A stretch of DNA of 64,000 nucleotides from Amphiscolops sp. MND2022 (lineage: Eukaryota). The position numbers and the translations under genes were made by a program. The notes below the pieces were generated by a model that made no database searches, had not been told where the DNA came from, and saw only the letters and a program-made list of their open reading frames with translations. Positions 1 through 64,000 of the stretch are shown one piece after another (positions within the stretch are counted from its first letter, which is position 1; every line of letters begins with the position of its first letter). Location of the stretch: positions 21,018,001-21,082,000 of the forward strand of contig OZ076415.1 in NCBI GenBank assembly GCA_964187785.1, in the 5' to 3' direction.

Positions 1-3000
1 CCTGCCCGAGATTCAATCGTGGAGTCTGTACATCGGCCAGCCTTTGATTACGTGCGCTAACATCCCATATATCGATTTTCTTCGGTGCGAACCTCATGTG
101 ACAGTTGCTCTGAGCGCATGTATTGATACCTTAAGGCGTACATTCCTCCGCGAGAATCTCATGTGTTTCTTCTGAAGGTCCTCAAGGTCTTGAAGTGTTC
201 AGCTTATGCGAAATCGGGACTGGCCTCTAGTTTAAGCTGTTTATCCCCGGACATGATGTTCCGGGCCATGAGTCTTACACTGACGCTATTCAAGGATCTG
301 ACCACTTGCTTGTTGAAATGTGGTCGGTTGAGATCTCTGGATTGCGAGGCAACAAGTATTTTGTTCAAATCATTACTCGTGGAGATCCGTCGACGAACCA
401 GAAGTTACTTCTTCGATCACAAACAGTTTCTTTTTTCTGCGGGATTCGGGCTTGCCTGACTGCCGGTTGAACTTCAACAAAGGGGTACAGTTGGCAGCTA
501 TGGTCATGGTTTCTTGTCCGGCTTGGTATCCTGATGACATGTCGTTGAGTGGTGCGAAAGTTCCGAAGAAGATTCTGTTGTCATCAATTTTTGCGTGCCA
601 GTTGTATGTATCTTTTTGCATATTTCGCTTCAGGAGAGCTTGTGACAAAATTTGCCTGGAGGAGTTGAAACACATTTTTTCGAATGGTAAGGACCTTATG
701 AATGACGCCTCGTTTTCACCGTGGAACTCGTTGTTTGTCTTTGAACGTTTAATCTGTACCGCGGGTTACGCGTTTCTTTTGATTCGTGTTATTTGGAGCA
801 TATTTCTGAGGGAGCGTCGGCGATGCTGCTTTGGGTCTGTATTCGGCTACTTCATCCCCTGACAATTTTGAACCTGCTATTGGGTCATTTCAACCTGATG
901 TTGTGTCTGGGGTATTGGCTTCGGTAGATCCTGGGCATTCTGCAATTGGTGTTCGGTCTTGTTCTCCTGTCCTGGTGCCCAGTTCATCTGCTACCCTTAG
1001 TGGTTCTTTCAATGTTGCGCAGAGAATAAAGGAGAAGATGAATACCCAGTGTATGAGGATCTTGTAAACATGACGCATTCGGGCTGATGTGAAAAACTTG
1101 ACCTGTATAACTTTTGAGGTTGTAATTTGTATTTATTTCTGTTTATATTATTATTGTACCCCGTATTTCGTCTGTGCCGATGGGTCTGTTGTTTAATTGA
1201 ACAAAAAATGAAGAATACGTTACTCAGAAAGGAAAGGGATTAGCCAAGGGTCCTGGAAAAAAACTCACTGATGGAGCCTTCTGTAATTCATCATTCTGCT
1301 CCTCGAATCCGTTTTCTCTTCAGTTGTAGTTGAGTGTGAGAAATAAGTAAGTCAGTCGTAGGAAGTAGAATAAGAAAGTAGTCTAAGTGTGCCATATCAC
1401 GAATTCAATGTAAGAGTTCATTCACGTAAAATGACTTCTACTGGGTTGTAATATGCGTAATCGTGTTTCCAGTTGGATGGTGGGTTACTACGTAGGTTGT
1501 ATTTTCCTTTTCGTGGGAAACTAGGTTCCGGGTTTGATTTGGTTTCTGGGCTTTGGCTGTTGTCTTTGGTTGGGATATACGAGGCTTTGTCCTCGGTAGT
1601 GTCTTCTGAGCCGCCGACCCTCTCAGGCTGGATCTTAGTGTGTTCGTCGTTAGGGGGACTGTTTTTAGGCTAACAAAGTGTTCAAATCCTGATTACCACG
1701 CGAGGCCATATAGGTCGTCGTTGAGAAGTTCAACCTTGTTATCGGGTTGGAAATGTTCCGCTTGGACATGGTTGTTGGGTAGGCTTGCTCATTTGCTTGT
1801 GGGTGTAGGGCGTAGCAGTAGTCTTTGGTTTCCAGAGGGTGAAATGAAGCTTTCCTATCGTAGTTTTGCTTGTACCGTATGTACGAGTGTACAAGGTGCT
1901 TCTTCACTGACTCATGGATCAGGCAATTTTCTGGAGAACTTCTTCCTCGGCGTCTGTTGTCGGTTTCTTGGGGTGACTCTGTTTATGTCGAAACTTCAAG
2001 TCAAAAACATTGTAGGGTATTCTGGCGTGGAATACCCTACTGGGCTCGCAATCCAGTGTCGAGTGGAAGAGGTGTTGTACTTGAGCGTTGCGATGGGCAC
2101 AATTTGGTGTCACATTGTTCGCCGCTCCCCTATTGAGACTTTGAGGGCTTCTTTCAATGAGACAACGCTCCAGGATGCTGATGGTCTATGCATGTTTGGC
2201 CGTGGCGTGTCTCAATTAGAGCTGCCCAGGTCGCGAGTTGTGTCGGTCATTACACCGGACATAAATTTGTTCCTTTGTCCAGGTTCGAGCAGGAGAACCT
2301 GTAAGTACCTGATTTTCCCTGTCTTCCCGAAATACTGTCGATATTACATCCCGTCCTCAAGAATGATTCGGGCTTCTTGGGTCGTGTACTGCAGTGCTCT
2401 CTTGTCGTATGGTTCCTTCAGTGAGGCCAGTCTGGTTGGTGCGAATCTTCTGGATCCTTTTGCCATTCTAGATTAATTGCTTCTGCGCTTGGTTAAAGCG
2501 ATCTATCAGCCTTTCACAAGTGTGTCCATCAACGAAAGGTTCTTTTTGTCTCCTTATGACCGGTTATTTCCCAGTTATTGCATCACTGGGATGATGTGAG
2601 TTGTTTCTCAAGGAGACACGGACTACTCTTCCAATTGAGGGCAAGGCGCCTCTTCAGGTGGGTCAGTTGATTATTTCGGACATATTGGTGTTGCCCCGTT
2701 TGTTACTGAAGTCACCGATTATACTTGCCGCAGCTATGCTGATTTTTGTTATAGTCTATTGGAGTTTTTTTGGTAAGGCGAATAAGCTGAGTGACCTGCC
2801 CGAGATTCAATCGTGGAGTCTGTACATCGGCCAGCCTTTGATTACGTGCGCTAACATCCCATATATCGATTTTCTTCGGTGCGAACCTCATGTGACAGTT
2901 GCTCTGAGCGCATGTATTGATGCCTTAAGGCGCACATTCCTCCGCGAGAATCTCATGTGTTTCTTCTGAAGGTCCTCAAGGTCTTGAAGTGTTCAGCTTA

Positions 3001-5215
3001 TGCGAAATCGGGACTGGCCTCTAGTTTAAGCTGTTTATCCCCGGATATGATGTTCCGAGCCATGAGTCTTACACTGACGCTATTCAAGGATCTGACCACT
3101 TGCTTGTTGAAATGTGGTCGGTTGAGATCTCTGGATTGCGAGGCAACAAGTATTTTGTTCAAATCATTACTCGTGGAGATCCGTCGACGAACCAGAAGTT
3201 ACTTCTTCGATCACAAACAGTTTCTTTTTTCTGCGGGATTCGGGCTTGCCTGACTGCCCGTTGAACTTCAACAAAGGGGTACAGTTGGCAGCTATGGTCA
3301 TGGTTTCTTGTCCGGCTTGGTATCCTGATGACATGTCGTTGAGTGGTGCGAAAGTTCCGAAGAAGATTCTGTTGTCATCAATTTTTGCGTGCCAGTTGTA
3401 TGTATCTTTTTGCATATTTCGCTTCAGGAGAGCTTGTGACAAAATTTGCCTGGAGGAGTTGAATCACATTTTTTCGAATGGTAAGGACCTTATGAATGAC
3501 GCCTCGTTTTCACCGTGGAACTCGTTGTTTGTCTTTGAACGTTTAATCTGTTCCGCGGGTTACGCGTTTCTTTTGATTCGTGTTATTTGGAGCAAATTTC
3601 TGAGGGGGCGTCGGCGATGCTGCTTTGGGTCTGTATTCGGCTACTTCATCCCCTGACAATTTTGAACCTGCTATTGGGTCATTTCAACCTGATGTTGTGT
3701 CTGGGGTATTGGCTTCGGTAGATCCTGGGCATTCTGCAATTGGTGTTCGGTCTTGTTCTCCTGTCCTGGTGCCCAGTTCATCTGCTACCCTTAGTGGTTC
3801 TTTCAATGTTGCGCAGAGAATAAAGGAGAAGATGAATACCCAGTGTATGAGGATCTTGTAAACATGACGCATTCGGGCTGATGTGAAAAACTTGACCTGT
3901 ATAACTTTTGAGGTTGTAATTTGTATTTATTTCTGTTTATATTATTATTGTACCCCGTATTTCGTCTGTGCCGATGGGTCTGTTGTTTAATTGAACAAAA
4001 AATGAAGAATACGTTACTCAGAAAGGAAAGGGATTAGCCAAAGGTCCTGGAAAAAAACTCACTGATGGAGCCTTCTGTAATTCATCATTCTGCTCCTCGA
4101 ATCCGTTTTCTCTTCAGTTGTAGTTGAGTGTGAGAAATAAGTAAGTCAGTCGTAGGAAGTAGAATAAGAAAGTAGTCTAAGTGTGCCATATCACGAATTC
4201 AATGTAAGAGTTCATTCACGTAAAATGACTTCTACTGGGTTGTAATATGCGTAATCGTGTTTCCAGTTGGATGGTGGGTTACTACGTAGGTTGTATTTTC
4301 CTTTTCGTGGGAAACTAGGTTCCGGGTTTGATTTGGTTTCTGGGCTTTGGCTGTTGTGTTTGGTTGGGATATACGAGGCTTAGTCCTCGGTAGTGTCTTC
4401 TGAGCCGCCGACCCTCTCAGGCTGGATCTTAGTGTGTTCGTCGTTAGGGGGACTGTTTTTAGGCTAACAAAGTGTTCAAATCCTGATTACCACGCGAGGC
4501 CATATAGGTCGTCGTTGAGAAGTTCAACCTTGTTATCGGGTTGGAAATGTTCCGCTTGGACATGGTTGTTGGGTAGGCTTGCTCATTTGCTTGTGGGTGT
4601 AGGGCGTAGCAGTAGTCGTTGGTTTCCAGAGGGTGAAATGAAGCTTTCCTATCGTAGTTTTGCTTGTACCGTATGTACGAGTGTACAAGGTGCTTCTTCA
4701 CTGACTCATGGATCAGGCAATTTTCTGGAGAACTTCTTCCTCGGCGTATGTTGTCGGTTTCTTGGGGTGACTCTGTTTATGTCGAAACTTCAAGTCAAAA
4801 ACATTGTAGGGTATTCTGCCGTGGAATACCCTACTGGGCTCGCAATCCAGTGTCGAGTGGAAGAGGTGTTGTACTTGAGCGTTGCGATGGGCACAATTTG
4901 GTGTCACATTGTTCGCCGCTCCCCTATTGAGACTTTGAGGGCTTCTTTCAATGAGACAACGCTCCAGGATGCTGATGGTCTATGCATGTTTGGCCGTGGC
5001 GTGTCTCAATTAGAGCTGCCCAGGTCACGAGTTGTGTCGGTCATTACACCGGACATAAATTTGTTCCTTTGTCCAGGTTCGAGCAGGAGAACCTGTAAGT
5101 ACCTGATTTTCCCTGTCTTCCCGAAATACTGTCGATATAACATCCCGTCCTCAAGAATGATTCGGGCTTCTTGGGTCGTGTACTGCAGTGCTCTCTTGTC
5201 GTATGGTTCCTTCAG
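1..5215. repeat. Direct tandem duplication, period 2,794 bp
   Basis: 1-2421 matches 2795-5215 (cctgcccgagattc at 1 and 2795; the match ends at ...ggttccttcag 2421/5215). ORF pairs are offset by 2794 (163/2957, 452/3246, 1640/4434). Only scattered SNPs. Confidence 0.97.
2422..3872 (-). pseudogene. Env-like third ORF downstream of pol in element A (second copy 1-1078)
   Basis: Signal-peptide-like start MRHVYKILIHWVFIFSFILCA. In the same frame, KKRVTR and R*KR-GVI (furin-like). Later coiled-coil-like segments in another frame. Several stops. Confidence 0.45.
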
Positions 5216-5480
5216 CAGTTTGTAATTGCGTAAGATTATGTCTTGTTGGTGCCTCTTGTCAGTCTGAAGGCTATCTTCGGGCGTGGCGTCTCGTTTGTGT
5301 TAGATAATTTCTGTTTGAAATATGATGACGTTGTTGTTGAGTGTGGTATTTTCTGAGAATGCGGTGTTTGTTGGCGTTTGTTGGGTGGCGTTTCCTAATT
5401 TTTTTCTTCCGGGCTCGCTGTTTTCGTTCCCAGATTTGTTCCTCAGTTTTTATGTCGTCTTCAGGGAGGAAAAAGAACTA
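4230..5480 (-). pseudogene. Gypsy integrase and pol C-terminus (copies at ~1440-2421 and ~8180-9440)
   Basis: CEPSRVFHGRIPYNVFDLKF, YKQNYDRKA, and terminal PRKGKYNLRSNPPSNWKHDYAY. The core is partly deleted. Confidence 0.88.
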
Positions 5481-7806
5481 TTCCTCTTCAGTGACATCAG
5501 ATTACTGTCGGAGATTCTTAATCGGTGATGTTTCAATGTCATCACGTATCAAGAGTTGGACCTCTTCCTTGTGGTCGAGGACAAGACGCGAGAGGAAGTC
5601 CGCTGCAGTTTGATCCGGCATGGGACTTGGGCGATAGAGAAATGGAACTGCTATACATAATCGCATGCGTTCCATAGAGCTGGGAGTATTATCTTCATCT
5701 GGAAGAATCTTGTCACTTACGTGTTGTCGGTAAGGACAATCACTGGTTTAATCAACCCCCACAGGTTGTGGCTGTACTCCATAAAAGCAAAATATATTAC
5801 CAGGAACTCCTTTCCGTAGATTTACATTTTCATTCGGGCCGGAGAGAACGTTGGGAACCAAATGCATCTGGTGCGTTTGTCTTTTTGACTGATGTGATTA
5901 TATTCCGCGTTTTCCACAATCATGAAGGCGTAGCCAGCATTCTTGAAGTTTGCGTCAGTCATTAGTACACACTGCTTGCTGGGTAGGGGTTGTTTCGACC
6001 AGAGGCCACAAGCGGTGTCTACTGATTTGTTGATGTTCTTGAAATTTTCCAAGATTTTGTTCCTGACATTGATCAGCTTGTCTGCCGTCACTAATTCGTG
6101 GAATGGGGCAACTTTTTCAGACAACCTGGGAAGGTAGTTTTGTTAAAAGTTCAAAAACACGATGTATGGAGACCCTTTTTGTTTTTGGAAACGACAATTT
6201 TTGGAAGAAATTTCGGATTTTGTGTGTTTGAGGGGCGAATCCCTCTGGTGACACAGTTCGTGCAAAGAATTTGACTTCCTTGGCACCGAACTGACACTTG
6301 GCTTTTGTCAGACTCAGTCCTGCTTCTCTGACGCACTGGAAGACCTGGCGCCGGTTGGATTTCAACTCCTCGACGTTGTGGGTGGCTATCCCGATGTCGT
6401 CGACATACTGAGCGCATTTGTCAGCTTCAATGACTCTTGAGATTTTCCCTCATGAACCTCAAGACGAAAGAGAGGGATCTGCTGAGCCCTTCTGCAAGTC
6501 GCAGGTATGCGACTGTTTGACAAGCAAAATTAACGGTGCCAACAGCTTGACTGATTTCTGGTCTGCTGTTTGCGGGAGCAGTCAGAAGAACGCTTACAGA
6601 AGAACTTTTTGCCTGCCAGGTGTTGGGCAGCGTCGGAGAGTGTGCTCACGGGGTGATTATTGTTTATATTATCGTCTGCGATGAGGTTGTTGATTTTCCT
6701 CAAGTCCACAGGCAGCCAAAGCCTCCCAATTAGTTTTCTTTGCGCGAAAATTGGACTCGCGTATTTGCTGAAGTGGAGCGTTGTGATAATCCCATAGTAC
6801 TGCATTAGGGCCAACTCGACTGTCAAGTCATCCTTCAGGTGGCAGGCTGGTCTAATTTAGTTGTGAGTTTTATCTTAAACTCGTTGTTAACTCCTATGTC
6901 GAGGCGGTGCCTGGCGAAAATGTTGTTAAACTCCACGAGTATGTCTTCGATGTCTGCTCTGTTTTTCTCGTTGCGTTGTTATTCCTCCTATTTGAAGTTT
7001 GCGAGAAAAGATGCTCTGTCATTTGGACTATTGTGTGGGTTTGGTTTCTGGATTGACTCCAGTTCCTCAATCTCCCGTAAAATGCGGCTCTGGATAGGGG
7101 TGTGAGTTGCGGCATAACCTGGGTTGTCAGATATGGGGAACAACAAGTTTTGGGACGGTTGCGGTTTATCGTAGATTTGAGGAGTTCGTTGAAATACTCC
7201 ATCGCCTACTCGGAGTCGTCGTCTGCTAGGACGTTCAATGCCGCGGAATTGAGTGGGCGTAATTGTTTGGCTTTTTGTACAGAGAGGTTGTGAAAGTCTG
7301 CAACTGACGTGTTCTTTTTGAGAGTGAATGGATTAGGCGACGTATTGGTGATTCGGATTTGGATTTTAGAATTTGTTGCTGTCGAGATGGGACTTATCAC
7401 TACTATCTGGTTGTCCCTCGTGCCATGTTCTATTACGTGGACTATGTCAGTGGTGTTGGCAATTGTTATTGCCTGCTTTTATTCGTGGTGCATTGGTGGG
7501 GCATCAGCGTTAGTTGGTTTCGGATTGTTATTTTGTGGTGGTTGGGCTCCGCTTCGTTCTCGTCCGTTGTGATGGCGTATGTTAGGTGGGGAAATGGTAA
7601 TATCACACTGTTGTTTTTCAAGAATGTCAGTCCAAGGAGTGGTCCTGTTATTTTGGTGGCAACGAGGAGAGTTTCCTTGAAAATTCAGTCGCCAAATGCG
7701 AATTGGAGCGGACTGTGTTCGTGGGGGCCTCGATGTTGCCGGTTGCGTCCTGGAGTTTAAATAATGGGGCTCCATCTTTGAAAATGTTGTCGGGGTTATT
7801 TAGATT
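5480..7806 (-). pseudogene. Gypsy protease C-half, dUTPase-fold-like spacer, RT and RNase H (copy 1)
   Basis: TGPLLGLTFLKNN; ITNTSPNPFTLKKNTSVADF; KYASPIFAQRK; YVDD at ~6398-6409; AGLSLTKAKCQFG; LMTDA. Confidence 0.9.
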
Positions 7807-9442
7807 TAAACATGACGCATTCGGGTTGATGTGAAAAATTTGAACTGTAATTTTTGAGGTTGTAATTTGTATTTCTTTCTGTTTATACTATTATTGTACC
7901 CCGTATTTCGTCTGTGCCGATGGGTCTGTTGTTTAATTGAACAAAAAATGAAGAATACGTTACTCAGAAATGAAAGGGATTAGCCAAAGGTCCTGGAAAG
8001 AAACTCACTGAAGGAGCCTTCTGTAATTCATTGTTCTGCTCCTCGAATACGTTCTCTCTTCAATTGTAGTTGAGTGTGATGAATAAGTAAGTCAGGCGTA
8101 GGAAGTAGAATAAGAAAGTAGTCTAAGTGTGCCATATCACGAATTCAATGTAAGAGTTCATTCGCGTAAAATGGCTTCTACTGGGCTGTAATATGCGAAA
8201 TCGTGTTTCCAGTTGGATGGTTGGTTACTACGTAGGTTGTTTATTCCTTTTCGTGGGAAACTAGGTTCCGGGTTTGAGTTGGGTTCTGGGCTTTGGCTGT
8301 TGTGTTTGGTTGGGATATACGAAGCTTTGTCCTCGGTAGTGTCTTCTGAGCCGCCGACCCTCTCAGGCTGGATCTTAGTGTGTTCGTCGTTAGGGGGACT
8401 GTTTTTAGGCTAACAAAGTGTTCAAATCCTGATTACCACGCGAGGCCATATAGGTCGTCGTTGAGAAGTTCAACCTTGTTATCGGGTTGGAAATGTTCCG
8501 CTTGGACATGGTTGTTGGGTAGGCTTGCTCATTTGCCTGTGGGTGTAGGGCGTAGCAGTAGTCGTTGGTTTCCAGCGGGTGAAATGAAGCTTTCCTATCG
8601 TAGTTTTGCTTGTACCGTATGTACGAGTGTACAAGGTGCTTCTTCACTGACTCATGGATCAGGCGATTTTCTGGGGAACTTCTTCCTCGGCGTCTGTTGT
8701 CGGTTTCTTGGGGTGACTCTGTTTATGTCGAAACTTCAAGTCAAGGACATTTTAGGGTATTCTGCCGTGGAATACCCTACTGGGCTCGCAATCCAGTGTC
8801 GAGTGGAAGAAGTGTTGTACTTGAGCGTTGCGATGGGCACAATTTGGTGTCACATTGTTCGCCGCTCCCCTGTTGAGACTTTGAGGGCTTCTTTCAATGA
8901 GACAACGCTCCAGGATGCTGATGGTCTATGCGTGTTTGGCCGTGGCGTGTCTCAATTAGATGCCCAGGTCGCGAGTTGTGTCGGCCATTACACCGGACAT
9001 AAATTTGTTCCTTTGTCCAGGTTCGAGCAGGAGCACCTGTAAGTACCAGATTTTCCCTGTCTTCCCGAAATACTGTCGATATAACATCGCGTCCTCAAGA
9101 ATGATTCGGGCTTCTTGGGTCGTGTACTGCAGTGCTCTCTTGTCAGTTGCCATGAGCTGTTCATCGTATGGTTCCTTCAGCAGTTTGTAATTGCGTAAGA
9201 TTATGTCTTGTTGGTGCCTCTTGTCAGTCTGAAGGCTATCTTCGGGCGTGGCGTCTCGTTTGTGTTAGATAATTTCTGTTTGAAATATGATGACGTTGTT
9301 GTTGAGTGTGGTATTTTCTGAGAATGCGGTGTTTGTTGGCGTTTGTTGGGTGGCGTTTCCTAATTTTTTTCTTCCGGGCTCGCTGTTTTCGTTCCCAGAT
9401 TTGTTCCTCAGTTTTTATGTCGTCTTCAGGGAGGAAATAGAA

Positions 9443-11856
9443 CTATTCCTCTTCAGTGACATCAGATGACTGTAGGAGATTCCTAATCGGTGATATTTCA
9501 ATGTCATCGCGTATCAAGAGTTGGACCTCTTCCTTGTGGTCGAGGTCAAGACGCGAGAGGAAGTCCGCTGCAGTTTGATCCGGCATGGGACCTGGGCGAT
9601 AGAGAAATGGAACTGCTATACATAATCGCATGCGTTCCATAGAGCTGGGAGTATTATCTTCATCTGGAAGAATCTTGTCACTTACGTGTTGTCGGTAAGG
9701 ACAATCACTGGTTTAATCAACCCCCACAGGTTGTGGCTGTACTCCATAAAAGCAAAATATATTACCAGGAACTCCTTTCCGTAGATTTACATTTTCATTC
9801 GGGCCGGAGAGAACGTTGGGAACCAAATGCATCTGGTGCGGTTGTCTTTTTGCCTGATGTGATTCTCTTCAGCGTTTTCCTCAATCATGAATGCGTAGCC
9901 AGCATTCTTGACGTTTGCGTCAGTCATTAGTACACACTCCTTGCTGGGTAGGGGTTGTTTCGACCAGAGGCCACAAGCGGTGTCTACTGATTTGTTGATG
10001 TTCTTGAAATTTTCCAAGATTTTGTTCCTGACATTGATCAGCTTGTCTGCCGTCACTAATTCGTGGAATGGGGCAACTTTTTCAGACAACCTGGGAAGGT
10101 AGTTCTGTTAAAAGTTCAAAAACCCGATGTATGGAGACCCTTTTTGTTTTTGGAAACGACAATTTTTGGAAGAAATTTCGGATTTTGTGTGTTTGAGGGG
10201 CGAATCCCTCTGGTGACACAGTTCGTCCAAAGAATTTGACTTCCTTGGCACCGAACTGACACTTGGCTTTTGTCAGACTCAGCCCTGCTTCTCTGACGCA
10301 CTGGAAGACCTGGCGCCGGTTGGATTTCAACTCCTCGACGTTGTGGGTGGCTATCCCGATGTCGTCGACATACTGAGCGCATTTGTCAGCTTCAATGACT
10401 TTTGAGATTTTCCCTCATGAACCTCAAGACGGAAGAGAGGGATCTGCTGAGCGCTTGTGCAAGTCACAGGTATGCGACTGTCCGACAGGCAAATTTAACA
10501 GTGCCAACAGCTTGTCTGATTTCTGGTCTGCCGTTTGCGGGAGCAGTCAGAAGAACGCTTACAGAAGAACGTTTTGCCTGCCAGGTGTTGGGCAGCGTCG
10601 CAGAGTGTGCTCACGGGATTATTATTGTTTATATAATCGTCTGCGATGAGGTTGTTGATTTTCTTCAAGTCCACAGGCAGCCAGAGCCTCCCAATTAGTT
10701 TTCTTTGCGCGAAAATTGGACTCGCGTATTTGCTGAAGGGGAGCAATGTGATAATCGCATAGCACTGCATTAGGGCCAACTCGACTGTCAAGTCATCCTT
10801 CAGGTGGCAGGCTTGTCTGATTTAGTAGTGAGTTTTATCTTGAACTCGTTGTTAACTCCTATGTCGAGGCGGTGCCTGGCGAAAATGTTGTTAAACTCCA
10901 CGAGTATGTCTTCGATGTCTGCTCTGTTTTTCTCGTTGCGTTGTTATTCCTCCTATCTGAAGTTTGCGAGAAAAGATGCTCTGTCATTTGGACTATTGTG
11001 TGGGTTTGGTTTCTGGATTGACTCCAGTTCCTCAATCTCCCGTAAAATGCGGCTCTGGATAGGGGTGTGAGTTGCGGCATAACCTGGGTTGTCAGATATG
11101 GGGAACAACAAGTTTTGGGACGGTTGCGGCTTATCGTAGAATTGAGGAGTTCATTGAAATACTCCATCGCCTACTCGGAGTCGTCGTCTGCTAGGACGTT
11201 CAATGCCGCGGAACTGAGTGGGCGTAGTTGTTTGGCTTCTTGTACAGAGAGGATGTGAAAGTCTGCAACTGACGTGTTCTTTTCGAGAGTGAATGGATTA
11301 GGCGACGTATTGGTGATTCGGATTTGGATTTTAGAATTTGTTGCTGTCGAGATGGGACTTATCACTACTCTCTGGTTGTCCCTGGTGCCTTGTTCTATTA
11401 CGTGGACTATGTCAGTGGTGTTGGCAATTGTTGATGCCTGCTTCTATTCGCGGTGCATTGGTGGGGCATCAGCGTTAGTTGGTTTCGGATTGTGATTTTG
11501 TGGTGGTTGGGCTCCGCTTCGTTCTCGTCCGGTGTGATGGCGTATGTTAGGTGGGGAAATGGTAATATCGCACTGTTGTTTTCCAAGAATGTCAGCCGAA
11601 GGAGTGGTCCTGTTATTTTGGTGGCAACGAAGAAAGTTTCCTTGAAAATTCAGTCGCCAAATGCGAATTGGAGCGGACTGTGTTCGTGGGGGCCTTGATG
11701 TTGCTGTTTGCGTCCTGGAGTTTGAATAATGGGGCTCCATCTTTGATTATGTTGCCGGGGTTAATTAGATTTGATTTTGTCGAGCTCACTCTCGGGGAGG
11801 CAATGAACTAAAGCTCTTGAATCAATGAGTGCATCCATTGACAAATACGTGAAATA
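9443..11856 (-). pseudogene. Gypsy protease, spacer, RT and RNase H (copy 2)
   Basis: Same motifs as copy 1, plus the protease active-site segment DALIDSRA near 11830 (DSG altered to DSR). Confidence 0.9.
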
Positions 11857-12669
11857 GAACTATTCCTCTTCAGTGACATTAGATGACTGAAGGAGATTCT
11901 TAATCGGTGATGTTTCATTGGCATCACGTATCAGGAATTGGACCTCTTCCTTGTGGTCGAGGTCAAGACGCGAGAGGAAGTCCGCTGTAGTTTCATCCGG
12001 CTTGGGACATGGGCGATAGAGAAATGGAACTGCTATACATAATCGCATGCGTTCCATAGAGCTGGGAGTATTATCTTCATCTGGAAGAATCTTGTCACTT
12101 ACGTGTTGTCGGTAAGGACAATGACTGGTTTAATCAACCCCCACAGGAAGTGGCTGTACTCCATAAACGCAAAATATATGGTGGACGAGCACTGGTATTT
12201 CGGTGTCGTGTTCTTCTTCAGCCTGCAGTGCGGTAGTGCATGACTTGTTTCGTCCTTTAGTTGTCCAGTCGTGGAGAGGTTCATGTTGGTTCGTTTGGCG
12301 AATTCGTGACAAGGCACGTTTGTGGTTTGTCTGAAGATAAGTTTTTCTACGTCGTAGATCGTTCGGTTGTGATATGGGTCACAGTCGAAGTCAGTGTCAT
12401 GGATATAAGTTTCAGGGGTGGTGCTGGGTATCAGGGGTCTTCTGGTAGAATTATAGAAAGTGGGGTTTTGGACGTACCAATCAGGGTAGGGAAGCTTGTC
12501 TAGTGTATTCTTGTTAATTTTGATGATGATGAGCCTCCTGATGAGCTATCTTCGCTGCCAGTCGGTTCATGGTTCTCCGTTACACTCCATGAAGATCAAA
12601 TTCCCTCGAGGTTCAAATGTGGTGTAGAATCTGAAGTCTGCATAATCCCCGAAGCCAAGACGTGGCTTT

Positions 12670-14045
12670 AGGAGTTTTTTGTTCGTTGGCTTGGGGTGCC
12701 ACGGCTTGTTGCTGCTGGATCATTTCCTGAGTCCGTTTCAGGGGGATAAAAATATCATTTGTTGGAGTAGTTTTTGGTGTTTTCAACCACGTTGGGTGGT
12801 ATGCCCAGTAGCATGAGTAGCAATCTTTAGTCCCGTGACTCAGTTCGCCACATGTTTCGCATGGGGTTGTTATTGTGGAGCTAGCTGGGTTTTGTGTTCG
12901 TTTATCTCGGTTGGGTTTTCTGCACTTACGAAAAAAGGTGTCCCGGGTGGCCACAGCCAAAGCATGGGCCTATTATCTTTTGTGAGCACTCCTGGCACGG
13001 GTTGGGGGAATGTTCATTGTTGTTGATGCTTGCGAATGAGGTCGTCTCCGGGGCTGCGAGTCCGTTCAACTCCATTTCTTTTTCGAGATGCTGGACCATT
13101 GTTTCGTATGAGGCGGCTCTAATCTGGCTTGGTTGAGGACACTTTTTAATGGTTGGGTTTTTTGGCTTAGAACGATGTTTCTATGAATCGTGGGGCATCG
13201 TCTGCGTAAGCCTCTTGTGCGAACTTCTGGTATATTCCGAGGAAGTCTTGGAAGAATTGGGTTGTTGGGTCGAAAGTTATAGTTTTCCATTTGTAGCGCG
13301 CCGTTGCCACTGATTAGGATTTTACGTACCTTCTGCGAAGTCCTGCTATGACGTTTTGCAGGTAGGTTTTTGTAGAGCCGTCATGCTGCGGAAAGTACGG
13401 AGTGCGTCACTCTTCAACAGGGAATAGAAGTAGTGGAGTTTTTCTTCCTCGATTTTATTTGGGTGGACAATTAGGCGTGTTTGGAACAAGTCTTCGAAAT
13501 GCTCGAACTTGTCCGTTTTGCCGTCGAACATAGGCATCGTTTTAGAAAGTGCTTTCGGCGGGACAGATGGTTGTCCCGTCTGCTAGCGGGAGAAAGGGAT
13601 TCGAGGAGTTTCGTCTGAGTTCCTCTGGTTTGGAGGCAGTAGGCTTGATGAACGGGTGTGGGGGTGGGGTTGGGCCCAATTAATGACTCCGTCACCATGT
13701 TGTGACTAAATTTTTTATTCAAGTCTGTTTTGTCTAGATCTTCAACGACATTTTTTTCGTTTGGTTCCGTTCTAACCGTCGAACAACCTTGTTCTTATGG
13801 GGTGTTCGAAAGAATATCAACCTTTCATGAGAGATTCTCTATCAATCGCAGGATTTGTCTCTGTCCAAATTCTGTGTTCCTCAATCTCTTAAATGATAGG
13901 TTTTCAATTTTGCCTGATAAGTCCTCAAAGTCACGTTCCGAGATACACAGATTTCCTTCATCTGCCGAAGGGCATAGTGTTTCGCTCTTCCGGATTACTA
14001 GTAGGATCACTCTTCAGCTTTAGTTTCTGAGATTTTTCCGATATG
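12670..14045 (-). pseudogene. Gag of element A, with 5' part inside the LTR
   Basis: ISERDFEDLSGKIEN..GQRQILRLIENLS (13825-14010), then SHN-MVTES across the LTR/PBS junction, then the capsid-like FDGKTDKFEHFEDLFQT, then a CCHC knuckle. Confidence 0.85.
13685..13697 (-). promoter_or_regulatory. Primer binding site of element A (TGGTGACGGAGTC)
   Basis: Starts with TGG directly after the ...CACAACA LTR end (plus-strand tgttgtg at 13698). Same layout as element B. Confidence 0.75.
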
Positions 14046-14200
14046 GTCAGACTAGCAACAGTTCAATTGAGTTTAATTGTTTCTTTAAAATGGTTGGAAA
14101 TAATTCAGTCTATTTCCGGGTTCTTCAAAGAACAATATAAATAGGCAGAATTATTTTTGCTGGCAACGGAAAATAATAGAGGTAGAACATTTATCATTAT
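13698..14200 (-). repeat. 5' LTR of element A (outer boundary not found)
   Basis: Inner CA end is adjacent to the PBS. The outer end was not identified; the 3,148-bp duplication begins at ~14200. Confidence 0.55.
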
Positions 14201-15219
14201 GAATCATTTTCGAATAAAATTGAAGATTGTCAAACGGTTTTCAAAATCAAATACTGATTCAAGTCGAGATGCGAAAGTTTTGATTTCCCTAATCCCACTC
14301 CAGATACTTATAGTTTACGCTAGACACGCAGGATAAATCTCGTGCGTGAATTCACACCTCGTTCAAATCGGCGTCCTTTCCGAAGCGCGGAAGTCGAAAT
14401 AAGATAGGTTTCATCGGGACTCGACGTTCAGCGTCATCTCACTTCTACGAAAAAGTGGGAATCAACTTCCTTCGAAACCCCATTTGGCGTCCCTTTCCCC
14501 TTCATTCTTCGCCCGTTCGAGACAATATAAAAATAGTATGTAATGATAAATTAATACATTCACTGTTATTAATTACGTGAACAAACAGCTGCTAGGTTGT
14601 CACAGCGGTTGGCTCAGATCTCAACCTTAATAGGATTCAAAATGGCATCAGATTAGCATCATCATTCATTTACATGCATCACAAACCTTCCATTAAAGCT
14701 CTTTTAGGCAGGGTTTTTACATTTGTCATGTTAAAATTCATCGCATCCTTCATTTGCACAGTTGAATGTTCTAATCGAGCAGCGAGGCAATTGTCCCAGC
14801 TTCTATCGACAGCTAAGCTGTTGGGGACTGCTACTCATCTTACTTAGCATTTTAGCGCTTAACGCTGATTGGTCAATTAATTTCGCCATTACTCAGCGCT
14901 TGTACTCACTGTTCTCGTCTGAACTGCCCTCCAGTCAGCGCGCTAGCTGAATTAAATTCAGTCAACGCGCTGGATGTTTGACTACAAATAAACACTGTGC
15001 TTGATGTTATTCACATATTTTTGTAACTTAGGTACTGCGCTGAATTCTTCATCGCTAATAATAGACTATTTACATAAGTATTCATATGATAAAAAGTTGT
15101 TTGTTGGTGTTTTCGTTTTCAGGTTGGTGATGACTCTTGCGTTTCCTTCTGGTTAGTTTGTTTACATCCTCGGGCGTTCTCTCTCCAGAATTGCGCATCT
15201 CTGTGGGGGCTGCGACAAT

Positions 15220-17013
15220 AATCCTATTTTTTTTTAAATGACTGTCAGTTTTGATCACGGAGAAAATTTGCGTTCAAATTTGATCACGGAGAAAATTTGC
15301 GTTCAAATAGGGGCCAACTTATATGATTTTGGCTTGTTTCAAGCGTGAATTCCTGCTATTTTGGACAATATTATCAAAAAAACCGGGGTATTTTTGCCTG
15401 ACATGTAAAAACAGTTGTTTAGACAATCCTCTAAGGTTTTACTTTTATATCATTTTTCTCCTTCGTGAAATATTTTTAGTCAAGAACAAAATGTGCTTTC
15501 GTTTTGGGGGGGGGGTGTCATTCGCAACAAGGTGTACCTGGGGGGGGGGGAAATTGAATACATGGTCCAAAAGTGCTCATATATGTTTGAGGATTTGAGG
15601 TTTGGATCGAAAAGGAACTTACTCTTTGGTTGGTCTGGTAAATGAGTATAATGGACGAAACACGTCTTTGTTTATTGGGAAAGGCTATCTAGATGAAAGA
15701 AATTTCCAGGGTCTTCTCTTTCCTTGAATGTGGAATAAAATGATAATGTAAAGGTAGGCAAAATAAAGAAATTCATGTACAAGTTTTTCAAATACAGGCG
15801 CAACAGCTATTTCTCAGAAATGCAATACTGGTTCGCTTATAATAATGTGCACTCGCTCGATACAGATTTGCCGTAGCTGTACGTAATTGATTCCACTCCC
15901 AGTAGATACGAAAGACAGTTCCTACCGTACCTCTGCGAAAATTTCACTTATATATGAATAGTGATGCTTAATTTTTGTTTGCCGAAGCTAAGCTTGTTGC
16001 GTCGTACAGTTGAACATCAAGCAAAGCTACGGCAATAAGTGCACGAACATCTCATTTTCTTTTGAGAAAAAAACAATGGTGAAAGAATTGTTATAAGAAC
16101 ATGCTCTATAACAATTCTGAACACAGTACTGTGTTCAAATTTTGAACAATCTAAATCTAAGCGAGCGTCATTTTTTGACAAAATGAAAACTTGTCAGCTA
16201 ACTTCGTTGGTTTCAAAATAGGTATAGTAGAGAAAGACAACGTTTTGAACTGTAATACTGGTGGCTAGTAGAAGCAAATACACTAAAATAACAAGACGCA
16301 ACTGAAGCACGAACTGCAATAAAAAATTGTCTGCTGTAAACGTTGTACCTTCGGTTCAGATCTCTAACTTTTGAACTAACGCTTTTCTGAAATGCCCTCA
16401 TTAGGAATTTACACTACAAAATGGATAACAAATTGCGAATTCTTCAGTTTTTTCGTCGAAACAATATTTTTAGCAGTAAAAACTGACGAATTCGCAATCT
16501 TCAACTCTGAACATTTTTTCTGGAAATGCTTTCTTGAGAAGTGAACATGCTCACTTCTCAAGAAAGCATTTCCAGGAAAAGTGTTCAAAATGAAGGGGGA
16601 ATGAGACAGAAGGTTCAAATACCATTATGTCGACATAGTTTGCGTTGAAATTTTGGTCCAATAAAATAACTGATGTCGAAAAAATCCTATTTTTTACATT
16701 GACTGTCAGTTAAAAGTTGCCCATTAGATTTTATAGCGGACCAAGTTTGCGCTGAAATATTGCACTTTTTATACGATTTTAGCTTGTTCCAAACGTGAAT
16801 TTCGGCTATTTTGGACGGTAATATCAAAAAATTATGGTATTTTTTTGCCTGAAATGTCCAAACATTTGTAGAGACAATCCTCTAAGTATTTACATTCATC
16901 TAATATTCTCTTATTAGTGAAATATTTTCATTTAGGAGTAAAATGTGCTTTCGTGTTGGGGAAAAATTCCCAACAAGGTTTACATGGGGGGAAATAGATG
17001 ACATGGTCCAAAA
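15220..17013. repeat. Diverged ~340-bp direct repeats (15220-15572 and 16683-17013) inside the 3,148-bp unit
   Basis: Shared blocks aatcctattttt..gactgtcagtt, cgtgaatt..ctattttggac, agacaatcctctaag, aaaatgtgctttcgt, caacaaggt and acatggtccaaaa in the same order. Repeated in copy 2. Confidence 0.8.
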
Positions 17014-19098
17014 TGAACGTTGACGAACGGTGTCAAAGCTACAAATTTGATTGCCAGATTATTATTTTCTGGCCAGTAGTTTTTGAGATATTGCGTGATA
17101 AAAGTCAAAATTACCCGCCTTTATCTTCTGTATAGTGAGTTTTCTATTCTGGTTTTCGTTAGCAAAAGAAATTACGTTGCGAGCTGATGGAGTAAATTGA
17201 ACCCAATTGATATTGGAACGGTTTCATCTTGGGTGTTCAGAGTACTGGAGTCATTACTACTGGGTAATAAGTTTATAGTAGGGAATTCTTCATTGACGTC
17301 GTATAAAGAGTTAAGATATGCTCTGATCACTTAAATTGGAGTCAAATTGAATCATTTTCGAATAAAATTGAAGATTGTCAAACAGTTTTCAAAATCAAAT
17401 ACTGATTCAAGTCGAGATGCGAAAAATATGATTTCCCTAATCCCACTCCAGATACTTATAATTTACGCTAGACACGCAGGATAAATCTCGAAAGTGAATT
17501 CACGCCTCGTTCAAATCGGCGTCCTTTCCGAAGCGGGGAAGTCGAAATAAGATAGGCTTCATCGGGACTCGACGTTCAGCGTCATCTCACTCCTACGAAA
17601 AAGTGGGAATCAACTTCCTTCGAAACCCCATTTGGCGTCCCTTTCCCCTTCATTCTTCGCCCGTTCGAGACAATATAACAAATAGTATGTAATGATAAAT
17701 TAATACATTCACTGTTATTAATTACGTGAACAAACAGCTGCTAGGTTGTCACAGCGGTTGGCTCAGATCTCAACCTTAATAGGATTCAAAATGGCATCAG
17801 ATTAGCATCATCATTCATTTACATGCATCATAAACCTTCCATTAAAGCTCTTTTAGGCAGGGTTTTTACATTTGTCATGTTAAAATTCATCGCATCCTTC
17901 ATTTGCACAGTTGAATTTTCTAGTCGAGCAGCGAGGCAATTGTCCCAGCTTCTATCGACAGCTAAGCTGTTGGGGACTGCTACTCATCTTACTTAGCATT
18001 TTAGCGCTTAACGCTGATTGGTCAATTAATTTCGCCATTACTCAGCGCTTGTACTCACTGTTCTCGTCTGAACTGCCCTCCAGTCAGCGCGCTAGCTGAA
18101 TTAAATTCAGTCAACGCGCTGGATGTTTGTCTACAAATAAACACTGTGCTTGATGTTATTCACATATTTTTGTAACTTAGGTACTGCGCTGAATTCTTCA
18201 TCGCTAATAATAGACTATTTACATAAGTATTCATATGATAAATAGTTGTTTGTTGGTGTTTTCGTTTTCAGGTTGGTGATGACTCTTGCGTTTCCTTCTG
18301 GTTAGTTTGTTTACATCCTCGGGCGTTCTCTCTTCAGAATTGCGCAGCTCTGTGGGGGCTGCGACAATAATCCTATTTTTTTTAGATTGACTGTCAGTTT
18401 TGATAACGGAGAAAATTTGCGTTCAAATTTGATCACGGAGAAAATTTGCGTTCAAATAGGGGCCAACTTATATGATTTTGGCTTGTTTCAAGCGTGAATT
18501 TCTGCTATTTTGGACAATATTATCAAAATAACCGGGGTATTTTTGCCTGACATGTAAAAACAGTTGTTTAGACAATCCTCTAAGGTTTTACATTCATATC
18601 ATTTTTTCTCCTTCGTGAAATATTTTTAGCCAAGAACAAAGTGTGCTTTCGTCTTGGGGGGGTGCCATTCGCAACAAGGTGTACCTGGGGGGGGGAATTG
18701 AACACATGGTCCAAAAGTGCTCATATATGTTTGAGGATTTGAGGTTTGGATCGAAAAGGAACTTACTCTTTGGTTGGTCTGGTAAATGAGTATAATGGAC
18801 GAAACACGTCTTTGTTTATTGGGAAAGGCTATCTAGATGAAAGAAATTTCCAGAGTCTTCTCTTTCGTTAAATGTGGAATAAAATGATAATGTAAAGGTA
18901 GGCAAAATAAAGAAATTCATGTACAAGTTTTTCAAATACAGGCGCAACAGCTATTTCTCAGAAATGCAATACTGGTTCGCTTATAATCATGTGCACTCGC
19001 TCGATACAGATTTGCCGTAGCTGTACGTAATTGATTCCACTCCCAGTAAATACGAAAGACAGTTCCTACCGTACCTCTGCGAAAATTTCACTTATATA

Positions 19099-19650
19099 CT
19101 GGGGTGTGGGATTTTCAGACCGTGGACCGAAACCCGTAGTGCCAAACCGTAACCCGTAAACCGTAGTTCTGAAAAAAGCGAACCGTACATATTTCTGAGA
19201 AATACGACCGACTTGTTTTATACATTTAACAGCAGTATTTCTGAGAAATACGACCGACTTGTTTTATACATTTAACAGCAGTATTTCTGAGAAATACGAC
19301 CGACTTGTTTTATACATTTAACAGCAGTATTTCTGAGAAAAAGACACGCGCACTAACTAGAAAAAAGTACGTTTCTGAGAATTACTCGTACATTGCCTTT
19401 GATTTATATTGTTCAACCATACTGTATATGATATTGGTTATTAAATGCGAAAATATGGATATTACTGGAGATTATTCGAGTATATATACACTTTCCACAG
19501 TTGAAAAGAAGGCAATCTGCAAGACATGTTCGAAAGAATACCAATACGATGCTCAGAAAATTTTTTCAACCCGTACCTTGAAACCGTAAACCGTAGACGA
19601 TTACCCGTAAACCGTAATTTTAATTCAACCCGTACGGTTCCACACCCCAG
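19099..19650. mobile_element. Non-autonomous hAT-type DNA transposon (552 bp)
   Basis: 11-bp TIRs CTGGGGTGTGG / CCACACCCCAG. 8-bp TSD CTTATATA (19091-19098, 19651-19658). The empty site has a single CTTATATA at 15947-15954. Subterminal (A/C)CCGTA reiterations. BED-like fragment KAICKTCSKEY. Confidence 0.92.
19191..19340. repeat. 46-47-bp tandem repeat, ~3.3 copies
   Basis: atttctgagaaatacgaccgacttgtttt(t)atacatttaacagcagt repeated head-to-tail without spacers. Confidence 0.93.
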
Positions 19651-22299
19651 CTTATATATGAATAGTGATGCTTAATTTTTGTTTGCCGAAGCTAAGCTTG
19701 TTGCGTCGTACAGTTGAACATCAAGCAAAGCTACGGCAATAAGTGCACGAACATCTCGTTTTCTTTTGAGAAAAAAAAACAATGGTGAAAGAATTGTTAT
19801 AAGAACATGCTCTATAACAATTCTGAACACAGTACTGTGTTCAAATTTTGAACAATCTAAATCTAAGCGAGCGTCATTTTTTTGACAAAATGAAAACTTG
19901 TCAGCTAACTTCGTTGGTTTCAAAATAGGTATAGTAGAGGAAGACAACGTTTTGAACTGTAATACCGGTGGCTAGTACATGTAGAAGCAAATACACTAAA
20001 ATAACAAGACGCAACTGAAGCACGAACTGCAATAAAAAATTGTCTGCTGTAAACGTTGTACCTTCGGTTCAGATCTCTAACTTTTGAACTGACGCTTTTC
20101 TGAAATGCCCTCATTAGGAATTTACACTACAAAATGAATAACAAATTGCGAATTCTTCAGTTTTTTCGTCGAAACAATATTTTTAGCAGTAAAAACTGAC
20201 GAATTCGCAATCTTCCACTCTGAACACTTTTTCTGGAAATGCTTTCTTGAGAAGTGAGCATGTTCACTTCTCAAGAAAGCATTTCCAGGAAAAGTGTTCA
20301 AAATGAAGGGGGAATGAGACAGAAGGTTCAAATACCATTATGTCGACATAGTTTGCGTTGAAATTTTGGTCCAATAAAATAATTGATGTCGAAAAAATCC
20401 TATTTTTTACATTGACTGTCAGTTAAAAGTTGCCCATTAGATTTTATAGCGGACCAAGTTTGCGCTGAAATATTGCACTTTTTATACGATTTTAGCTTGT
20501 TGCAAACGTGAATTTCTGCTATTTTGGACAGTAATATCAAAAAATTATGGTAATTTTTTGCCTGAAATGTCCAAACATTTGTAGAGACAATCCTCTAAGT
20601 ATTTACATTCATCTAATATTTTCTTATTAGTGGAATATTTTTATTTAGGAGTAAAATGTGCTTTCGTGTTGGGGGAAAATTCCCAACAAGGTTTACATGG
20701 GGGGAAATAGGTGACATGGTCCAAAATGAACGTTGACGAACGGTGTCAAAGCTACAAATTTGATTGCCAGATTATTATTTTCTGGCCAGTAGTTTTTGAG
20801 ATATTGCGTGATAAAAGTCAAAATTACCCGCCTTTATCTTCTGTATAGTGAGTTTTCTATTCTGGTTTTTGTTAGCAAAAGAAATTACGTTGCGAGCTGA
20901 TGGATTAAATTGAACCCAATTGATATTGGAACGGTTTCATCTGGGGTGTTCAGAGTACTGGACTCATTACTACTGGGTAATAAGTTTATAGTAGGGAATT
21001 CTTCATTGACGTCGTATGAAGAGTTAAGATATGCTCTGATCACTTAAATTGGAGTCAAGTTGAATCGCTGATTGGTGGTTGGTTGAAGTTATGGTGGTTG
21101 TATTTCCATAGATGCAAGATTCCTGAGGAATACCTAATGCATGAAAACATAGAAGTTTTCCGTTTCAGGAAGAAATTTCAAAAAAACGTTTGCGAGAAAA
21201 ATGGAAGTGTCAAAAGTCGCTGAAAAAAAAGAAGAAAAATGTAATTGCATATTATAGTTGGAATTGCGCCTGTATGCCTTTCAGGTATTGGTTTTCTCGA
21301 GAATTGTATGGAGTTTATGATTTTACATTACGATACACATTACGGTAACGAACTAGCAGGATCCTGCTAGTTCGATTTTTGTCCAATCAGAGCGCGAATA
21401 TTTTTTTGGAAGTTTCACACTTTACGCGCATTACGCTAAATGATTTTACTAAAATTAGTAATTTGCAGTATTTGCAAAATACGAAGGTTTTATCGATCAG
21501 TTGAAGGCTGGTTTCTTCATTTTGTGCAAAAAGCAGTTAATCACGGAAAAATAAGAATTGAATTAAATTAAATTTCCGGTGGACAAATACTTCATACCTT
21601 CATACTTAGTAATCTCTACATTTATACAATCATCAACGAAGTTACAAATTAGATATTGGAACATAAGGATGCAGTGACAGGGGCAATGCTTTACTACACT
21701 ACCCCTAATTCAATTCATGTTTCAGGAGACTGAGTCTGTGCAGGATTCAGAGTTTTCTTGTAGAAAAATTCACAAAAGTACTTAAGATGAAGGCAAAACT
21801 GTTTCATATTATGTTTTGCGCACTAGCATGTTCGAGTAGTGTTCCTGTGTAACACAGAACGAAGTGCAAAAAAACTATTACAAAGATTTTCTCTTCAGTA
21901 TAGATTACAAGGATATAGGTCGGAACTACTAAGAAGACAATAACAAACGAAGTTCTGTGGCTTACGAAATGTTTTTTTTTAGTTTTTCAAAACAGCACAG
22001 AAGTTCAAGCCGTGGAATGGTGAAAAACCGAAAGGAGAGAGCTGAAACGAAGGCACAACCCACGCCGCGCCCTTTGTACTACGTTTCTGGATCCGATGAA
22101 ACATCTCAAATCCCATGTTTCTTCACCGTTTAAGAAAAACAAAAGTAGGAAACAACTAATACTACTAACATGACGAAACTTGTCATTTGAGGTTTTGAGT
22201 TTACTTTCTAACAATTGCATTCTTCAGCGCTGCATTGTCGATAATATAATTTTCTAAGATTACATGAACATAACTAATAAATGATGACTCGGAGTTTTC

Positions 22300-23030
22300 T
22301 CAAGTTGTAAACGTTTATGACTAATTTAGGCATTGTACAAATTGACAAGTCGATTTTCAAGTAGCATATGCCTTTGTATGCATGGTTTCAATATTCACTT
22401 TTGGTTTGTCTCGAAACAGATTCATACTACCACCTTCACTCGCATTTTTCACAACTTCTTTGGACAGTTATTACATATGGAGCTCTTATACAGTCGCTAA
22501 TTTTTGTTCGACCATAATCGTGTAAATGTCTTGAAAATGAATAAATGAAAAATGAGTGAAGTGAAAAAAAAAGATTCGAAAAATTCGCTTCTGAAATTTC
22601 AAAGTATTCTCAATTACGGACCCGTGCGTGCATCCAGAGACTGAACCACTACCATATTGAATGACGGGTTTGATGGAAGATTTGTAAAACTGCAACAAGT
22701 TTTTCTATGGAAGAGTCTCCGAATACAATACAGTTACCCACAATACCTTGATAGTCTCTGAGTAACGTATTTGACATTTTCATGGAAACATACTTTTTCA
22801 TCAAGGTTTACATCCAAAATGATTTAACTTGTTCGATAATTTCACCATCAAGATCGATATAAATATTCAAGTCAGAATTATCCTTGTTGAAATGGATGAT
22901 TTTGTTTTCCTCGTTAACGAATGATAATTTTTCATTTTCATCCATGAATCAGCAGAAGACAGTTCACAAATCCCGATAAAAGAATGGTAACATCATCAGC
23001 AAAAACCACACTTGGGCTCTCTGACACGTT
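22300..23030 (-). mobile_element. 3' fragment of a non-LTR retrotransposon RT (CR1/L2/Jockey-like)
   Basis: Minus-strand VVFADDVTIL (~22985-23010) and LLQFYKSSIKPVIQYG..FQKRIFRIF, typical of the RT C-terminus of these clades. Frameshifted. Confidence 0.8.
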
Positions 23031-25390
23031 TTTGCGGGGCCCAACATGTGCTTTTTGCTGATAATACTTCCATTACTTTATCGAGATTGGACATAAATAA
23101 GTTCAAGCTATGAAAGCGGCAGGATGCCTGTTGACCTAAAGAAAATTTTGTAAAAAAACTGCTGCGCAAGTTTTGGAGAACTTTTGGTAAAACTATTCTA
23201 TCAATTCTTTGGTCTTAAAAACAAAGTAATAAAGTCGATATCATATTCTGCGTTTTCTACGAAAGCGCCGACTAAAAATCACGGCGATATCCCAATTTTG
23301 TCACCAAACATTATGGTATAGGAGGAATTGACAAAAAGATTTTTTGAATTTTTCAATGTTTTTGACTTAAGAGGACAATGAGGTCAGAGATGGAAAAAGT
23401 TTCATAACAGCGTTTATAGATTGCCTCATTTACGTTTAATTGACAGAAAATTCATGTTTTCATTTCGAGGCAGTACAATTTCACGCTACGAGGTTTCAAA
23501 ATGAACCCTTTATTTAATGCAATTCGATTGGATGAAATTATCACGGCGATGAAATTATCTGCCATGCCTGATTTTGAGGTTTGTGAGATTTTTATTACGT
23601 TGAGTAAACATTGATAACAACGAGCAGGTATTAGGACTGAAGATGAGTAACTTCAGTTTAGAACCCAGGTTTACGGGGCCATGGTTTTCCATTCATGACT
23701 CATGGCTTCACCATACCGAGAATCGAATCATTCATGGATGATCATGGATGAGAAGCCATGATGCCAAGGATCATCATGGATGAAAGCGCCTTAGCTTTCA
23801 ATTTTTTTGGTAAATCTTACAGGCCACTATCACAGTCCCAGCTGAGCTGTGAGAATTGCCACGAAATAAACGCAGTCTACGGAGAAGGAAATTGGGAGTA
23901 AAATAAAGGAAAGAGACAAGTGAAACAGTTGTCACACATCTGTTTTGTGCTAATATAATACTAATAATTTGAAATATCGGAGCTAAAATAATATATAATA
24001 ATATTAAGATAAATACATACAAGATTATATATATACATATAGTGTACCAACAAATATGAAGCTATTGTGCAGTTGATAATACTAATACAGTGCTCTGTCA
24101 ATAATAATAACCGAATCACACCGCTTAGTAAGCGGCCTGAGAAATTAATGGCAGAACTGCGACCTGGCAGCGGGCCTCAAATTCGAGCAGCGAGGCGTCG
24201 GCCTGGCGGGCGGCCTGAGACTGAAATACACTGTACGCTACTAATCAGCAGTAAATGCGTTACCATTGAATGCATATACACTTGCTGAAGGGTTTTACAT
24301 ACAATTTAAACGATGCTATAGATGTAATTGTGCTAATGATTAAATAATAATGATGATTGTATGAAGATCACATGGCCTGGGACACAGCCTGAGATCAACA
24401 TACATAAAAGTCCATTGAATAAATGGAAAATGGTGATGCTAACGATGATTTCCTTTTGCGCATGGTTTCTATGTCTGTCACCTACGACCATGAATGATAA
24501 TAGTTTGTTGGGCGTGATTTATACCATTATTCTTCATGTATATTGAGTTAAATGTTAAGACAGCCCAGGCCACGGCCTGGGTCTAGGTTTTGTTGCTTTC
24601 ATAGAAACTTGATGATTAATAATACCACATGAAAGGTATTTCGGACCAATCACTGTTTAATCGAGCTATGCCAACCTAAACAATGTTTCCCGTGTACTTT
24701 CAACCCATGTAAATCTCAAATGTAGTTACAATGATCTTATTCTGTTGTACTAATCAACATAATTTTGAAACACACTGAACCACCGCCTGGGACGGTGATT
24801 TCCCTAATGTTCATTTTTGAACGAGTTTGTGAGCTTGTTTTCCAGTTTGTCAATATTAACAATATGCTGCGCAGTTTATTTGAAGTTGCTAAATTAAACT
24901 AAATTATAATGTAAATATTGAGTGTCATTGTCAATTTTTGTGATTTTCCCATCAACTATAATTGATGAGTCAACCGCGCTGTCATTGCCAAGTTCAGCTT
25001 CGGCGTCACGAAAAGGCGGGAAATGGAGGCGAAAGGAAGCGGAGTCGCAACTCAGACAGGAAGTGGACGCGTGTCTTCCCCGGAAGGCATGAACGAACTG
25101 AAGGTCTGACTTCGACAAAGCTGAACGGAACATCCGGATTCCTTGCCTTGGAAGGACGCCCGGCCGAACGAAGCGTTAAAGGTGTGCCCATGTCTTCCCC
25201 GCTTTTGAGGGCGGAAAGTTTATAGTTGGAAAATTTAAACTAATTTCAGTTGTTAAAATTTATATTTTGTGAAAGTTTTGACATTTCGCCTTCGATATTC
25301 AGTAAAGATTAAATACTTCAATTTCTTCCCACTTAGTGAAAATCTTGAGATTAAAATCCTTCAAACCATGCAATAATCTGGTAATTAAAA

Positions 25391-25681
25391 ATGCCAGAAA
25401 GATCTTCTCAGAGCAAAGCCAGAAGAGATTCCTTGACCAGCTCACTGGGTGAACCAGAAGCCTCGAGTCTAAGAACGGAAAATATCCCTGGTATTTCTGA
25501 TAGGGATTTCTCTGAGATATCTGAGAAAATCAAAAAATCTATCGGCAGGAGAATAAGAGACACTGAGACTGGACAGAGGGGAATTCTTAAAATGATTGAA
25601 AACCTGTCCTCGAAGATAGACTCCCTGTCAGGACAAACGTCAAGCACCGTAGATTTGGATGCGAACAAAAATCGCCCTTAA
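25391..25681 (+). mobile_element. LTR-derived fragment with a 96-aa gag-leader ORF related to element A
   Basis: ISDRDFSEISEKIKKSIGRRIRDTETGQRGILKMIENLSS aligns by eye with ISERDFEDLSGKIENLSFKRLRNTEFGQRQILRLIENLS at 13825-14010. No PBS or gag core follows. Confidence 0.7.
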
Positions 25682-27953
25682 AGTCTGATACCTACTTCCA
25701 GACTGTTTGAAGCAAACTAATTAGGGAAGAGGGTCAGCACAGCCACTAAAAGAGAATTGGTCAACTGTAATTACCAGTTCCATGTCTAAAAAAGACGATA
25801 TGTCTATTCGTACCAACCTTAGTTTTATATAATTACAACGTTATGAATCTGATTCAACAGGTTAGTTCCAAAACATTTTTTGAAGGTTTCATAGATTTTA
25901 TATTTTGTTATTTTCCCATATTTTGGCATTACCGTGTAAATCTTTTTGTGAACGAAGTTTGCTTCATTCCAACGCTCTTGATTAGTTTTAGTTGAAATGC
26001 ATAAAATATCTATCACAGACATGCTTAGAGCTTCCATAGTTAACTTTCCGGTATGAATTTTCATAAATAAATCAGGCTATGATCATGGTGATTAGCGATG
26101 ATTCGAATGTAATGAAAATAAAGTAGTTTCGTTTCTTCCTGAAATTAGTAAACTATCGACCCTTCAGCTACATTTGCGAATCTAAGTTGGTATTGAAACC
26201 AGAACTAAATACCGAAAACATGCCTTTTGATTTGAAGCCTCAGCATACAGTGTAGTTGACTCCCCAACCGAGAACATTCCAAAAACTTGGATCAATTCAT
26301 GACTTCTGCATGTCTCTGGATTGGATACGCTTCAAGCTGCAGGTAGCAATCAAAGAACTGCTTTACTTTTTTTCATCTATTAATCAGCTGCTGAAGAACC
26401 GATTTTGCAAGTCTCAGTGAAATCATATCAGTACATTGCGCACGCCGCTTGAAACTCAAAACGAATTGAGTCTTTTGAATATACTGAGAAGCTGTGGTTA
26501 TGACAACTTTGAAATTATTCATAGGAGAGATACTTCACACGGAAGAAACAAAACTTTCCGGACTGAACTGTGATTCTTTGGTCTCATATAACTTTGCAAA
26601 TTGAGTAAGCATGATGGATAATAGAACAAGCTGGGAACGGCCCTAGTCGGCCACTCGTGGCACACAATCCGCAAAGTCAACCTACTATTGCGTCTTTTTT
26701 CAACTTCAATAAACTTTTGTATGATTCATTGGACCCCTTTAAATCTCTAAACGTGATTAAGTTGAAACAGTTAGCAAAAAAGTTAACGTACCAGAGAAAA
26801 ATATTGAAACAAAAAAAGACGATCCAATCAAATTAGTTCAAAAAACGTTTGACTGCTAAAAACTATGAAACTCAAAACAACGGAACACCAATTAGTTAGA
26901 AAATTTTCTGTCACAATGGTCTCGCAAAAACACACTTTCAGCATTGCACCTGTCTCTCCAACCTTGCTATGTGAAGTTCATGAAATTATGAATGAAAGTG
27001 GCCATTTCAGGATCATTGCCAAATCAGAAACCAAATGCCACTGTAAGCACCGACTAAAAGAGTTTGAACCAATCGACTTGTCTTTTGACTGTAGGCAAAG
27101 ATCTGATAGAAATAGGATCATTCGGATACTATTTGTGTTTTGGAGGGGTGGAGGACAATTGACTCAAATAATTAGACTCGTTGCCTTCCAAAATGTGCTA
27201 ACTAAAAGAGCGGTTGTATGACTGGCCAAAATGTCAAGGTTGTAGCTTTGCTCGCTATTCTGAGAGTCTACAGAACTCTCCCTAACTCTCCCTGACCAAC
27301 AAAAATACATTGAATAACATCCATTCTGGAAGAATTAGGCTGTGTTTTGCAGCTTCATTTTGGCATTCAACGGTTCTCTAACTCATTAGTCTGATTTGGA
27401 GATGACGAATCATCTTTTCAGCAATTGCCGCATTTGTAGCTTGCTGACTCTCAGAATCAGCAACCTATAAATGCGGCAATTGCTGAAAAGAAACTCACAG
27501 GCTGTGAGTTTAAATTAATTGACTTCATCCAATATTCTGGACATTTGGCTAACTGATTCCGAATTCATCAACCTAGCTGTTTCAGCAGTCTTTTCCATGT
27601 CTCCCTCATTATTAATGTTCCATAATGATCTAAATCTTCCCCATTTGAATTTGCATTTCAAGTAATCCTACGGAAAGTAGTTCTGCCTCTATTTCTTTTG
27701 GAATTGAGTCATTCTCATACTCACTTCACAGGAAACATCTGACTGACGATAACGCTTTTCAATTGCATTTGCTTTTTAGTGGAAGGAATTTGAAGAACGT
27801 ATTGAGTTTCATTCCCGAATTGCAATTGTCTTCAGAAAAAAATGTGAATTTTAACCTCCGGTTCAATATAATAGAGAGAAGCAACAAATCAAGGTAGCAA
27901 ACAAATGGTTTCGAAGTTGAGTGCATTGGAGGAACAAAACGGGTGTCCCCACC

Positions 27954-29433
27954 TCTCGCGATTTTGTTCGCTACTATAAGAGTCTACTGAACTCTGGCGA
28001 GACATTTGTCTGCTATTTTCCTGCATAAAACACCTTTTGGGACAATTTTCCCACGTTTTCTGAGTATTTTCTGCTTCGGGGTTCCGTTGTAGCCCACTGG
28101 ACCTTTGGTCCTCCATGGTGAAATTAGCTCTTCCATGCATTTCCAACGTATTTTGAATAGAAGGAAGTACGGTACTAGTTATTGCTGATGTTATCGCATC
28201 TTGTATTTGGGAATTTAGACTAGTTTTAATTTCATTGAGTCTTTTGACATCGGATTAAAAATTTCCTCATTATTCAACCTAGTCGTTTCAACAGTTATCT
28301 CACTGTTTTTTCTACTATTGGTGAGAAGTGACCTAAAAACTTCTCCTGTTAAATTAAAGTTTCTCTGAGTCCAAGTTCAGTTCATTTTTACTCTGATCAT
28401 CTCTATCCTCATTTCTTGTATAACTTCCTAATATTACATCAACATTTTCCACATCAGACATAATGCTCAACTGTCTCAATCGCCTTTCCCTAGCTTTTTG
28501 CTTTCTAGTAGACGGCATTGAAGAAATGTAGTAATTTCTAATAGTGAATTGAAGGACAGTAGGTACAGATCAATAAACAAGCAAAGTTGATCACAGTTCG
28601 AAATTCAAAAGATTGAAATATAGCAACTTGTTTGTGGTTCGGTAATGTCCAAAGAAGATCCTGGAGTCTTTTGTCGCACCTATTTATAGTTGGGAGGAGG
28701 TGACTGCACAAATATTGCGTGTCATGTTACTAAAAATAGCATCTCGTAGGGTTGCATCACCCTGTTGTCATCATATCAAAGAGAGGGGGCTTGGCGGTAA
28801 AGCCGACCAGATGGGAAAATGGTTACAAAGCTTTACATGTAGGTTCAACTCTAATCTACAACATTACATGCATATCAAATACAAAATTTCATGCTGAGCC
28901 TAACAATTCACCGTAGCGGACTTCAAGTCCGCGACGCCACACTCAAATATAGTACTGGCAGCACCTGCGTACTAATTCCACCGTGGTGGATGTTCCGTCC
29001 AAGGAGCTACATAAATGTACTGCTCTCTGAATGGCCAATAATATTAGGACAGCGAGTACAATTATCTAGAACAAGCGTTCATTTGAACTCATTTCCTCTT
29101 CCGCATCTAATTGCACTTATTTAATTCATCAATTTACATTCGAATTACCAAAATACATCAATTCCCTAGCAACAAAACAGGCACATAACTATTTGGTAAT
29201 TAGGTAAATATAGCCCCGTAAACATAATTTTCATTTGTGTTGTGGCCATAATGGACCGTAAGTCTTCTATAGTGTAAAAATAAAATGACACCAATAACTA
29301 TAAGATTACATGCATTACACTGTACTATCAGTCTTTTGTTATCTAAATTGGTAGAAGTCCGGGTGGGGGTTAGTATTATCTCCTTCTAGTGAGATTTGAT
29401 AACATTTACTGTCGCAGGCGGCAGCCTGCGACA
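27954..29433 (-). repeat. 3' LTR of element B (1,480 bp)
   Basis: Colinear with 41669-43153. Plus-strand ends are TCTCGCG (mutated TGTCGCA) and TGCGACA. TATAAATA on the minus strand at 28681-28688. Confidence 0.93.
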
Positions 29434-30192
29434 CTCCCCTAGGGATGAAAAGCACTCTCCCCTGGTCCATTCCGGCAAGATAGGCATTCCTTCTTCTTTG
29501 TCGTTCATCATATCTTTCTCCACGATAAGTTGTTGATTCCAAATATTCCAGTACATCAGTTTCTTTTATTTGCTCATAGCTCCGACTACATACAATACAG
29601 TCTCCATATTGTGCTTGATTGGGCTGACCACATTGTGACGATATTCTCACACTAATCCCTTGTATATGCGCATTAGGTTGAGTTGTTGGTGCGGTTGTTC
29701 GGGTGTAATGTTGCCAAAAGTACCGTTAGTCGGCCCCCGGTCGCAAGGAGGAGGAGACAAAGGCGTATCAACAAAGGGTGTCAATTCAGCACAATGTTTA
29801 ATGGGAGGGCTGTTGCTTCGAATTGATGTGCTTGGGCCAGCTCCAATGTCAAGCAGGTTCGACTGATCGTCCACTTGTTGCATTATGCTATCAAACTCAT
29901 CCCAAGGAAAGTTGGGGTGATCGTCGATGACACACTGCGATGTGTCCACCGTCATTGCTCGTCCTGCCTTTAAGTCTTGGGGTTGAATGGGCACGTGACG
30001 GTAGCATGCGATAACCTCTATATCACTGTCATCTGAGGCATTGCCCAAAGTTTCCACCGACTGTACGTCCACCTCCATTTCTTCATCAGGAGAGTAATTG
30101 CTAGGGTTATCGGAGAAGCAGAAAGATCGTCCAACTGGAATTGTAGGTTCATTTCCATTTTGTAGCAGTTTAAGAAGAATTTTTTTAAACAA
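29339..30192 (-). pseudogene. Sense accessory ORF-X of element B (two ORFs joined by one frameshift, ~285 aa)
   Basis: A 181-aa acidic/Pro-rich ORF overlaps a 103-aa ORF with a Cys cluster (CGQPNQAQYGDCIVC). The frame runs through the PPT into U3. Function unknown. Confidence 0.55.
29434..29440 (-). promoter_or_regulatory. Polypurine tract AGGGGAG
   Basis: Abuts the TG start of the 3' LTR on the minus strand. Confidence 0.8.
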
Positions 30193-31241
30193 TTTTCAAG
30201 GATTGATTGAACATCTGAATTTCGCGGTTAGTTTTGGTAGAATGGTCTCCTTTCGCCCAGCGGACTTTGGGTCTTTCCTCGTTTCGCAGGAAAACTTTAG
30301 GCGGGAGAATGTTGTCAGAAGTTTACTAGTTATTTTCCGTAAAACTTCTATTTAGGTGATATCAACCTCTCCACCACACTTTTGTTGATGAGTCCTAACT
30401 TATGAGTCTTAACTGATGAGTTAATAGACCTTCAAGTGCCTTTTGATTTGTTTATTCAGTAGCCAAGATGTTGTTAATCGTATCTACAAGTGTTTATCAT
30501 CACTAACTACTGGTAAATAGTTACACCATCAAAGACCATTGGTCTGCGTGGCTACATCAACTGAATTGATCGATGGGGTGACGTTTTTGAATGAAAGATG
30601 AAAACTTGAGAAAATGAATAAAATGACAATTTTGTCTGAACTAATACTAATCCACGAAGCAAAGTAGAGGCATGAATTTCACTGGCAGGTTCCATCCATG
30701 ATAAAAGGACAACAATTGTGTGATAATACAAACGATGTATAAAATAGTAGTAGGTAATTTTAGATGAAAGGGTTGACTTTTAGGCCACGACGTCCAGTAC
30801 TATTTTAGGTAATTAACCGTCTTGGGGTCTTCGTATTTCTAGTGGTTAGTTTGACTTTAAAGCCAATTTTGTTCGTAATAAATAGTAATAACGCCGTAAT
30901 ACAGTCCACGTATCTGTGTCTGTCCCCAGTGACCCACCAACTGTCTGGTTTACTATTTGAATTGTCAGTCACACTTCCTATCCCCACCAAATTATCTCTC
31001 CAATTTACCATGTTGCGGACGCCGAGTCTTCCCAGTCACATGAGAGGTCATCATATCAAGAGAGCGCATTGCAGAAGAAGGGACACCATAGAGACTGGTA
31101 TTTTGACAGCGTTGGAGACAACTTTGAGGCAAGAAATGTCTGCTTTTCCGTTATGGAAGTAACATCATGTTGGTTCTTTGGTTTTGTCTAGTCTGAACTT
31201 GATCAAGTTTTAAACCAAATTATGATTTTACTTCCTCCTTC

Positions 31242-34200
31242 GTGAAATATTTTCAATTAAACTTGAATGAAACAAACTTTACTTCCGGACGATTTGAAAA
31301 AGCGGTAAAATGGACTTGTAAAAGTGAACCGCGCGAAATTATTTCTTTTCGTTTAGGCAAAGAATCAAATGACCAACCACCTCAAACGTTACTTGGTACT
31401 GGTAATACCATTGAAGTCCCCAACTCTTCCCAATCTACTCCCAATATTACGCCTTCTGGGACAGCAGGGAGAGATACTGATCTTACTCCTACGCAGGAGT
31501 TGGTTGAAGAAGCTACATTATCAAATTGGCTGCCTTCTGCAATTCAAATCATCAAAAAGAGCTCAGCCCAAATCTCAATGGAGCTTGATTCCGGAGAAAA
31601 GTCCTCTCCAGCTTCCGTCGCCGAACTGGACCCAAGAACCCAAAGGCCACAGTCTCCTGACTATTCGCCGTCACTATTGCAGCTCCTTGGCACAGATTAC
31701 AGTAGCTCTGTGGAAAAAATCCAAGCGTACTTCACCAGCAAATTGGTCAATCGAGAAGAAGAAGAGATTGGTGAGCCTGAACCCCTCAGTCAGCAGAACA
31801 TGGTGTCCAAGTTAAGTGTAAGCGATCCGATCACCGTTACCCCTGCCGTGAATTTATCGGCTGATTCTCCTGGTTTTCCTCCGGCTATACCTGCTGTTAC
31901 GTTCTTGGGCCCTCCGTTGGCTAATTGTAGTCAGCCAGAAAGTGAACATTCTCGTAGTTCAGCGAAGAGACCCAGAGCAGGAAGTTGTTCCACCTCCGGG
32001 ATTCAACCCCCTCCTAAGTTTGGGGTGATGTCTCCCTTGATCCGACATCCATCAGCCGGACAAAGAACTGACTCTGCTGAAAGAGATACGGCAATGAACC
32101 GTAAGGAATATCACAGCACTTCTGCCGTTGAATCAAAATCCGATCCTGATGTTGTTACTGATTCCGCTGGTTCTACCATTGCTCAGGCTTTAAACCCCAA
32201 GCCTCTAGAGATTCACTGTGAGTCAAGTGACACTGACAGCTCATTTGCTCCTATCAGATTCCAAAGGACGTCCAAATATTCTACCCTTAAGCCCAGCGGT
32301 GGTGCACTGATTAAGGAATACTTTGCTGGCGCCGATCGGTTTTTCTTCCCTAAAGGTCAGCCTCTAATTTTTTTCACTGTGGACCAAGTTAGCACCGTCT
32401 TGAAGGTTGTGGCCGAGGAGAATGCCAGGTCCACACAGCTTATGTTAGAAGGGATTTATCAAACAAGCCAGTGAACTTAACTTGGGACCTGGAGACAATC
32501 AATCTCCTTCTCCACCTAAGACTACAAGTGCAGGAAGACCCAAAAATGGTAGTTCGGCTTCAGGCCGATTCAGTGACACGAGCGGCGCTCTCCGTAGCGA
32601 CGATGATTTTTTGAGCATTGGGTACTCCTTCGAAGGTCAGGATCACGAAGAGATTGCCGCGCCTCCACTGACAACAGACAAACCCAGCTGCAGCCATACA
32701 GGCCCTGGGACGAGTCAAGCAATTTTCGACGCAGACAGCCCTGGCGGGCAGACCTTGGCTTCCCTGAAGTCTGAAGCAATAAAAGACTGAACTAAACGGT
32801 CTCGCGGCCACCGAGGCCGTTTCACTCAGGCCAGTACGACCCGTGGGACTAGAAGGGAAGTGACCAGGTTGTGCAAGGTTATGAAGGAGGCCTACTTCAA
32901 AGGCATGGAGTGGACGAGAACCTTCGTCTCTGGACCTGTCGACCCGAAGTGGAACTGGTACAAATTTTAATGTCAAATTTGTGAAGCCAACATCTCTCTT
33001 TTTGGGAAGGGAGCCAGGGAAATTTTGCGCCGCCACTCAACTGAGAAACACCTCAGAAAGGACCAAAGGTGGAGGCACGAGTTTTTGTACAAGATCGATT
33101 CCGTAACAAAAACTCAATTCCATTAAGCTAGAGGAAACGATGGCAAGTTATTAACCCCCTACCAAATGGAATTAGAACTTCCGAAATTTATTGATGCCGA
33201 GTTGGTTGAGATTGGTCCAAAGCTTCCGTTCACGATGAATACATGTCCGGAATGGACTATATGGCATCGTCATCCGATAATAGAGCCTGAATCCAGCTAA
33301 CTGTACTTGGCCGATTCCTCCCATCTTATGGAGACCTTGAAGTGTTAAAACGATTCTGGAGCGACGTTGGGGTTATCGTTAACCACCAAGCTCTATTCAC
33401 CGACTTTGACTGGAGCAAGGAGTGACTGACTGTAAGTATGCTTTTATACTCGTTTTAGCATTACACCGTTTAGTATTGTTACTTCAGTCCTCGTTGGTTA
33501 TGACTTTTACTTTTCTATTTAGGTCCGGGAGACTGCAGGGCCAGAGTGATGCTGAAATCTGCTTGATCTTCTACATCATGGGAGCGATCTCAACTAAACC
33601 CAAACTAATCAGTTGTACCGGGAGTGGCGCACGCACGGCCCAGCTTCTCGACCACAGCCCTTACAGCTCTTTCAGTGTGCAGAATCCTGCTCGCTTCGAA
33701 GAATTGACCTTGTAACAGCTCATGCATCGGAAAAGACAGAGCGTTTTTGGACGGGTGGATTTCTTCCCCACAATGCGCTATTTAGTTGTGTCATTTTGAA
33801 TCAGTTTGGAACTGGGCTGGGTATTGCTCTCTCCCGAACTTTCTAAGGTACAATTCTTTTTGTAATCACTAACTTTAGTCCATTAGGTCTTTTGATATCA
33901 AGGGCGGCAGCGACTTCAAATCACTTTTGTTTTCCTAGGCCATACGGTCCTGCCAACTGGATGTTAGTGGGCTACCAGCAATATGCCGCGAACTTCTCGA
34001 CAATTGGGCCAAAGTTCACTCATACCTCAGTAAAACTGCTCCTTTCCAAGAAATGCAAGGAGTCCGTAAACAGGTAACCATCTTATTTCTCTTCTAGCCT
34101 TAGAGACCTTGGGTCCCGACCGGTTCAAATTATTGATTGTTGTAGCCCCAGAATCTGGAATGGTCAATTGTGTATGACAACCTCATTCCCAGTCGTCTTG

Positions 34201-35448
34201 AGTTGTTTTATCGCCTTGTACAGGACTGTAAGTGGAGATATCATTGTAATCAGGTTCCAACTAATTTCCAGTTTCCATCAAATTTCCTTTTCAGATACCA
34301 GTAGTTTTACCCTCAATTTCAAATCTCGGCGTGACAGTGGGTTCCACGTTCACAAATAATTATGCCAATTTCTATTCAAACTCGCTCGCAGGTGTATTTG
34401 TCCCAGTTGTCTCCCTGCTGAGCATGACAACCCAGGGATACTCAAGTGCTCTTTCCCACTTGCCAAAGCTTTGGTCGTTGAGGACTTCATCACCCGGTCA
34501 AAACTAGGGGCTAGATTTGAAGTTGGATGTAAACAGAAGGCTGAAAAAGAAGGTGATGGGGATAGGAACAAGGGGTTAAGTTTTGAAGAAATAACCGCCA
34601 ACAATGTTGAAGAGTTTGACCGATCAGCCCGCGGGTACGTCGTCTACCTAATAGGAGCTACACAGAAAATCAGCCGCTTCACCTCCGACATCGTTAAAGG
34701 TCTGGGTTCATTCGATATGGAAATTTTATTAGTGGACCTTATGGTACAGACCTCTTAATGTTTCAAACAGCTATTTACTAGCTTTAGGCTTCGTGGTGTT
34801 GTCGATTATTCAGAAGAATATGTATATGCTGACGAGTATCTTTTTTAGGTTGACGAGTTGAGACGTCTACATCCAGATATGCAGCAACCAAAACTTCTGA
34901 GAGCCGATGCTGTCGATTTCACTACCGGGCAAGAGGCTTTGAAGACGAGGTGTCATCTAACCAGAATCTTCCGGCTCAGCTGCCTCTGTCTCGACGAACC
35001 GAGGTTCAGCTTCCCTTCCCAGTAGTCAGATTTGGATCAGTAAAGACAGACGACCCAACCTGCTGTATGTTTGACGTAGTTGCCTCTATTCAATCATTCC
35101 TTGACCACGGGCTTCGTGGAATAGATATCTTGACCTCTGATTCTTCCATGACTGGTTTCCTTGCTCTTGAACGGACTTGAAAGCACCTACAGTCCTTGTG
35201 AAAGCGTTGACCACTTTGGGCGCTACCAAATTAGGGAAGGCCTCAATTCCTGTAGACGAACATCAAAAGGAGCAGAATCCAGTCGAACGAGTCCTAACAA
35301 ATCACCGAAGGTAGTCCGGATATCTATGGCAAATCCACTTCCCAGCGCAGTGTTCTGGAGACTGAAGAGGCCGCCGTGTCAAAACTTAGCCATTCGAGTG
35401 GGGGTTACTCTAAACCATAATTGTACTTCATGCACTCTTATGCAGTAG
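31242..35448 (+). pseudogene. Antisense multi-exon accessory gene of element B: Ser/Pro-rich N-terminus, BED/TTF-like zinc finger, helical C-terminal region
   Basis: 410-aa ORF continues in frame past isolated stops to EWTRTF..F*CQICEANISLFGKGAREILRRHSTEKHLRKD. Short GT-AG segments restore the frame when removed (34744-34770, 34822-34848). Confidence 0.7.
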
Positions 35449-35579
35449 TCTTTCTTCTTATGTATATATTTTCGTTGCATTTATTCATTTCAGTTATTCA
35501 CATTATACTTGTTGTCTGCCAGTCAGTTTGGTCCCTGCTAAGGTATTCATTTGAAAGAGGCAGTAATTTACGTATCGGT

Positions 35580-38500
35580 CTAGTATCTGTATTCATCAGT
35601 AAAGTTGGGGGTGGGGTTAGGACGAAGATTTTATTTTCCTCCCCTAAGGATTTCGTTTTCTACACTCGCATCATCGTTTTCATCATCTAATACTTCGGGC
35701 ACGATAGTGTCGCTCCCTCCTGTTGATTGTTGGCCATCAAGCTGGTCATTTGTGCGTCCTGAACGGGTTTTTTCAAGCGAATCAAAAATTATCATTTCCG
35801 TGAGGCCCGGTGGACCTTAGGTCCACGTCCGTGAAAATTTCGTCTGGCGTGCTGGCATCATTGACGAGATCATTAGAAGTGTCTAGGGCTTCTCGACGCG
35901 TAGGAATTGAGACTTCTTCTGTTGAATTGGAAAATTCTCCAAAATTGGTTTCCCAAGTGATGACACACAGGTCGTCATGCGGAATAGTGATTTCGTCGTC
36001 CAGTTATAAATTGCCTTCCGGTCTAATGTCTTGTAGGACGGTGTTCGGTTCATATTTATGCAGTCTAATACGATGTAGAATCTGCGTTTTGTTGGAATTT
36101 AGTTTTCTGACTATGTAATGTTCGTTCGGTAAGACTTTTTCTACAATATAGGGTCCTGTTCATCTGTATTCTCAAAACAGAAATTTCGATCTTTGGTGGT
36201 CAGCGACAGTTTGTAATATGAAACAATAGTCGATTTGCTTCAAAGAGGCCGCTTTGACCTTTCGGTCGTAGTATTCTTTGTATTTCAAATAGGATTGCCT
36301 AATGTTTTTTTTGTGGAATCTAGTAATATTTGCGTGCGTCGTTGAAATTCGTCTGCAAAATCTGTAGTCGGAAGGACTTTTGGGTTTGAATTAAGGTCCA
36401 ATTTGTGATCTAGTTTGTTATATGGAATTCGTCCGTGAAAGAATCTGGATGGTTCACAGCCCAGGGTGGCGTAATGAGTTGTATTATACTTTAATTCAGC
36501 TAGAGGCAAATATTTATGCTATTGACGCCGGTAGTCTCCTGAGGCCATTTTCAGGTTCGTTTCGAGGCTAGCATGAGTACGCTCTAGTTTACCAGTTGTT
36601 TGTGGATGATTTGTAGTTCCACATTTGATATGAATTCCCAAAATTTGATCGTTTTCAGCCACCGACTTGGACGTAAAGGCCGTACTTTTGTCTGTGATCA
36701 AAGTAGTAGGCAAGTAGGTGTGCTTGGTCATTATATCAATGATAACTTTTGCCATGTTTGTGGCCGAAGCGTCGGTTCCTGGGTACGCAAAAAGGTATCT
36801 TGAAAACATGTCCATTGCGGTTATTATGTTTTCATATCTTCCACTTGCAAGTAGGTTAGGCAACAAATCAATTTGCATTGCGTCCTCTTGACCTAACTCC
36901 CATTCGGCCAATTAAGTTTGGGATTCTTTTGTCATTTTTACAATTTTTGCATCCTTGAACACCTTTTTCAACGAATTTTGCAATGCCAGAATAATAATAT
37001 TTTTGTCGATTTTCGATGAGCATCTTGGAAATTTCCGGATGTTTATTAACTTTTTCGTGTAAGGATTCAAGTAGTTCCGGGACCAGATGTTTTGGTAAGA
37101 GCACTTGATTGTATTTGATAGATCCCGTTTCATCAAAATACTGTCTAGTGGTAATTTCGTGACGGACGAACAGTCGGTCCATTTGGCGACAGAGATGTTG
37201 GTAGCGGTTATCTTGCAATAGGATGGTTTCTGAGTAGTTTTCTTTCAGTATTTTGAGTCGCAATTGTTGCAAAACGACGTCGTTGTTTTGTTCTGCTGCT
37301 ATAGAGTTCGTGTAGGATAGTTTTTGAAAAGTGGTACGTTTGTGATAATCGCGTTTATGTGTAGTAAATTGTTCGAATGAGGTGTCCGGTAGTTGATGTT
37401 TTGGGTGATTCCTAGTTTCCATTTTACGTTGTAAATTTTGTTCTTCCGTCTCGTCGTCATCCTTCGTATAAAATATTTGTTCCTCTTCTGACACTCCTGC
37501 CGATTGGACGTGTAGTTCAACCGGTATATCTTCTCTAGTTCTGAGGATCAATTTTTCTTTCGAAGAGTTTTCGAGACGAGACAAGCGGTCGGCGGCTGCG
37601 TTGTTTTTGCCTGGAATAAGGGCAATTGTGAAATTGAATTGAATGACATAGTCACATGCATTCCATAGTGTTTGTGGAATGATTTTTGTTTTAAAAAATT
37701 ATGTGACTGATTTGTTGTCGGTAAGTATAATCACGGGATTTGGAGTTCCCCAAAAGATGTGTCGAAAATCTTTAAAGGCAAAGAAAATTGCCAAGAATTC
37801 TTTTGCGTAGATGGACATTTTCAAATGGGTTGGACTAAAGGTCTTGGATCCATTAGCTACTGGTGCAAAAGTTTTCATCGTGGAAGTGTATTTTTCGAGG
37901 GGATCATCTTCGATGAGAACTGCGTACCCTGCGGCCGAAAAGCTAGCGTCAGTCATAAGGGCTATTTGCTTATTCGGTAAGGGTTGTTTGAGTGCCAGCA
38001 TCGGTCAAAAATTTTATTTTAATCAGTGAAATTTTCCAATAGGTCCGGTGTTACCAAGACTTTTTCATCTTTAGTTAGCATTTTGAAAATCGGTGTTGGT
38101 TTTTCCGAGAGCCTTGGGATATAGTTCCTCTAATAGTTTAGGAATCGCAAGTAACGGTGGAGTACCTTCTTTGATTTCGGCAACTTCCTATTTTCTAGGA
38201 AGTTTTGGACCCGTGGTCTCTGCGGCTTCACTCCAGCAGGAGTGATGGTACGTCCCAGAAAATAAATTTCCGTTGCACCAAAATGGTATTTATGCTTCGT
38301 TAGTTTCAGACCAGCTTGTTGAATGCACTGAAATGTGGCCCTCAGGTTGTGTATAAGTTGTTCGGCATCGTTGGCAGCGTTGCCAATATCATCAACATAT
38401 TGGGCACATTGGTCTGCTTTAATGACTGTCCAAATATTCGCGCATGAAACTAGAAAAGGCCGATAGGGCTCGACTAAGTCTTTGTGCCAATCTTCGGTAT

Positions 38501-40430
38501 GCGAAGAACCTGCTGGCGAAGTTGAAAGCAAGCATTTCGATGGACGCTGGTCAGCCAACTGTAGGCAGTGTTATGTTGCAAGCAGTCTAAATTGCAAAAC
38601 AGCTTTTTCCCAGCCATGTGTTGGGCTGCATCTGTGAATGTACTCACGGGGTGGGTGTTATTTACAAAATCGTCGGAAATAAGCTCGTAAATTTTGCGCA
38701 AATCAGCTAAAAGTTGCAGTTTGCAGTTAGGTTTCTTTTGGGCAAATATTGGGCTTGCGTATTTGGAGACTGGGAGTGTTGTAATTATCCCATAGCGATG
38801 TTGAAATGCTAATTCTACAAGGCCGTCTTCCTCGAGGTTGATTAGTGCTGGTAAACTCTGACTATAGGCTGGGGAGTCATCTTTTGGTGTCAATTTGACC
38901 TTGACGTTCTCGTTCATACCTATGTTAAATCAATGTCCTCCTAATATGTCGTGAAATTCGACAGGTAAGTCTTCTATGCGCGCAATTTCAGCAGGTTGTA
39001 GCATAGAGTCTGTCCAGTCAAAGTTAGACAAAACTGTCGTCTCGACTCAGGGTTGTCCTGAGGATTGAGTTTCTCTAATTCTTGGAGATCGATTAGTTTG
39101 GACAAAATCCTTTTCTGGATTGGCGTGTGATGTTGAGGGTCCCCAGGGTCCTCTGGTGTGGGAAACCAGTAGTTTTTTTGAAGTCCTCAGGTTTTGTAGA
39201 TTTGATCAAGCTGCTTGCATAGTAAGCAGCATTCTCAGGGTTATCCTGCAAGAGGTGCCATGTGGTCACCGGATCTATAGGTTTGACATATTTCATCTGT
39301 TCTGGTGTCAGGACAGTAAAAGTGGCTACTTGCGTGCCTCTTTCGAGGGTGTATGGCCTGTCAGTGAAGTTGTTCAGATGAAAGGATACTTGACCAATGG
39401 TTAAAGTGACTAGAGCGGCACAGAAGGCAATATCGCCGTCATCTGTGAGGGTGCTGCTCGGTTGAAGGATCCCAGTAACTGTAGTGTCTTCGTACAGTTG
39501 TGAAGCTAGTGTCGGTCATAAGATGGGTTGGTTACATCCTCTCCAATGCAAATGGGTTCCATGATGTTAGTATTTTTGAGATCTGCAGTTTTTAATTGCA
39601 TTGAAAATAAAAGGGAATCTCAGGACACTTTGTCCCATGTCCAGAATGGTGTTGTTCCGTTGAAGGAACGAAAGACCAAACTACGGACTTGTGAGTTTTT
39701 CCATGACTATGAAAATTTCCTGAAAATCTATGTCGCCAACTTCAAGTTTCAATTCGATTGTGCTTTTCCGATTTTCCAGCAGCCCGTTTGCAGCCATCAT
39801 TTGGAAATTGAGTGTTGGGCCCTCTTTGATAATAGACTGAGGGGCTAATAGGCGGATTTTACGTAGATCAGCTTAAGGGATTGCACTAGATAGAGGTCCT
39901 GTGTCTACAAGGCCATCTAAAGTTAGTTCGCCGAAAGTCATTTTAAAATAAAGCATTCGTCGTTTGTATTTGAGGCCAAGATGGGATGTCAGCGGTACAG
40001 AGTCTGGTTCGCCAATTCTGGTGACTACGGTGTTTACAAAACGTGCTGCAACTGCTGTAGCCAGGGAGACCTGTGGTCCTCCACGGTGAAACTCGTCATC
40101 AGCGCCGGGCGGGGTTGGTTGGTGGATGAGTTGTTCACCGTGTTGCCATTGGTCGACTCGAGCATTTCCAAGGATGGTATTCAGAGCTTGGTCTATTTCG
40201 GTAGAATCAGGCTCTACGTCCTGTTCTGGTTTGTTGTAATTGTTGTAAAAGTATAGATGATGTTGATTGTAGCAATAAGCCTCCCAGTAGGGGTCAAAAC
40301 TATAGTCAGAGTCAGGGTAATATAGAATATAGTCATCAATGAAAGGTATAAGACGTATAGTCGAAGTATCGTTTTGTAGTCTATTGGACATAGGGTCCAA
40401 AGTGGTGGGAAAATTAGGTGGAGTCTTCAT
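35580..40430 (-). pseudogene. pol of element B (PR, dUTPase-fold-like spacer, RT, RNase H, integrase)
   Basis: LVDTG (~39900); KYASPIFAQKK; AQYVDDIG (~38390); LMTDASF; MDMFSRYLFAYP; GKLERTHASL; CEPSRFFHGRIPYN; end motif NLRPNPTPNFTDEYRY*. Confidence 0.95.
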
Positions 40431-40539
40431 CTGCTGCTGCCAGTCAGCTGATGATATTTCTTTGAGAGTTGTATATTACTCATTGAAATAAATATTGAAG
40501 GGTCAGATATTATATACTATCTGACACGGAGTTTTTCAT

Positions 40540-42251
40540 TTATTTGTAGTCGTGGCAAATCTCGTTTGTTGGGATTTCTAAGATTGATGTCGTCTTCTTA
40601 TTTTCGTCTTCTGGGCTGGTATACGTATCGGCAAAGGTGGTGTCCTCCAGTTTAAGATTTTTGGGCTTGAGGTGGGCACCAGCGCCTTTCCAACACCGTT
40701 CCGCCGGGTTGTTCGTTTTGTCGCAAGTTGGACATTTTGGATATTCTTTCTTGGTATCCTGCCCGTCATTGCGTCGTTGTTCCTCCTTTCTTTTGAATTT
40801 TCGGCAGTCATCTTTGACATGCCTAGGTTTTTTGCAACAGTTGCAAGTAACATTTGGATCTATGCCAAAAGAAAGAAGGCCAGTTCCCGGTTGTGTTGCT
40901 GTAGGGGCAGTGGACATTGTTGGTAGTGGAATGTCGCCCCCCTCCTCAAGTCCATTGAGCTCAAACTCACGTTCTAAATGAGTGACTCTTTCCTCCTAGG
41001 TTGCGTTTTCAAGTCTAGCCATATTGACGGTGCGTTTCCATTTGGGTGGCAATTAGGCATAAAGAAGACTGTCGATCATGGCCTGGGCATTCCCGCCAAA
41101 CGCTTTTTCAGATTCTTGATTGAATTCCTCAAGGATTTTTGGCAATTTCAAAGTAGTTGGATCAACCACCAAACTGTGCCATTTGTGTTTTTGGCGGTCG
41201 CCTGGGACACGAGTTTGACGTATTTCCGACGAAATACTGCCAAGATGTCTTCCAAAGTTTGCCTGTTTGCCGTATTGATGTTACGGAAAGTTTGTAACGC
41301 ATTCTTGCGTAACAATGAATGATATGGTTTGGTTTTCATTGTTTCATTCATATCAGGTTGCATTTTTATCATGGTGTGAAAGAGGTACTCGAAAATATCG
41401 AATTTCTCCGATTTGCGGTCAAACGTCACTGTAGTCGTGCGATTTGGGCGTACCATCAGTGTTTGTGCTGATGGGCGGTAATTCATGCCAACTAAAACTT
41501 CTGCAAGACGGTCGATGGGGTCTGAAGGAGTAGTTTGGCTTGCAGGTTCCTGGACCTGTAGGCCATGGTCCAAAGACTCGTCTACATTAGAGTTTTGATG
41601 TTGCAGGGGTTCACGGGAGTGCATGGGCCATCCAGTGAGAAACTCAGTAAGGTTGGCTCCTGTCACCATGTCGCATTTTTTTTCGCTACTATAGGAGTGT
41701 ACTGAAATCTGGCGAGACATTTGTCTGCTATTTTCCTGCATAAAACACCTTTTGGGACGATTTTCCCCCGTTTTCCGAGTATTTTTTGCTTCGGGGTTCC
41801 GTTGTAGCCCACTGGACCTTTGGTCCTCCATGGTGAAATTAGCTCTTCCATGCATTTCCAACGTATTTTGAATAGAAGGAAGTACGGCACTAGTTATTGC
41901 TGATGTTATCGCATCTTGTATTTGGGAATTTAGACTAGTTTTGATTCCATTGGGTCTTCTTGAAATCTGATTAACAATTTCCTCATTAATCAACCTAGTC
42001 GTTTCAACAGTTATCTCACTGTTTTCTCTACTATTGGTGTGAAGTGACCTAAAGTCTTCTCCTGTTAAATTAGAGTTTCTTTGAGGCCCGCCAGACTCTG
42101 AGTCCAAATTCAGTTCATTTTCACTCTGATCATCTCTATCCTCATTTCTTGTATAACTTCCTAACATTACATCAACATTTTCCACATCATACATAATGTC
42201 CAACTGTCTTGATCGCCTTTGCTTAGCTTTTTGCTTTCTAGTAGACGGCAT
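40540..42251 (-). pseudogene. gag of element B, starting inside the 5' LTR
   Basis: ATG of MPSTRK at 42251. Capsid-like TFDRKSEKFDIFEYLFHTMIKMQP. Two knuckles CNCCKKPRHVKDDC and CPTCDKTNNPAERC after a frameshift. Confidence 0.9.
41657..41668 (-). promoter_or_regulatory. Primer binding site TGGTGACAGGAG
   Basis: Immediately follows the LTR CA end. Resembles the complement of tRNA-Leu(CAG) or tRNA-Trp 3' ends; primer identity is unresolved. Confidence 0.8.
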
Positions 42252-43153
42252 TGAAGAATTGTAATAATTTCTTGAACGACAGTAGGTACAGATCAAAAAA
42301 TAAGCAAAGTTGATCACTGTTCGAAATTTAATAGATTGAAATATAGCAACTTGTTTGTAGTTCGGTAATTTCCAAAGAAGATCCTGAGTCCTTTGTCCCT
42401 CCTATTTATAGTTGGGAGGAGGTGACCGCACAAATACTGCGTGTCAGGTTACTAAAAATAGCATCTCGTAAGGTTACATCACCCTGATGTCATCAGATCA
42501 CAGAGGGGGGCTTGGCGCTTAAGCCGACAAGATGGTAAAATGGTTACAAAGCTTAACATGTATGTTGAACTCTAATCTACAATATTACATGCACAACAAA
42601 TACAACAATTCATGCTGAACACAATGATTCACCGTAGCGGACTTTAAGTCCGCGAGGCTACACTCAAATTTAGTACTGGCAGCAGCCGCACACTAATTCC
42701 ACCGTGGTGGACGTTCCGTCCACGGAGCTACATAAATCTACTGCTCTCTGATTGGCTAGTAATATTAGGACAGCAGGTACAATTAGCTAGAGGAAGCGTT
42801 CATTTGAACTCGTTTCCTCTTCCGCATCTAATTGCATTTCTTTATTTCATCAATTTGCATTCGGATTACCAAAATACATCAATTTCCTAGCAACAAAACA
42901 GGCACAGAACTATTTGCTAATTAGTCAATTATAGCCCCGTAAACTAAATTAATATTTGTGTTGTGGCCATATGGACCGTAAGTCTTCTATAGTGTGAATA
43001 TAAAATGACACCAATAACTATAAGATTACCTGCAACACACTGTACTATCAGTATTTTGTTATCTAAATGGGTAGAACTCCGGGTGGGGGTTAGTATTATC
43101 TCCCTCTAGTGAGATTTGGTAGCAATTACCGTCGCACGCGGCAGCCTGCGACA
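41669..43153 (-). repeat. 5' LTR of element B (1,485 bp)
   Basis: 7-bp inverted termini TGTCGCA..TGCGACA. TATAAATA on the minus strand at 42403-42410. Confidence 0.95.
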
Positions 43154-43869
43154 CCACCCTTCCGGGAATGTGGCTATTCATACTTTAGGGAACATGACAC
43201 CAGGAAACTGAGTGTCTTGTCACTAAAGATAAATATTGCGTCATTGCGCCTAATTAGTGACTAAGATTAGGTTGACATCATTCATGACTTATCATCTAGA
43301 AATAACAACAAGATTATAATTTCGTTTCACAACAATTACATGTTTATAACTGTTAAAATAGCACAAAGCGTCACTATGTCGAGATATTAACATGTTACAG
43401 ATTGGTTATTTGCATGCAAGTTTTTAAAATCAACAAAATGGACGTCAAATCTTTTCGACTACAGCTGAATAACAATACAATAACAATACTGCATATTCAA
43501 CGATAAGATTGGCTCGTACAATTGCGGTAAACTGGTCAACTGGACTTGTCCAATTGAACGCGTTTCTTTTTCTCATTACAGCCATTTCAATTAATTCTAA
43601 TCTAATTCAACAACAATTTACACCGATAATAACTGAACCTGTGAAGTATAGCACCTGTTCATCTAGAGTATTAGCGTTGATCTGAGTATTAGAATTGGTA
43701 ATACTGAAACGTAAAGCAACCTTACTGAATAAACGAAAAGGTTAACATGAAATTATTATAGGTCGTTCATTTCAGTTTTGTAATAGCACCCGGGCGGACA
43801 CAAGGTCGGAATTCTTGAAATCGTGAGAATACCGGGGCAGCACTGAGTTATCGCCTTCAAGAGATATTT

Positions 43870-45790
43870 GATAATGGTCGTCGCAGGCGGCGACAGTCGA
43901 GCAAAACTTGCAGTAGACAAACTTGCATGAACGTTCTTGCAGAGCAATTTTCCGACAACTATACCCCAGATTTTTCAGAGGAAACTATTTTTTTTATATA
44001 CTTTAAAACTTTCTTTTACGAGATAGGTTAGAAATAAGTAAAAACACTGGTGGTCCAAGACTTTGAATATGGACTGCGAATGTCGATAATGTGGATCTTG
44101 TCGATGTCTTGACTAAAACCACTTTGGTTGTAAAACAGTTTGAAAATGGAAAAAAACGTACATTAAAAGCTTGGCAACTCAAAGTTCTTTGGATATTTCA
44201 CTTTTTCCACAGCTACTGTCATTTCTTAAAATGAAGGCCAGAAGTTTGATAATTTTTTCTCGAGGGAATTTGTGAACGTGACTGGTGTTTCGATACACTC
44301 GAATAGCTTGGGACCAAGAATGTCTTGAACATGGATCACCAAAATTGCCTAGGTTTTAAACAAAATTTGAGTTTTCTGCTTGAGTTTGAAGTAATTTTCT
44401 CATGGTGTACCTTTTTTCAAGTAGTTCGTATGTACCTCAGGTTTTTCTCACGATTCCGTGATTTTTCAAGGTGTTTCGCACATACTTTTCTGATTGTGTT
44501 TCAGTAAATGTTGGTATTTTGGCAAGAACATGAAAACATTATTTGGTGTCGAAACCTTTAAAAATGGTTCAATGGGTCAAAGGTAGATTTTGAGTTCTGC
44601 TTTAAAAAGTAATACATATTTATGTTGAAGTTTTATGTGTAAATTGTTGCATCTGAACTTTCGCTCACAAAATATCTTGATAATTTTCAAAACTTGTTCA
44701 GTATAATCGAGAATTTTTGCCTGATAAAACGTTTTCCACCTTGAACATTATTTACAACAGTATTCATGAGTACCACTAATAAAAGGTGTTGTATTTCATA
44801 GTATATTCTAGTATTTTTCATAATAATAGTGGTCCTTTACCACCACTTTATAGGCGAAGAGATGTTTGATAATTGCTGTCGCAGGCGGCGACAATCTAGC
44901 GAAACTTGCAGTAGACAAACTTGCGGCATACAAACTTATAGTAGACAAACTTGCATGAAAGTTCTTGCAGGACAATTTTCCGACAACTTCACCCCAGATT
45001 TTTCAGAAGAAACTATTTTTATTATATACTTTAAAACCTTCTTTTACGAGATAGGTGAGGAATAAATGAAAACACTGATGGTCCAAGACTTTGAATTATG
45101 GACTGCGCGTGTCGATAATGTGGATCTTGTCGATGTTTCGATTAAAACCACTTTGGTTGTAAAAAATATTGAAAATGGAAAAAACGTACATTAAAAGCTT
45201 GGCAACTCGAAGTTCTTTGAATATTTCGCTTTTTTTCATAGCTACTGTCATTTCTTAAAATGAAGGCCAGAAGTTTGATAATTTTTTCTCGAGGGAATTT
45301 GTGAACGTGACTGGTGTTTCGATACACTCGAATAGCTTGGGACCAAGAATGTCTTGAACATGGATCACCAAAATTGCCTAGGTTTTAAACAAAATTTGAG
45401 TTTTCTGCCTGAGTTTGAAGTAATTCTCTCATGGTGTACCTTTTTTCAAGTAGTTCGTATGTACCTCAGGTTTTTCTCACAATTCCGTGATTTTTCAAGG
45501 TGTTTCGCACATACTTTTCTAATTATGTTTCAGTAAATTTTGGTATTTTGGCAAGAACATGAAAACATTATTTGGTGTCGAAACCTTTAAAAATGGTTCA
45601 ATGGGTCAAAGGGGGTTTTTAAGTTCTGCTTTAAAAAGTTTTACGTATTTATGTTGAAGTTTTATAAGTGTAATTTGTTGCATCGGAACTTTCGCTTACA
45701 ACATGTCTGGATAATTTTCAAAAAGTTTCCAGTATAATCGGAAACTTTTGCCTGATGAAACAGTATTCATAAGGACCACTAATAAAAAGC
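43870..45790. repeat. Tandem duplication of a ~1.03-kb unit
   Basis: Paired 60-aa spurious ORFs at 44325 and 45354 (offset 1029). Both units start at gtcgcaggcggcgaca. About 90% alike by eye. Confidence 0.9.
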
Positions 45791-46448
45791 TTCATAGGCG
45801 AAAACGAAGATTAGTTGAAGAGAAAAAAATGATCTGATTCGTGAGTGTTTGCGGCTTCGACCTTGTTAAATTGCTCGAACTTTTTGCATACACTCTAATG
45901 TTTCAGGCAATTTTATCATGATTTTCTAAAAGTCATTCGACATTCATGCAAAACTTCCCTGTTTTATTCGACTTTTTTGTATCAAGCTGCTTGAAAGAAG
46001 CATTCTTAAGTTGTCAGCAAGTTGTCAGAAGCATCAAGTTACTATAAGAAACCATTCAAAATTTGAATGCAACTACACTTTAGGTCTTCTCAATTTTACT
46101 GCCATTTCCATGCAAAATAACTCAAATCGCGTAATGAGCTGCAAACTAGGGTCATCTTCAGCGTGCTGTTTGAGAAGAGGTGATAACATCAGATGAGTAG
46201 TTGAGAAAACAAAGAGTGAAACCAACGTGATCGTGTCGGTAACGAAATGAGAATAACATGTTTTCGGTTCAAATTTCAATAGTGGAAACTGCAGTGTCAC
46301 TCTACCACAGAAGCTTACTGAATTTTCTTATATTTTTTTCAAAAACCTGCCGGCTCGAAGGCCTGCAGCATGTAAAAAGTTAAAAGTTTCAGCAGTCTCG
46401 ACTAAGGCGATGATAAACGTGTTAATGCAGTCTGATCTACTAGAATTA

Positions 46449-47030
46449 CTAAACATTTCTAAGTTCGCTTACTGAAATCTGTTTTGAGTGTAAAGTATGA
46501 ATGATTTTTAGTTTGTCAGAAGAACTATAAGATGTGACATGACCATCCGGGTTCTTGGTAGCTTCTACTAGTTTGATATTGTGGCCGATAACTCGGTTGC
46601 GAAACTCGGCTACTGTTTGGCACTCCATTCGACAAGTCGTAACCGATAGAAGTTTCCCCGCTATAATAAGATCGTCGTGCTTCTTGAGTTGACCGAGTTT
46701 CAGCGATACGCCTGACACTTTCTTGGGATCTGATTCCACGTCCACTGTAATCTCTGGGATCTTCAATTGAACCCGTAAATCTCGCTCGTGTAGTGCAAGC
46801 TGGTGTCGCTGGGCGGCGAATTGACGCGGACTGTGTTCTTGATGAAGAAGTGACAGATCTGTTTCTTGTTGAAGGGCCAGAAATTTCTTCAGAGCCTGAA
46901 TTGCTTGCCGTGAATCTTTGAGAGTTAGCAAGCTCAGAGGTTGATGGATCTCCTTGACGAAGGTTACAAGTTGATTCGCTTCTTGTTGTATCGGTACTCG
47001 GGTTAGGTAGATGCACAGAAACTCTGCCAC
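46449..47030 (-). CDS. Hypothetical 193-codon open frame, possibly an exon
   Basis: Long stop-free frame in AT-rich DNA, with a candidate acceptor (ttcttcgtcag) near 47032 and donor (gtaagc) near 46477. No domain recognised. Confidence 0.35.
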   Translation of the reverse strand: MAEFLCIYLTRVPIQQEANQLVTFVKEIHQPLSLLTLKDSRQAIQALKKFLALQQETDLSLLHQEHSPRQFAAQRHQLALHERDLRVQLKIPEITVDVESDPKKVSGVSLKLGQLKKHDDLIIAGKLLSVTTCRMECQTVAEFRNRVIGHNIKLVEATKNPDGHVTSYSSSDKLKIIHTLHSKQISVSELRNV

Positions 47031-49754
47031 TGACGAAGAATGTTGAACTTATTATTTTCTCCCCTTATTTCCATGTGAGATGAAAATTACTAACAGTGGC
47101 GCGTTTTTTCCAGCATTACCGTTTCAAATTTGTGCCCAAATGATGGAGGTTCTTCCACAGAACTGAACTACCATAAACTCAGTTTCGTGGCATATGAAGG
47201 TGTAGTTTCTTAATGAAAATCTCTCGAAAATGAATGAAATGACCCCAAGATAGTCAAAAGTTCGAAGATTTTCCAATTTTCAATCTTAATATGCAATTTT
47301 TGTAGTTTTGAGTGTTTTTGTGGTTTAAAAGATACAACGGCTTCAAGGATGACAGAACCATCAATACAGTACGCATTTTGGAGCAGTTTTTTGTTAGAAC
47401 AGTGAGTAAAATAGTCCTGGAGAAGGCCTTTTTTTTCATTATTTGACAACTTATTAGCATTTTTGCAGTTATTGCATGTTTTCATAAAATAGAAAAAGTA
47501 CCAGTACGCTTTTTGGATCAGAAACTGGACGACTGTTGTTTGAAAAAAAAATCAAAAATTCTGAGTTTTTTTCGAACTTCGGCCGTGTTAAGCAAAACTT
47601 TGAAAAATTTTTTAAAACAATTTTTGAACAATTTAATGGACCCGACCGTGTCTGATATTTCACGGAGTTCAAAGATGAAATAACCATCTACGAAGGATAT
47701 TTTTAAGCAGGAAATCGTTGATTTTTTAAAAAATGGCACAAAATGTCCAGAGAAAAGCAAAATGATGCGAAAGCAGAATAAACTTTTGACGGTTTTGAAG
47801 TTGTGATTTCGAAGTGACTTGCTCTTGGTCACAAAGCAGCGACTGCTTGTCGTTGCTCTTTTCACTTTTGTTTTCTTCGCTAAATGATTTCATTATCACG
47901 TGACCAACCCACTAAATTAGGGACGAAAACATTGCCAAAGAACCAAAATAAGTAGCTAATTACCAAACCCTTGTTCAAGGAAAAATGGGTGTTTCAGTGC
48001 TTCGTGTAACATTGTCATTTTTACAAAAGCAAAAAATGTTACAAGTCTGAGTAAACCAGAAACGAACTTTAGACTCGAGGAACCCAGAAGGCAGGTTTTA
48101 AGATTTTTTCATTTTCTAAAATGACTAAGCAATTTTTTAGGTTAAAACTTCAACATCCCTGCTACTGGTTCCCGAAGAACCGGTGATTCTGGCAACTCCG
48201 GAAGAGTCAGTCCAACAGTTGATACCAGACGGTGGAGCAACGGGCTGGTGAATTGAAGATGTCCTCATTGTGGCGTTAGCTGTCAACGGCCTCGTTCTTT
48301 CGGTTCAGGGTGGGGTTTAAAGATCAGTTTGAAGTTGTATCGTAACGTGAACAAATTTTTGCCGAAATTTTTTCTAATCTTTTTTGAAGCAAAGCTCTTT
48401 TAAAAAATTGGCCTCAAAAACCGACGTGAAAGAGACAGGCTTCAAATGTATGAGAGAAAACGTTTTGTCAAGGTCTCACTTGGTATTTGTTTTATTGGCA
48501 ATAATCATCAAAACTATTGCTCGTTAAATTAGTTCAGATTGAATTCCATTCGTTGAATGATCATCAAAAGAAAAAATTGAGAGAGAATAGTCATCAAAAA
48601 ATCCATGAAGTCAAGATTTTGTCAAAATTCGGATAAAAAGTTCAAAAGTCAAAATCAATGAAAACGTTTAAAATTTTCAATTTTCTTCCGGTTATTTTGT
48701 TTTGTTTACACTTTTTTTTTATTTCTGCGATAGCAGGAATATTATTGAAACCTCAAGATTTCCACTTTTTTTCAGAAAAATTTTCGTCGTGATACAGAAA
48801 ATTTCAAATATTTTGTTCAGCAGTGAGTATAACGCGTCAGATTTAATTTTCTCATGCTGCCGACAACAATTCGTTTCTCGTGCGATGAAACGAGCGAGTG
48901 GTAATCATGCATTCGTACACAGAATTCATTGAGATGAAGCGAACGAATGTTCGTAATTGTGCTTTCGTTGCCCCGAGTTATTGCGATGAAGCGTTAAATA
49001 TTTTTCGCCGAGAGCTTCGCCTGCATTCAAATGCGAATGCGCAACCTCATATACAAGCCTAGAAGCAGAAATAATAGTGCGCCCCGTAGGGGTCAATTTT
49101 TCAAAAATCTACTTCATCACCAAGATTTTTGCAGAACTGTCCTGCAACTTCATGCCCCGTGAAACGCAGTTTTCCTCAAGTGACGAATTGACCATTAAAG
49201 ACTGAAACTTTTAGCCATATAATTTTATGATGTAAAAATTTTTAAAAGCCAAAGTTTATTGGCCAAAGCCAACCTTTAAGTCGAAATTGGGTCCTTCTAA
49301 TGATCAACTTAGGAAAATAATCGTTGCTTGACAAAAGCCTAAGGCTATTAAATTTTGAAAAAAAATGGCACATGCAAGGTTCAGTAACATTTTTGCTCAA
49401 GGTTTAAATAGCCAGAAACAAGTCATTGTTCAAAAATAAACACACGCTATTTAGACAATGTTTGGGCCAAAAGTATGGCGCACGCTTCAAATATAGAGCG
49501 GAGTGAAATAAAGAATAAATAGTCAGAGCAAGACTGGAATCAGTTTTCAGCCCTTGAAAGTTTACAGATTTTTTATTGACGTTTTTTATATTCCCTTTGA
49601 AGAAACCAAAGAGAAGCCACAAGTACCGTCAGACTGTTTTCCATGAATTTCCTGCCGAAATCTGTATTGTACGAGTATGTACTTTCACTCGAAAATGAGT
49701 TTAACCTTTCAAGTTAAGAAACTGGCATGATCGATAAACAACCCAAAACGTTGT

Positions 49755-50729
49755 TTAAAAGTCACACCCTGATCCAGAATTGATTTGAGTTGTAGAAGTT
49801 CGTGATTGGGTTCCAGTTGACCTTGAAGAAGCGCTAACTCTTGAGCTGCTGCTTCCGATGTGGAGAACCCAATCAATTAGCGAGTTCGTCGGACGCGGGC
49901 CTGAATAATGAGGTTTCATTTCGTTATTCAATGAAAAAAAAGTTGAATTGTCCTGCGAACTCTTTCGTAGAAGAACCAATTATAAACCAAAATTGTTAAC
50001 AATAGACAATTGCAGCAAACGATTCTTTGTTTCTTAAATATATCATCATAAAGGTCTTTGCTGAAGAAAAAAAAAACAAAAAAATGATCGGCGTTGAAAA
50101 AAGTAAGTTAATTGTATGTTACTGATTTTTGACACGTGAATACAAATTTTGTTTAAAACACAACTATCCTTACCTGAATAACTCCTTGATCCCCCTCTAT
50201 TCGGATTGGATGGGATCCGATAGTCGGTATTGTGAAAACACATTCCGTGAGCACAAGCCTGGCAATTTGCTGAATCATGTTCGCCGCTAGGATCTCCATG
50301 ACGTCGGGAGGAAACTTCCGAATACTCGCGGTCGATGTCTTCGCCGTAAAACTTCTCTTTAACTTTGAGAAGCAGCTTAACCAAAGAGTCTTCCATGGAT
50401 TCAGGTGCAAATTTTGCAGCTATATATTTGGACCCAGGGCATTTGTTACACCTCTGTCCAAATGCAAAGAGTTCTACTTCTCCTTCTGCTATTCTTGAGT
50501 CGTTCAAAACCAAGCGGTAGGTGAATTTAATCACTCCATTTTGAGATTCCCAATAACGTCTACATTTAGGCTTTGAGCAACGGAAAGAGGCCAGTCCTTT
50601 TGTTGAATACACAAGGGCGTCAATGGCGTCAAACGAATTGTAGGAACTTGCGGGAAGTTCTTTATCCGACAACTCGCTGAAGATATCACGAAACGAACGC
50701 ATCCATTCTTCTTTGTTCGGTATTTCCAT
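49755..50729 (-). CDS. 3CxxC zinc-binding domain protein (receptor-transporting protein / ZAR1-like family), two exons, 233 aa
   Basis: FRCSKPKCRRYWES, FGQRCNKC and HDSANCQACAHGMC match the zf-3CxxC pattern. Exon 1 50729-50174 (556 nt), GT..AG intron 50173-49901, exon 2 49900-49755 (146 nt); phases are compatible and there are no stops. Confidence 0.88.
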
Positions 50730-52134
50730 ATTCTAAACAAACTTTCAACGTCTCAAAGTCGGCGCCCCTAATTGAACCTTCAAAAATCTCAAAAAAATTG
50801 GTAACCTCAGTGAGGTTTTTTCGGAAACTTCTTATAACTCTCTAAATGCCACAGTTTTCTGCACTAAGTTTCGAGTTTAAACAACAAAAACAGAAAGAAG
50901 TGAGTCCTGACAATTTTGAAATTGTTTCGCTGCAAGGCGAACTGAATTTGCGATGATTCTGTCAACGACTTGAAAATGGTCTATAATGTGCACGCGTGAA
51001 AAGATCGCTTTCGTTTTCAGGAGTAATTCGGACATCTAACTTAAAGTTAGGGAAAACTAATGTCACATACTGTCTGCAAGATCAAGGCTTGCTCTGGGAA
51101 AACTAAGTTATTACTTAGGGTGAAAACGTTTCGAATTATTGACAAGAGTCTTGCATTTTTGTGAAAATTGTGGGAGGAAGCAAGAGAAAAGATGGAAATC
51201 AAACAAAGCGCGTTGCCTACTGAGGCTTCCTTAAAATATTTATCATTCCGCAGTCGTTCAGGCTATCAACAAAGCTATCACACTTGATTTTGAAGACTTT
51301 GGTTGTATTAAAACCGACACTGCTAACCCATGTTGAGCATTCCCTGTGAATCTGTACAGATCCTAACAGATAATCCAGGGTTTGTAGAAAATTAACTAGT
51401 CATAAGTACAGCTTTGAAATTGAAATTAGTTGATTAAAATGTGCTCTACAAGATGAACACGCCTTTTAATTGAAGTTTATAAAAAGTTTCCTTAAAAAAT
51501 CTTAAGAATGCCAGTTACTTGGTGGTGCGATTAGTTGCATAATGGTTGTAAAGAATAATATTGTGTCATGATTCTCATGGGCAGATATCCAAAATTTCGT
51601 TCAACCGTCCAAAGGATTAGACGTTGGCCACCCACGGAGGTTAACTAATAGACGAACGACACGATGAAATGTCAACAAAGATGTGTGAGACGGGAACAGC
51701 AATCGTCAAATATAAAGAACCGAACACACTGAACATAATCAAGTACATAACTGTTGATAAATAACCAGACTCTCACTCTATTTTAAAATGTTTCTCTTTA
51801 TCTCTAACTTATGAATAAACTCTTCGCTTTCTTAACCTTAAACTCTTCGAGATAACCAAAGGAGAGAACCCGCAAAACTTAAGATCCTAGTACTTTATCA
51901 ACATAACATATTTTCATAAAAATGCTCTTTCTTAGTTGAATTAAAAATAAAACCGGACTAAAATAGGAAGCTGCTCAGCCGCCTTTTGATCCACGCCAGG
52001 ATTCTCATCAAACAATTCAAGAGGTTTGTGTTAACGTCTCAAGATGACTAATTAAAAAATATTGAACGTTGAGCAATACTGAATTTAAATAAGACCCTGC
52101 GGCAAATGTTTTGGTCTCTTTTGTTTTTCTCTAC

Positions 52135-52950
52135 AGTTATGTTTGCAAATAAAATCTATCATGCTTGTACTATTTACTTTCAACTTGCCCACTTTAATAG
52201 TTCTTTTGCAAGTTTCACTCTCTCACGTCCCCTCAACTAATGAAAGAGTACAACTGCGCGACCTTGAGTATATAAACTAGTACAAATATCACAAAAGGAT
52301 ATAGCACATCATAACAAAATAATTGTCGTCATTGAAAAATATCACAAACGATATAGCGACCTCATAACAAAAAAATTGCCGTAACTGACACTACCGATAG
52401 ACTACACTATCCTTGGCGTATACTGTGAATACTGTAATACTGCACATATCCGGTAGGGTAACTTTGACTCAAATCTAGTAAACTTTACCAAAAGTATGTA
52501 TTTAAATAAATTTCAATTTTTCAATGTTTTACTGTTTATAGTTTACTGTTGTTTTCACCGTGGGCCTTCAATTCTTGAGATCATGATATTTTGCCTACAA
52601 AAGTATGTGCGTTGTCTTTCTTCTCGTCTGGTGTTTCTTTTCTTCTCTTGTACTGTGTCACATCTTGGGGGCATTTCCTCTCTTTGTGGCATCTCCTCAT
52701 GACTTGTTTGTTCTTCCGATCCTGTCTCCACTTCATTGTTCTGTGCTTGTTCGATCGTTTGTTTTTCGATTTGTTCCAGTGGTATATTTTCTTTTTCTTC
52801 GCTCCCTCTTCTAGTATGCTTGTCAAGTTTTCCCGGTATCTGTTTTCCTTCTTTCGTCTGCTTTGAACCTGTTTCTGGTTCCTTCGCGCTCTTTTTCAGC
52901 TTCTCCATTGCTGGCCTGTCTTTCGTTTTGTTCAGCACACTTTTTTCCTA

Positions 52951-52999
<49 letters not shown>

Positions 53000-54570
53000 G
53001 CTCTGAATGAGTGTTCTGGCGGGAAACTGCGAATTTCTTGTATTGACTCATCACAATACTTTTGCTCGTTGCTGCCTTTGTTGTCACTATTTCTGCCACT
53101 TTCTCAATCTGGCTCTCCAAGTTAGGTCATATTTGTTGGTATTTTTTGGTTAATATGGCATTTTAAGCGACGTGGCATCTAGTGCTACCTTGATACTTCG
53201 ATCCTTCTTTACCGTAATGACGACTGGAGGGTAAACATTTCATCTGTTATTTTATCCACTCTTTTGATGTGACCTGCAGCCAGTAGACTTTTGATTTCCG
53301 GGTCTACTGCTTTCTGCAGTTGCAACGGTACCCGTCTCCCCTTTTGCTGTGTGACTCTCGGTCCTTGTTTCAAATCAAATTTTATAGTGAGAACCAAAAT
53401 TTTTCCTTGTCGGCTAAAAACCTTGGGAAACTTTTGTTGAACCCTTTTTAACTCTGGCGACTTTTCTACTTTGTTTACAATGCTCCTTTCAATATTTGTC
53501 TACTCCTTACAATGCTCCTTACAATATTTGTCTACAGTCACTTCCCACCAATGATTTCTTTCCGTCTCTCGCAATTACTATCCGCTCTCCTCTTTTGATA
53601 GTTCGCATGCCCACCTGCACATCCACGTCGATGAAACCAATTAGATTTAATGTTTTCCTTTATAGTCGGCGTATTCTTCGTTCTTCGGTAACGGTCTGGC
53701 GAATACCATGTCACTTTTCAATATCTTCCGTAAATACTTTTTGGTGAAGATAGTGATTGGTGATCCAGAATCAATCATGTTGTGTTGTGAACGGCAGTTC
53801 ATTAATTCGTTCTTTTAGCACAAAAGGAGGGATACCTGTTGATTCCAATCTCAGCACCACGTTGTCTTCGTCCCACTCTGAACTTCCTTCTGATTGGACC
53901 GCTGACCAATGAGATTCACTCGTCGTAGTCCGCCTCTATTGGAGGATCTGCCAGTTCCTCTGAAATTGGCATTTTTGGGTCGTTTACACTTCCGCATGAA
54001 ATGGCCAGTTATTCCACAATTCCGGCAATTTTCATTTTTGGCCTTGCATGCTATCAGATGTTCTCTATGAATTCCATGCCGCATCTCGTGCATGGATATC
54101 TGCTTTTGTTATCGCTTGCGTACACTGGTCCCTTTTAAATCTCGTTCCCCCGCGAAACGTTTCTGCTGGCTGATGCCTTCTCTGAAAGCTACCGCAATTC
54201 GTAATGCTTGTTGTGGAGTTCCTTTTGGTTCCGTACACAAACATTCCTGTCTTGTTATGGATCTTTTGGATAAATGCATCCATGACTAAGCTCTCTGTGT
54301 GTTGTTCAAAATCACATCGAGCCGCTAGACCTGTTAGTGCATTCCAAAAATGTCGTAATGTTTCGTTATTCCGCTGTTTTCTGGAGATAAACTTGTATCG
54401 TTTCAACGTACGATCTCGCCGTTTTCTGAACGTCTGTTCACAATTGTCTTTTATCTCCGCCAGTGTCGCCATTGAAATAACCTTATATAGGAGTCGATCT
54501 GTCAGATTCATTCGCCCTGCCGACCCCAAAGACAACAAGACAGAAACGTCTAAAGTCGGCGCTATATCTA
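52135..54570 (-). mobile_element. Internally deleted Gypsy fragment (element C, possibly Mag-like): gag, protease, RT start, pol tail, possible 3' LTR
   Basis: RYKFISRKQRNNETLRHFWNALTGLAARCDF; CCHC CRNCGITGHFMRKC; MIDSGSPITIF (~53770); QQKGRRVPLQLQKAV; then a jump to a charged pol tail. LTR limits are uncertain. Confidence 0.85.
52955..52999. repeat. (CT)n microsatellite
   Basis: About 22 CT units. Confidence 0.97.
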
Positions 54571-54599
54571 AGGCTCAAAAAGCGCAAAGTTTTTAAACT

Positions 54600-54845
54600 T
54601 GTAAAAGGGGGGACCCTTTGGGCTTTTTGAAAATCCATTTTGTTACAAAATATCAAACAAATTGAAGGGGGGACCCTTTGGAGACAAAAAAAGTTCGAAA
54701 TTTTTTAATTTTCGAAAAAAAATGAGATTTTCGAACAGTCCTATAGTGCCAAAATACATGAAAGGGGAGACCCTTTTAGCTTTTTGGCACTTTAGTTTGC
54801 TGCAAAATATCCAAAAAAACTTGAAGGTGGGACCCTTTGAAGGCA
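54600..54845. repeat. Four spaced copies of an AAGGGGGGACCCTTT-like motif
   Basis: Copies near 54604, 54665, 54761 and 54824, each with AAGGG..CCCTT dyad symmetry. Confidence 0.75.
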
Positions 54846-54904
54846 AAAAAATCAAAAAAAATGGTCACACAGTGTCGAAAAAATTGTTCGAAAAAGTTTC
54901 TGGC

Positions 54905-55050
54905 TAAAGCAAGGACTCGAACCCGTGACCGCTGGGTTCACTGTAAACTGAGTACTGACGAGTACACGTGAACGAGTGAAGTCTGTAAAAAGTGGTACAT
55001 ACGCGATGAGGTCTGTGGTCTGACGAAAACAAACTAGCCACTGTAATAGT
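54905..55050 (-). other. tRNA-like Pol III B-box (GGTTCGAGTCC), probably a SINE-related head
   Basis: Plus-strand ggactcgaacc at 54911-54921. A weak A-box candidate lies ~115 nt upstream. No full cloverleaf. Confidence 0.4.
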
Positions 55051-56154
55051 TGGGCTTTTTCCCTAAAGGATCCCTACAGAATCAAAGAAGTTTTTCGCTT
55101 ACTGGTAGTCGCTGACTGAAGGGGGTCGAAATTCACTGGGGCAAAACGGAATATTTTCTCTCAAAATCGTAAAAACGCCAATTTTGTCGGTATGTTGGTC
55201 GTCACAAAGTCATAAGATAACAGATTCGTTTCGTGAATTCACAGTTAGCTCAAGGCAAAGTAATGAAAGTCTGGAATTGTGACCTGGGTAATACATGTAA
55301 TGCAGGCAATAAAACAAGGTGACTTAATATGCAAATATTTCTCAGAAATGCAACAGAGCCTCAACTAAAGAGCTGTATAAAACAAGCCACTCGCCTGTGT
55401 ATAACTTAGAGTGCATGCAAGTATGAAATGTTCTTTTGATAAGTGAATTCTACATAACAAAAATGTGTGCATGTACCTTTATTTTTGTGCATGTGAGCAG
55501 TTTTATGATACCGAAAAGCTAAAGACAACTAAAACTTCGAAGGCGTATTAATTCTGAAAATATACAATTGACGGACCATGAAAAATACAGTCCTAGTCCT
55601 GTGATAAAAGAGTGAAACCCCTGTTTGGTAATTCAATTCAGGAATTTGGAATTTCTCGAAAACTGTCAAACTTTGCAAAATATGTCAGAAATAAAAGTTT
55701 CTTGGATTTTTTACTTGTTCACATTCCTTTAACTTTGGAAGACTTAAAACAAATACGAGACAAGTTTGCAAATAATTCCTACAAAAAGAACTTCGAACAG
55801 GGTTACCCGGGTTGACCCCCATACTCAGAAATGGCGGATCATACTATGTCATAGTATGATCATGGTGGAAAATGATCATCGTAATATGATCATAGTATGG
55901 CCATATTTTGACTAGCATGGCAACGATTATGGTCATAGTATGAGTGACGATATTTGAAAAAATTCAAAAATTCGAAGTCCCCCTAGCGGAAAAACTTGAA
56001 ATTTTAAACACATCAAAAAGTGACTCATTGGCTTGTTCCTCGGTTTTGGAAGATCTAGGGTTACCTTAATGACCCGATTAGCTTTAAGGACGCTTTTCGG
56101 CACCGCGTTTCCTGAAGCCGCTGTAGGATAGGTAGGATTTTTTGGAATTTTGAG

Positions 56155-57190
56155 TTGCTGATTTCCATAATTTTGTAGCTATTTCCCCGTAATTTTTGAT
56201 AGTATTCTCAAAACAGAGACTAAATTATGCATAATTTGGGTATTCTTCGCTCTCTTTCCAAAGTGTTCGATGATTTTAGATCAAATTGATCCAGGTTTTA
56301 GATCTGATTGCTACTTCAATTGCTGATTTTCATAATTTAGCAGCTATTTTTGCCCAAGTTTTAGACATTATTCCCAATTTAGAGACGAAATTATGCATAA
56401 TTTAGATACTCTTCACTGTCTTCCCAGAGTTTTTGTTTTTAGATCAAATTGATCCAGGTTTTGGATCTGATTCCATTTTCAGTTGTTGATTATCTATAAT
56501 TTTGTAGCTATTTTCCCGTAATTTTTGATAATCTCAATACAGAGACTAAGTTATGCATAAATTGGATATTCTTCGCTGTCTTTCCAGAGTTCTCGAGGAT
56601 TTTAGATCAAAATGATCCAGGTTTAGTTATGATTCCTATTTCAGTTGCTGATTTCCATAATCTTGCAGCTATTTTGTCAAAAGTTTAGATAATATTCTCA
56701 ATATAGAGACTAATTTATGCATAATTTAGATGCTCTTCGCTGTCTTCGCATAGTTTTTGATGATTTTAGATCAAAATGATCCAGGCTTTAGATCTGATTC
56801 CTATTTCGGTTGCTGATTTCCATAATCTTGCAGCTATTTTGTCAAAAGTTTAGATAATATTCTCAATATAGAGACTAAATTATGCGTAATTTAGATGCTC
56901 TTCGCTGTCTTCCCAGAGTTTTTTTAATGATTTTAGATCAAATGGATCCAGGTTTTAGATCTGATTCCTATTTGAATTGCTTTTTTCCATAATTTTGCGA
57001 CTATTTTGAAAAGTTTTTGATATTATTCTCAGAAGAGACCAACTTTTGTATAATTTAGTTACTCTTCGCTGTCTTCCCAAAGGTTTTGATGATTTTACAT
57101 TAAATAGATCCAGGTTTCAGCTCTGATTCCTCTTTGAGTTGCCTATTTTCATTATTTGCAGTTATTTTGCTCAAGTTTTTGCTTAGATAT
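56155..57190. repeat. Satellite array, ~164-bp monomer, ~6.3 copies
   Basis: Monomer starts (ttgctgattt-like) at 56155, 56320, 56483, 56645, 56810, 56977 and 57139. Conserved gattttagatcaaa.tgatccagg.tttagatctgatt block. Confidence 0.95.
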
Positions 57191-57499
57191 TATCAGATTA
57201 GTTTGCCAGATTCCTCATTACAACGAGCATTGTTTTACATTGTGATATTAGTGCAGTAATAAATAAACCTTCATCCACTTACCAAGGTGTACAATCTTTA
57301 TTTAAATGAGAACGTATGCTTGCAGCGTATGCGACACCATCTCCAACTTTTTCCGACTCGCCCTCCTAACAACGGGCTTCTTTCTCAGTTTGTATCAATA
57401 TGAAAAATGGGTTTCAGTACGCACGGTCCTTATTAAAAATAAAAGAGAAAATTTTTAAAAATTAGCGACGAAATGAGAAATTTAGAAACTCTTCATGTC

Positions 57500-59087
57500 T
57501 TCTGAAAGCGTTCGTTTTTAGACCAGTATAACCCAGGTTTTCGATCAGATTCCTTGTTCAAGATAGTTTCCCTGATATAACAATTCTCTTTTTTCTGCAC
57601 TATGCGATTTTTCATCAATTTTTTTAAACTAAAGTTGCCCGTTTTGTTTTGAAAGGGGAACAAAGCGTTTTGCAAGCTTAGAGGGCCACTGTAGGTTTTC
57701 AAGGGTGGTAAGTATTTGCGGGATTCCGTTCAATAGTAGTGCTGATTGCGAAATATTTTTAGTTGATGATGAAGATACAACAAAAATGTCAAGAGAGAAA
57801 AAAGATTGCGGTCTTGATCGCGTCGAACGGTTCTGTTTCAGTGCGGAGAAAGTGCAGCAAAAATCTGCGGAAACTGCAGAAGGCCATTTGGTACAAAATT
57901 GGCTGGCAGTACTGTTTTTGCCGGTGCAAGTGCAAAATCCCCTAACATCTTTCCAAAGTCGAAGGTTGTTTGCTGAAGTGTTTCGGAGGCAGTGGGTCTA
58001 ACTTTCAGCACAAAAACGAGAGATTGTCTTTCGATGGAGCGCTAAAGAGTGCTTTGTGTTGGGGAGCTGATTGTATTTTTCTTTACCCGGATGTGATCCA
58101 GAATTCTTTCTTTAATAAACCTGGGTGCAAAAATGTAGCAATACCGTGTTCAGAAGTTGGGAGAAAACTAGCCGAGGCCTGTGATGTTCCATTTATGAAC
58201 AGTGGTATTAAAAAGATGGCAACTTAGAAAAGAGACAACGTTTCAACTATGTCCCATAAAAGCATCAGATTATTTAAAAATTATTTTTCAATTTTTCCAT
58301 GGTTTTGATTAGATTGAACATCACATAAATAGGCCAATGTCCAATGCGCCCAGAAAGGAGTTGAATTCTTCGTTGGGTTTTCAAGAAGACAACTCAAAAA
58401 TGCTGAAGCCCTGAAGACCTGCCAGCGATGGCGTAGCGAAAAATTGAAAATACCTTTCAATACACACAAGAATGCGATCAACATCGAAATGAAGAAAGTA
58501 CTTCTGGGTTTGAAGTCGAGCGGTTCGCTCAAGGTGCACGAGGTAATCTTGGGTGGTCTGCATTTCAAAGCTGGTGATGCCTTTCACCAGACGAGATTCT
58601 CAATAAGGGCCATGCTGTCAAGAATCCTGCGAAGAATAACGGAGGGACGTTTACCTCTTATGCGTAAGCGGCCAACGGGAGCTCAGAAAAAAAGAAGCGA
58701 CGCAGTCGGCTTGAGGTATAATAAAACATGTGGTTTGATCAATTTGCTCTCTTTCTCTCGATTCTGTTCTACATTTTTGCTGACGATCTGATGTCTCCAT
58801 TCTTTTACATGAACTTTTCTTTTTACACAAATAGATGTTTCTTGTACCAACTTGAATGTCTTGTTGGCATTTTTTACACTTAAAATTATGCTCAAATTTT
58901 TTTAGCAAAAGCGTTCTTCCATTCAAATTTTGAAGCCAACGACCTAATAGTTCAGTGGATAGATAGGCTGTGTTCAGCTTTCCAATATTCTTTGATTTGC
59001 AAATTTCGACTTTAAATTGGTATAACTTTTTTCATTATTATCATGCTCGTAGATGAATACAAGTTCACGCTGCTTGCCTTTCAACAT
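57500..59087 (-). pseudogene. Divergent zinc-finger gene remnant
   Basis: Across frameshifts: FEWKNAF..FKCKKCQQDIQVGTRNIYLC..VHVKEWRH (C-x2-C..H-x5-H). Candidate ATG at 59087. The 3' extent is uncertain. Confidence 0.45.
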
Positions 59088-59214
59088 TTTTGTCACGTCG
59101 AAGTCAGTCTTTTCCGTTGACGAAAATAAACTATTGAAACTTGGATTAAACACTTCGATATAATAGCTAAGTTCCAAACAGCTTGTGTTTAGGTATAATT
59201 TCAGTGTTGTGTCA

Positions 59215-59857
59215 ATGAACTTGCTATCAGTAAATCTGGCGCTTTGTGATGGTTTTGAAGCAAAGAAATTTGTCTCTACCTCTGGCCGTACAGCCAGCAC
59301 GTTGCTTCAGCTGCCCGACTTTTCAACATTTGACAAAAATGCGACTAAAAAAATTCGATTTACTTTGTCGATTAGAATCACTTTATGAAGAAACAGTCGA
59401 AGCTGGTTACAGTTTCTTTCCTGACGGGTTCGGGGTTCACAGTCTCAAAACACTGCGAAACAGACAAACCAACCAAGTTCTGACCGCTCCGGCTGGCATC
59501 ATGGGCAAGATCAAATCCGCTGACGAACATAATTTTGATGACCTATCCACCATAGCGCCAACTCAGATGTGTAAGTATCCTAGATTATTGGCTGGAAGTT
59601 TTCGTTTCGTCAATTCTTTATGTAATCCAAATTGCAAATATGAATTCACGTCTCTTAATGGGCTTCCTTGTGTCGAAATGAAAACATTGGAAGCTATTAA
59701 GGCCGGAGACGAGATTACAGTCTACTATAGAAAAGAGTTTTTCGAATCACTTGAATGTCGTTGTCCTCATGTGCATCTTCACGAGCAACCTTTATCCACT
59801 GTTTGTAGCCAATCACTTTCTGTAAGTCGAAGTTTTGAATCTGCTAAAGTCAAATGA
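59215..59857 (+). pseudogene. SET-domain (Suv4-20/KMT5-like) region at the start of the transposase gene
   Basis: GFGVHSLKTL, RFVNSLCNPNC, IKAGDEITVYY and post-SET CRCPH. One frameshift near 59350. Confidence 0.85.
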
Positions 59858-62265
59858 CGGCGTATTACGTTGTCAGGCTTTATGTCATTCGTCTGCGCAG
59901 AAACTTCGAAATCCTACAAGAGGAAAAGAACGGTTCTCATGGACAATTCCACTGGTGAAATTGAGGACCTGCGAGCTTCTCCTAGTCAGGACTCGAGTGA
60001 TTTTTCATGTGAGGATTCTCGACCTGAAGAACCTCTCCTCGAGCTTGAACCTGTCTGTTCTTCAACTCCAATTCATAACCGAGACCCCAGCGAAGTTTTT
60101 TCCGCTGAAAACATCGAAGAAGTGCACCAACTCTCAAGTTCAGATAGTCAATGTTCAACACTGGACATCCCATTGACTGCCCAGCCTGAAATTGGGTTGA
60201 ACAATCTCCAGTTATGTTCAACGGCAATATGTTCTAAACATCGGGCATCAGAGGCGCTCATGAACGACGTTCTGAAAGTTTTCCGTTCAAAAATCCGGGC
60301 AGAAAATTACCAGGAATGAATCGTTTCAAAAATGAAAGTAGGAAGGAATTTCTTGAAAAAACATACACCCAAGTGCCTTGTAATTGAGGTGATTTGATAC
60401 CTCTCAAGTTCGTTTTGGAATTAAAGGATATTTGTTGCCGCAATTGGAGGATTCTGAGAGAACGTTCGGGCAGGACCACATCGGAGAGTTCGAAAGATGT
60501 CAAATTGGGAAATTTCTCGATGAGAGTGGTACAGGAATCACCCTTCATCTGATAAGTTCAACTTATGGTGTCAAAATTATTCACTCATATGGTTAACATC
60601 TTTACCCCTTGTGGATGACTATCGCTGATTTACCATCGGTGTTGCGTTTTTCGTTCGACAGTATTGTTCTGGCGAACTTGTGGTTTGTTGAAGGAAAATC
60701 TGATTTCGACATTATTTTCCGATATGTCAAAAGGGAAGTATCGGACTTCGACTTTTTTCATCATGATGGTTTTTCTTATACTGTGAACATCGAATTTCTG
60801 TTTCTCAGTGCTGACAATGTTGCCAAAGCTGCCATACTCAACATGAAGCAGTTCAATGGGTTTTTTGGTTGTCATCTTTGTGAAGATGAAGGTGAAATTG
60901 TTTCACACAGTTCAAGGATTTATCCTTGCCAAAGCGTTATCAAGATGCGCACTTATGAGTCGTATCACAAAAATCTCTCTGAAGTTCAGAAACTGGAAGC
61001 TGCTGGGTTTGATCCCAGCGCAAAGTCTTTTCGTCGTCAAACGAAGGGTGTCAAGGGTATTGAGCTAAATTGATTAGGCGAAAAGTAAAGTTTTTTTCGT
61101 TTTCTTCAACCATTTAGTTCATTCACCAATCAGAGCATCTTGACTAACTCATCTTGGCGGACTTGAAACTCCTTTTTCGACTGACTTTTTCTGAAATTCG
61201 ACGCTCAATTCTCTTAGGTAAATCTCCATTGAGTTTGATCAGTGAAAGGGTACCTTTCTTCGTTACAATTGAAAACATGCATAGTTTGTTTGGGAGTTGC
61301 TAAGAACTTTTTTGTCACCTGTATTTTTCATAACAACCCGCCAAAAGAACAGTTTTAAATCAGAGAGCCCAAAATTTCAGATTGCCCTCGAGTTCCAACG
61401 ATCAGTTCGTGGCTTGGACCAAATGTCTTGTACGTTTCGCCTGTAATTACATTGGTGTTGCTGAATGAAACTCTCAGTGATTTGTTGTGGAAGTTTTCTT
61501 ATGCAATCCGAGTCCTACTGGAAACTGACAATTTTTTGATGGAATGCAATATTTTGCTCGACAATTTTTGTGTCGGCTTCGCTGCTCTGGATCAGAATGA
61601 ACAAACTTTTAATCTGCATTCGCTAAGACATTTAACCCGGCAAGTGCAAAACTATTGTCCATTGTGGACAGCGTCTTGCTTTGCTTTTGAATCGGCCCAT
61701 TACTCTCTCGTATCCACCTTCACCGGATCAGTTAACCACCTCAGATTACTGGTTGAACGTCATTTGACTAAAAAATAACTTCTTTATTCCAAGATAGACA
61801 ATGATGGGCTCTTCGACTTGACAACTGAGTTGGCGCGTGGTCGCAAGAAATTTGGATATGGTAATCTGAAGGAATCCGCAGCCGTTCTAGAACTCTCTCC
61901 GAGCTTCCTCAGTGTCAGCGAGAGAAATTGTGAACGGAGTAGCCTATGACTCCGCCAGCGATACCGAATCTGATCGCAACTCATTCATTTCATATTCCTG
62001 TGATTGCTCTGGGAAACTCTGGTTCGGCCAGATCATCGCATTTTTCCGTCTTGGTGGACGCCGATTCTGTTTAGTTGAACGATACATAGTCGAGAAAGCT
62101 TTTACTTGTCCTGGAGCTGATTTAGCCTGTGCTTACTGTCGCGTAGCAAAAACCGAAGAAAGAATCGATGTTCCATGTGACTCAATTTTCGCGAAAATGA
62201 TTGCTTTTTTCACAGATCAAGAGAAATTTTTCGTCAAACTCTCGCCACATTTCGATCACAACTGA
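59858..62265 (+). pseudogene. CACTA/EnSpm-type DDE transposase
   Basis: STYG (DG site altered); WMTIADLPSVLR; DNVAKAAILNMKQFNGFFGCHLC; MH..GV.K; TFNLHSLRHL..V...PLW..S.FAFES; FGQIIAFF. Confidence 0.88.
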
Positions 62266-62799
62266 GCGAATAAACCAACTTCTTTTGTTACACTGTAACT
62301 ATGAAGGCTTCTGAATGTTCATTAACACTTTGTTTGTCCTTGAGTCGGTTTAGCTTTTACGCTTTTTTCAGCTGACTCATGGATAAACATTGGTTTTTTG
62401 ATGCAGATTGCCTTAAAGGTCTGTTTTCTGTTCAGCCACCAAGTACATTTTCATTTATAGTTCTTTCATGATCTCAGTAGATGTTTTGAGAATCTTCCTT
62501 GGAATCTCGAATTGTTATCTCTTTAATTTTAATATTTTATGTTTCTTCATTCTATCGGTATTATGTTAAAGACCTTCAGTCGGTTTAGCTTCAAAGCTTT
62601 TATTACTGACGGAGTCTCTTACTTTGGTTTGATGTCACGTTATTATTACATTTCTCTTCATCAGTAATAAAGTTTTCGATTGCACTGTTTATCACCAACG
62701 AAGATTTTCCTTAGAACCCTTTCCTCGTAAAGAATAAGTTTGTATATTTCGCAACTTTACCTGGAAAGTTCAACAATTGTCAGTGTCTCAGAATCGTGA

Positions 62800-63930
62800 A
62801 AGACACAGAGGCTTCAGATGACAATGATTTGTCTGCGGATGCTGATGCCCCCGATAGACCGTGAACGACCACCACCTTCGAAATGACCGAAAATTGTCAA
62901 ATCGGAGCCAATTTTTGAGCAGTCCCCAGTAATGCTGAATGATCGGTCTACTCCGGCCACGTCAATTCCATGCACTTGTGACAATGTCAGCAAAGTAAGT
63001 TCATCTCGAAACTCAGATTTCACGACAAAATCTTGCGGACGGAAACTCTTCTAAACAAAACTTCGCTATAGTTCCTCAACCTGAATCCGGACCATATATC
63101 CCGATCAGTTTTTCATAAGACTTAAATAGGAGTTAGTTTTTTTATTTTTACAGTGTACGTCTAGCGCGATCCGTGAGACCCTGAAGATTTTTTCCTCGAC
63201 CATGGAGAGACTGCTCGATACACACCGCGAGTATTGGAAAGAGTAAGCTTTTTTGTCTTTTCAAATGCTATGAGAAATATCCGCTGATTTCGTTTTTTCC
63301 CACATGCTTCTCTTTTGCCTCTCATTTGACTGATCCATTCAGGCATTTAAATGGTGATTGAAGCGAGAAGTCTTGAGACAATTAGTCAAGAGACGATGAT
63401 ATATAGTTTATGAGTGTATTACTTTTTTATCAGTCGAAGTCGGTCGAGTTTTTTTTCAAAAACGTGAGAGGCCTGGAGACTGCTGAGAGAAATGAAATCT
63501 CAGTCAATGCCACTGAGTGTGAAGGTGATACTCCGAACGATGTGGCAGATCTCAGGGAAATAAAGTATAAAGGAGTGAACCTTCGAAAATTGTCTATTCC
63601 CTATGAGCCGTCAAAACATCGACGTAACATTGCGGAATATATTTTTGGCAAAAATCTAGAAAGTGAGCTCATACACAGTATGATTGAACCCGATGGTAGC
63701 GATGCCAGTCGACCCCCCGCTGATCTGCAGAAACAAGCCGACTTCAAATAACTTGTTCTGTGGGCGTATTCAAAGCGAGGCCCTGTGAAAGCGCTTTACG
63801 CCTACCAACTGGCTCGTATTTCTGCTAATCAGCGTGGCCGGGAACTCAAGACTACTATGAGAAGCCCTGGCAGTGAGGAGATCTTGGCCAGCCAAGATAG
63901 AACATGCAGTGATTTGCCTGGAAAGTGATT
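62800..63930 (+). pseudogene. Spliced BEN-domain-like accessory gene
   Basis: Donors gtaagt (~62995) and gtaagc (~63242), acceptors near 63153 and 63433. RNIAEYIFG..SRPPADLQKQADFK*LV..ARISANQRGR resembles the BEN helical pattern. Confidence 0.5.
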
Positions 63931-64000
63931 TGTCTACTTCCTGGACTTGAAACCTTTCGCTAAAAGTTCATCAGTCGGCTTAGTTTCAATGCTTTTTATG

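What the first reader, a model, noticed from the sequence alone, without database searches (positions are those of the whole stretch)
27954..43153. 15.2-kb Gypsy element carrying ~6 kb of extra genes between pol and the 3' LTR
Seen: TSD, both LTRs, PBS and PPT enclose 29434-35580, which holds two divergently oriented genes around a ~1-kb spacer (30200-31240). The antisense gene ends ~130 bp from the pol stop. I found no TIR pair or internal TSD marking the cargo as a nested insertion. Inference: a complex retrotransposon with its own accessory gene cassette and internal bidirectional promoter.
Basis: partly seen in the sequence, partly recalled or inferred. Interest (0 to 1): 0.72.

Follow-up and report, generated by a model that had tools for sequence, protein, structure and literature searches.

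The report
Retrotransposon with swappable disarmed-transposase gene
A large, recently active group of copy-and-paste jumping genes carries two extra conserved genes, one written backwards with predicted introns and swapped between relatives like a cartridge; its protein likely descends from a cut-and-paste transposase that lost its cutting residues and would now act as a DNA-binding helper of the element.

Summary
Confirmed and extended. The window holds a decayed 15.2-kb Ty3/Gypsy element (LTRs 89.6% alike, TSD CCACC). The 6-kb pol-to-3'LTR region is a lineage-wide cassette, not a nested insertion: 20 of 20 elements picked by integrase alone carry both genes, and 40 of 40 cassette-picked loci lie next to pol or the sense gene (127). 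The antisense gene has five predicted GT-AG introns; four keep position and phase in 37-39 of 41 copies. Synonymous sites are saturated while replacement sites are not. It encodes a disordered arm, a BED-like finger, a predicted RNase H-like fold and a helical tail, collinear with hAT transposases but without the DDE residues. hAT descent is likely (about 0.7); only the finger match is significant. The gene moves intact between near-identical gag-pol backbones, with its border inside the spacer, which suggests two back-to-back promoters. The 270-aa sense gene is not env-like. Function is inferred; no RNA data. Closest known: plant Retand/Grande antisense ORFs. This scan noted the same gene earlier on other DNA of this genome.

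The parts
27949..27953 (.). target-site duplication, left copy (CCACC)
27954..29433 (-). 3' LTR, 1480 bp; starts TGTCG, its last bases are mutated (GAGA instead of GACA)
29434..29440 (-). short purine run in the PPT position; it is also coding sequence of the sense ORF
29339..30158 (-). sense accessory ORF, about 270 aa in intact siblings; acidic N-terminal part, conserved Cys/His C-terminal domain, no transmembrane segment, no family match; frameshifted in this copy; ends inside the 3' LTR
30159..31152 (.). spacer between the two divergent genes; E2F-like site near 30228 (15 of 18 family representatives have one in this 130-nt zone); swap border of the antisense cartridge near 30530 (mapped in siblings)
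31153..31168 (+). antisense gene, predicted coding exon 1 (16 nt, ATG)
31169..31356 (+). predicted intron 1; unusually conserved, with CCGGAAGT in 17 of 18 family representatives and an alternative in-frame ATG near its end in many siblings
31357..33431 (+). antisense exon 2: long disordered arm, then Cx2C...Hx5H BED-like finger (about 32968-33060) and helices
33432..33522 (+). predicted intron 2 (phase 0)
33523..33847 (+). antisense exon 3: predicted RNase H-like fold in relatives; 159 bp deleted in this copy at 33525
33848..33938 (+). predicted intron 3 (phase 0)
33939..34073 (+). antisense exon 4 (135 nt in 16 of 18 copies)
34074..34145 (+). predicted intron 4 (phase 0)
34146..34227 (+). 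antisense exon 5 (82 nt in 18 of 18 copies)
34228..34294 (+). predicted intron 5 (phase 1)
34295..35420 (+). antisense exon 6: all-helical domain, weakly like the hAT insertion and C-terminal domains; end placed by alignment to siblings
35580..40588 (-). pol: protease, dUTPase-like segment, RT, RNase H, integrase; broken in this copy
40540..42251 (-). gag; its ATG lies inside the 5' LTR and the frame runs through the PBS; broken in this copy
41655..41668 (-). PBS-like motif, conserved across families; priming tRNA not identified
41669..43153 (-). 5' LTR, 1485 bp, TG...CA
43154..43158 (.). target-site duplication, right copy (CCACC)

Best explanation
This is a decayed copy of a large, recently active Ty3/Gypsy lineage that carries two selected accessory genes between pol and the 3' LTR, one of them an antisense gene with five predicted introns that is exchanged whole between elements and likely encodes a catalytically dead, hAT-transposase-derived DNA-binding protein that would help keep the element transcribed. 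Shown: cassette in all siblings examined, conserved exon-intron signals, purifying selection, whole-gene swapping, no conserved DDE. Follows from established retrotransposon biology: introns on the opposite strand are not spliced out of the genomic RNA, so they survive each round of reverse transcription; the gene needs its own promoter on an integrated copy. Inferred: an ancestor took up a hAT transposase gene (or a domesticated one) in reverse orientation, lost the TIRs and catalytic residues and kept finger, fold and a long disordered arm. Inferred: the protein acts in trans as a sequence-specific activator or anti-silencing factor. Its binding sites would lie in its own cartridge or in motifs shared across families rather than in family-specific U3, because one allele occurs with unrelated U3 and one U3 with unrelated alleles. 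Inferred: template switching between co-packaged RNAs swaps the cartridge at homologous points after the pol stop and in mid-spacer.
Against: No match to any hAT is significant beyond the finger: HH probabilities 0.1-4.8% for exon 6, exon 2-3 and the whole gene, no Pfam hAT family in 125 members scanned, no PDB sequence hit. The Hermes row for exon 6 is rank 50 and Hermes is not among the 50 best VIA rows for the N-terminal model. The catalytic positions are placed by eye. The models are middling (pLDDT 58 and 69). The long hAT ORFs fetched from this genome are uninterrupted, so the introns have no known source. Free reassortment against U3 (86) argues against a VANC-like lock-and-key with the LTR. 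Nothing here tests binding, transcription or splicing directly.
Confidence: 0.5

Rival explanations
1. Same origin, other job: the dead transposase is a cofactor of the integration step (tethers the cDNA-integrase complex to chromatin, aids nuclear entry or steers target choice) rather than a transcription regulator.
For: Finger plus transposase scaffold suits DNA or chromatin tethering; allele swapping could shift target choice; such roles are proposed for plant antisense ORFs (PMC7264820, parts 1-2).
Against: The gene reassorts freely against integrase (15 of 20 strong splits conflict), which a tight partner would resist; TSDs show no obvious shared sequence.
Confidence: 0.22
2. The protein is a selected accessory factor but not hAT-derived: a finger and an RNase H-like fold from another source (another DDE superfamily, a host gene or an unknown virus).
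For: Only the finger reaches significance; best VIA hits are pelota and actin-like RNase H folds; five introns look like a host gene.
Against: Four weak signals fall in hAT order on Hermes or native hAT profiles; no host gene outside elements among 40 loci.
Confidence: 0.2
3. The cassette restrains the element: the dead transposase is a repressor, or the antisense transcript mainly feeds small-RNA silencing and copy control.
For: The antisense gene ends 130-160 nt from the pol stop, so read-through would overlap pol; antisense regulation is discussed for micropia and others (PMC7264820).
Against: The protein is under strong purifying selection in a very abundant, young lineage; an RNA-only role needs no 1300-codon frame.
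Confidence: 0.06
4. A passenger: a nested hAT transposon or captured gene riding neutrally.
For: The window copy is broken throughout; within-family pairs show dN/dS near 1 (0.36 and 1.05).
Against: Present in 20 of 20 integrase-picked elements, no TIR, pN far below pS between families, introns kept in phase. Within-family values reflect decay after insertion and are the same for pol.
Confidence: 0.02

Closest known systems
Plant Retand/Tat elements with antisense TRP28 (PF04195) ORFs; maize Grande gene23, rice RIRE2, fungal Boty (PMC11963269 abstract and passages; PMC7264820 parts 1-2 of 3)
   Same: Ty3/Gypsy; long pol-3'LTR region (2.9-6.6 kb there, about 6 kb here); antisense ORF in nearly all copies; own antisense promoter shown for Grande; DNA-binding role proposed.
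   Different: No TRP28 match here. Those papers report no similarity of the ORFs to other transposons and I saw no intron in the Retand text ('intron' 0 hits). Here the gene has five predicted introns, a likely hAT origin, whole-gene swapping and a second, sense gene.
hAT transposases (Hermes, PDB 8edg, 4d1q; native hAT ORFs of this genome) and their dead derivatives
   Same: Order finger, helices, RNase H-like core, helical insertion, C-terminal domain (weak, collinear).
   Different: No conserved DDE, no TIR, a 470-residue disordered N-terminal arm, carried by a retrotransposon; sequence match not significant outside the finger.
Transposon-encoded regulators TnpA (Spm) and VANC (VANDAL) (bioRxiv 10.64898/2026.08.24.746577; PMC5735166 abstract)
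   Same: Accessory DNA-binding factor inside a mobile element, fast diversification between families; TnpA derives from a transposase.
   Different: Those sit in DNA transposons and their function is shown; here the carrier is an LTR retrotransposon, function is inferred, and the gene does not track the LTR.
Animal LTR elements with extra ORFs: rotifer Vesta (PMC5408684, listing only), planarian Burro (PMC6431247 passages), C. elegans Cer1 CERV (PMC10309623, listing only)
   Same: Gypsy-type elements with extra coding capacity; Burro also has a dUTPase-like segment between PR and RT.
   Different: As far as the passages and listings show, the extras there are not a spliced antisense gene; no transposase-like cargo is mentioned.

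Membership tests
Ty3/Gypsy LTR retrotransposon | pol order PR-RT-RH-IN | tested here: met
   Pfam on window fragments and on an intact sibling pol
Ty3/Gypsy LTR retrotransposon | paired LTRs with TG...CA ends and 4-6 bp TSD | tested here: met
   window; 5-bp TSD exact in 25 of 28 elements as printed, two of the rest off by one base in my border call
Ty3/Gypsy LTR retrotransposon | PBS matching a tRNA, and a PPT | tested here: inconclusive
   conserved TGG motif behind the 5' LTR, tRNA not identified; purine run 7 nt in the window's clade and absent in the second clade (86)
env-bearing Gypsy (errantivirus-like) | sense ORF3 with transmembrane segment or fusion-protein domain | tested here: not met
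   maximum 19-residue hydropathy 0.78-1.05 in 4 of 4 proteins; no Pfam family in 23 members
Retand-type antisense ORF elements | [quoted passage not shown] | tested here: met
   20 of 20 integrase-picked elements
Retand-type antisense ORF elements | TRP28 (PF04195) domain | tested here: not met
   no hit
Retand-type antisense ORF elements | RT falls in the plant Tat/Retand lineage | not tested
   no reference RT set on hand; trees hold only copies from this genome
nested hAT DNA transposon | terminal inverted repeats at the cassette edges | tested here: not met
   longest inverted match 9-11 nt, shuffles 8-11 nt, 28 elements
nested hAT DNA transposon | 8-bp TSD around the cassette | not tested
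   no ends defined to test
nested hAT DNA transposon | copies outside the LTR element | tested here: not met
   0 of 40 cassette-picked loci lack both integrase and the sense gene (127); a sample, not a census
hAT transposase (active) | conserved D, D, E | tested here: not met
   column counts in 39 copies at positions matched by eye: A21/E11, T20/S14, E24 of 39
hAT-derived protein | N-terminal BED-type finger | tested here: met
   hhalign P 6e-4 to native hAT fingers, reversed control 0.22 (102); C2H2 finger PF25420 below cut-off in 43 of 59 (72)
hAT-derived protein | RNase H-like core | tested here: met
hAT-derived protein | helical insertion and C-terminal dimerisation domain (PF05699) | tested here: inconclusive
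VANC/TnpA-like regulator | sequence-specific binding to own element and activation | not testable with these tools
   needs DAP-seq/ChIP and knock-down

The most novel reading that the evidence does not exclude
A retrotransposon lineage domesticated a DNA transposon: it keeps a dead, spliced hAT transposase as an exchangeable cartridge with hundreds of deeply diverged alleles, re-dealt among shared gag-pol backbones, and uses it as an anti-silencing factor in an arms race with the host. This could help explain why LTR elements fill such genomes.
Probability: 0.35. Interest if true: 0.88.

Novelty: new variant of a known kind. Interest (0 to 1): 0.7.

Why it matters
[quoted passage not shown] Here the origin is traceable with fair odds to another class of mobile element, the gene has a conserved exon-intron structure that an RNA-copied element can keep only in reverse orientation, and natural swaps give matched pairs that differ only in this gene. 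Those pairs make its function testable by comparing expression, chromatin and insertion sites in existing genome data. If the hAT origin holds, it is a case of one transposon class domesticating another's enzyme. My searches found no paper describing it (open-access library only; Repbase-type annotations were not searchable).

Tried and rejected
No RNA holder listed for the cassette: no evidence either way. ESM Atlas gave no answer twice. Two-copy complex of the finger-to-core part: no answer. Pfam on 125 antisense and 23 sense members: nothing above cut-off. PDB sequence searches: none for the antisense gene, only chance rows for the sense gene. Foldseek and VIA for exon 6: no clear hit; Hermes not in the 50 best VIA rows for the N-terminal model. 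PF14291 search rang nowhere. Native hAT loci fetched: Ac-like, DUF659-like, Tip-like and CGGBP1-like groups (group names recalled); hmmsearch of the antisense profile found nothing significant. A closer hAT subgroup that I recall from memory was not among them. Rfam: no match at E 0.1 in 27900-43200. Conserved RNA structure in intron 1: only a few pairs on either strand, rejected. A sixth intron, reported in earlier scan notes: not seen among conserved GT/AG columns of 18 copies in the tail or 370 nt upstream; the UTRs are otherwise unexamined. A splice acceptor in front of the sense ORF (env-like subgenomic RNA): none obvious by eye, not excluded. Lock-and-key coevolution with U3: contradicted by reassortment. 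Host taxon: an acoel flatworm is a recalled resemblance of the gag N-terminus only; no call tested it; PMC9911081 (passages) was read for context. Rows dropped: 2 of 41 copies from the profile; 13 of 41 loci without two clear LTRs; part was cut from view and recounted. Supplements of the papers were not read.
Full report
1. Observation. The element lies on the minus strand between two CCACC target-site copies. The LTRs are 43153-41669 and 29433-27954, 89.6% identical, K2P 0.088. Pfam finds RT, RNase H and integrase in Gypsy order in the window's fragments and protease, a dUTPase-like segment, RT, RNase H and integrase in an intact sibling. Gag starts inside the 5' LTR. All genes of this copy are broken, so the analysis rests on siblings.

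2. The cassette belongs to the lineage. A DNA search with the antisense region gave 624 first-look candidates; protein searches with diverged relatives gave 6,990 to 12,068 (candidates, not copy numbers). I fetched 40 loci picked by the cassette: 38 have integrase just upstream, 39 the sense ORF downstream, 40 at least one. Because that sample is biased, I picked 20 more by integrase DNA alone (20 of the 39 hits, leaving out 9 already known to carry exon 6): 20 of 20 have both genes, one with an internal deletion. Of 28 elements with two clear LTRs, 18 have LTRs at least 99% alike. Pol identity between families goes down to 60-66%, so the cassette is old. Relatives with best identity of only 31-44% to this genome exist in the protein collections, and the exon-6 profile finds 690 clusters at 50% identity. 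No TIR marks the cassette edges.

3. The antisense gene is split by predicted introns. In 18 close copies five GT-AG pairs align; exon 5 is 82 nt in 18 of 18 and exon 4 is 135 nt in 16 of 18; introns 2-5 are less conserved than exons 3-6. A spliced alignment with no preset intron positions placed introns 2-5 at the same codon and phase in 38, 39, 38 and 37 of 41 copies; 21 to 26 of each set are not a multiple of three long. The reference was a spliced model, so positions lean towards its junctions; the GT and AG signals at those points in families 30% identical do not follow from that. A 16-nt first coding exon with ATG was found in 25 of 27 copies (the donor was picked with the help of motifs in the intron); an alternative in-frame ATG lies near the end of that intron in 15 of 27 by the same script. 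Three copies have lost one intron exactly, which points to a spliced RNA having served as template. Splicing itself is not shown: no RNA run was listed. Earlier scan notes speak of six introns; I find five in the coding region. The product would be about 1,300 aa.

4. Selection. Over 715 codons from finger to exon 6, 14 of 14 between-family pairs have pS 0.77-0.84 and pN 0.10-0.31; RT has pN 0.004-0.04. The sense ORF has dN/dS 0.10-0.29 where it can be computed. Within-family pairs are near neutral for pol and cassette alike. 13 of 41 copies are free of stops and frameshifts over this stretch. Both genes are therefore kept as proteins and evolve faster than pol.

5. Swapping. Two elements are 90-99% alike except for a 5-kb block of 35-71% that covers the antisense gene; two others are 92-97% alike only in that block. 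In both pairs one border lies shortly behind the pol stop and the other about 1,100 nt before the 3' LTR, in mid-spacer. Trees of the gene's two halves have no conflicting strong splits (0 of 15, 0 of 19); against RT 16 of 20, integrase 15 of 20, gag 14 of 20 and the sense ORF 12 of 20 conflict (28 elements, FastTree support at least 0.95). One allele occurs with unrelated U3 and one U3 with unrelated alleles. The gene with half of the spacer is thus a unit of exchange. Template switching in co-packaged RNAs is the likely route (established for LTR elements; inferred here).

7. The sense gene. About 270 aa, acidic N-terminal third, conserved Cys/His C-terminal domain, no transmembrane segment, no Pfam or PDB match (41, 74), 42 homologues, all unnamed (23). 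It is not env-like. An E2F-like site lies in a 130-nt zone upstream in 15 of 18 family representatives against 0.03 expected (motif name recalled, zone chosen after inspection). My best guess is a small nuclear cofactor expressed from its own promoter; this is weakly supported.

8. Mechanism. Shown: cassette, splice signals, selection, swapping, lack of DDE. From established biology: an intron in sense orientation would be lost from the genomic RNA, one in antisense orientation is not, which explains why this gene can keep five. Inferred: the gene is transcribed from the spacer of integrated copies, helped by conserved motifs in intron 1; the protein binds DNA through finger and transposase scaffold and uses its disordered arm to activate or shield the element, as transposases and their dead derivatives do in plants (bioRxiv 10.64898/2026.08.24.746577; PMC5735166). 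Allele diversity and swapping would then reflect escape from host recognition. Confidence in the whole chain 0.5; in the cassette as a selected part of the element about 0.95. Rivals: integration cofactor (0.22), non-hAT origin (0.2), self-restraint (0.06), passenger (0.02).

9. Comparison and novelty. It is a Ty3/Gypsy element. It works like plant Retand and Grande elements, which carry antisense ORFs in the same place (PMC11963269, PMC7264820), but lacks their TRP28 domain and is not filed with them. It is not a nested hAT and not env-bearing. Six searches of the open library found no description of a spliced, transposase-like antisense gene in an LTR element. Five earlier notes of this scan report the same gene on other DNA of this genome, one of them also the swapping (read after my own tests; not independent support). 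Verdict: new variant of a known kind, interest 0.7.

Noticed in passing
window 42251-41669 and 28536-27954: The gag start codon lies inside the LTR, about 580-640 nt before its end, so every LTR carries the gag N-terminus; motif found in 23 of 28 elements.
   Followed up: partly
window 29339-29440: The sense ORF reads through the PPT and the first 90 nt of the 3' LTR; in the second clade there is no purine run at the PPT position, so plus-strand priming there is unexplained.
   Followed up: no
window 31169-31356: Intron 1 holds GGAAGY at 16 per kb against 1.3 per kb element-wide (112; motif chosen after seeing it) and CCGGAAGT in 17 of 18 representatives (120), the GABP core that drives bidirectional transcription in human cells (PMC2077898, passages). 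CGCCATTT in the spacer in 12 of 18 (YY1-like, name recalled).
   Followed up: partly
L073-L074, L077-L078, L079-L080, L041-L042: Single introns of the antisense gene are lost exactly in three copies and nearly so in a fourth.
   Followed up: partly
L039-L040 pol residues 353-437 (P0004): dUTPase-like segment between protease and RT, below Pfam cut-off (E 0.016).
   Followed up: no
28 full elements: gag, RT, integrase and the sense ORF also reassort against each other; the lineage behaves as a pool of modules within two deep clades.
   Followed up: partly
window 1-13555: Another Gypsy element, pol 37-74% identical to this lineage, in tandem duplications of 2.8 and 4.0 kb.
   Followed up: no
window 14200-21066: Duplicated blocks of 1.4-1.8 kb (97% alike) with 80-90 bp palindromes at 16508-16592 and 20216-20305.
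   Followed up: no
window 56130-57180; 43904-45761; 27413-27491: Six-copy tandem array of about 164 bp; an 830-bp duplication; a 39-bp perfect-arm hairpin.
   Followed up: no
L093-L098, L163-L173: The genome holds several hAT groups with long open transposase frames of 597-697 aa.
   Followed up: partly

Follow-up and report, generated by a model that had tools for sequence, protein, structure and literature searches.

A Suv4-20-like SET module at the front of a CMC-type transposase, seen in a broken transposon copy and in intact relatives from animal assemblies

The pairing of a SET domain with a transposase is known from SETMAR/Metnase of primates, in which an N-terminal SET lysine methyltransferase is followed by the DDE-type transposase of the mariner Hsmar1 in one polypeptide. 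SETMAR is a single-copy host gene made by exon capture of a dead mariner, and its SET domain comes from a branch with pre-SET and post-SET parts and reported H3K36 activity (PMC2847698). Transposons that carry their own SET-domain gene are also known, namely HarbingerS, Phytophthora MuDR, Helitron captures and the red-alga Plavaka PAG2 (cited in PMC12730594 and bioRxiv 10.1101/2025.02.11.637652). In those elements the papers call SET an accessory or incorporated gene, and in Plavaka, which is also of the EnSpm lineage, it sits in PAG2, joined to a DNA methylase domain. In the papers we found, which did not include entries of Repbase and Dfam, there was no SET-CMC fusion and no description of a living transposon lineage whose transposase itself contains a histone-methyltransferase module.

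Here we analysed a stretch of 64,000 nucleotides (the window) of the Amphiscolops sp. MND2022 assembly GCA_964187785.1 (contig OZ076415.1, positions 21,018,001 to 21,082,000). A preliminary description had proposed that 59215-62265 (+) encodes a Suv4-20-like SET domain apparently fused to a CACTA/EnSpm transposase. We confirmed this observation, and the fusion is supported at the level of the family. The locus is a decayed copy of a single-exon gene of about 1015 codons, which encodes an N-terminal Suv4-20 (KMT5B/C)-like SET module, a variable linker and a DDE transposase of the CMC (CACTA/Mirage/Chapaev) superfamily. Window 55806-64000 is the 5' 8.2 kb of a 14-16 kb cut-and-paste DNA transposon, the 3' part of which is cut off by the end of the window. 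No second copy was found inside the window. The following features were identified:

55806..55830 (+), 5' terminal inverted repeat (TIR) of the element (CCCGGGTTGACC...)
55831..56131 (+), subterminal region with a repeated short motif (ATGATCATAGTATG-like)
56132..57193 (+), tandem array of about 165-bp units (6 copies) inside the element
57799..58194 (+), remnant of accessory ORF-A (141 aa in relatives), no known domain
58369..58695 (+), remnant of accessory ORF-B (125 aa in relatives), no known domain
59215..62265 (+), broken SET-transposase gene (about 1015 codons, single exon in relatives)
59215..59349 (+), N-terminal helical part of the Suv4-20-like module (frame 0), with a frameshift near 59350
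59348..59854 (+), SET core (frame 1), with the GxG motif degraded to FGV, RFVNSLC (NS for NH), the invariant Tyr at 59726-28 and CxC at 59756-64
59855..59857 (+), in-frame TGA, a secondary mutation
59858..60286 (+), variable acidic/Ser-rich linker with a conserved SS(T/S)P motif (60059-) and a conserved pre-catalytic block (..SKHRASE..)
60501..61070 (+), catalytic core, first part (frame 2), with D1 changed to Tyr (60564-66), TAA at 60594, D2 (60813-15) and CxxC (60870-81)
61074..61390 (+), core segment scrambled by several short frameshifts, with the PxDYMH motif readable in frame 1 at about 61250-61290
61389..61892 (+), catalytic core, second part (frame 2), with H..H (61617-31), the catalytic Glu in FESA (61689-91) and TAA at 61776
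61897..62265 (+), C-terminal beta-rich domain (frame 0), ending ..HFDHN, then the stop
62863..63003 (+), remnant of a 191-aa accessory ORF of the relatives
63407..63901 (+), BEN-like accessory ORF (one stop at 63749)

The SET ORF spans 59234/59246-59854 and was recognized by Pfam profile PF00856 (E 9e-9, 36.1 bits against a cut-off of 22.4). As the preliminary description had noted, a single TGA separates it from the following open frame (59858-60316) in the same reading frame, giving KVK*RRI. In four related copies (L005, L006, L007 and L009) the aligned codon is AGA (Arg), and the family proteins P0003 and P0153 read straight through this position. The block CSKHRASEALMNDVLKVF lies in that same frame, ahead of the catalytic core, and belongs to a region conserved across the family (..SKHxxSD..). 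Its proposed resemblance to the helical N-terminus of EnSpm transposases could be confirmed only as conservation within this family, not as a match to plant CACTA N-termini. RFVNSLC (Asn 59612-14, Ser 59615-17), GDEITVYY and CRC are present as well. In addition to what had been noted, the ATG at 59215 is in frame 0 and is joined to the SET frame by a further frameshift near 59350, more stops lie at 60385, 60594, 61071 and 61776, and frameshifts lie near 60285, 60510 and 61895, with several more in 61074-61390. With five in-frame stops, many frameshifts, the first catalytic Asp replaced by Tyr (TAT) and the GxG motif changed to GV, the copy in the window cannot function.

The reconstruction of the gene rests on colinear tblastn matches of 15 family proteins from residue 1 to their last residue, ending exactly at the stop 62263-62265. 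The matches reach E 1e-29 per segment for distant members and are stronger for the close relatives P0002 and P0003. P0002 residues 1-41 match 59221-59352, where the conserved L..CD motif is present, and the C-terminal part matches the last 93-130 residues of P0059, P0075 and P0130. The family ends F(D/E)H(N/D/S). The scrambled segment was read by comparing frame translations with L009 10743-11594.

More than 30 uninterrupted ORFs of 900-1108 aa in public assemblies have the same SET-plus-transposase order and align colinearly with the window, among them ORFs of 1035 aa (locus L001) and 995 aa (locus L002). About 35 of the 78 transposase homologues listed carry PF00856, including NCBI LOC142355849 of the acoel Convolutriloba macropyga. 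In the window's own clade only broken ORFs were seen in the databases, the longest of which (P0153, 649 aa) runs from SET through the second catalytic Asp. Relatives that looked SET-less have SET just upstream, split off by a frameshift. The same two main clades appear in the SET and transposase trees, and pN is far below pS in every part. In SET, pN is 0.19-0.27 against pS of about 0.70 (dN/dS 0.10-0.17); dN/dS is 0.23-0.30 in the linker and 0.08-0.09 in the first part of the catalytic core. We are thus confident that the fusion arose once, deep in this transposon lineage, and that it has been inherited together with the transposase and kept under purifying selection.

The affinity of the SET module to KMT5B/KMT5C (SUV420H1/H2), the histone H4K20 di/tri-methyltransferases, is seen in sequence and in predicted fold. 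PF00856 was matched by nine of the ten family members scanned. Among solved SET proteins, the top 8-10 PDB hits are SUV420H2/H1 (E 5.6e-7 for the window, E 3e-17 for family protein P0010), followed by ASH1L and NSD at E 1e-4 to 1e-7. Identity to the solved structures is about 20%, but the RFxN..CxPN and GxEIxxYY/G..FF motifs are shared. A model of residues 1-230 of relative P0038 (pLDDT 92.6) has SUV420H1/H2 chains as its top 15 PDB hits, aligning over 172-265 columns (mostly 218-265) at TM 0.56-0.66 and covering the N-helices plus SET, while other SET proteins align over only about 110-170 columns. The helical N-domain, SET and post-SET CxCxxC are arranged alike, although in the window's clade the third Cys is replaced (CRCPHVH). 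The replacement of NH by NS pointed out in the preliminary description is the family norm: of the 33 ORFs of 900 aa or more, 26 have NS, 5 NH, 1 NN and 1 KS. Asn of this motif is kept in at least 90% of sequences; Tyr of GxEIxVxY, Asn of the PN dipeptide and one zinc Cys are invariant, and two further zinc Cys are at least 90% conserved. In the tree, the host-like KMT5/Set9 sequences form one clade (100/99 with P0089) that excludes all TE-borne SETs, with P0010 as its nearest neighbour. However, a search with the SET region had found only 15 proteins, mostly Mucorales KMT5/Set9-like, so that the host sample was fungal or unnamed, contained no named animal KMT5 and leaves the donor of the SET module unidentified.

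The transposase files by sequence under the wider CMC superfamily (EnSpm/CACTA, Mirage, Chapaev), with DUF1258 as the best Pfam match, then Transposase_21. Family members P0122 (DUF1258, 51 bits), P0059 (Transposase_21, 42 bits) and P0038 score above the curated cut-offs. The window's own broken transposase pieces gave no Pfam hit, but they align to those members at E 1e-15 to 1e-29. TDG, ADxxAK, GCxxC, HSLRH and FESAN are conserved in the family, so that the DDE triad has a CxxC...H..H insert between the second Asp and the Glu; in the window D2 and E are kept. Subterminal repeat clusters and a large element with extra ORFs are likewise shared with CMC transposons, whereas the N-terminal SET module is lacking in the nearest SET-less relatives (Lingula, Saccostrea, Apostichopus; 25-31% identity). 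The predicted fold of the transposase model (pLDDT 83) best matches RAG1, then BbRAGL and Transib, with about 500 aligned columns, E 9e-9 and TM 0.45-0.48, and a ZnC2/ZnH2-like insert is shared. TM is thus below 0.5, there is no significant sequence similarity to RAG1/Transib in Pfam terms, and no RAG2-like partner or RSS-like ends are present.

The boundaries of the element were derived from related copies. Homology of the window to three of them starts at exactly 55806, with unrelated flanks upstream (L006 3859, L007 2493, L009 2678), and the reverse complement of the repeat closes L005 at 17829-17840. The termini are CCCRGGTTGACC in the window, L005, L006, L007 and L009, and these CCCAGGTTGACC ends do not start with CACTA or CAC. 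None of these copies has both tips; L005 lacks the 5' part and L006 and L009 lack the last 18 bp or more at the 3' end. Clusters of the subterminal motif are seen at the 5' ends of the window, L006 and L007 and, inverted, at the 3' end of L005, and the 165-bp array is 76-82% identical to arrays at the same place in L006 and L007. Copies 93-96% alike lie on different contigs. No TIRs were detectable around the intact ORF in L002, and loci L001, L003 and L004 share their flanks throughout and thus say nothing about mobility.

The accessory ORFs gave no significant Pfam hits. ORF-A is 55% identical to L007 6473-6895 (tblastn, E 3e-46; pN 0.25-0.27 against pS of about 0.8), ORF-B gives 64% identity (E 4e-43; pN 0.22-0.30 against pS 0.8-0.9), and the remnant of the 191-aa ORF gives 49% identity over 47 aa (E 2e-9). 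The BEN-like ORF has 68-77% amino acid identity to ORFs of L005-L007, with pN 0.13-0.14 against pS of about 0.9. Its intact L009 version is nearest to BEN-domain clusters in the ESM Atlas (score 0.95, 213 shared features, 32 hits).

What the SET module does is a matter of inference only; no enzymatic, expression or transposition data exist. We infer that it still binds SAM and, somewhat more likely than not, methylates a lysine; histone H4K20 is the best guess for the substrate, but only a tentative one. The module would act on nucleosomes at the place where the transposase works. This could help the element to deal with the double-strand break it makes (H4K20me2 recruits 53BP1; compare SETMAR/Metnase), or it could tether and target the transpososome on chromatin. 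It is possible, although we consider it less likely than not, that the element has for a long time used a transposase with its own active Suv4-20-type H4K20 methyltransferase, which writes a repair- or heterochromatin-linked mark at the donor or target site as part of transposition, and that the recurrent His-to-Ser change in the SAM pocket is an adaptive retuning of that enzyme. This would be a natural, mobile counterpart of SETMAR and a direct case of a transposase that edits chromatin in cis.

A catalytically inactive module, kept as an H4 tail or nucleosome binder that tethers the transposase, is a possible alternative that concerns only the mechanism and not the fusion. NH is replaced by NS in most intact ORFs and by NN, KS or DL in a few, and changes at this His may abolish activity in other SET enzymes. 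The titles of PDB entries 8t9f and 8t9h among our hits report non-catalytic nucleosome-binding roles for SUV420H1, and purifying selection fits a binding role just as well. However, Asn of the NH motif, Tyr of GxEIxVxY and the GG of motif I, which are needed for SAM binding and catalysis, stay invariant or nearly so across 22-35% identity, and a pure binder need not keep them. The same His-to-Ser change recurs in three clades (the window clade, the P0038 clade and P0130), which looks like tuning rather than decay.

It seems unlikely that the frame breaks are assembly errors and that the copy is in fact intact. Read-derived contigs of the same sample do carry indels where the frame breaks (59347 -1, 60290 +C, 60501 +A, 61282 +AC, 61386/7 +T, 61892 +CT), each of which restores the frame, and 60386 G>C, which turns TGA into TCA. 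However, at most of these places both versions are seen or the window's version is supported in another run, and a contig over 59730-60015, identical to the window, covers the TGA at 59855. The variant contigs also differ by many substitutions (95-99% alike), as expected for sister copies or a divergent haplotype. The change of D1 to Tyr and the stops at 60594, 61071 and 61776 are not among the variants named above. The runs, of unknown type, cover coding and non-coding DNA evenly and show no splice-like joints, and we read them as DNA.

A domesticated host gene of SETMAR type is also improbable for the window's element. The P0122 locus has identical flanks on three contigs, so that some intact ORFs could be haplotigs or a domesticated copy, and NCBI annotates the Convolutriloba member as an ordinary gene. 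However, the window's copy and its relatives lie inside TIR-bounded, multi-copy elements inserted at different sites and decay freely, protein clusters hold up to 85 near-identical members, and reads of the same sample hold variants of the window's copy. Finally, chance neighbourhood of a host Suv4-20 pseudogene or captured gene fragment and an unrelated transposase remnant, suggested only by the stop and frameshifts between the two parts and the lack of Pfam hits to the window's transposase pieces, is refuted by the same order, spacing and ends in the uninterrupted ORFs from several assemblies, by P0153 and by the agreement of the trees; TE-borne SETs carry an N-terminal extension and lie outside the sampled host-like KMT5 clade.

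In contrast to SETMAR, the fusion described here is the transposase of a multi-copy, TIR-bounded element, its SET is Suv4-20-like, and its transposase is of CMC type rather than Tc1/mariner. The family gives an independent, much older instance of the SET-transposase pairing, which argues that the pairing has a real functional logic, either in break repair or in chromatin targeting. It also gives a well-conserved set of CMC transposases whose predicted fold resembles RAG1, which bears on how these superfamilies are related.

The stop-to-stop frame 59234-59854 on the + strand was compared with Pfam and was found to match the SET domain (E 9e-9, 36 bits, cut-off 22.4). The TGA at 59855-57 is followed, in the same frame, by an open stretch (59858-60316), which holds KRKR, an acidic/Ser-rich region and CSKHRASEALMNDVLKVF. 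The nearest solved proteins by sequence are SUV420H2 and SUV420H1 (E 5.6e-7 and 2e-5), followed by NSD and ASH1L. The motifs RFVNSLC (with NS where SET enzymes have NH), GDEITVYY and CRC are all present. The preliminary description, which had noted a Suv4-20-like SET frame with NS in place of NH, separated by a single TGA from a second open frame, is thus correct as written.

To find out whether the two halves form one gene, 1.84 billion representative proteins were subjected to a full HMMER scan with the SET ORF. There were 203 hits, among them a dozen proteins of 900-1108 aa with SET at residues about 50-200. Of the ten that were scanned for domains, nine carry SET, and eight of those also match DUF1258 and/or Transposase_21 further on, some above the Pfam cut-offs (51 bits to DUF1258 for the family protein P0122, 42 bits to Transposase_21 for P0059). 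When placed on the window by tblastn, these proteins align colinearly from 59348 to 62262, in segments that comprise SET, a gap for the variable linker, 60417-61082, 61389-61892 and 61897-62262, and several reach their last residue exactly at the stop 62263-65. The closest relatives (P0002 and P0003, 57-73% identity) start at the ATG 59215 and run through the TGA. In the window's own clade, P0153 is one uninterrupted ORF of 649 aa, which runs from the N-terminus through SET, the linker, the first and second catalytic Asp and the CxxC motif. In four related copies, the codon aligned with the window's TGA is AGA (Arg). Uninterrupted ORFs of 1035 aa and 995 aa at two further loci (L001 and L002) show that the gene has no introns.

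The copy in the window is dead. Its reading frame is broken as follows:
59215 to about 59349, frame 0, followed by a shift to frame 1 (SET)
59855, TGA
near 60285, shift to frame 0
60385, TGA
near 60510, shift to frame 2
60594, TAA
61071, TGA
61074-61390, several short shifts
61389, frame 2 from here
61776, TAA
near 61895, shift to frame 0
62263, stop

In addition, the first catalytic Asp (TDG in the family) is Tyr (TAT, 60564-66), while the second Asp (60813-15), CxxC (60870-81), H..H (61617-31) and the Glu of FESA (61689-91) are kept. The second Gly of SET motif I is Val, against Gly in at least 90% of relatives. Contigs from four runs of one sample cover coding and non-coding parts evenly and are thus probably DNA. 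They hold the window's version, and also versions that are 95-99% alike. These variants carry indels at the places where the window's frame breaks (59347 -1, 60290 +C, 60501 +A, 61282 +AC, 61386/7 +T and 61892 +CT), as well as 60386 G>C, which turns TGA into TCA. By our arithmetic, each indel restores the frame, so that less-broken sister copies, or a divergent allele, exist in the same animal. A contig identical to the window covers the TGA at 59855.

The gene lies in a transposon. Three copies in assembly ERZ25074608 (L005-L007) and two more (L008, L009) are 93-96% identical to each other and about 69% identical to the window. Homology of the window, L006, L007 and L009 begins at one point, where the sequence is CCCRGGTTGACC (window 55806), and the DNA upstream is unrelated in each. 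The reverse complement, GGTCAACCTGGG, ends L005 at 17840, and both ends hold clusters of an ATGATCATAGTATG-like motif. The element is about 14-16 kb long. No fetched copy keeps both tips. The window contains its 5' 8.2 kb:
55806, start of the TIR
56132-57193, tandem array of 165-bp units
57799-58194 (+), conserved ORF remnant without known domain (141 aa in relatives)
58369-58695 (+), conserved ORF remnant without known domain (125 aa in relatives)
59215-62265 (+), SET-transposase gene
62863-63003, remnant of a 191-aa ORF
63407-63901 (+), BEN-like ORF

The two ORF remnants upstream of the transposase gene have a pN far below pS and no Pfam hit, and they are absent from the loci of more distant family members (L001, L002). 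The BEN-like ORF resembles a BEN domain, a DNA-binding fold, in the ESM Atlas (score 0.95, 213 shared features, 32 BEN clusters), but gives nothing significant in Pfam. It is partly duplicated inside L009 (14546-14935 and 11956-12225) and could be the element's end-binding partner protein. Tandem arrays of about 165-bp units sit near both ends of the element (window 56132-57193, L006 3859-4706, L007 2493-4877, L005 14549-17455). They are conserved at 76-82% between the window and relatives, whereas array length differs between copies. In L007, a Tc1/mariner transposase (DDE_3, HTH_Tnp_Tc3_2) lies within the downstream tandem-array region (14879-16383, - strand). Elsewhere in the window, the stretch 1-14000 has an unusual composition (GC skew +0.09 to +0.20, AT skew about -0.2 to -0.25, GC 45-47%), and identical 25-mers at 6094 and 10059 suggest a repeat of about 3.97 kb.

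To assess the age of the fusion, we performed a search with the transposase part of the family protein P0038, which listed 78 homologues. About 35 of them carry PF00856 as well, most of them 900-1080 aa long. Clusters hold up to 85 near-identical members. One is NCBI LOC142355849 of the acoel Convolutriloba macropyga. Two abundant ORFs that looked SET-less (P0204, P0207) have SET immediately upstream, split off by a frameshift. The nearest SET-less relatives, at 25-31% identity (Lingula, Saccostrea, Apostichopus), look like ordinary CMC transposases. Separate trees of the SET part and the transposase part recover the same two main clades, and P0010, P0059 and P0153 are lone branches in both. 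Between the window and L006, L007 and L009, synonymous sites are saturated (pS 0.65-0.9), but non-synonymous differences are low everywhere, with a dN/dS of 0.10-0.17 in SET, 0.08-0.09 in the core and 0.23-0.30 in the linker. The fusion is thus old and selected. In the otherwise fast-evolving acidic/Ser-rich linker, a short SS(T/S)P(I/V) motif (window 60059-60073, columns about 470-480 of the family alignment) is the only conserved island, and it may be a phosphorylation or docking site.

A model of P0038 residues 1-230 (pLDDT 92.6) has SUV420H1/H2 as its top 15 PDB matches. These align over 172-265 columns (mostly 218-265), covering the helical N-domain, SET and post-SET, while other SET proteins align over only about 110-170 columns. 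A profile of the TE-borne module scores 160-270 bits on family members and covers the N-terminal 85 columns, but on host-like KMT5/Set9 proteins it scores only 67-98 bits, over the SET core alone. In a tree that contained no named animal KMT5, the host-like proteins form one clade (100/99) that excludes all TE-borne SETs. NS is the rule rather than a sign of decay: among ORFs of 900 aa or more, 26 have NS, 5 NH, 1 NN and 1 KS, and the GxE(I/L)xVxY motif is kept in nearly all. NS occurs in three separate clades, while P0010 and the P0075/P0115/P0053 group keep NH. One Gly of motif I, one zinc Cys and the catalytic Tyr are invariant, and the other motif I Gly, the Asn of the NH motif and two further zinc Cys are conserved in at least 90% of sequences. 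This holds across 22-35% identity.

By sequence, the transposase belongs to the CMC group (DUF1258, Transposase_21). By predicted fold (P0038 residues 400-1006, pLDDT 83), its best matches are the RAG1 core, BbRAGL and HzTransib, and the match to the RAG1 core extends over about 500 alignment columns (E 9e-9) and includes the zinc inserts. The Atlas also placed the window's piece next to RAG1 RNase-H/ZnC2 clusters and Transposase_21 clusters. The termini are not CACTA, and we therefore file the element, which the preliminary description had assigned to CACTA/EnSpm, under the CMC superfamily and not as CACTA in the strict sense.

SET genes carried by HarbingerS, Phytophthora MuDR, Helitrons and red-alga Plavaka have been described (PMC12730594; bioRxiv 10.1101/2025.02.11.637652), as has the host fusion SETMAR (PMC2847698). 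Among the papers found, which do not include the entries of Repbase, none describes SET fused to a CMC transposase.

The architecture is bifunctional and has been kept by selection in a mobile element. The sequence data do not decide between a catalytic module and its main rival, a non-catalytic chromatin tether. We infer that the module still binds SAM and probably methylates lysine, with H4K20 as the best guess from its kinship. It would act where the transposase sits, either to promote repair of the excision or integration break, following an H4K20me2-53BP1 logic that parallels Metnase, or to tether and target the transpososome.
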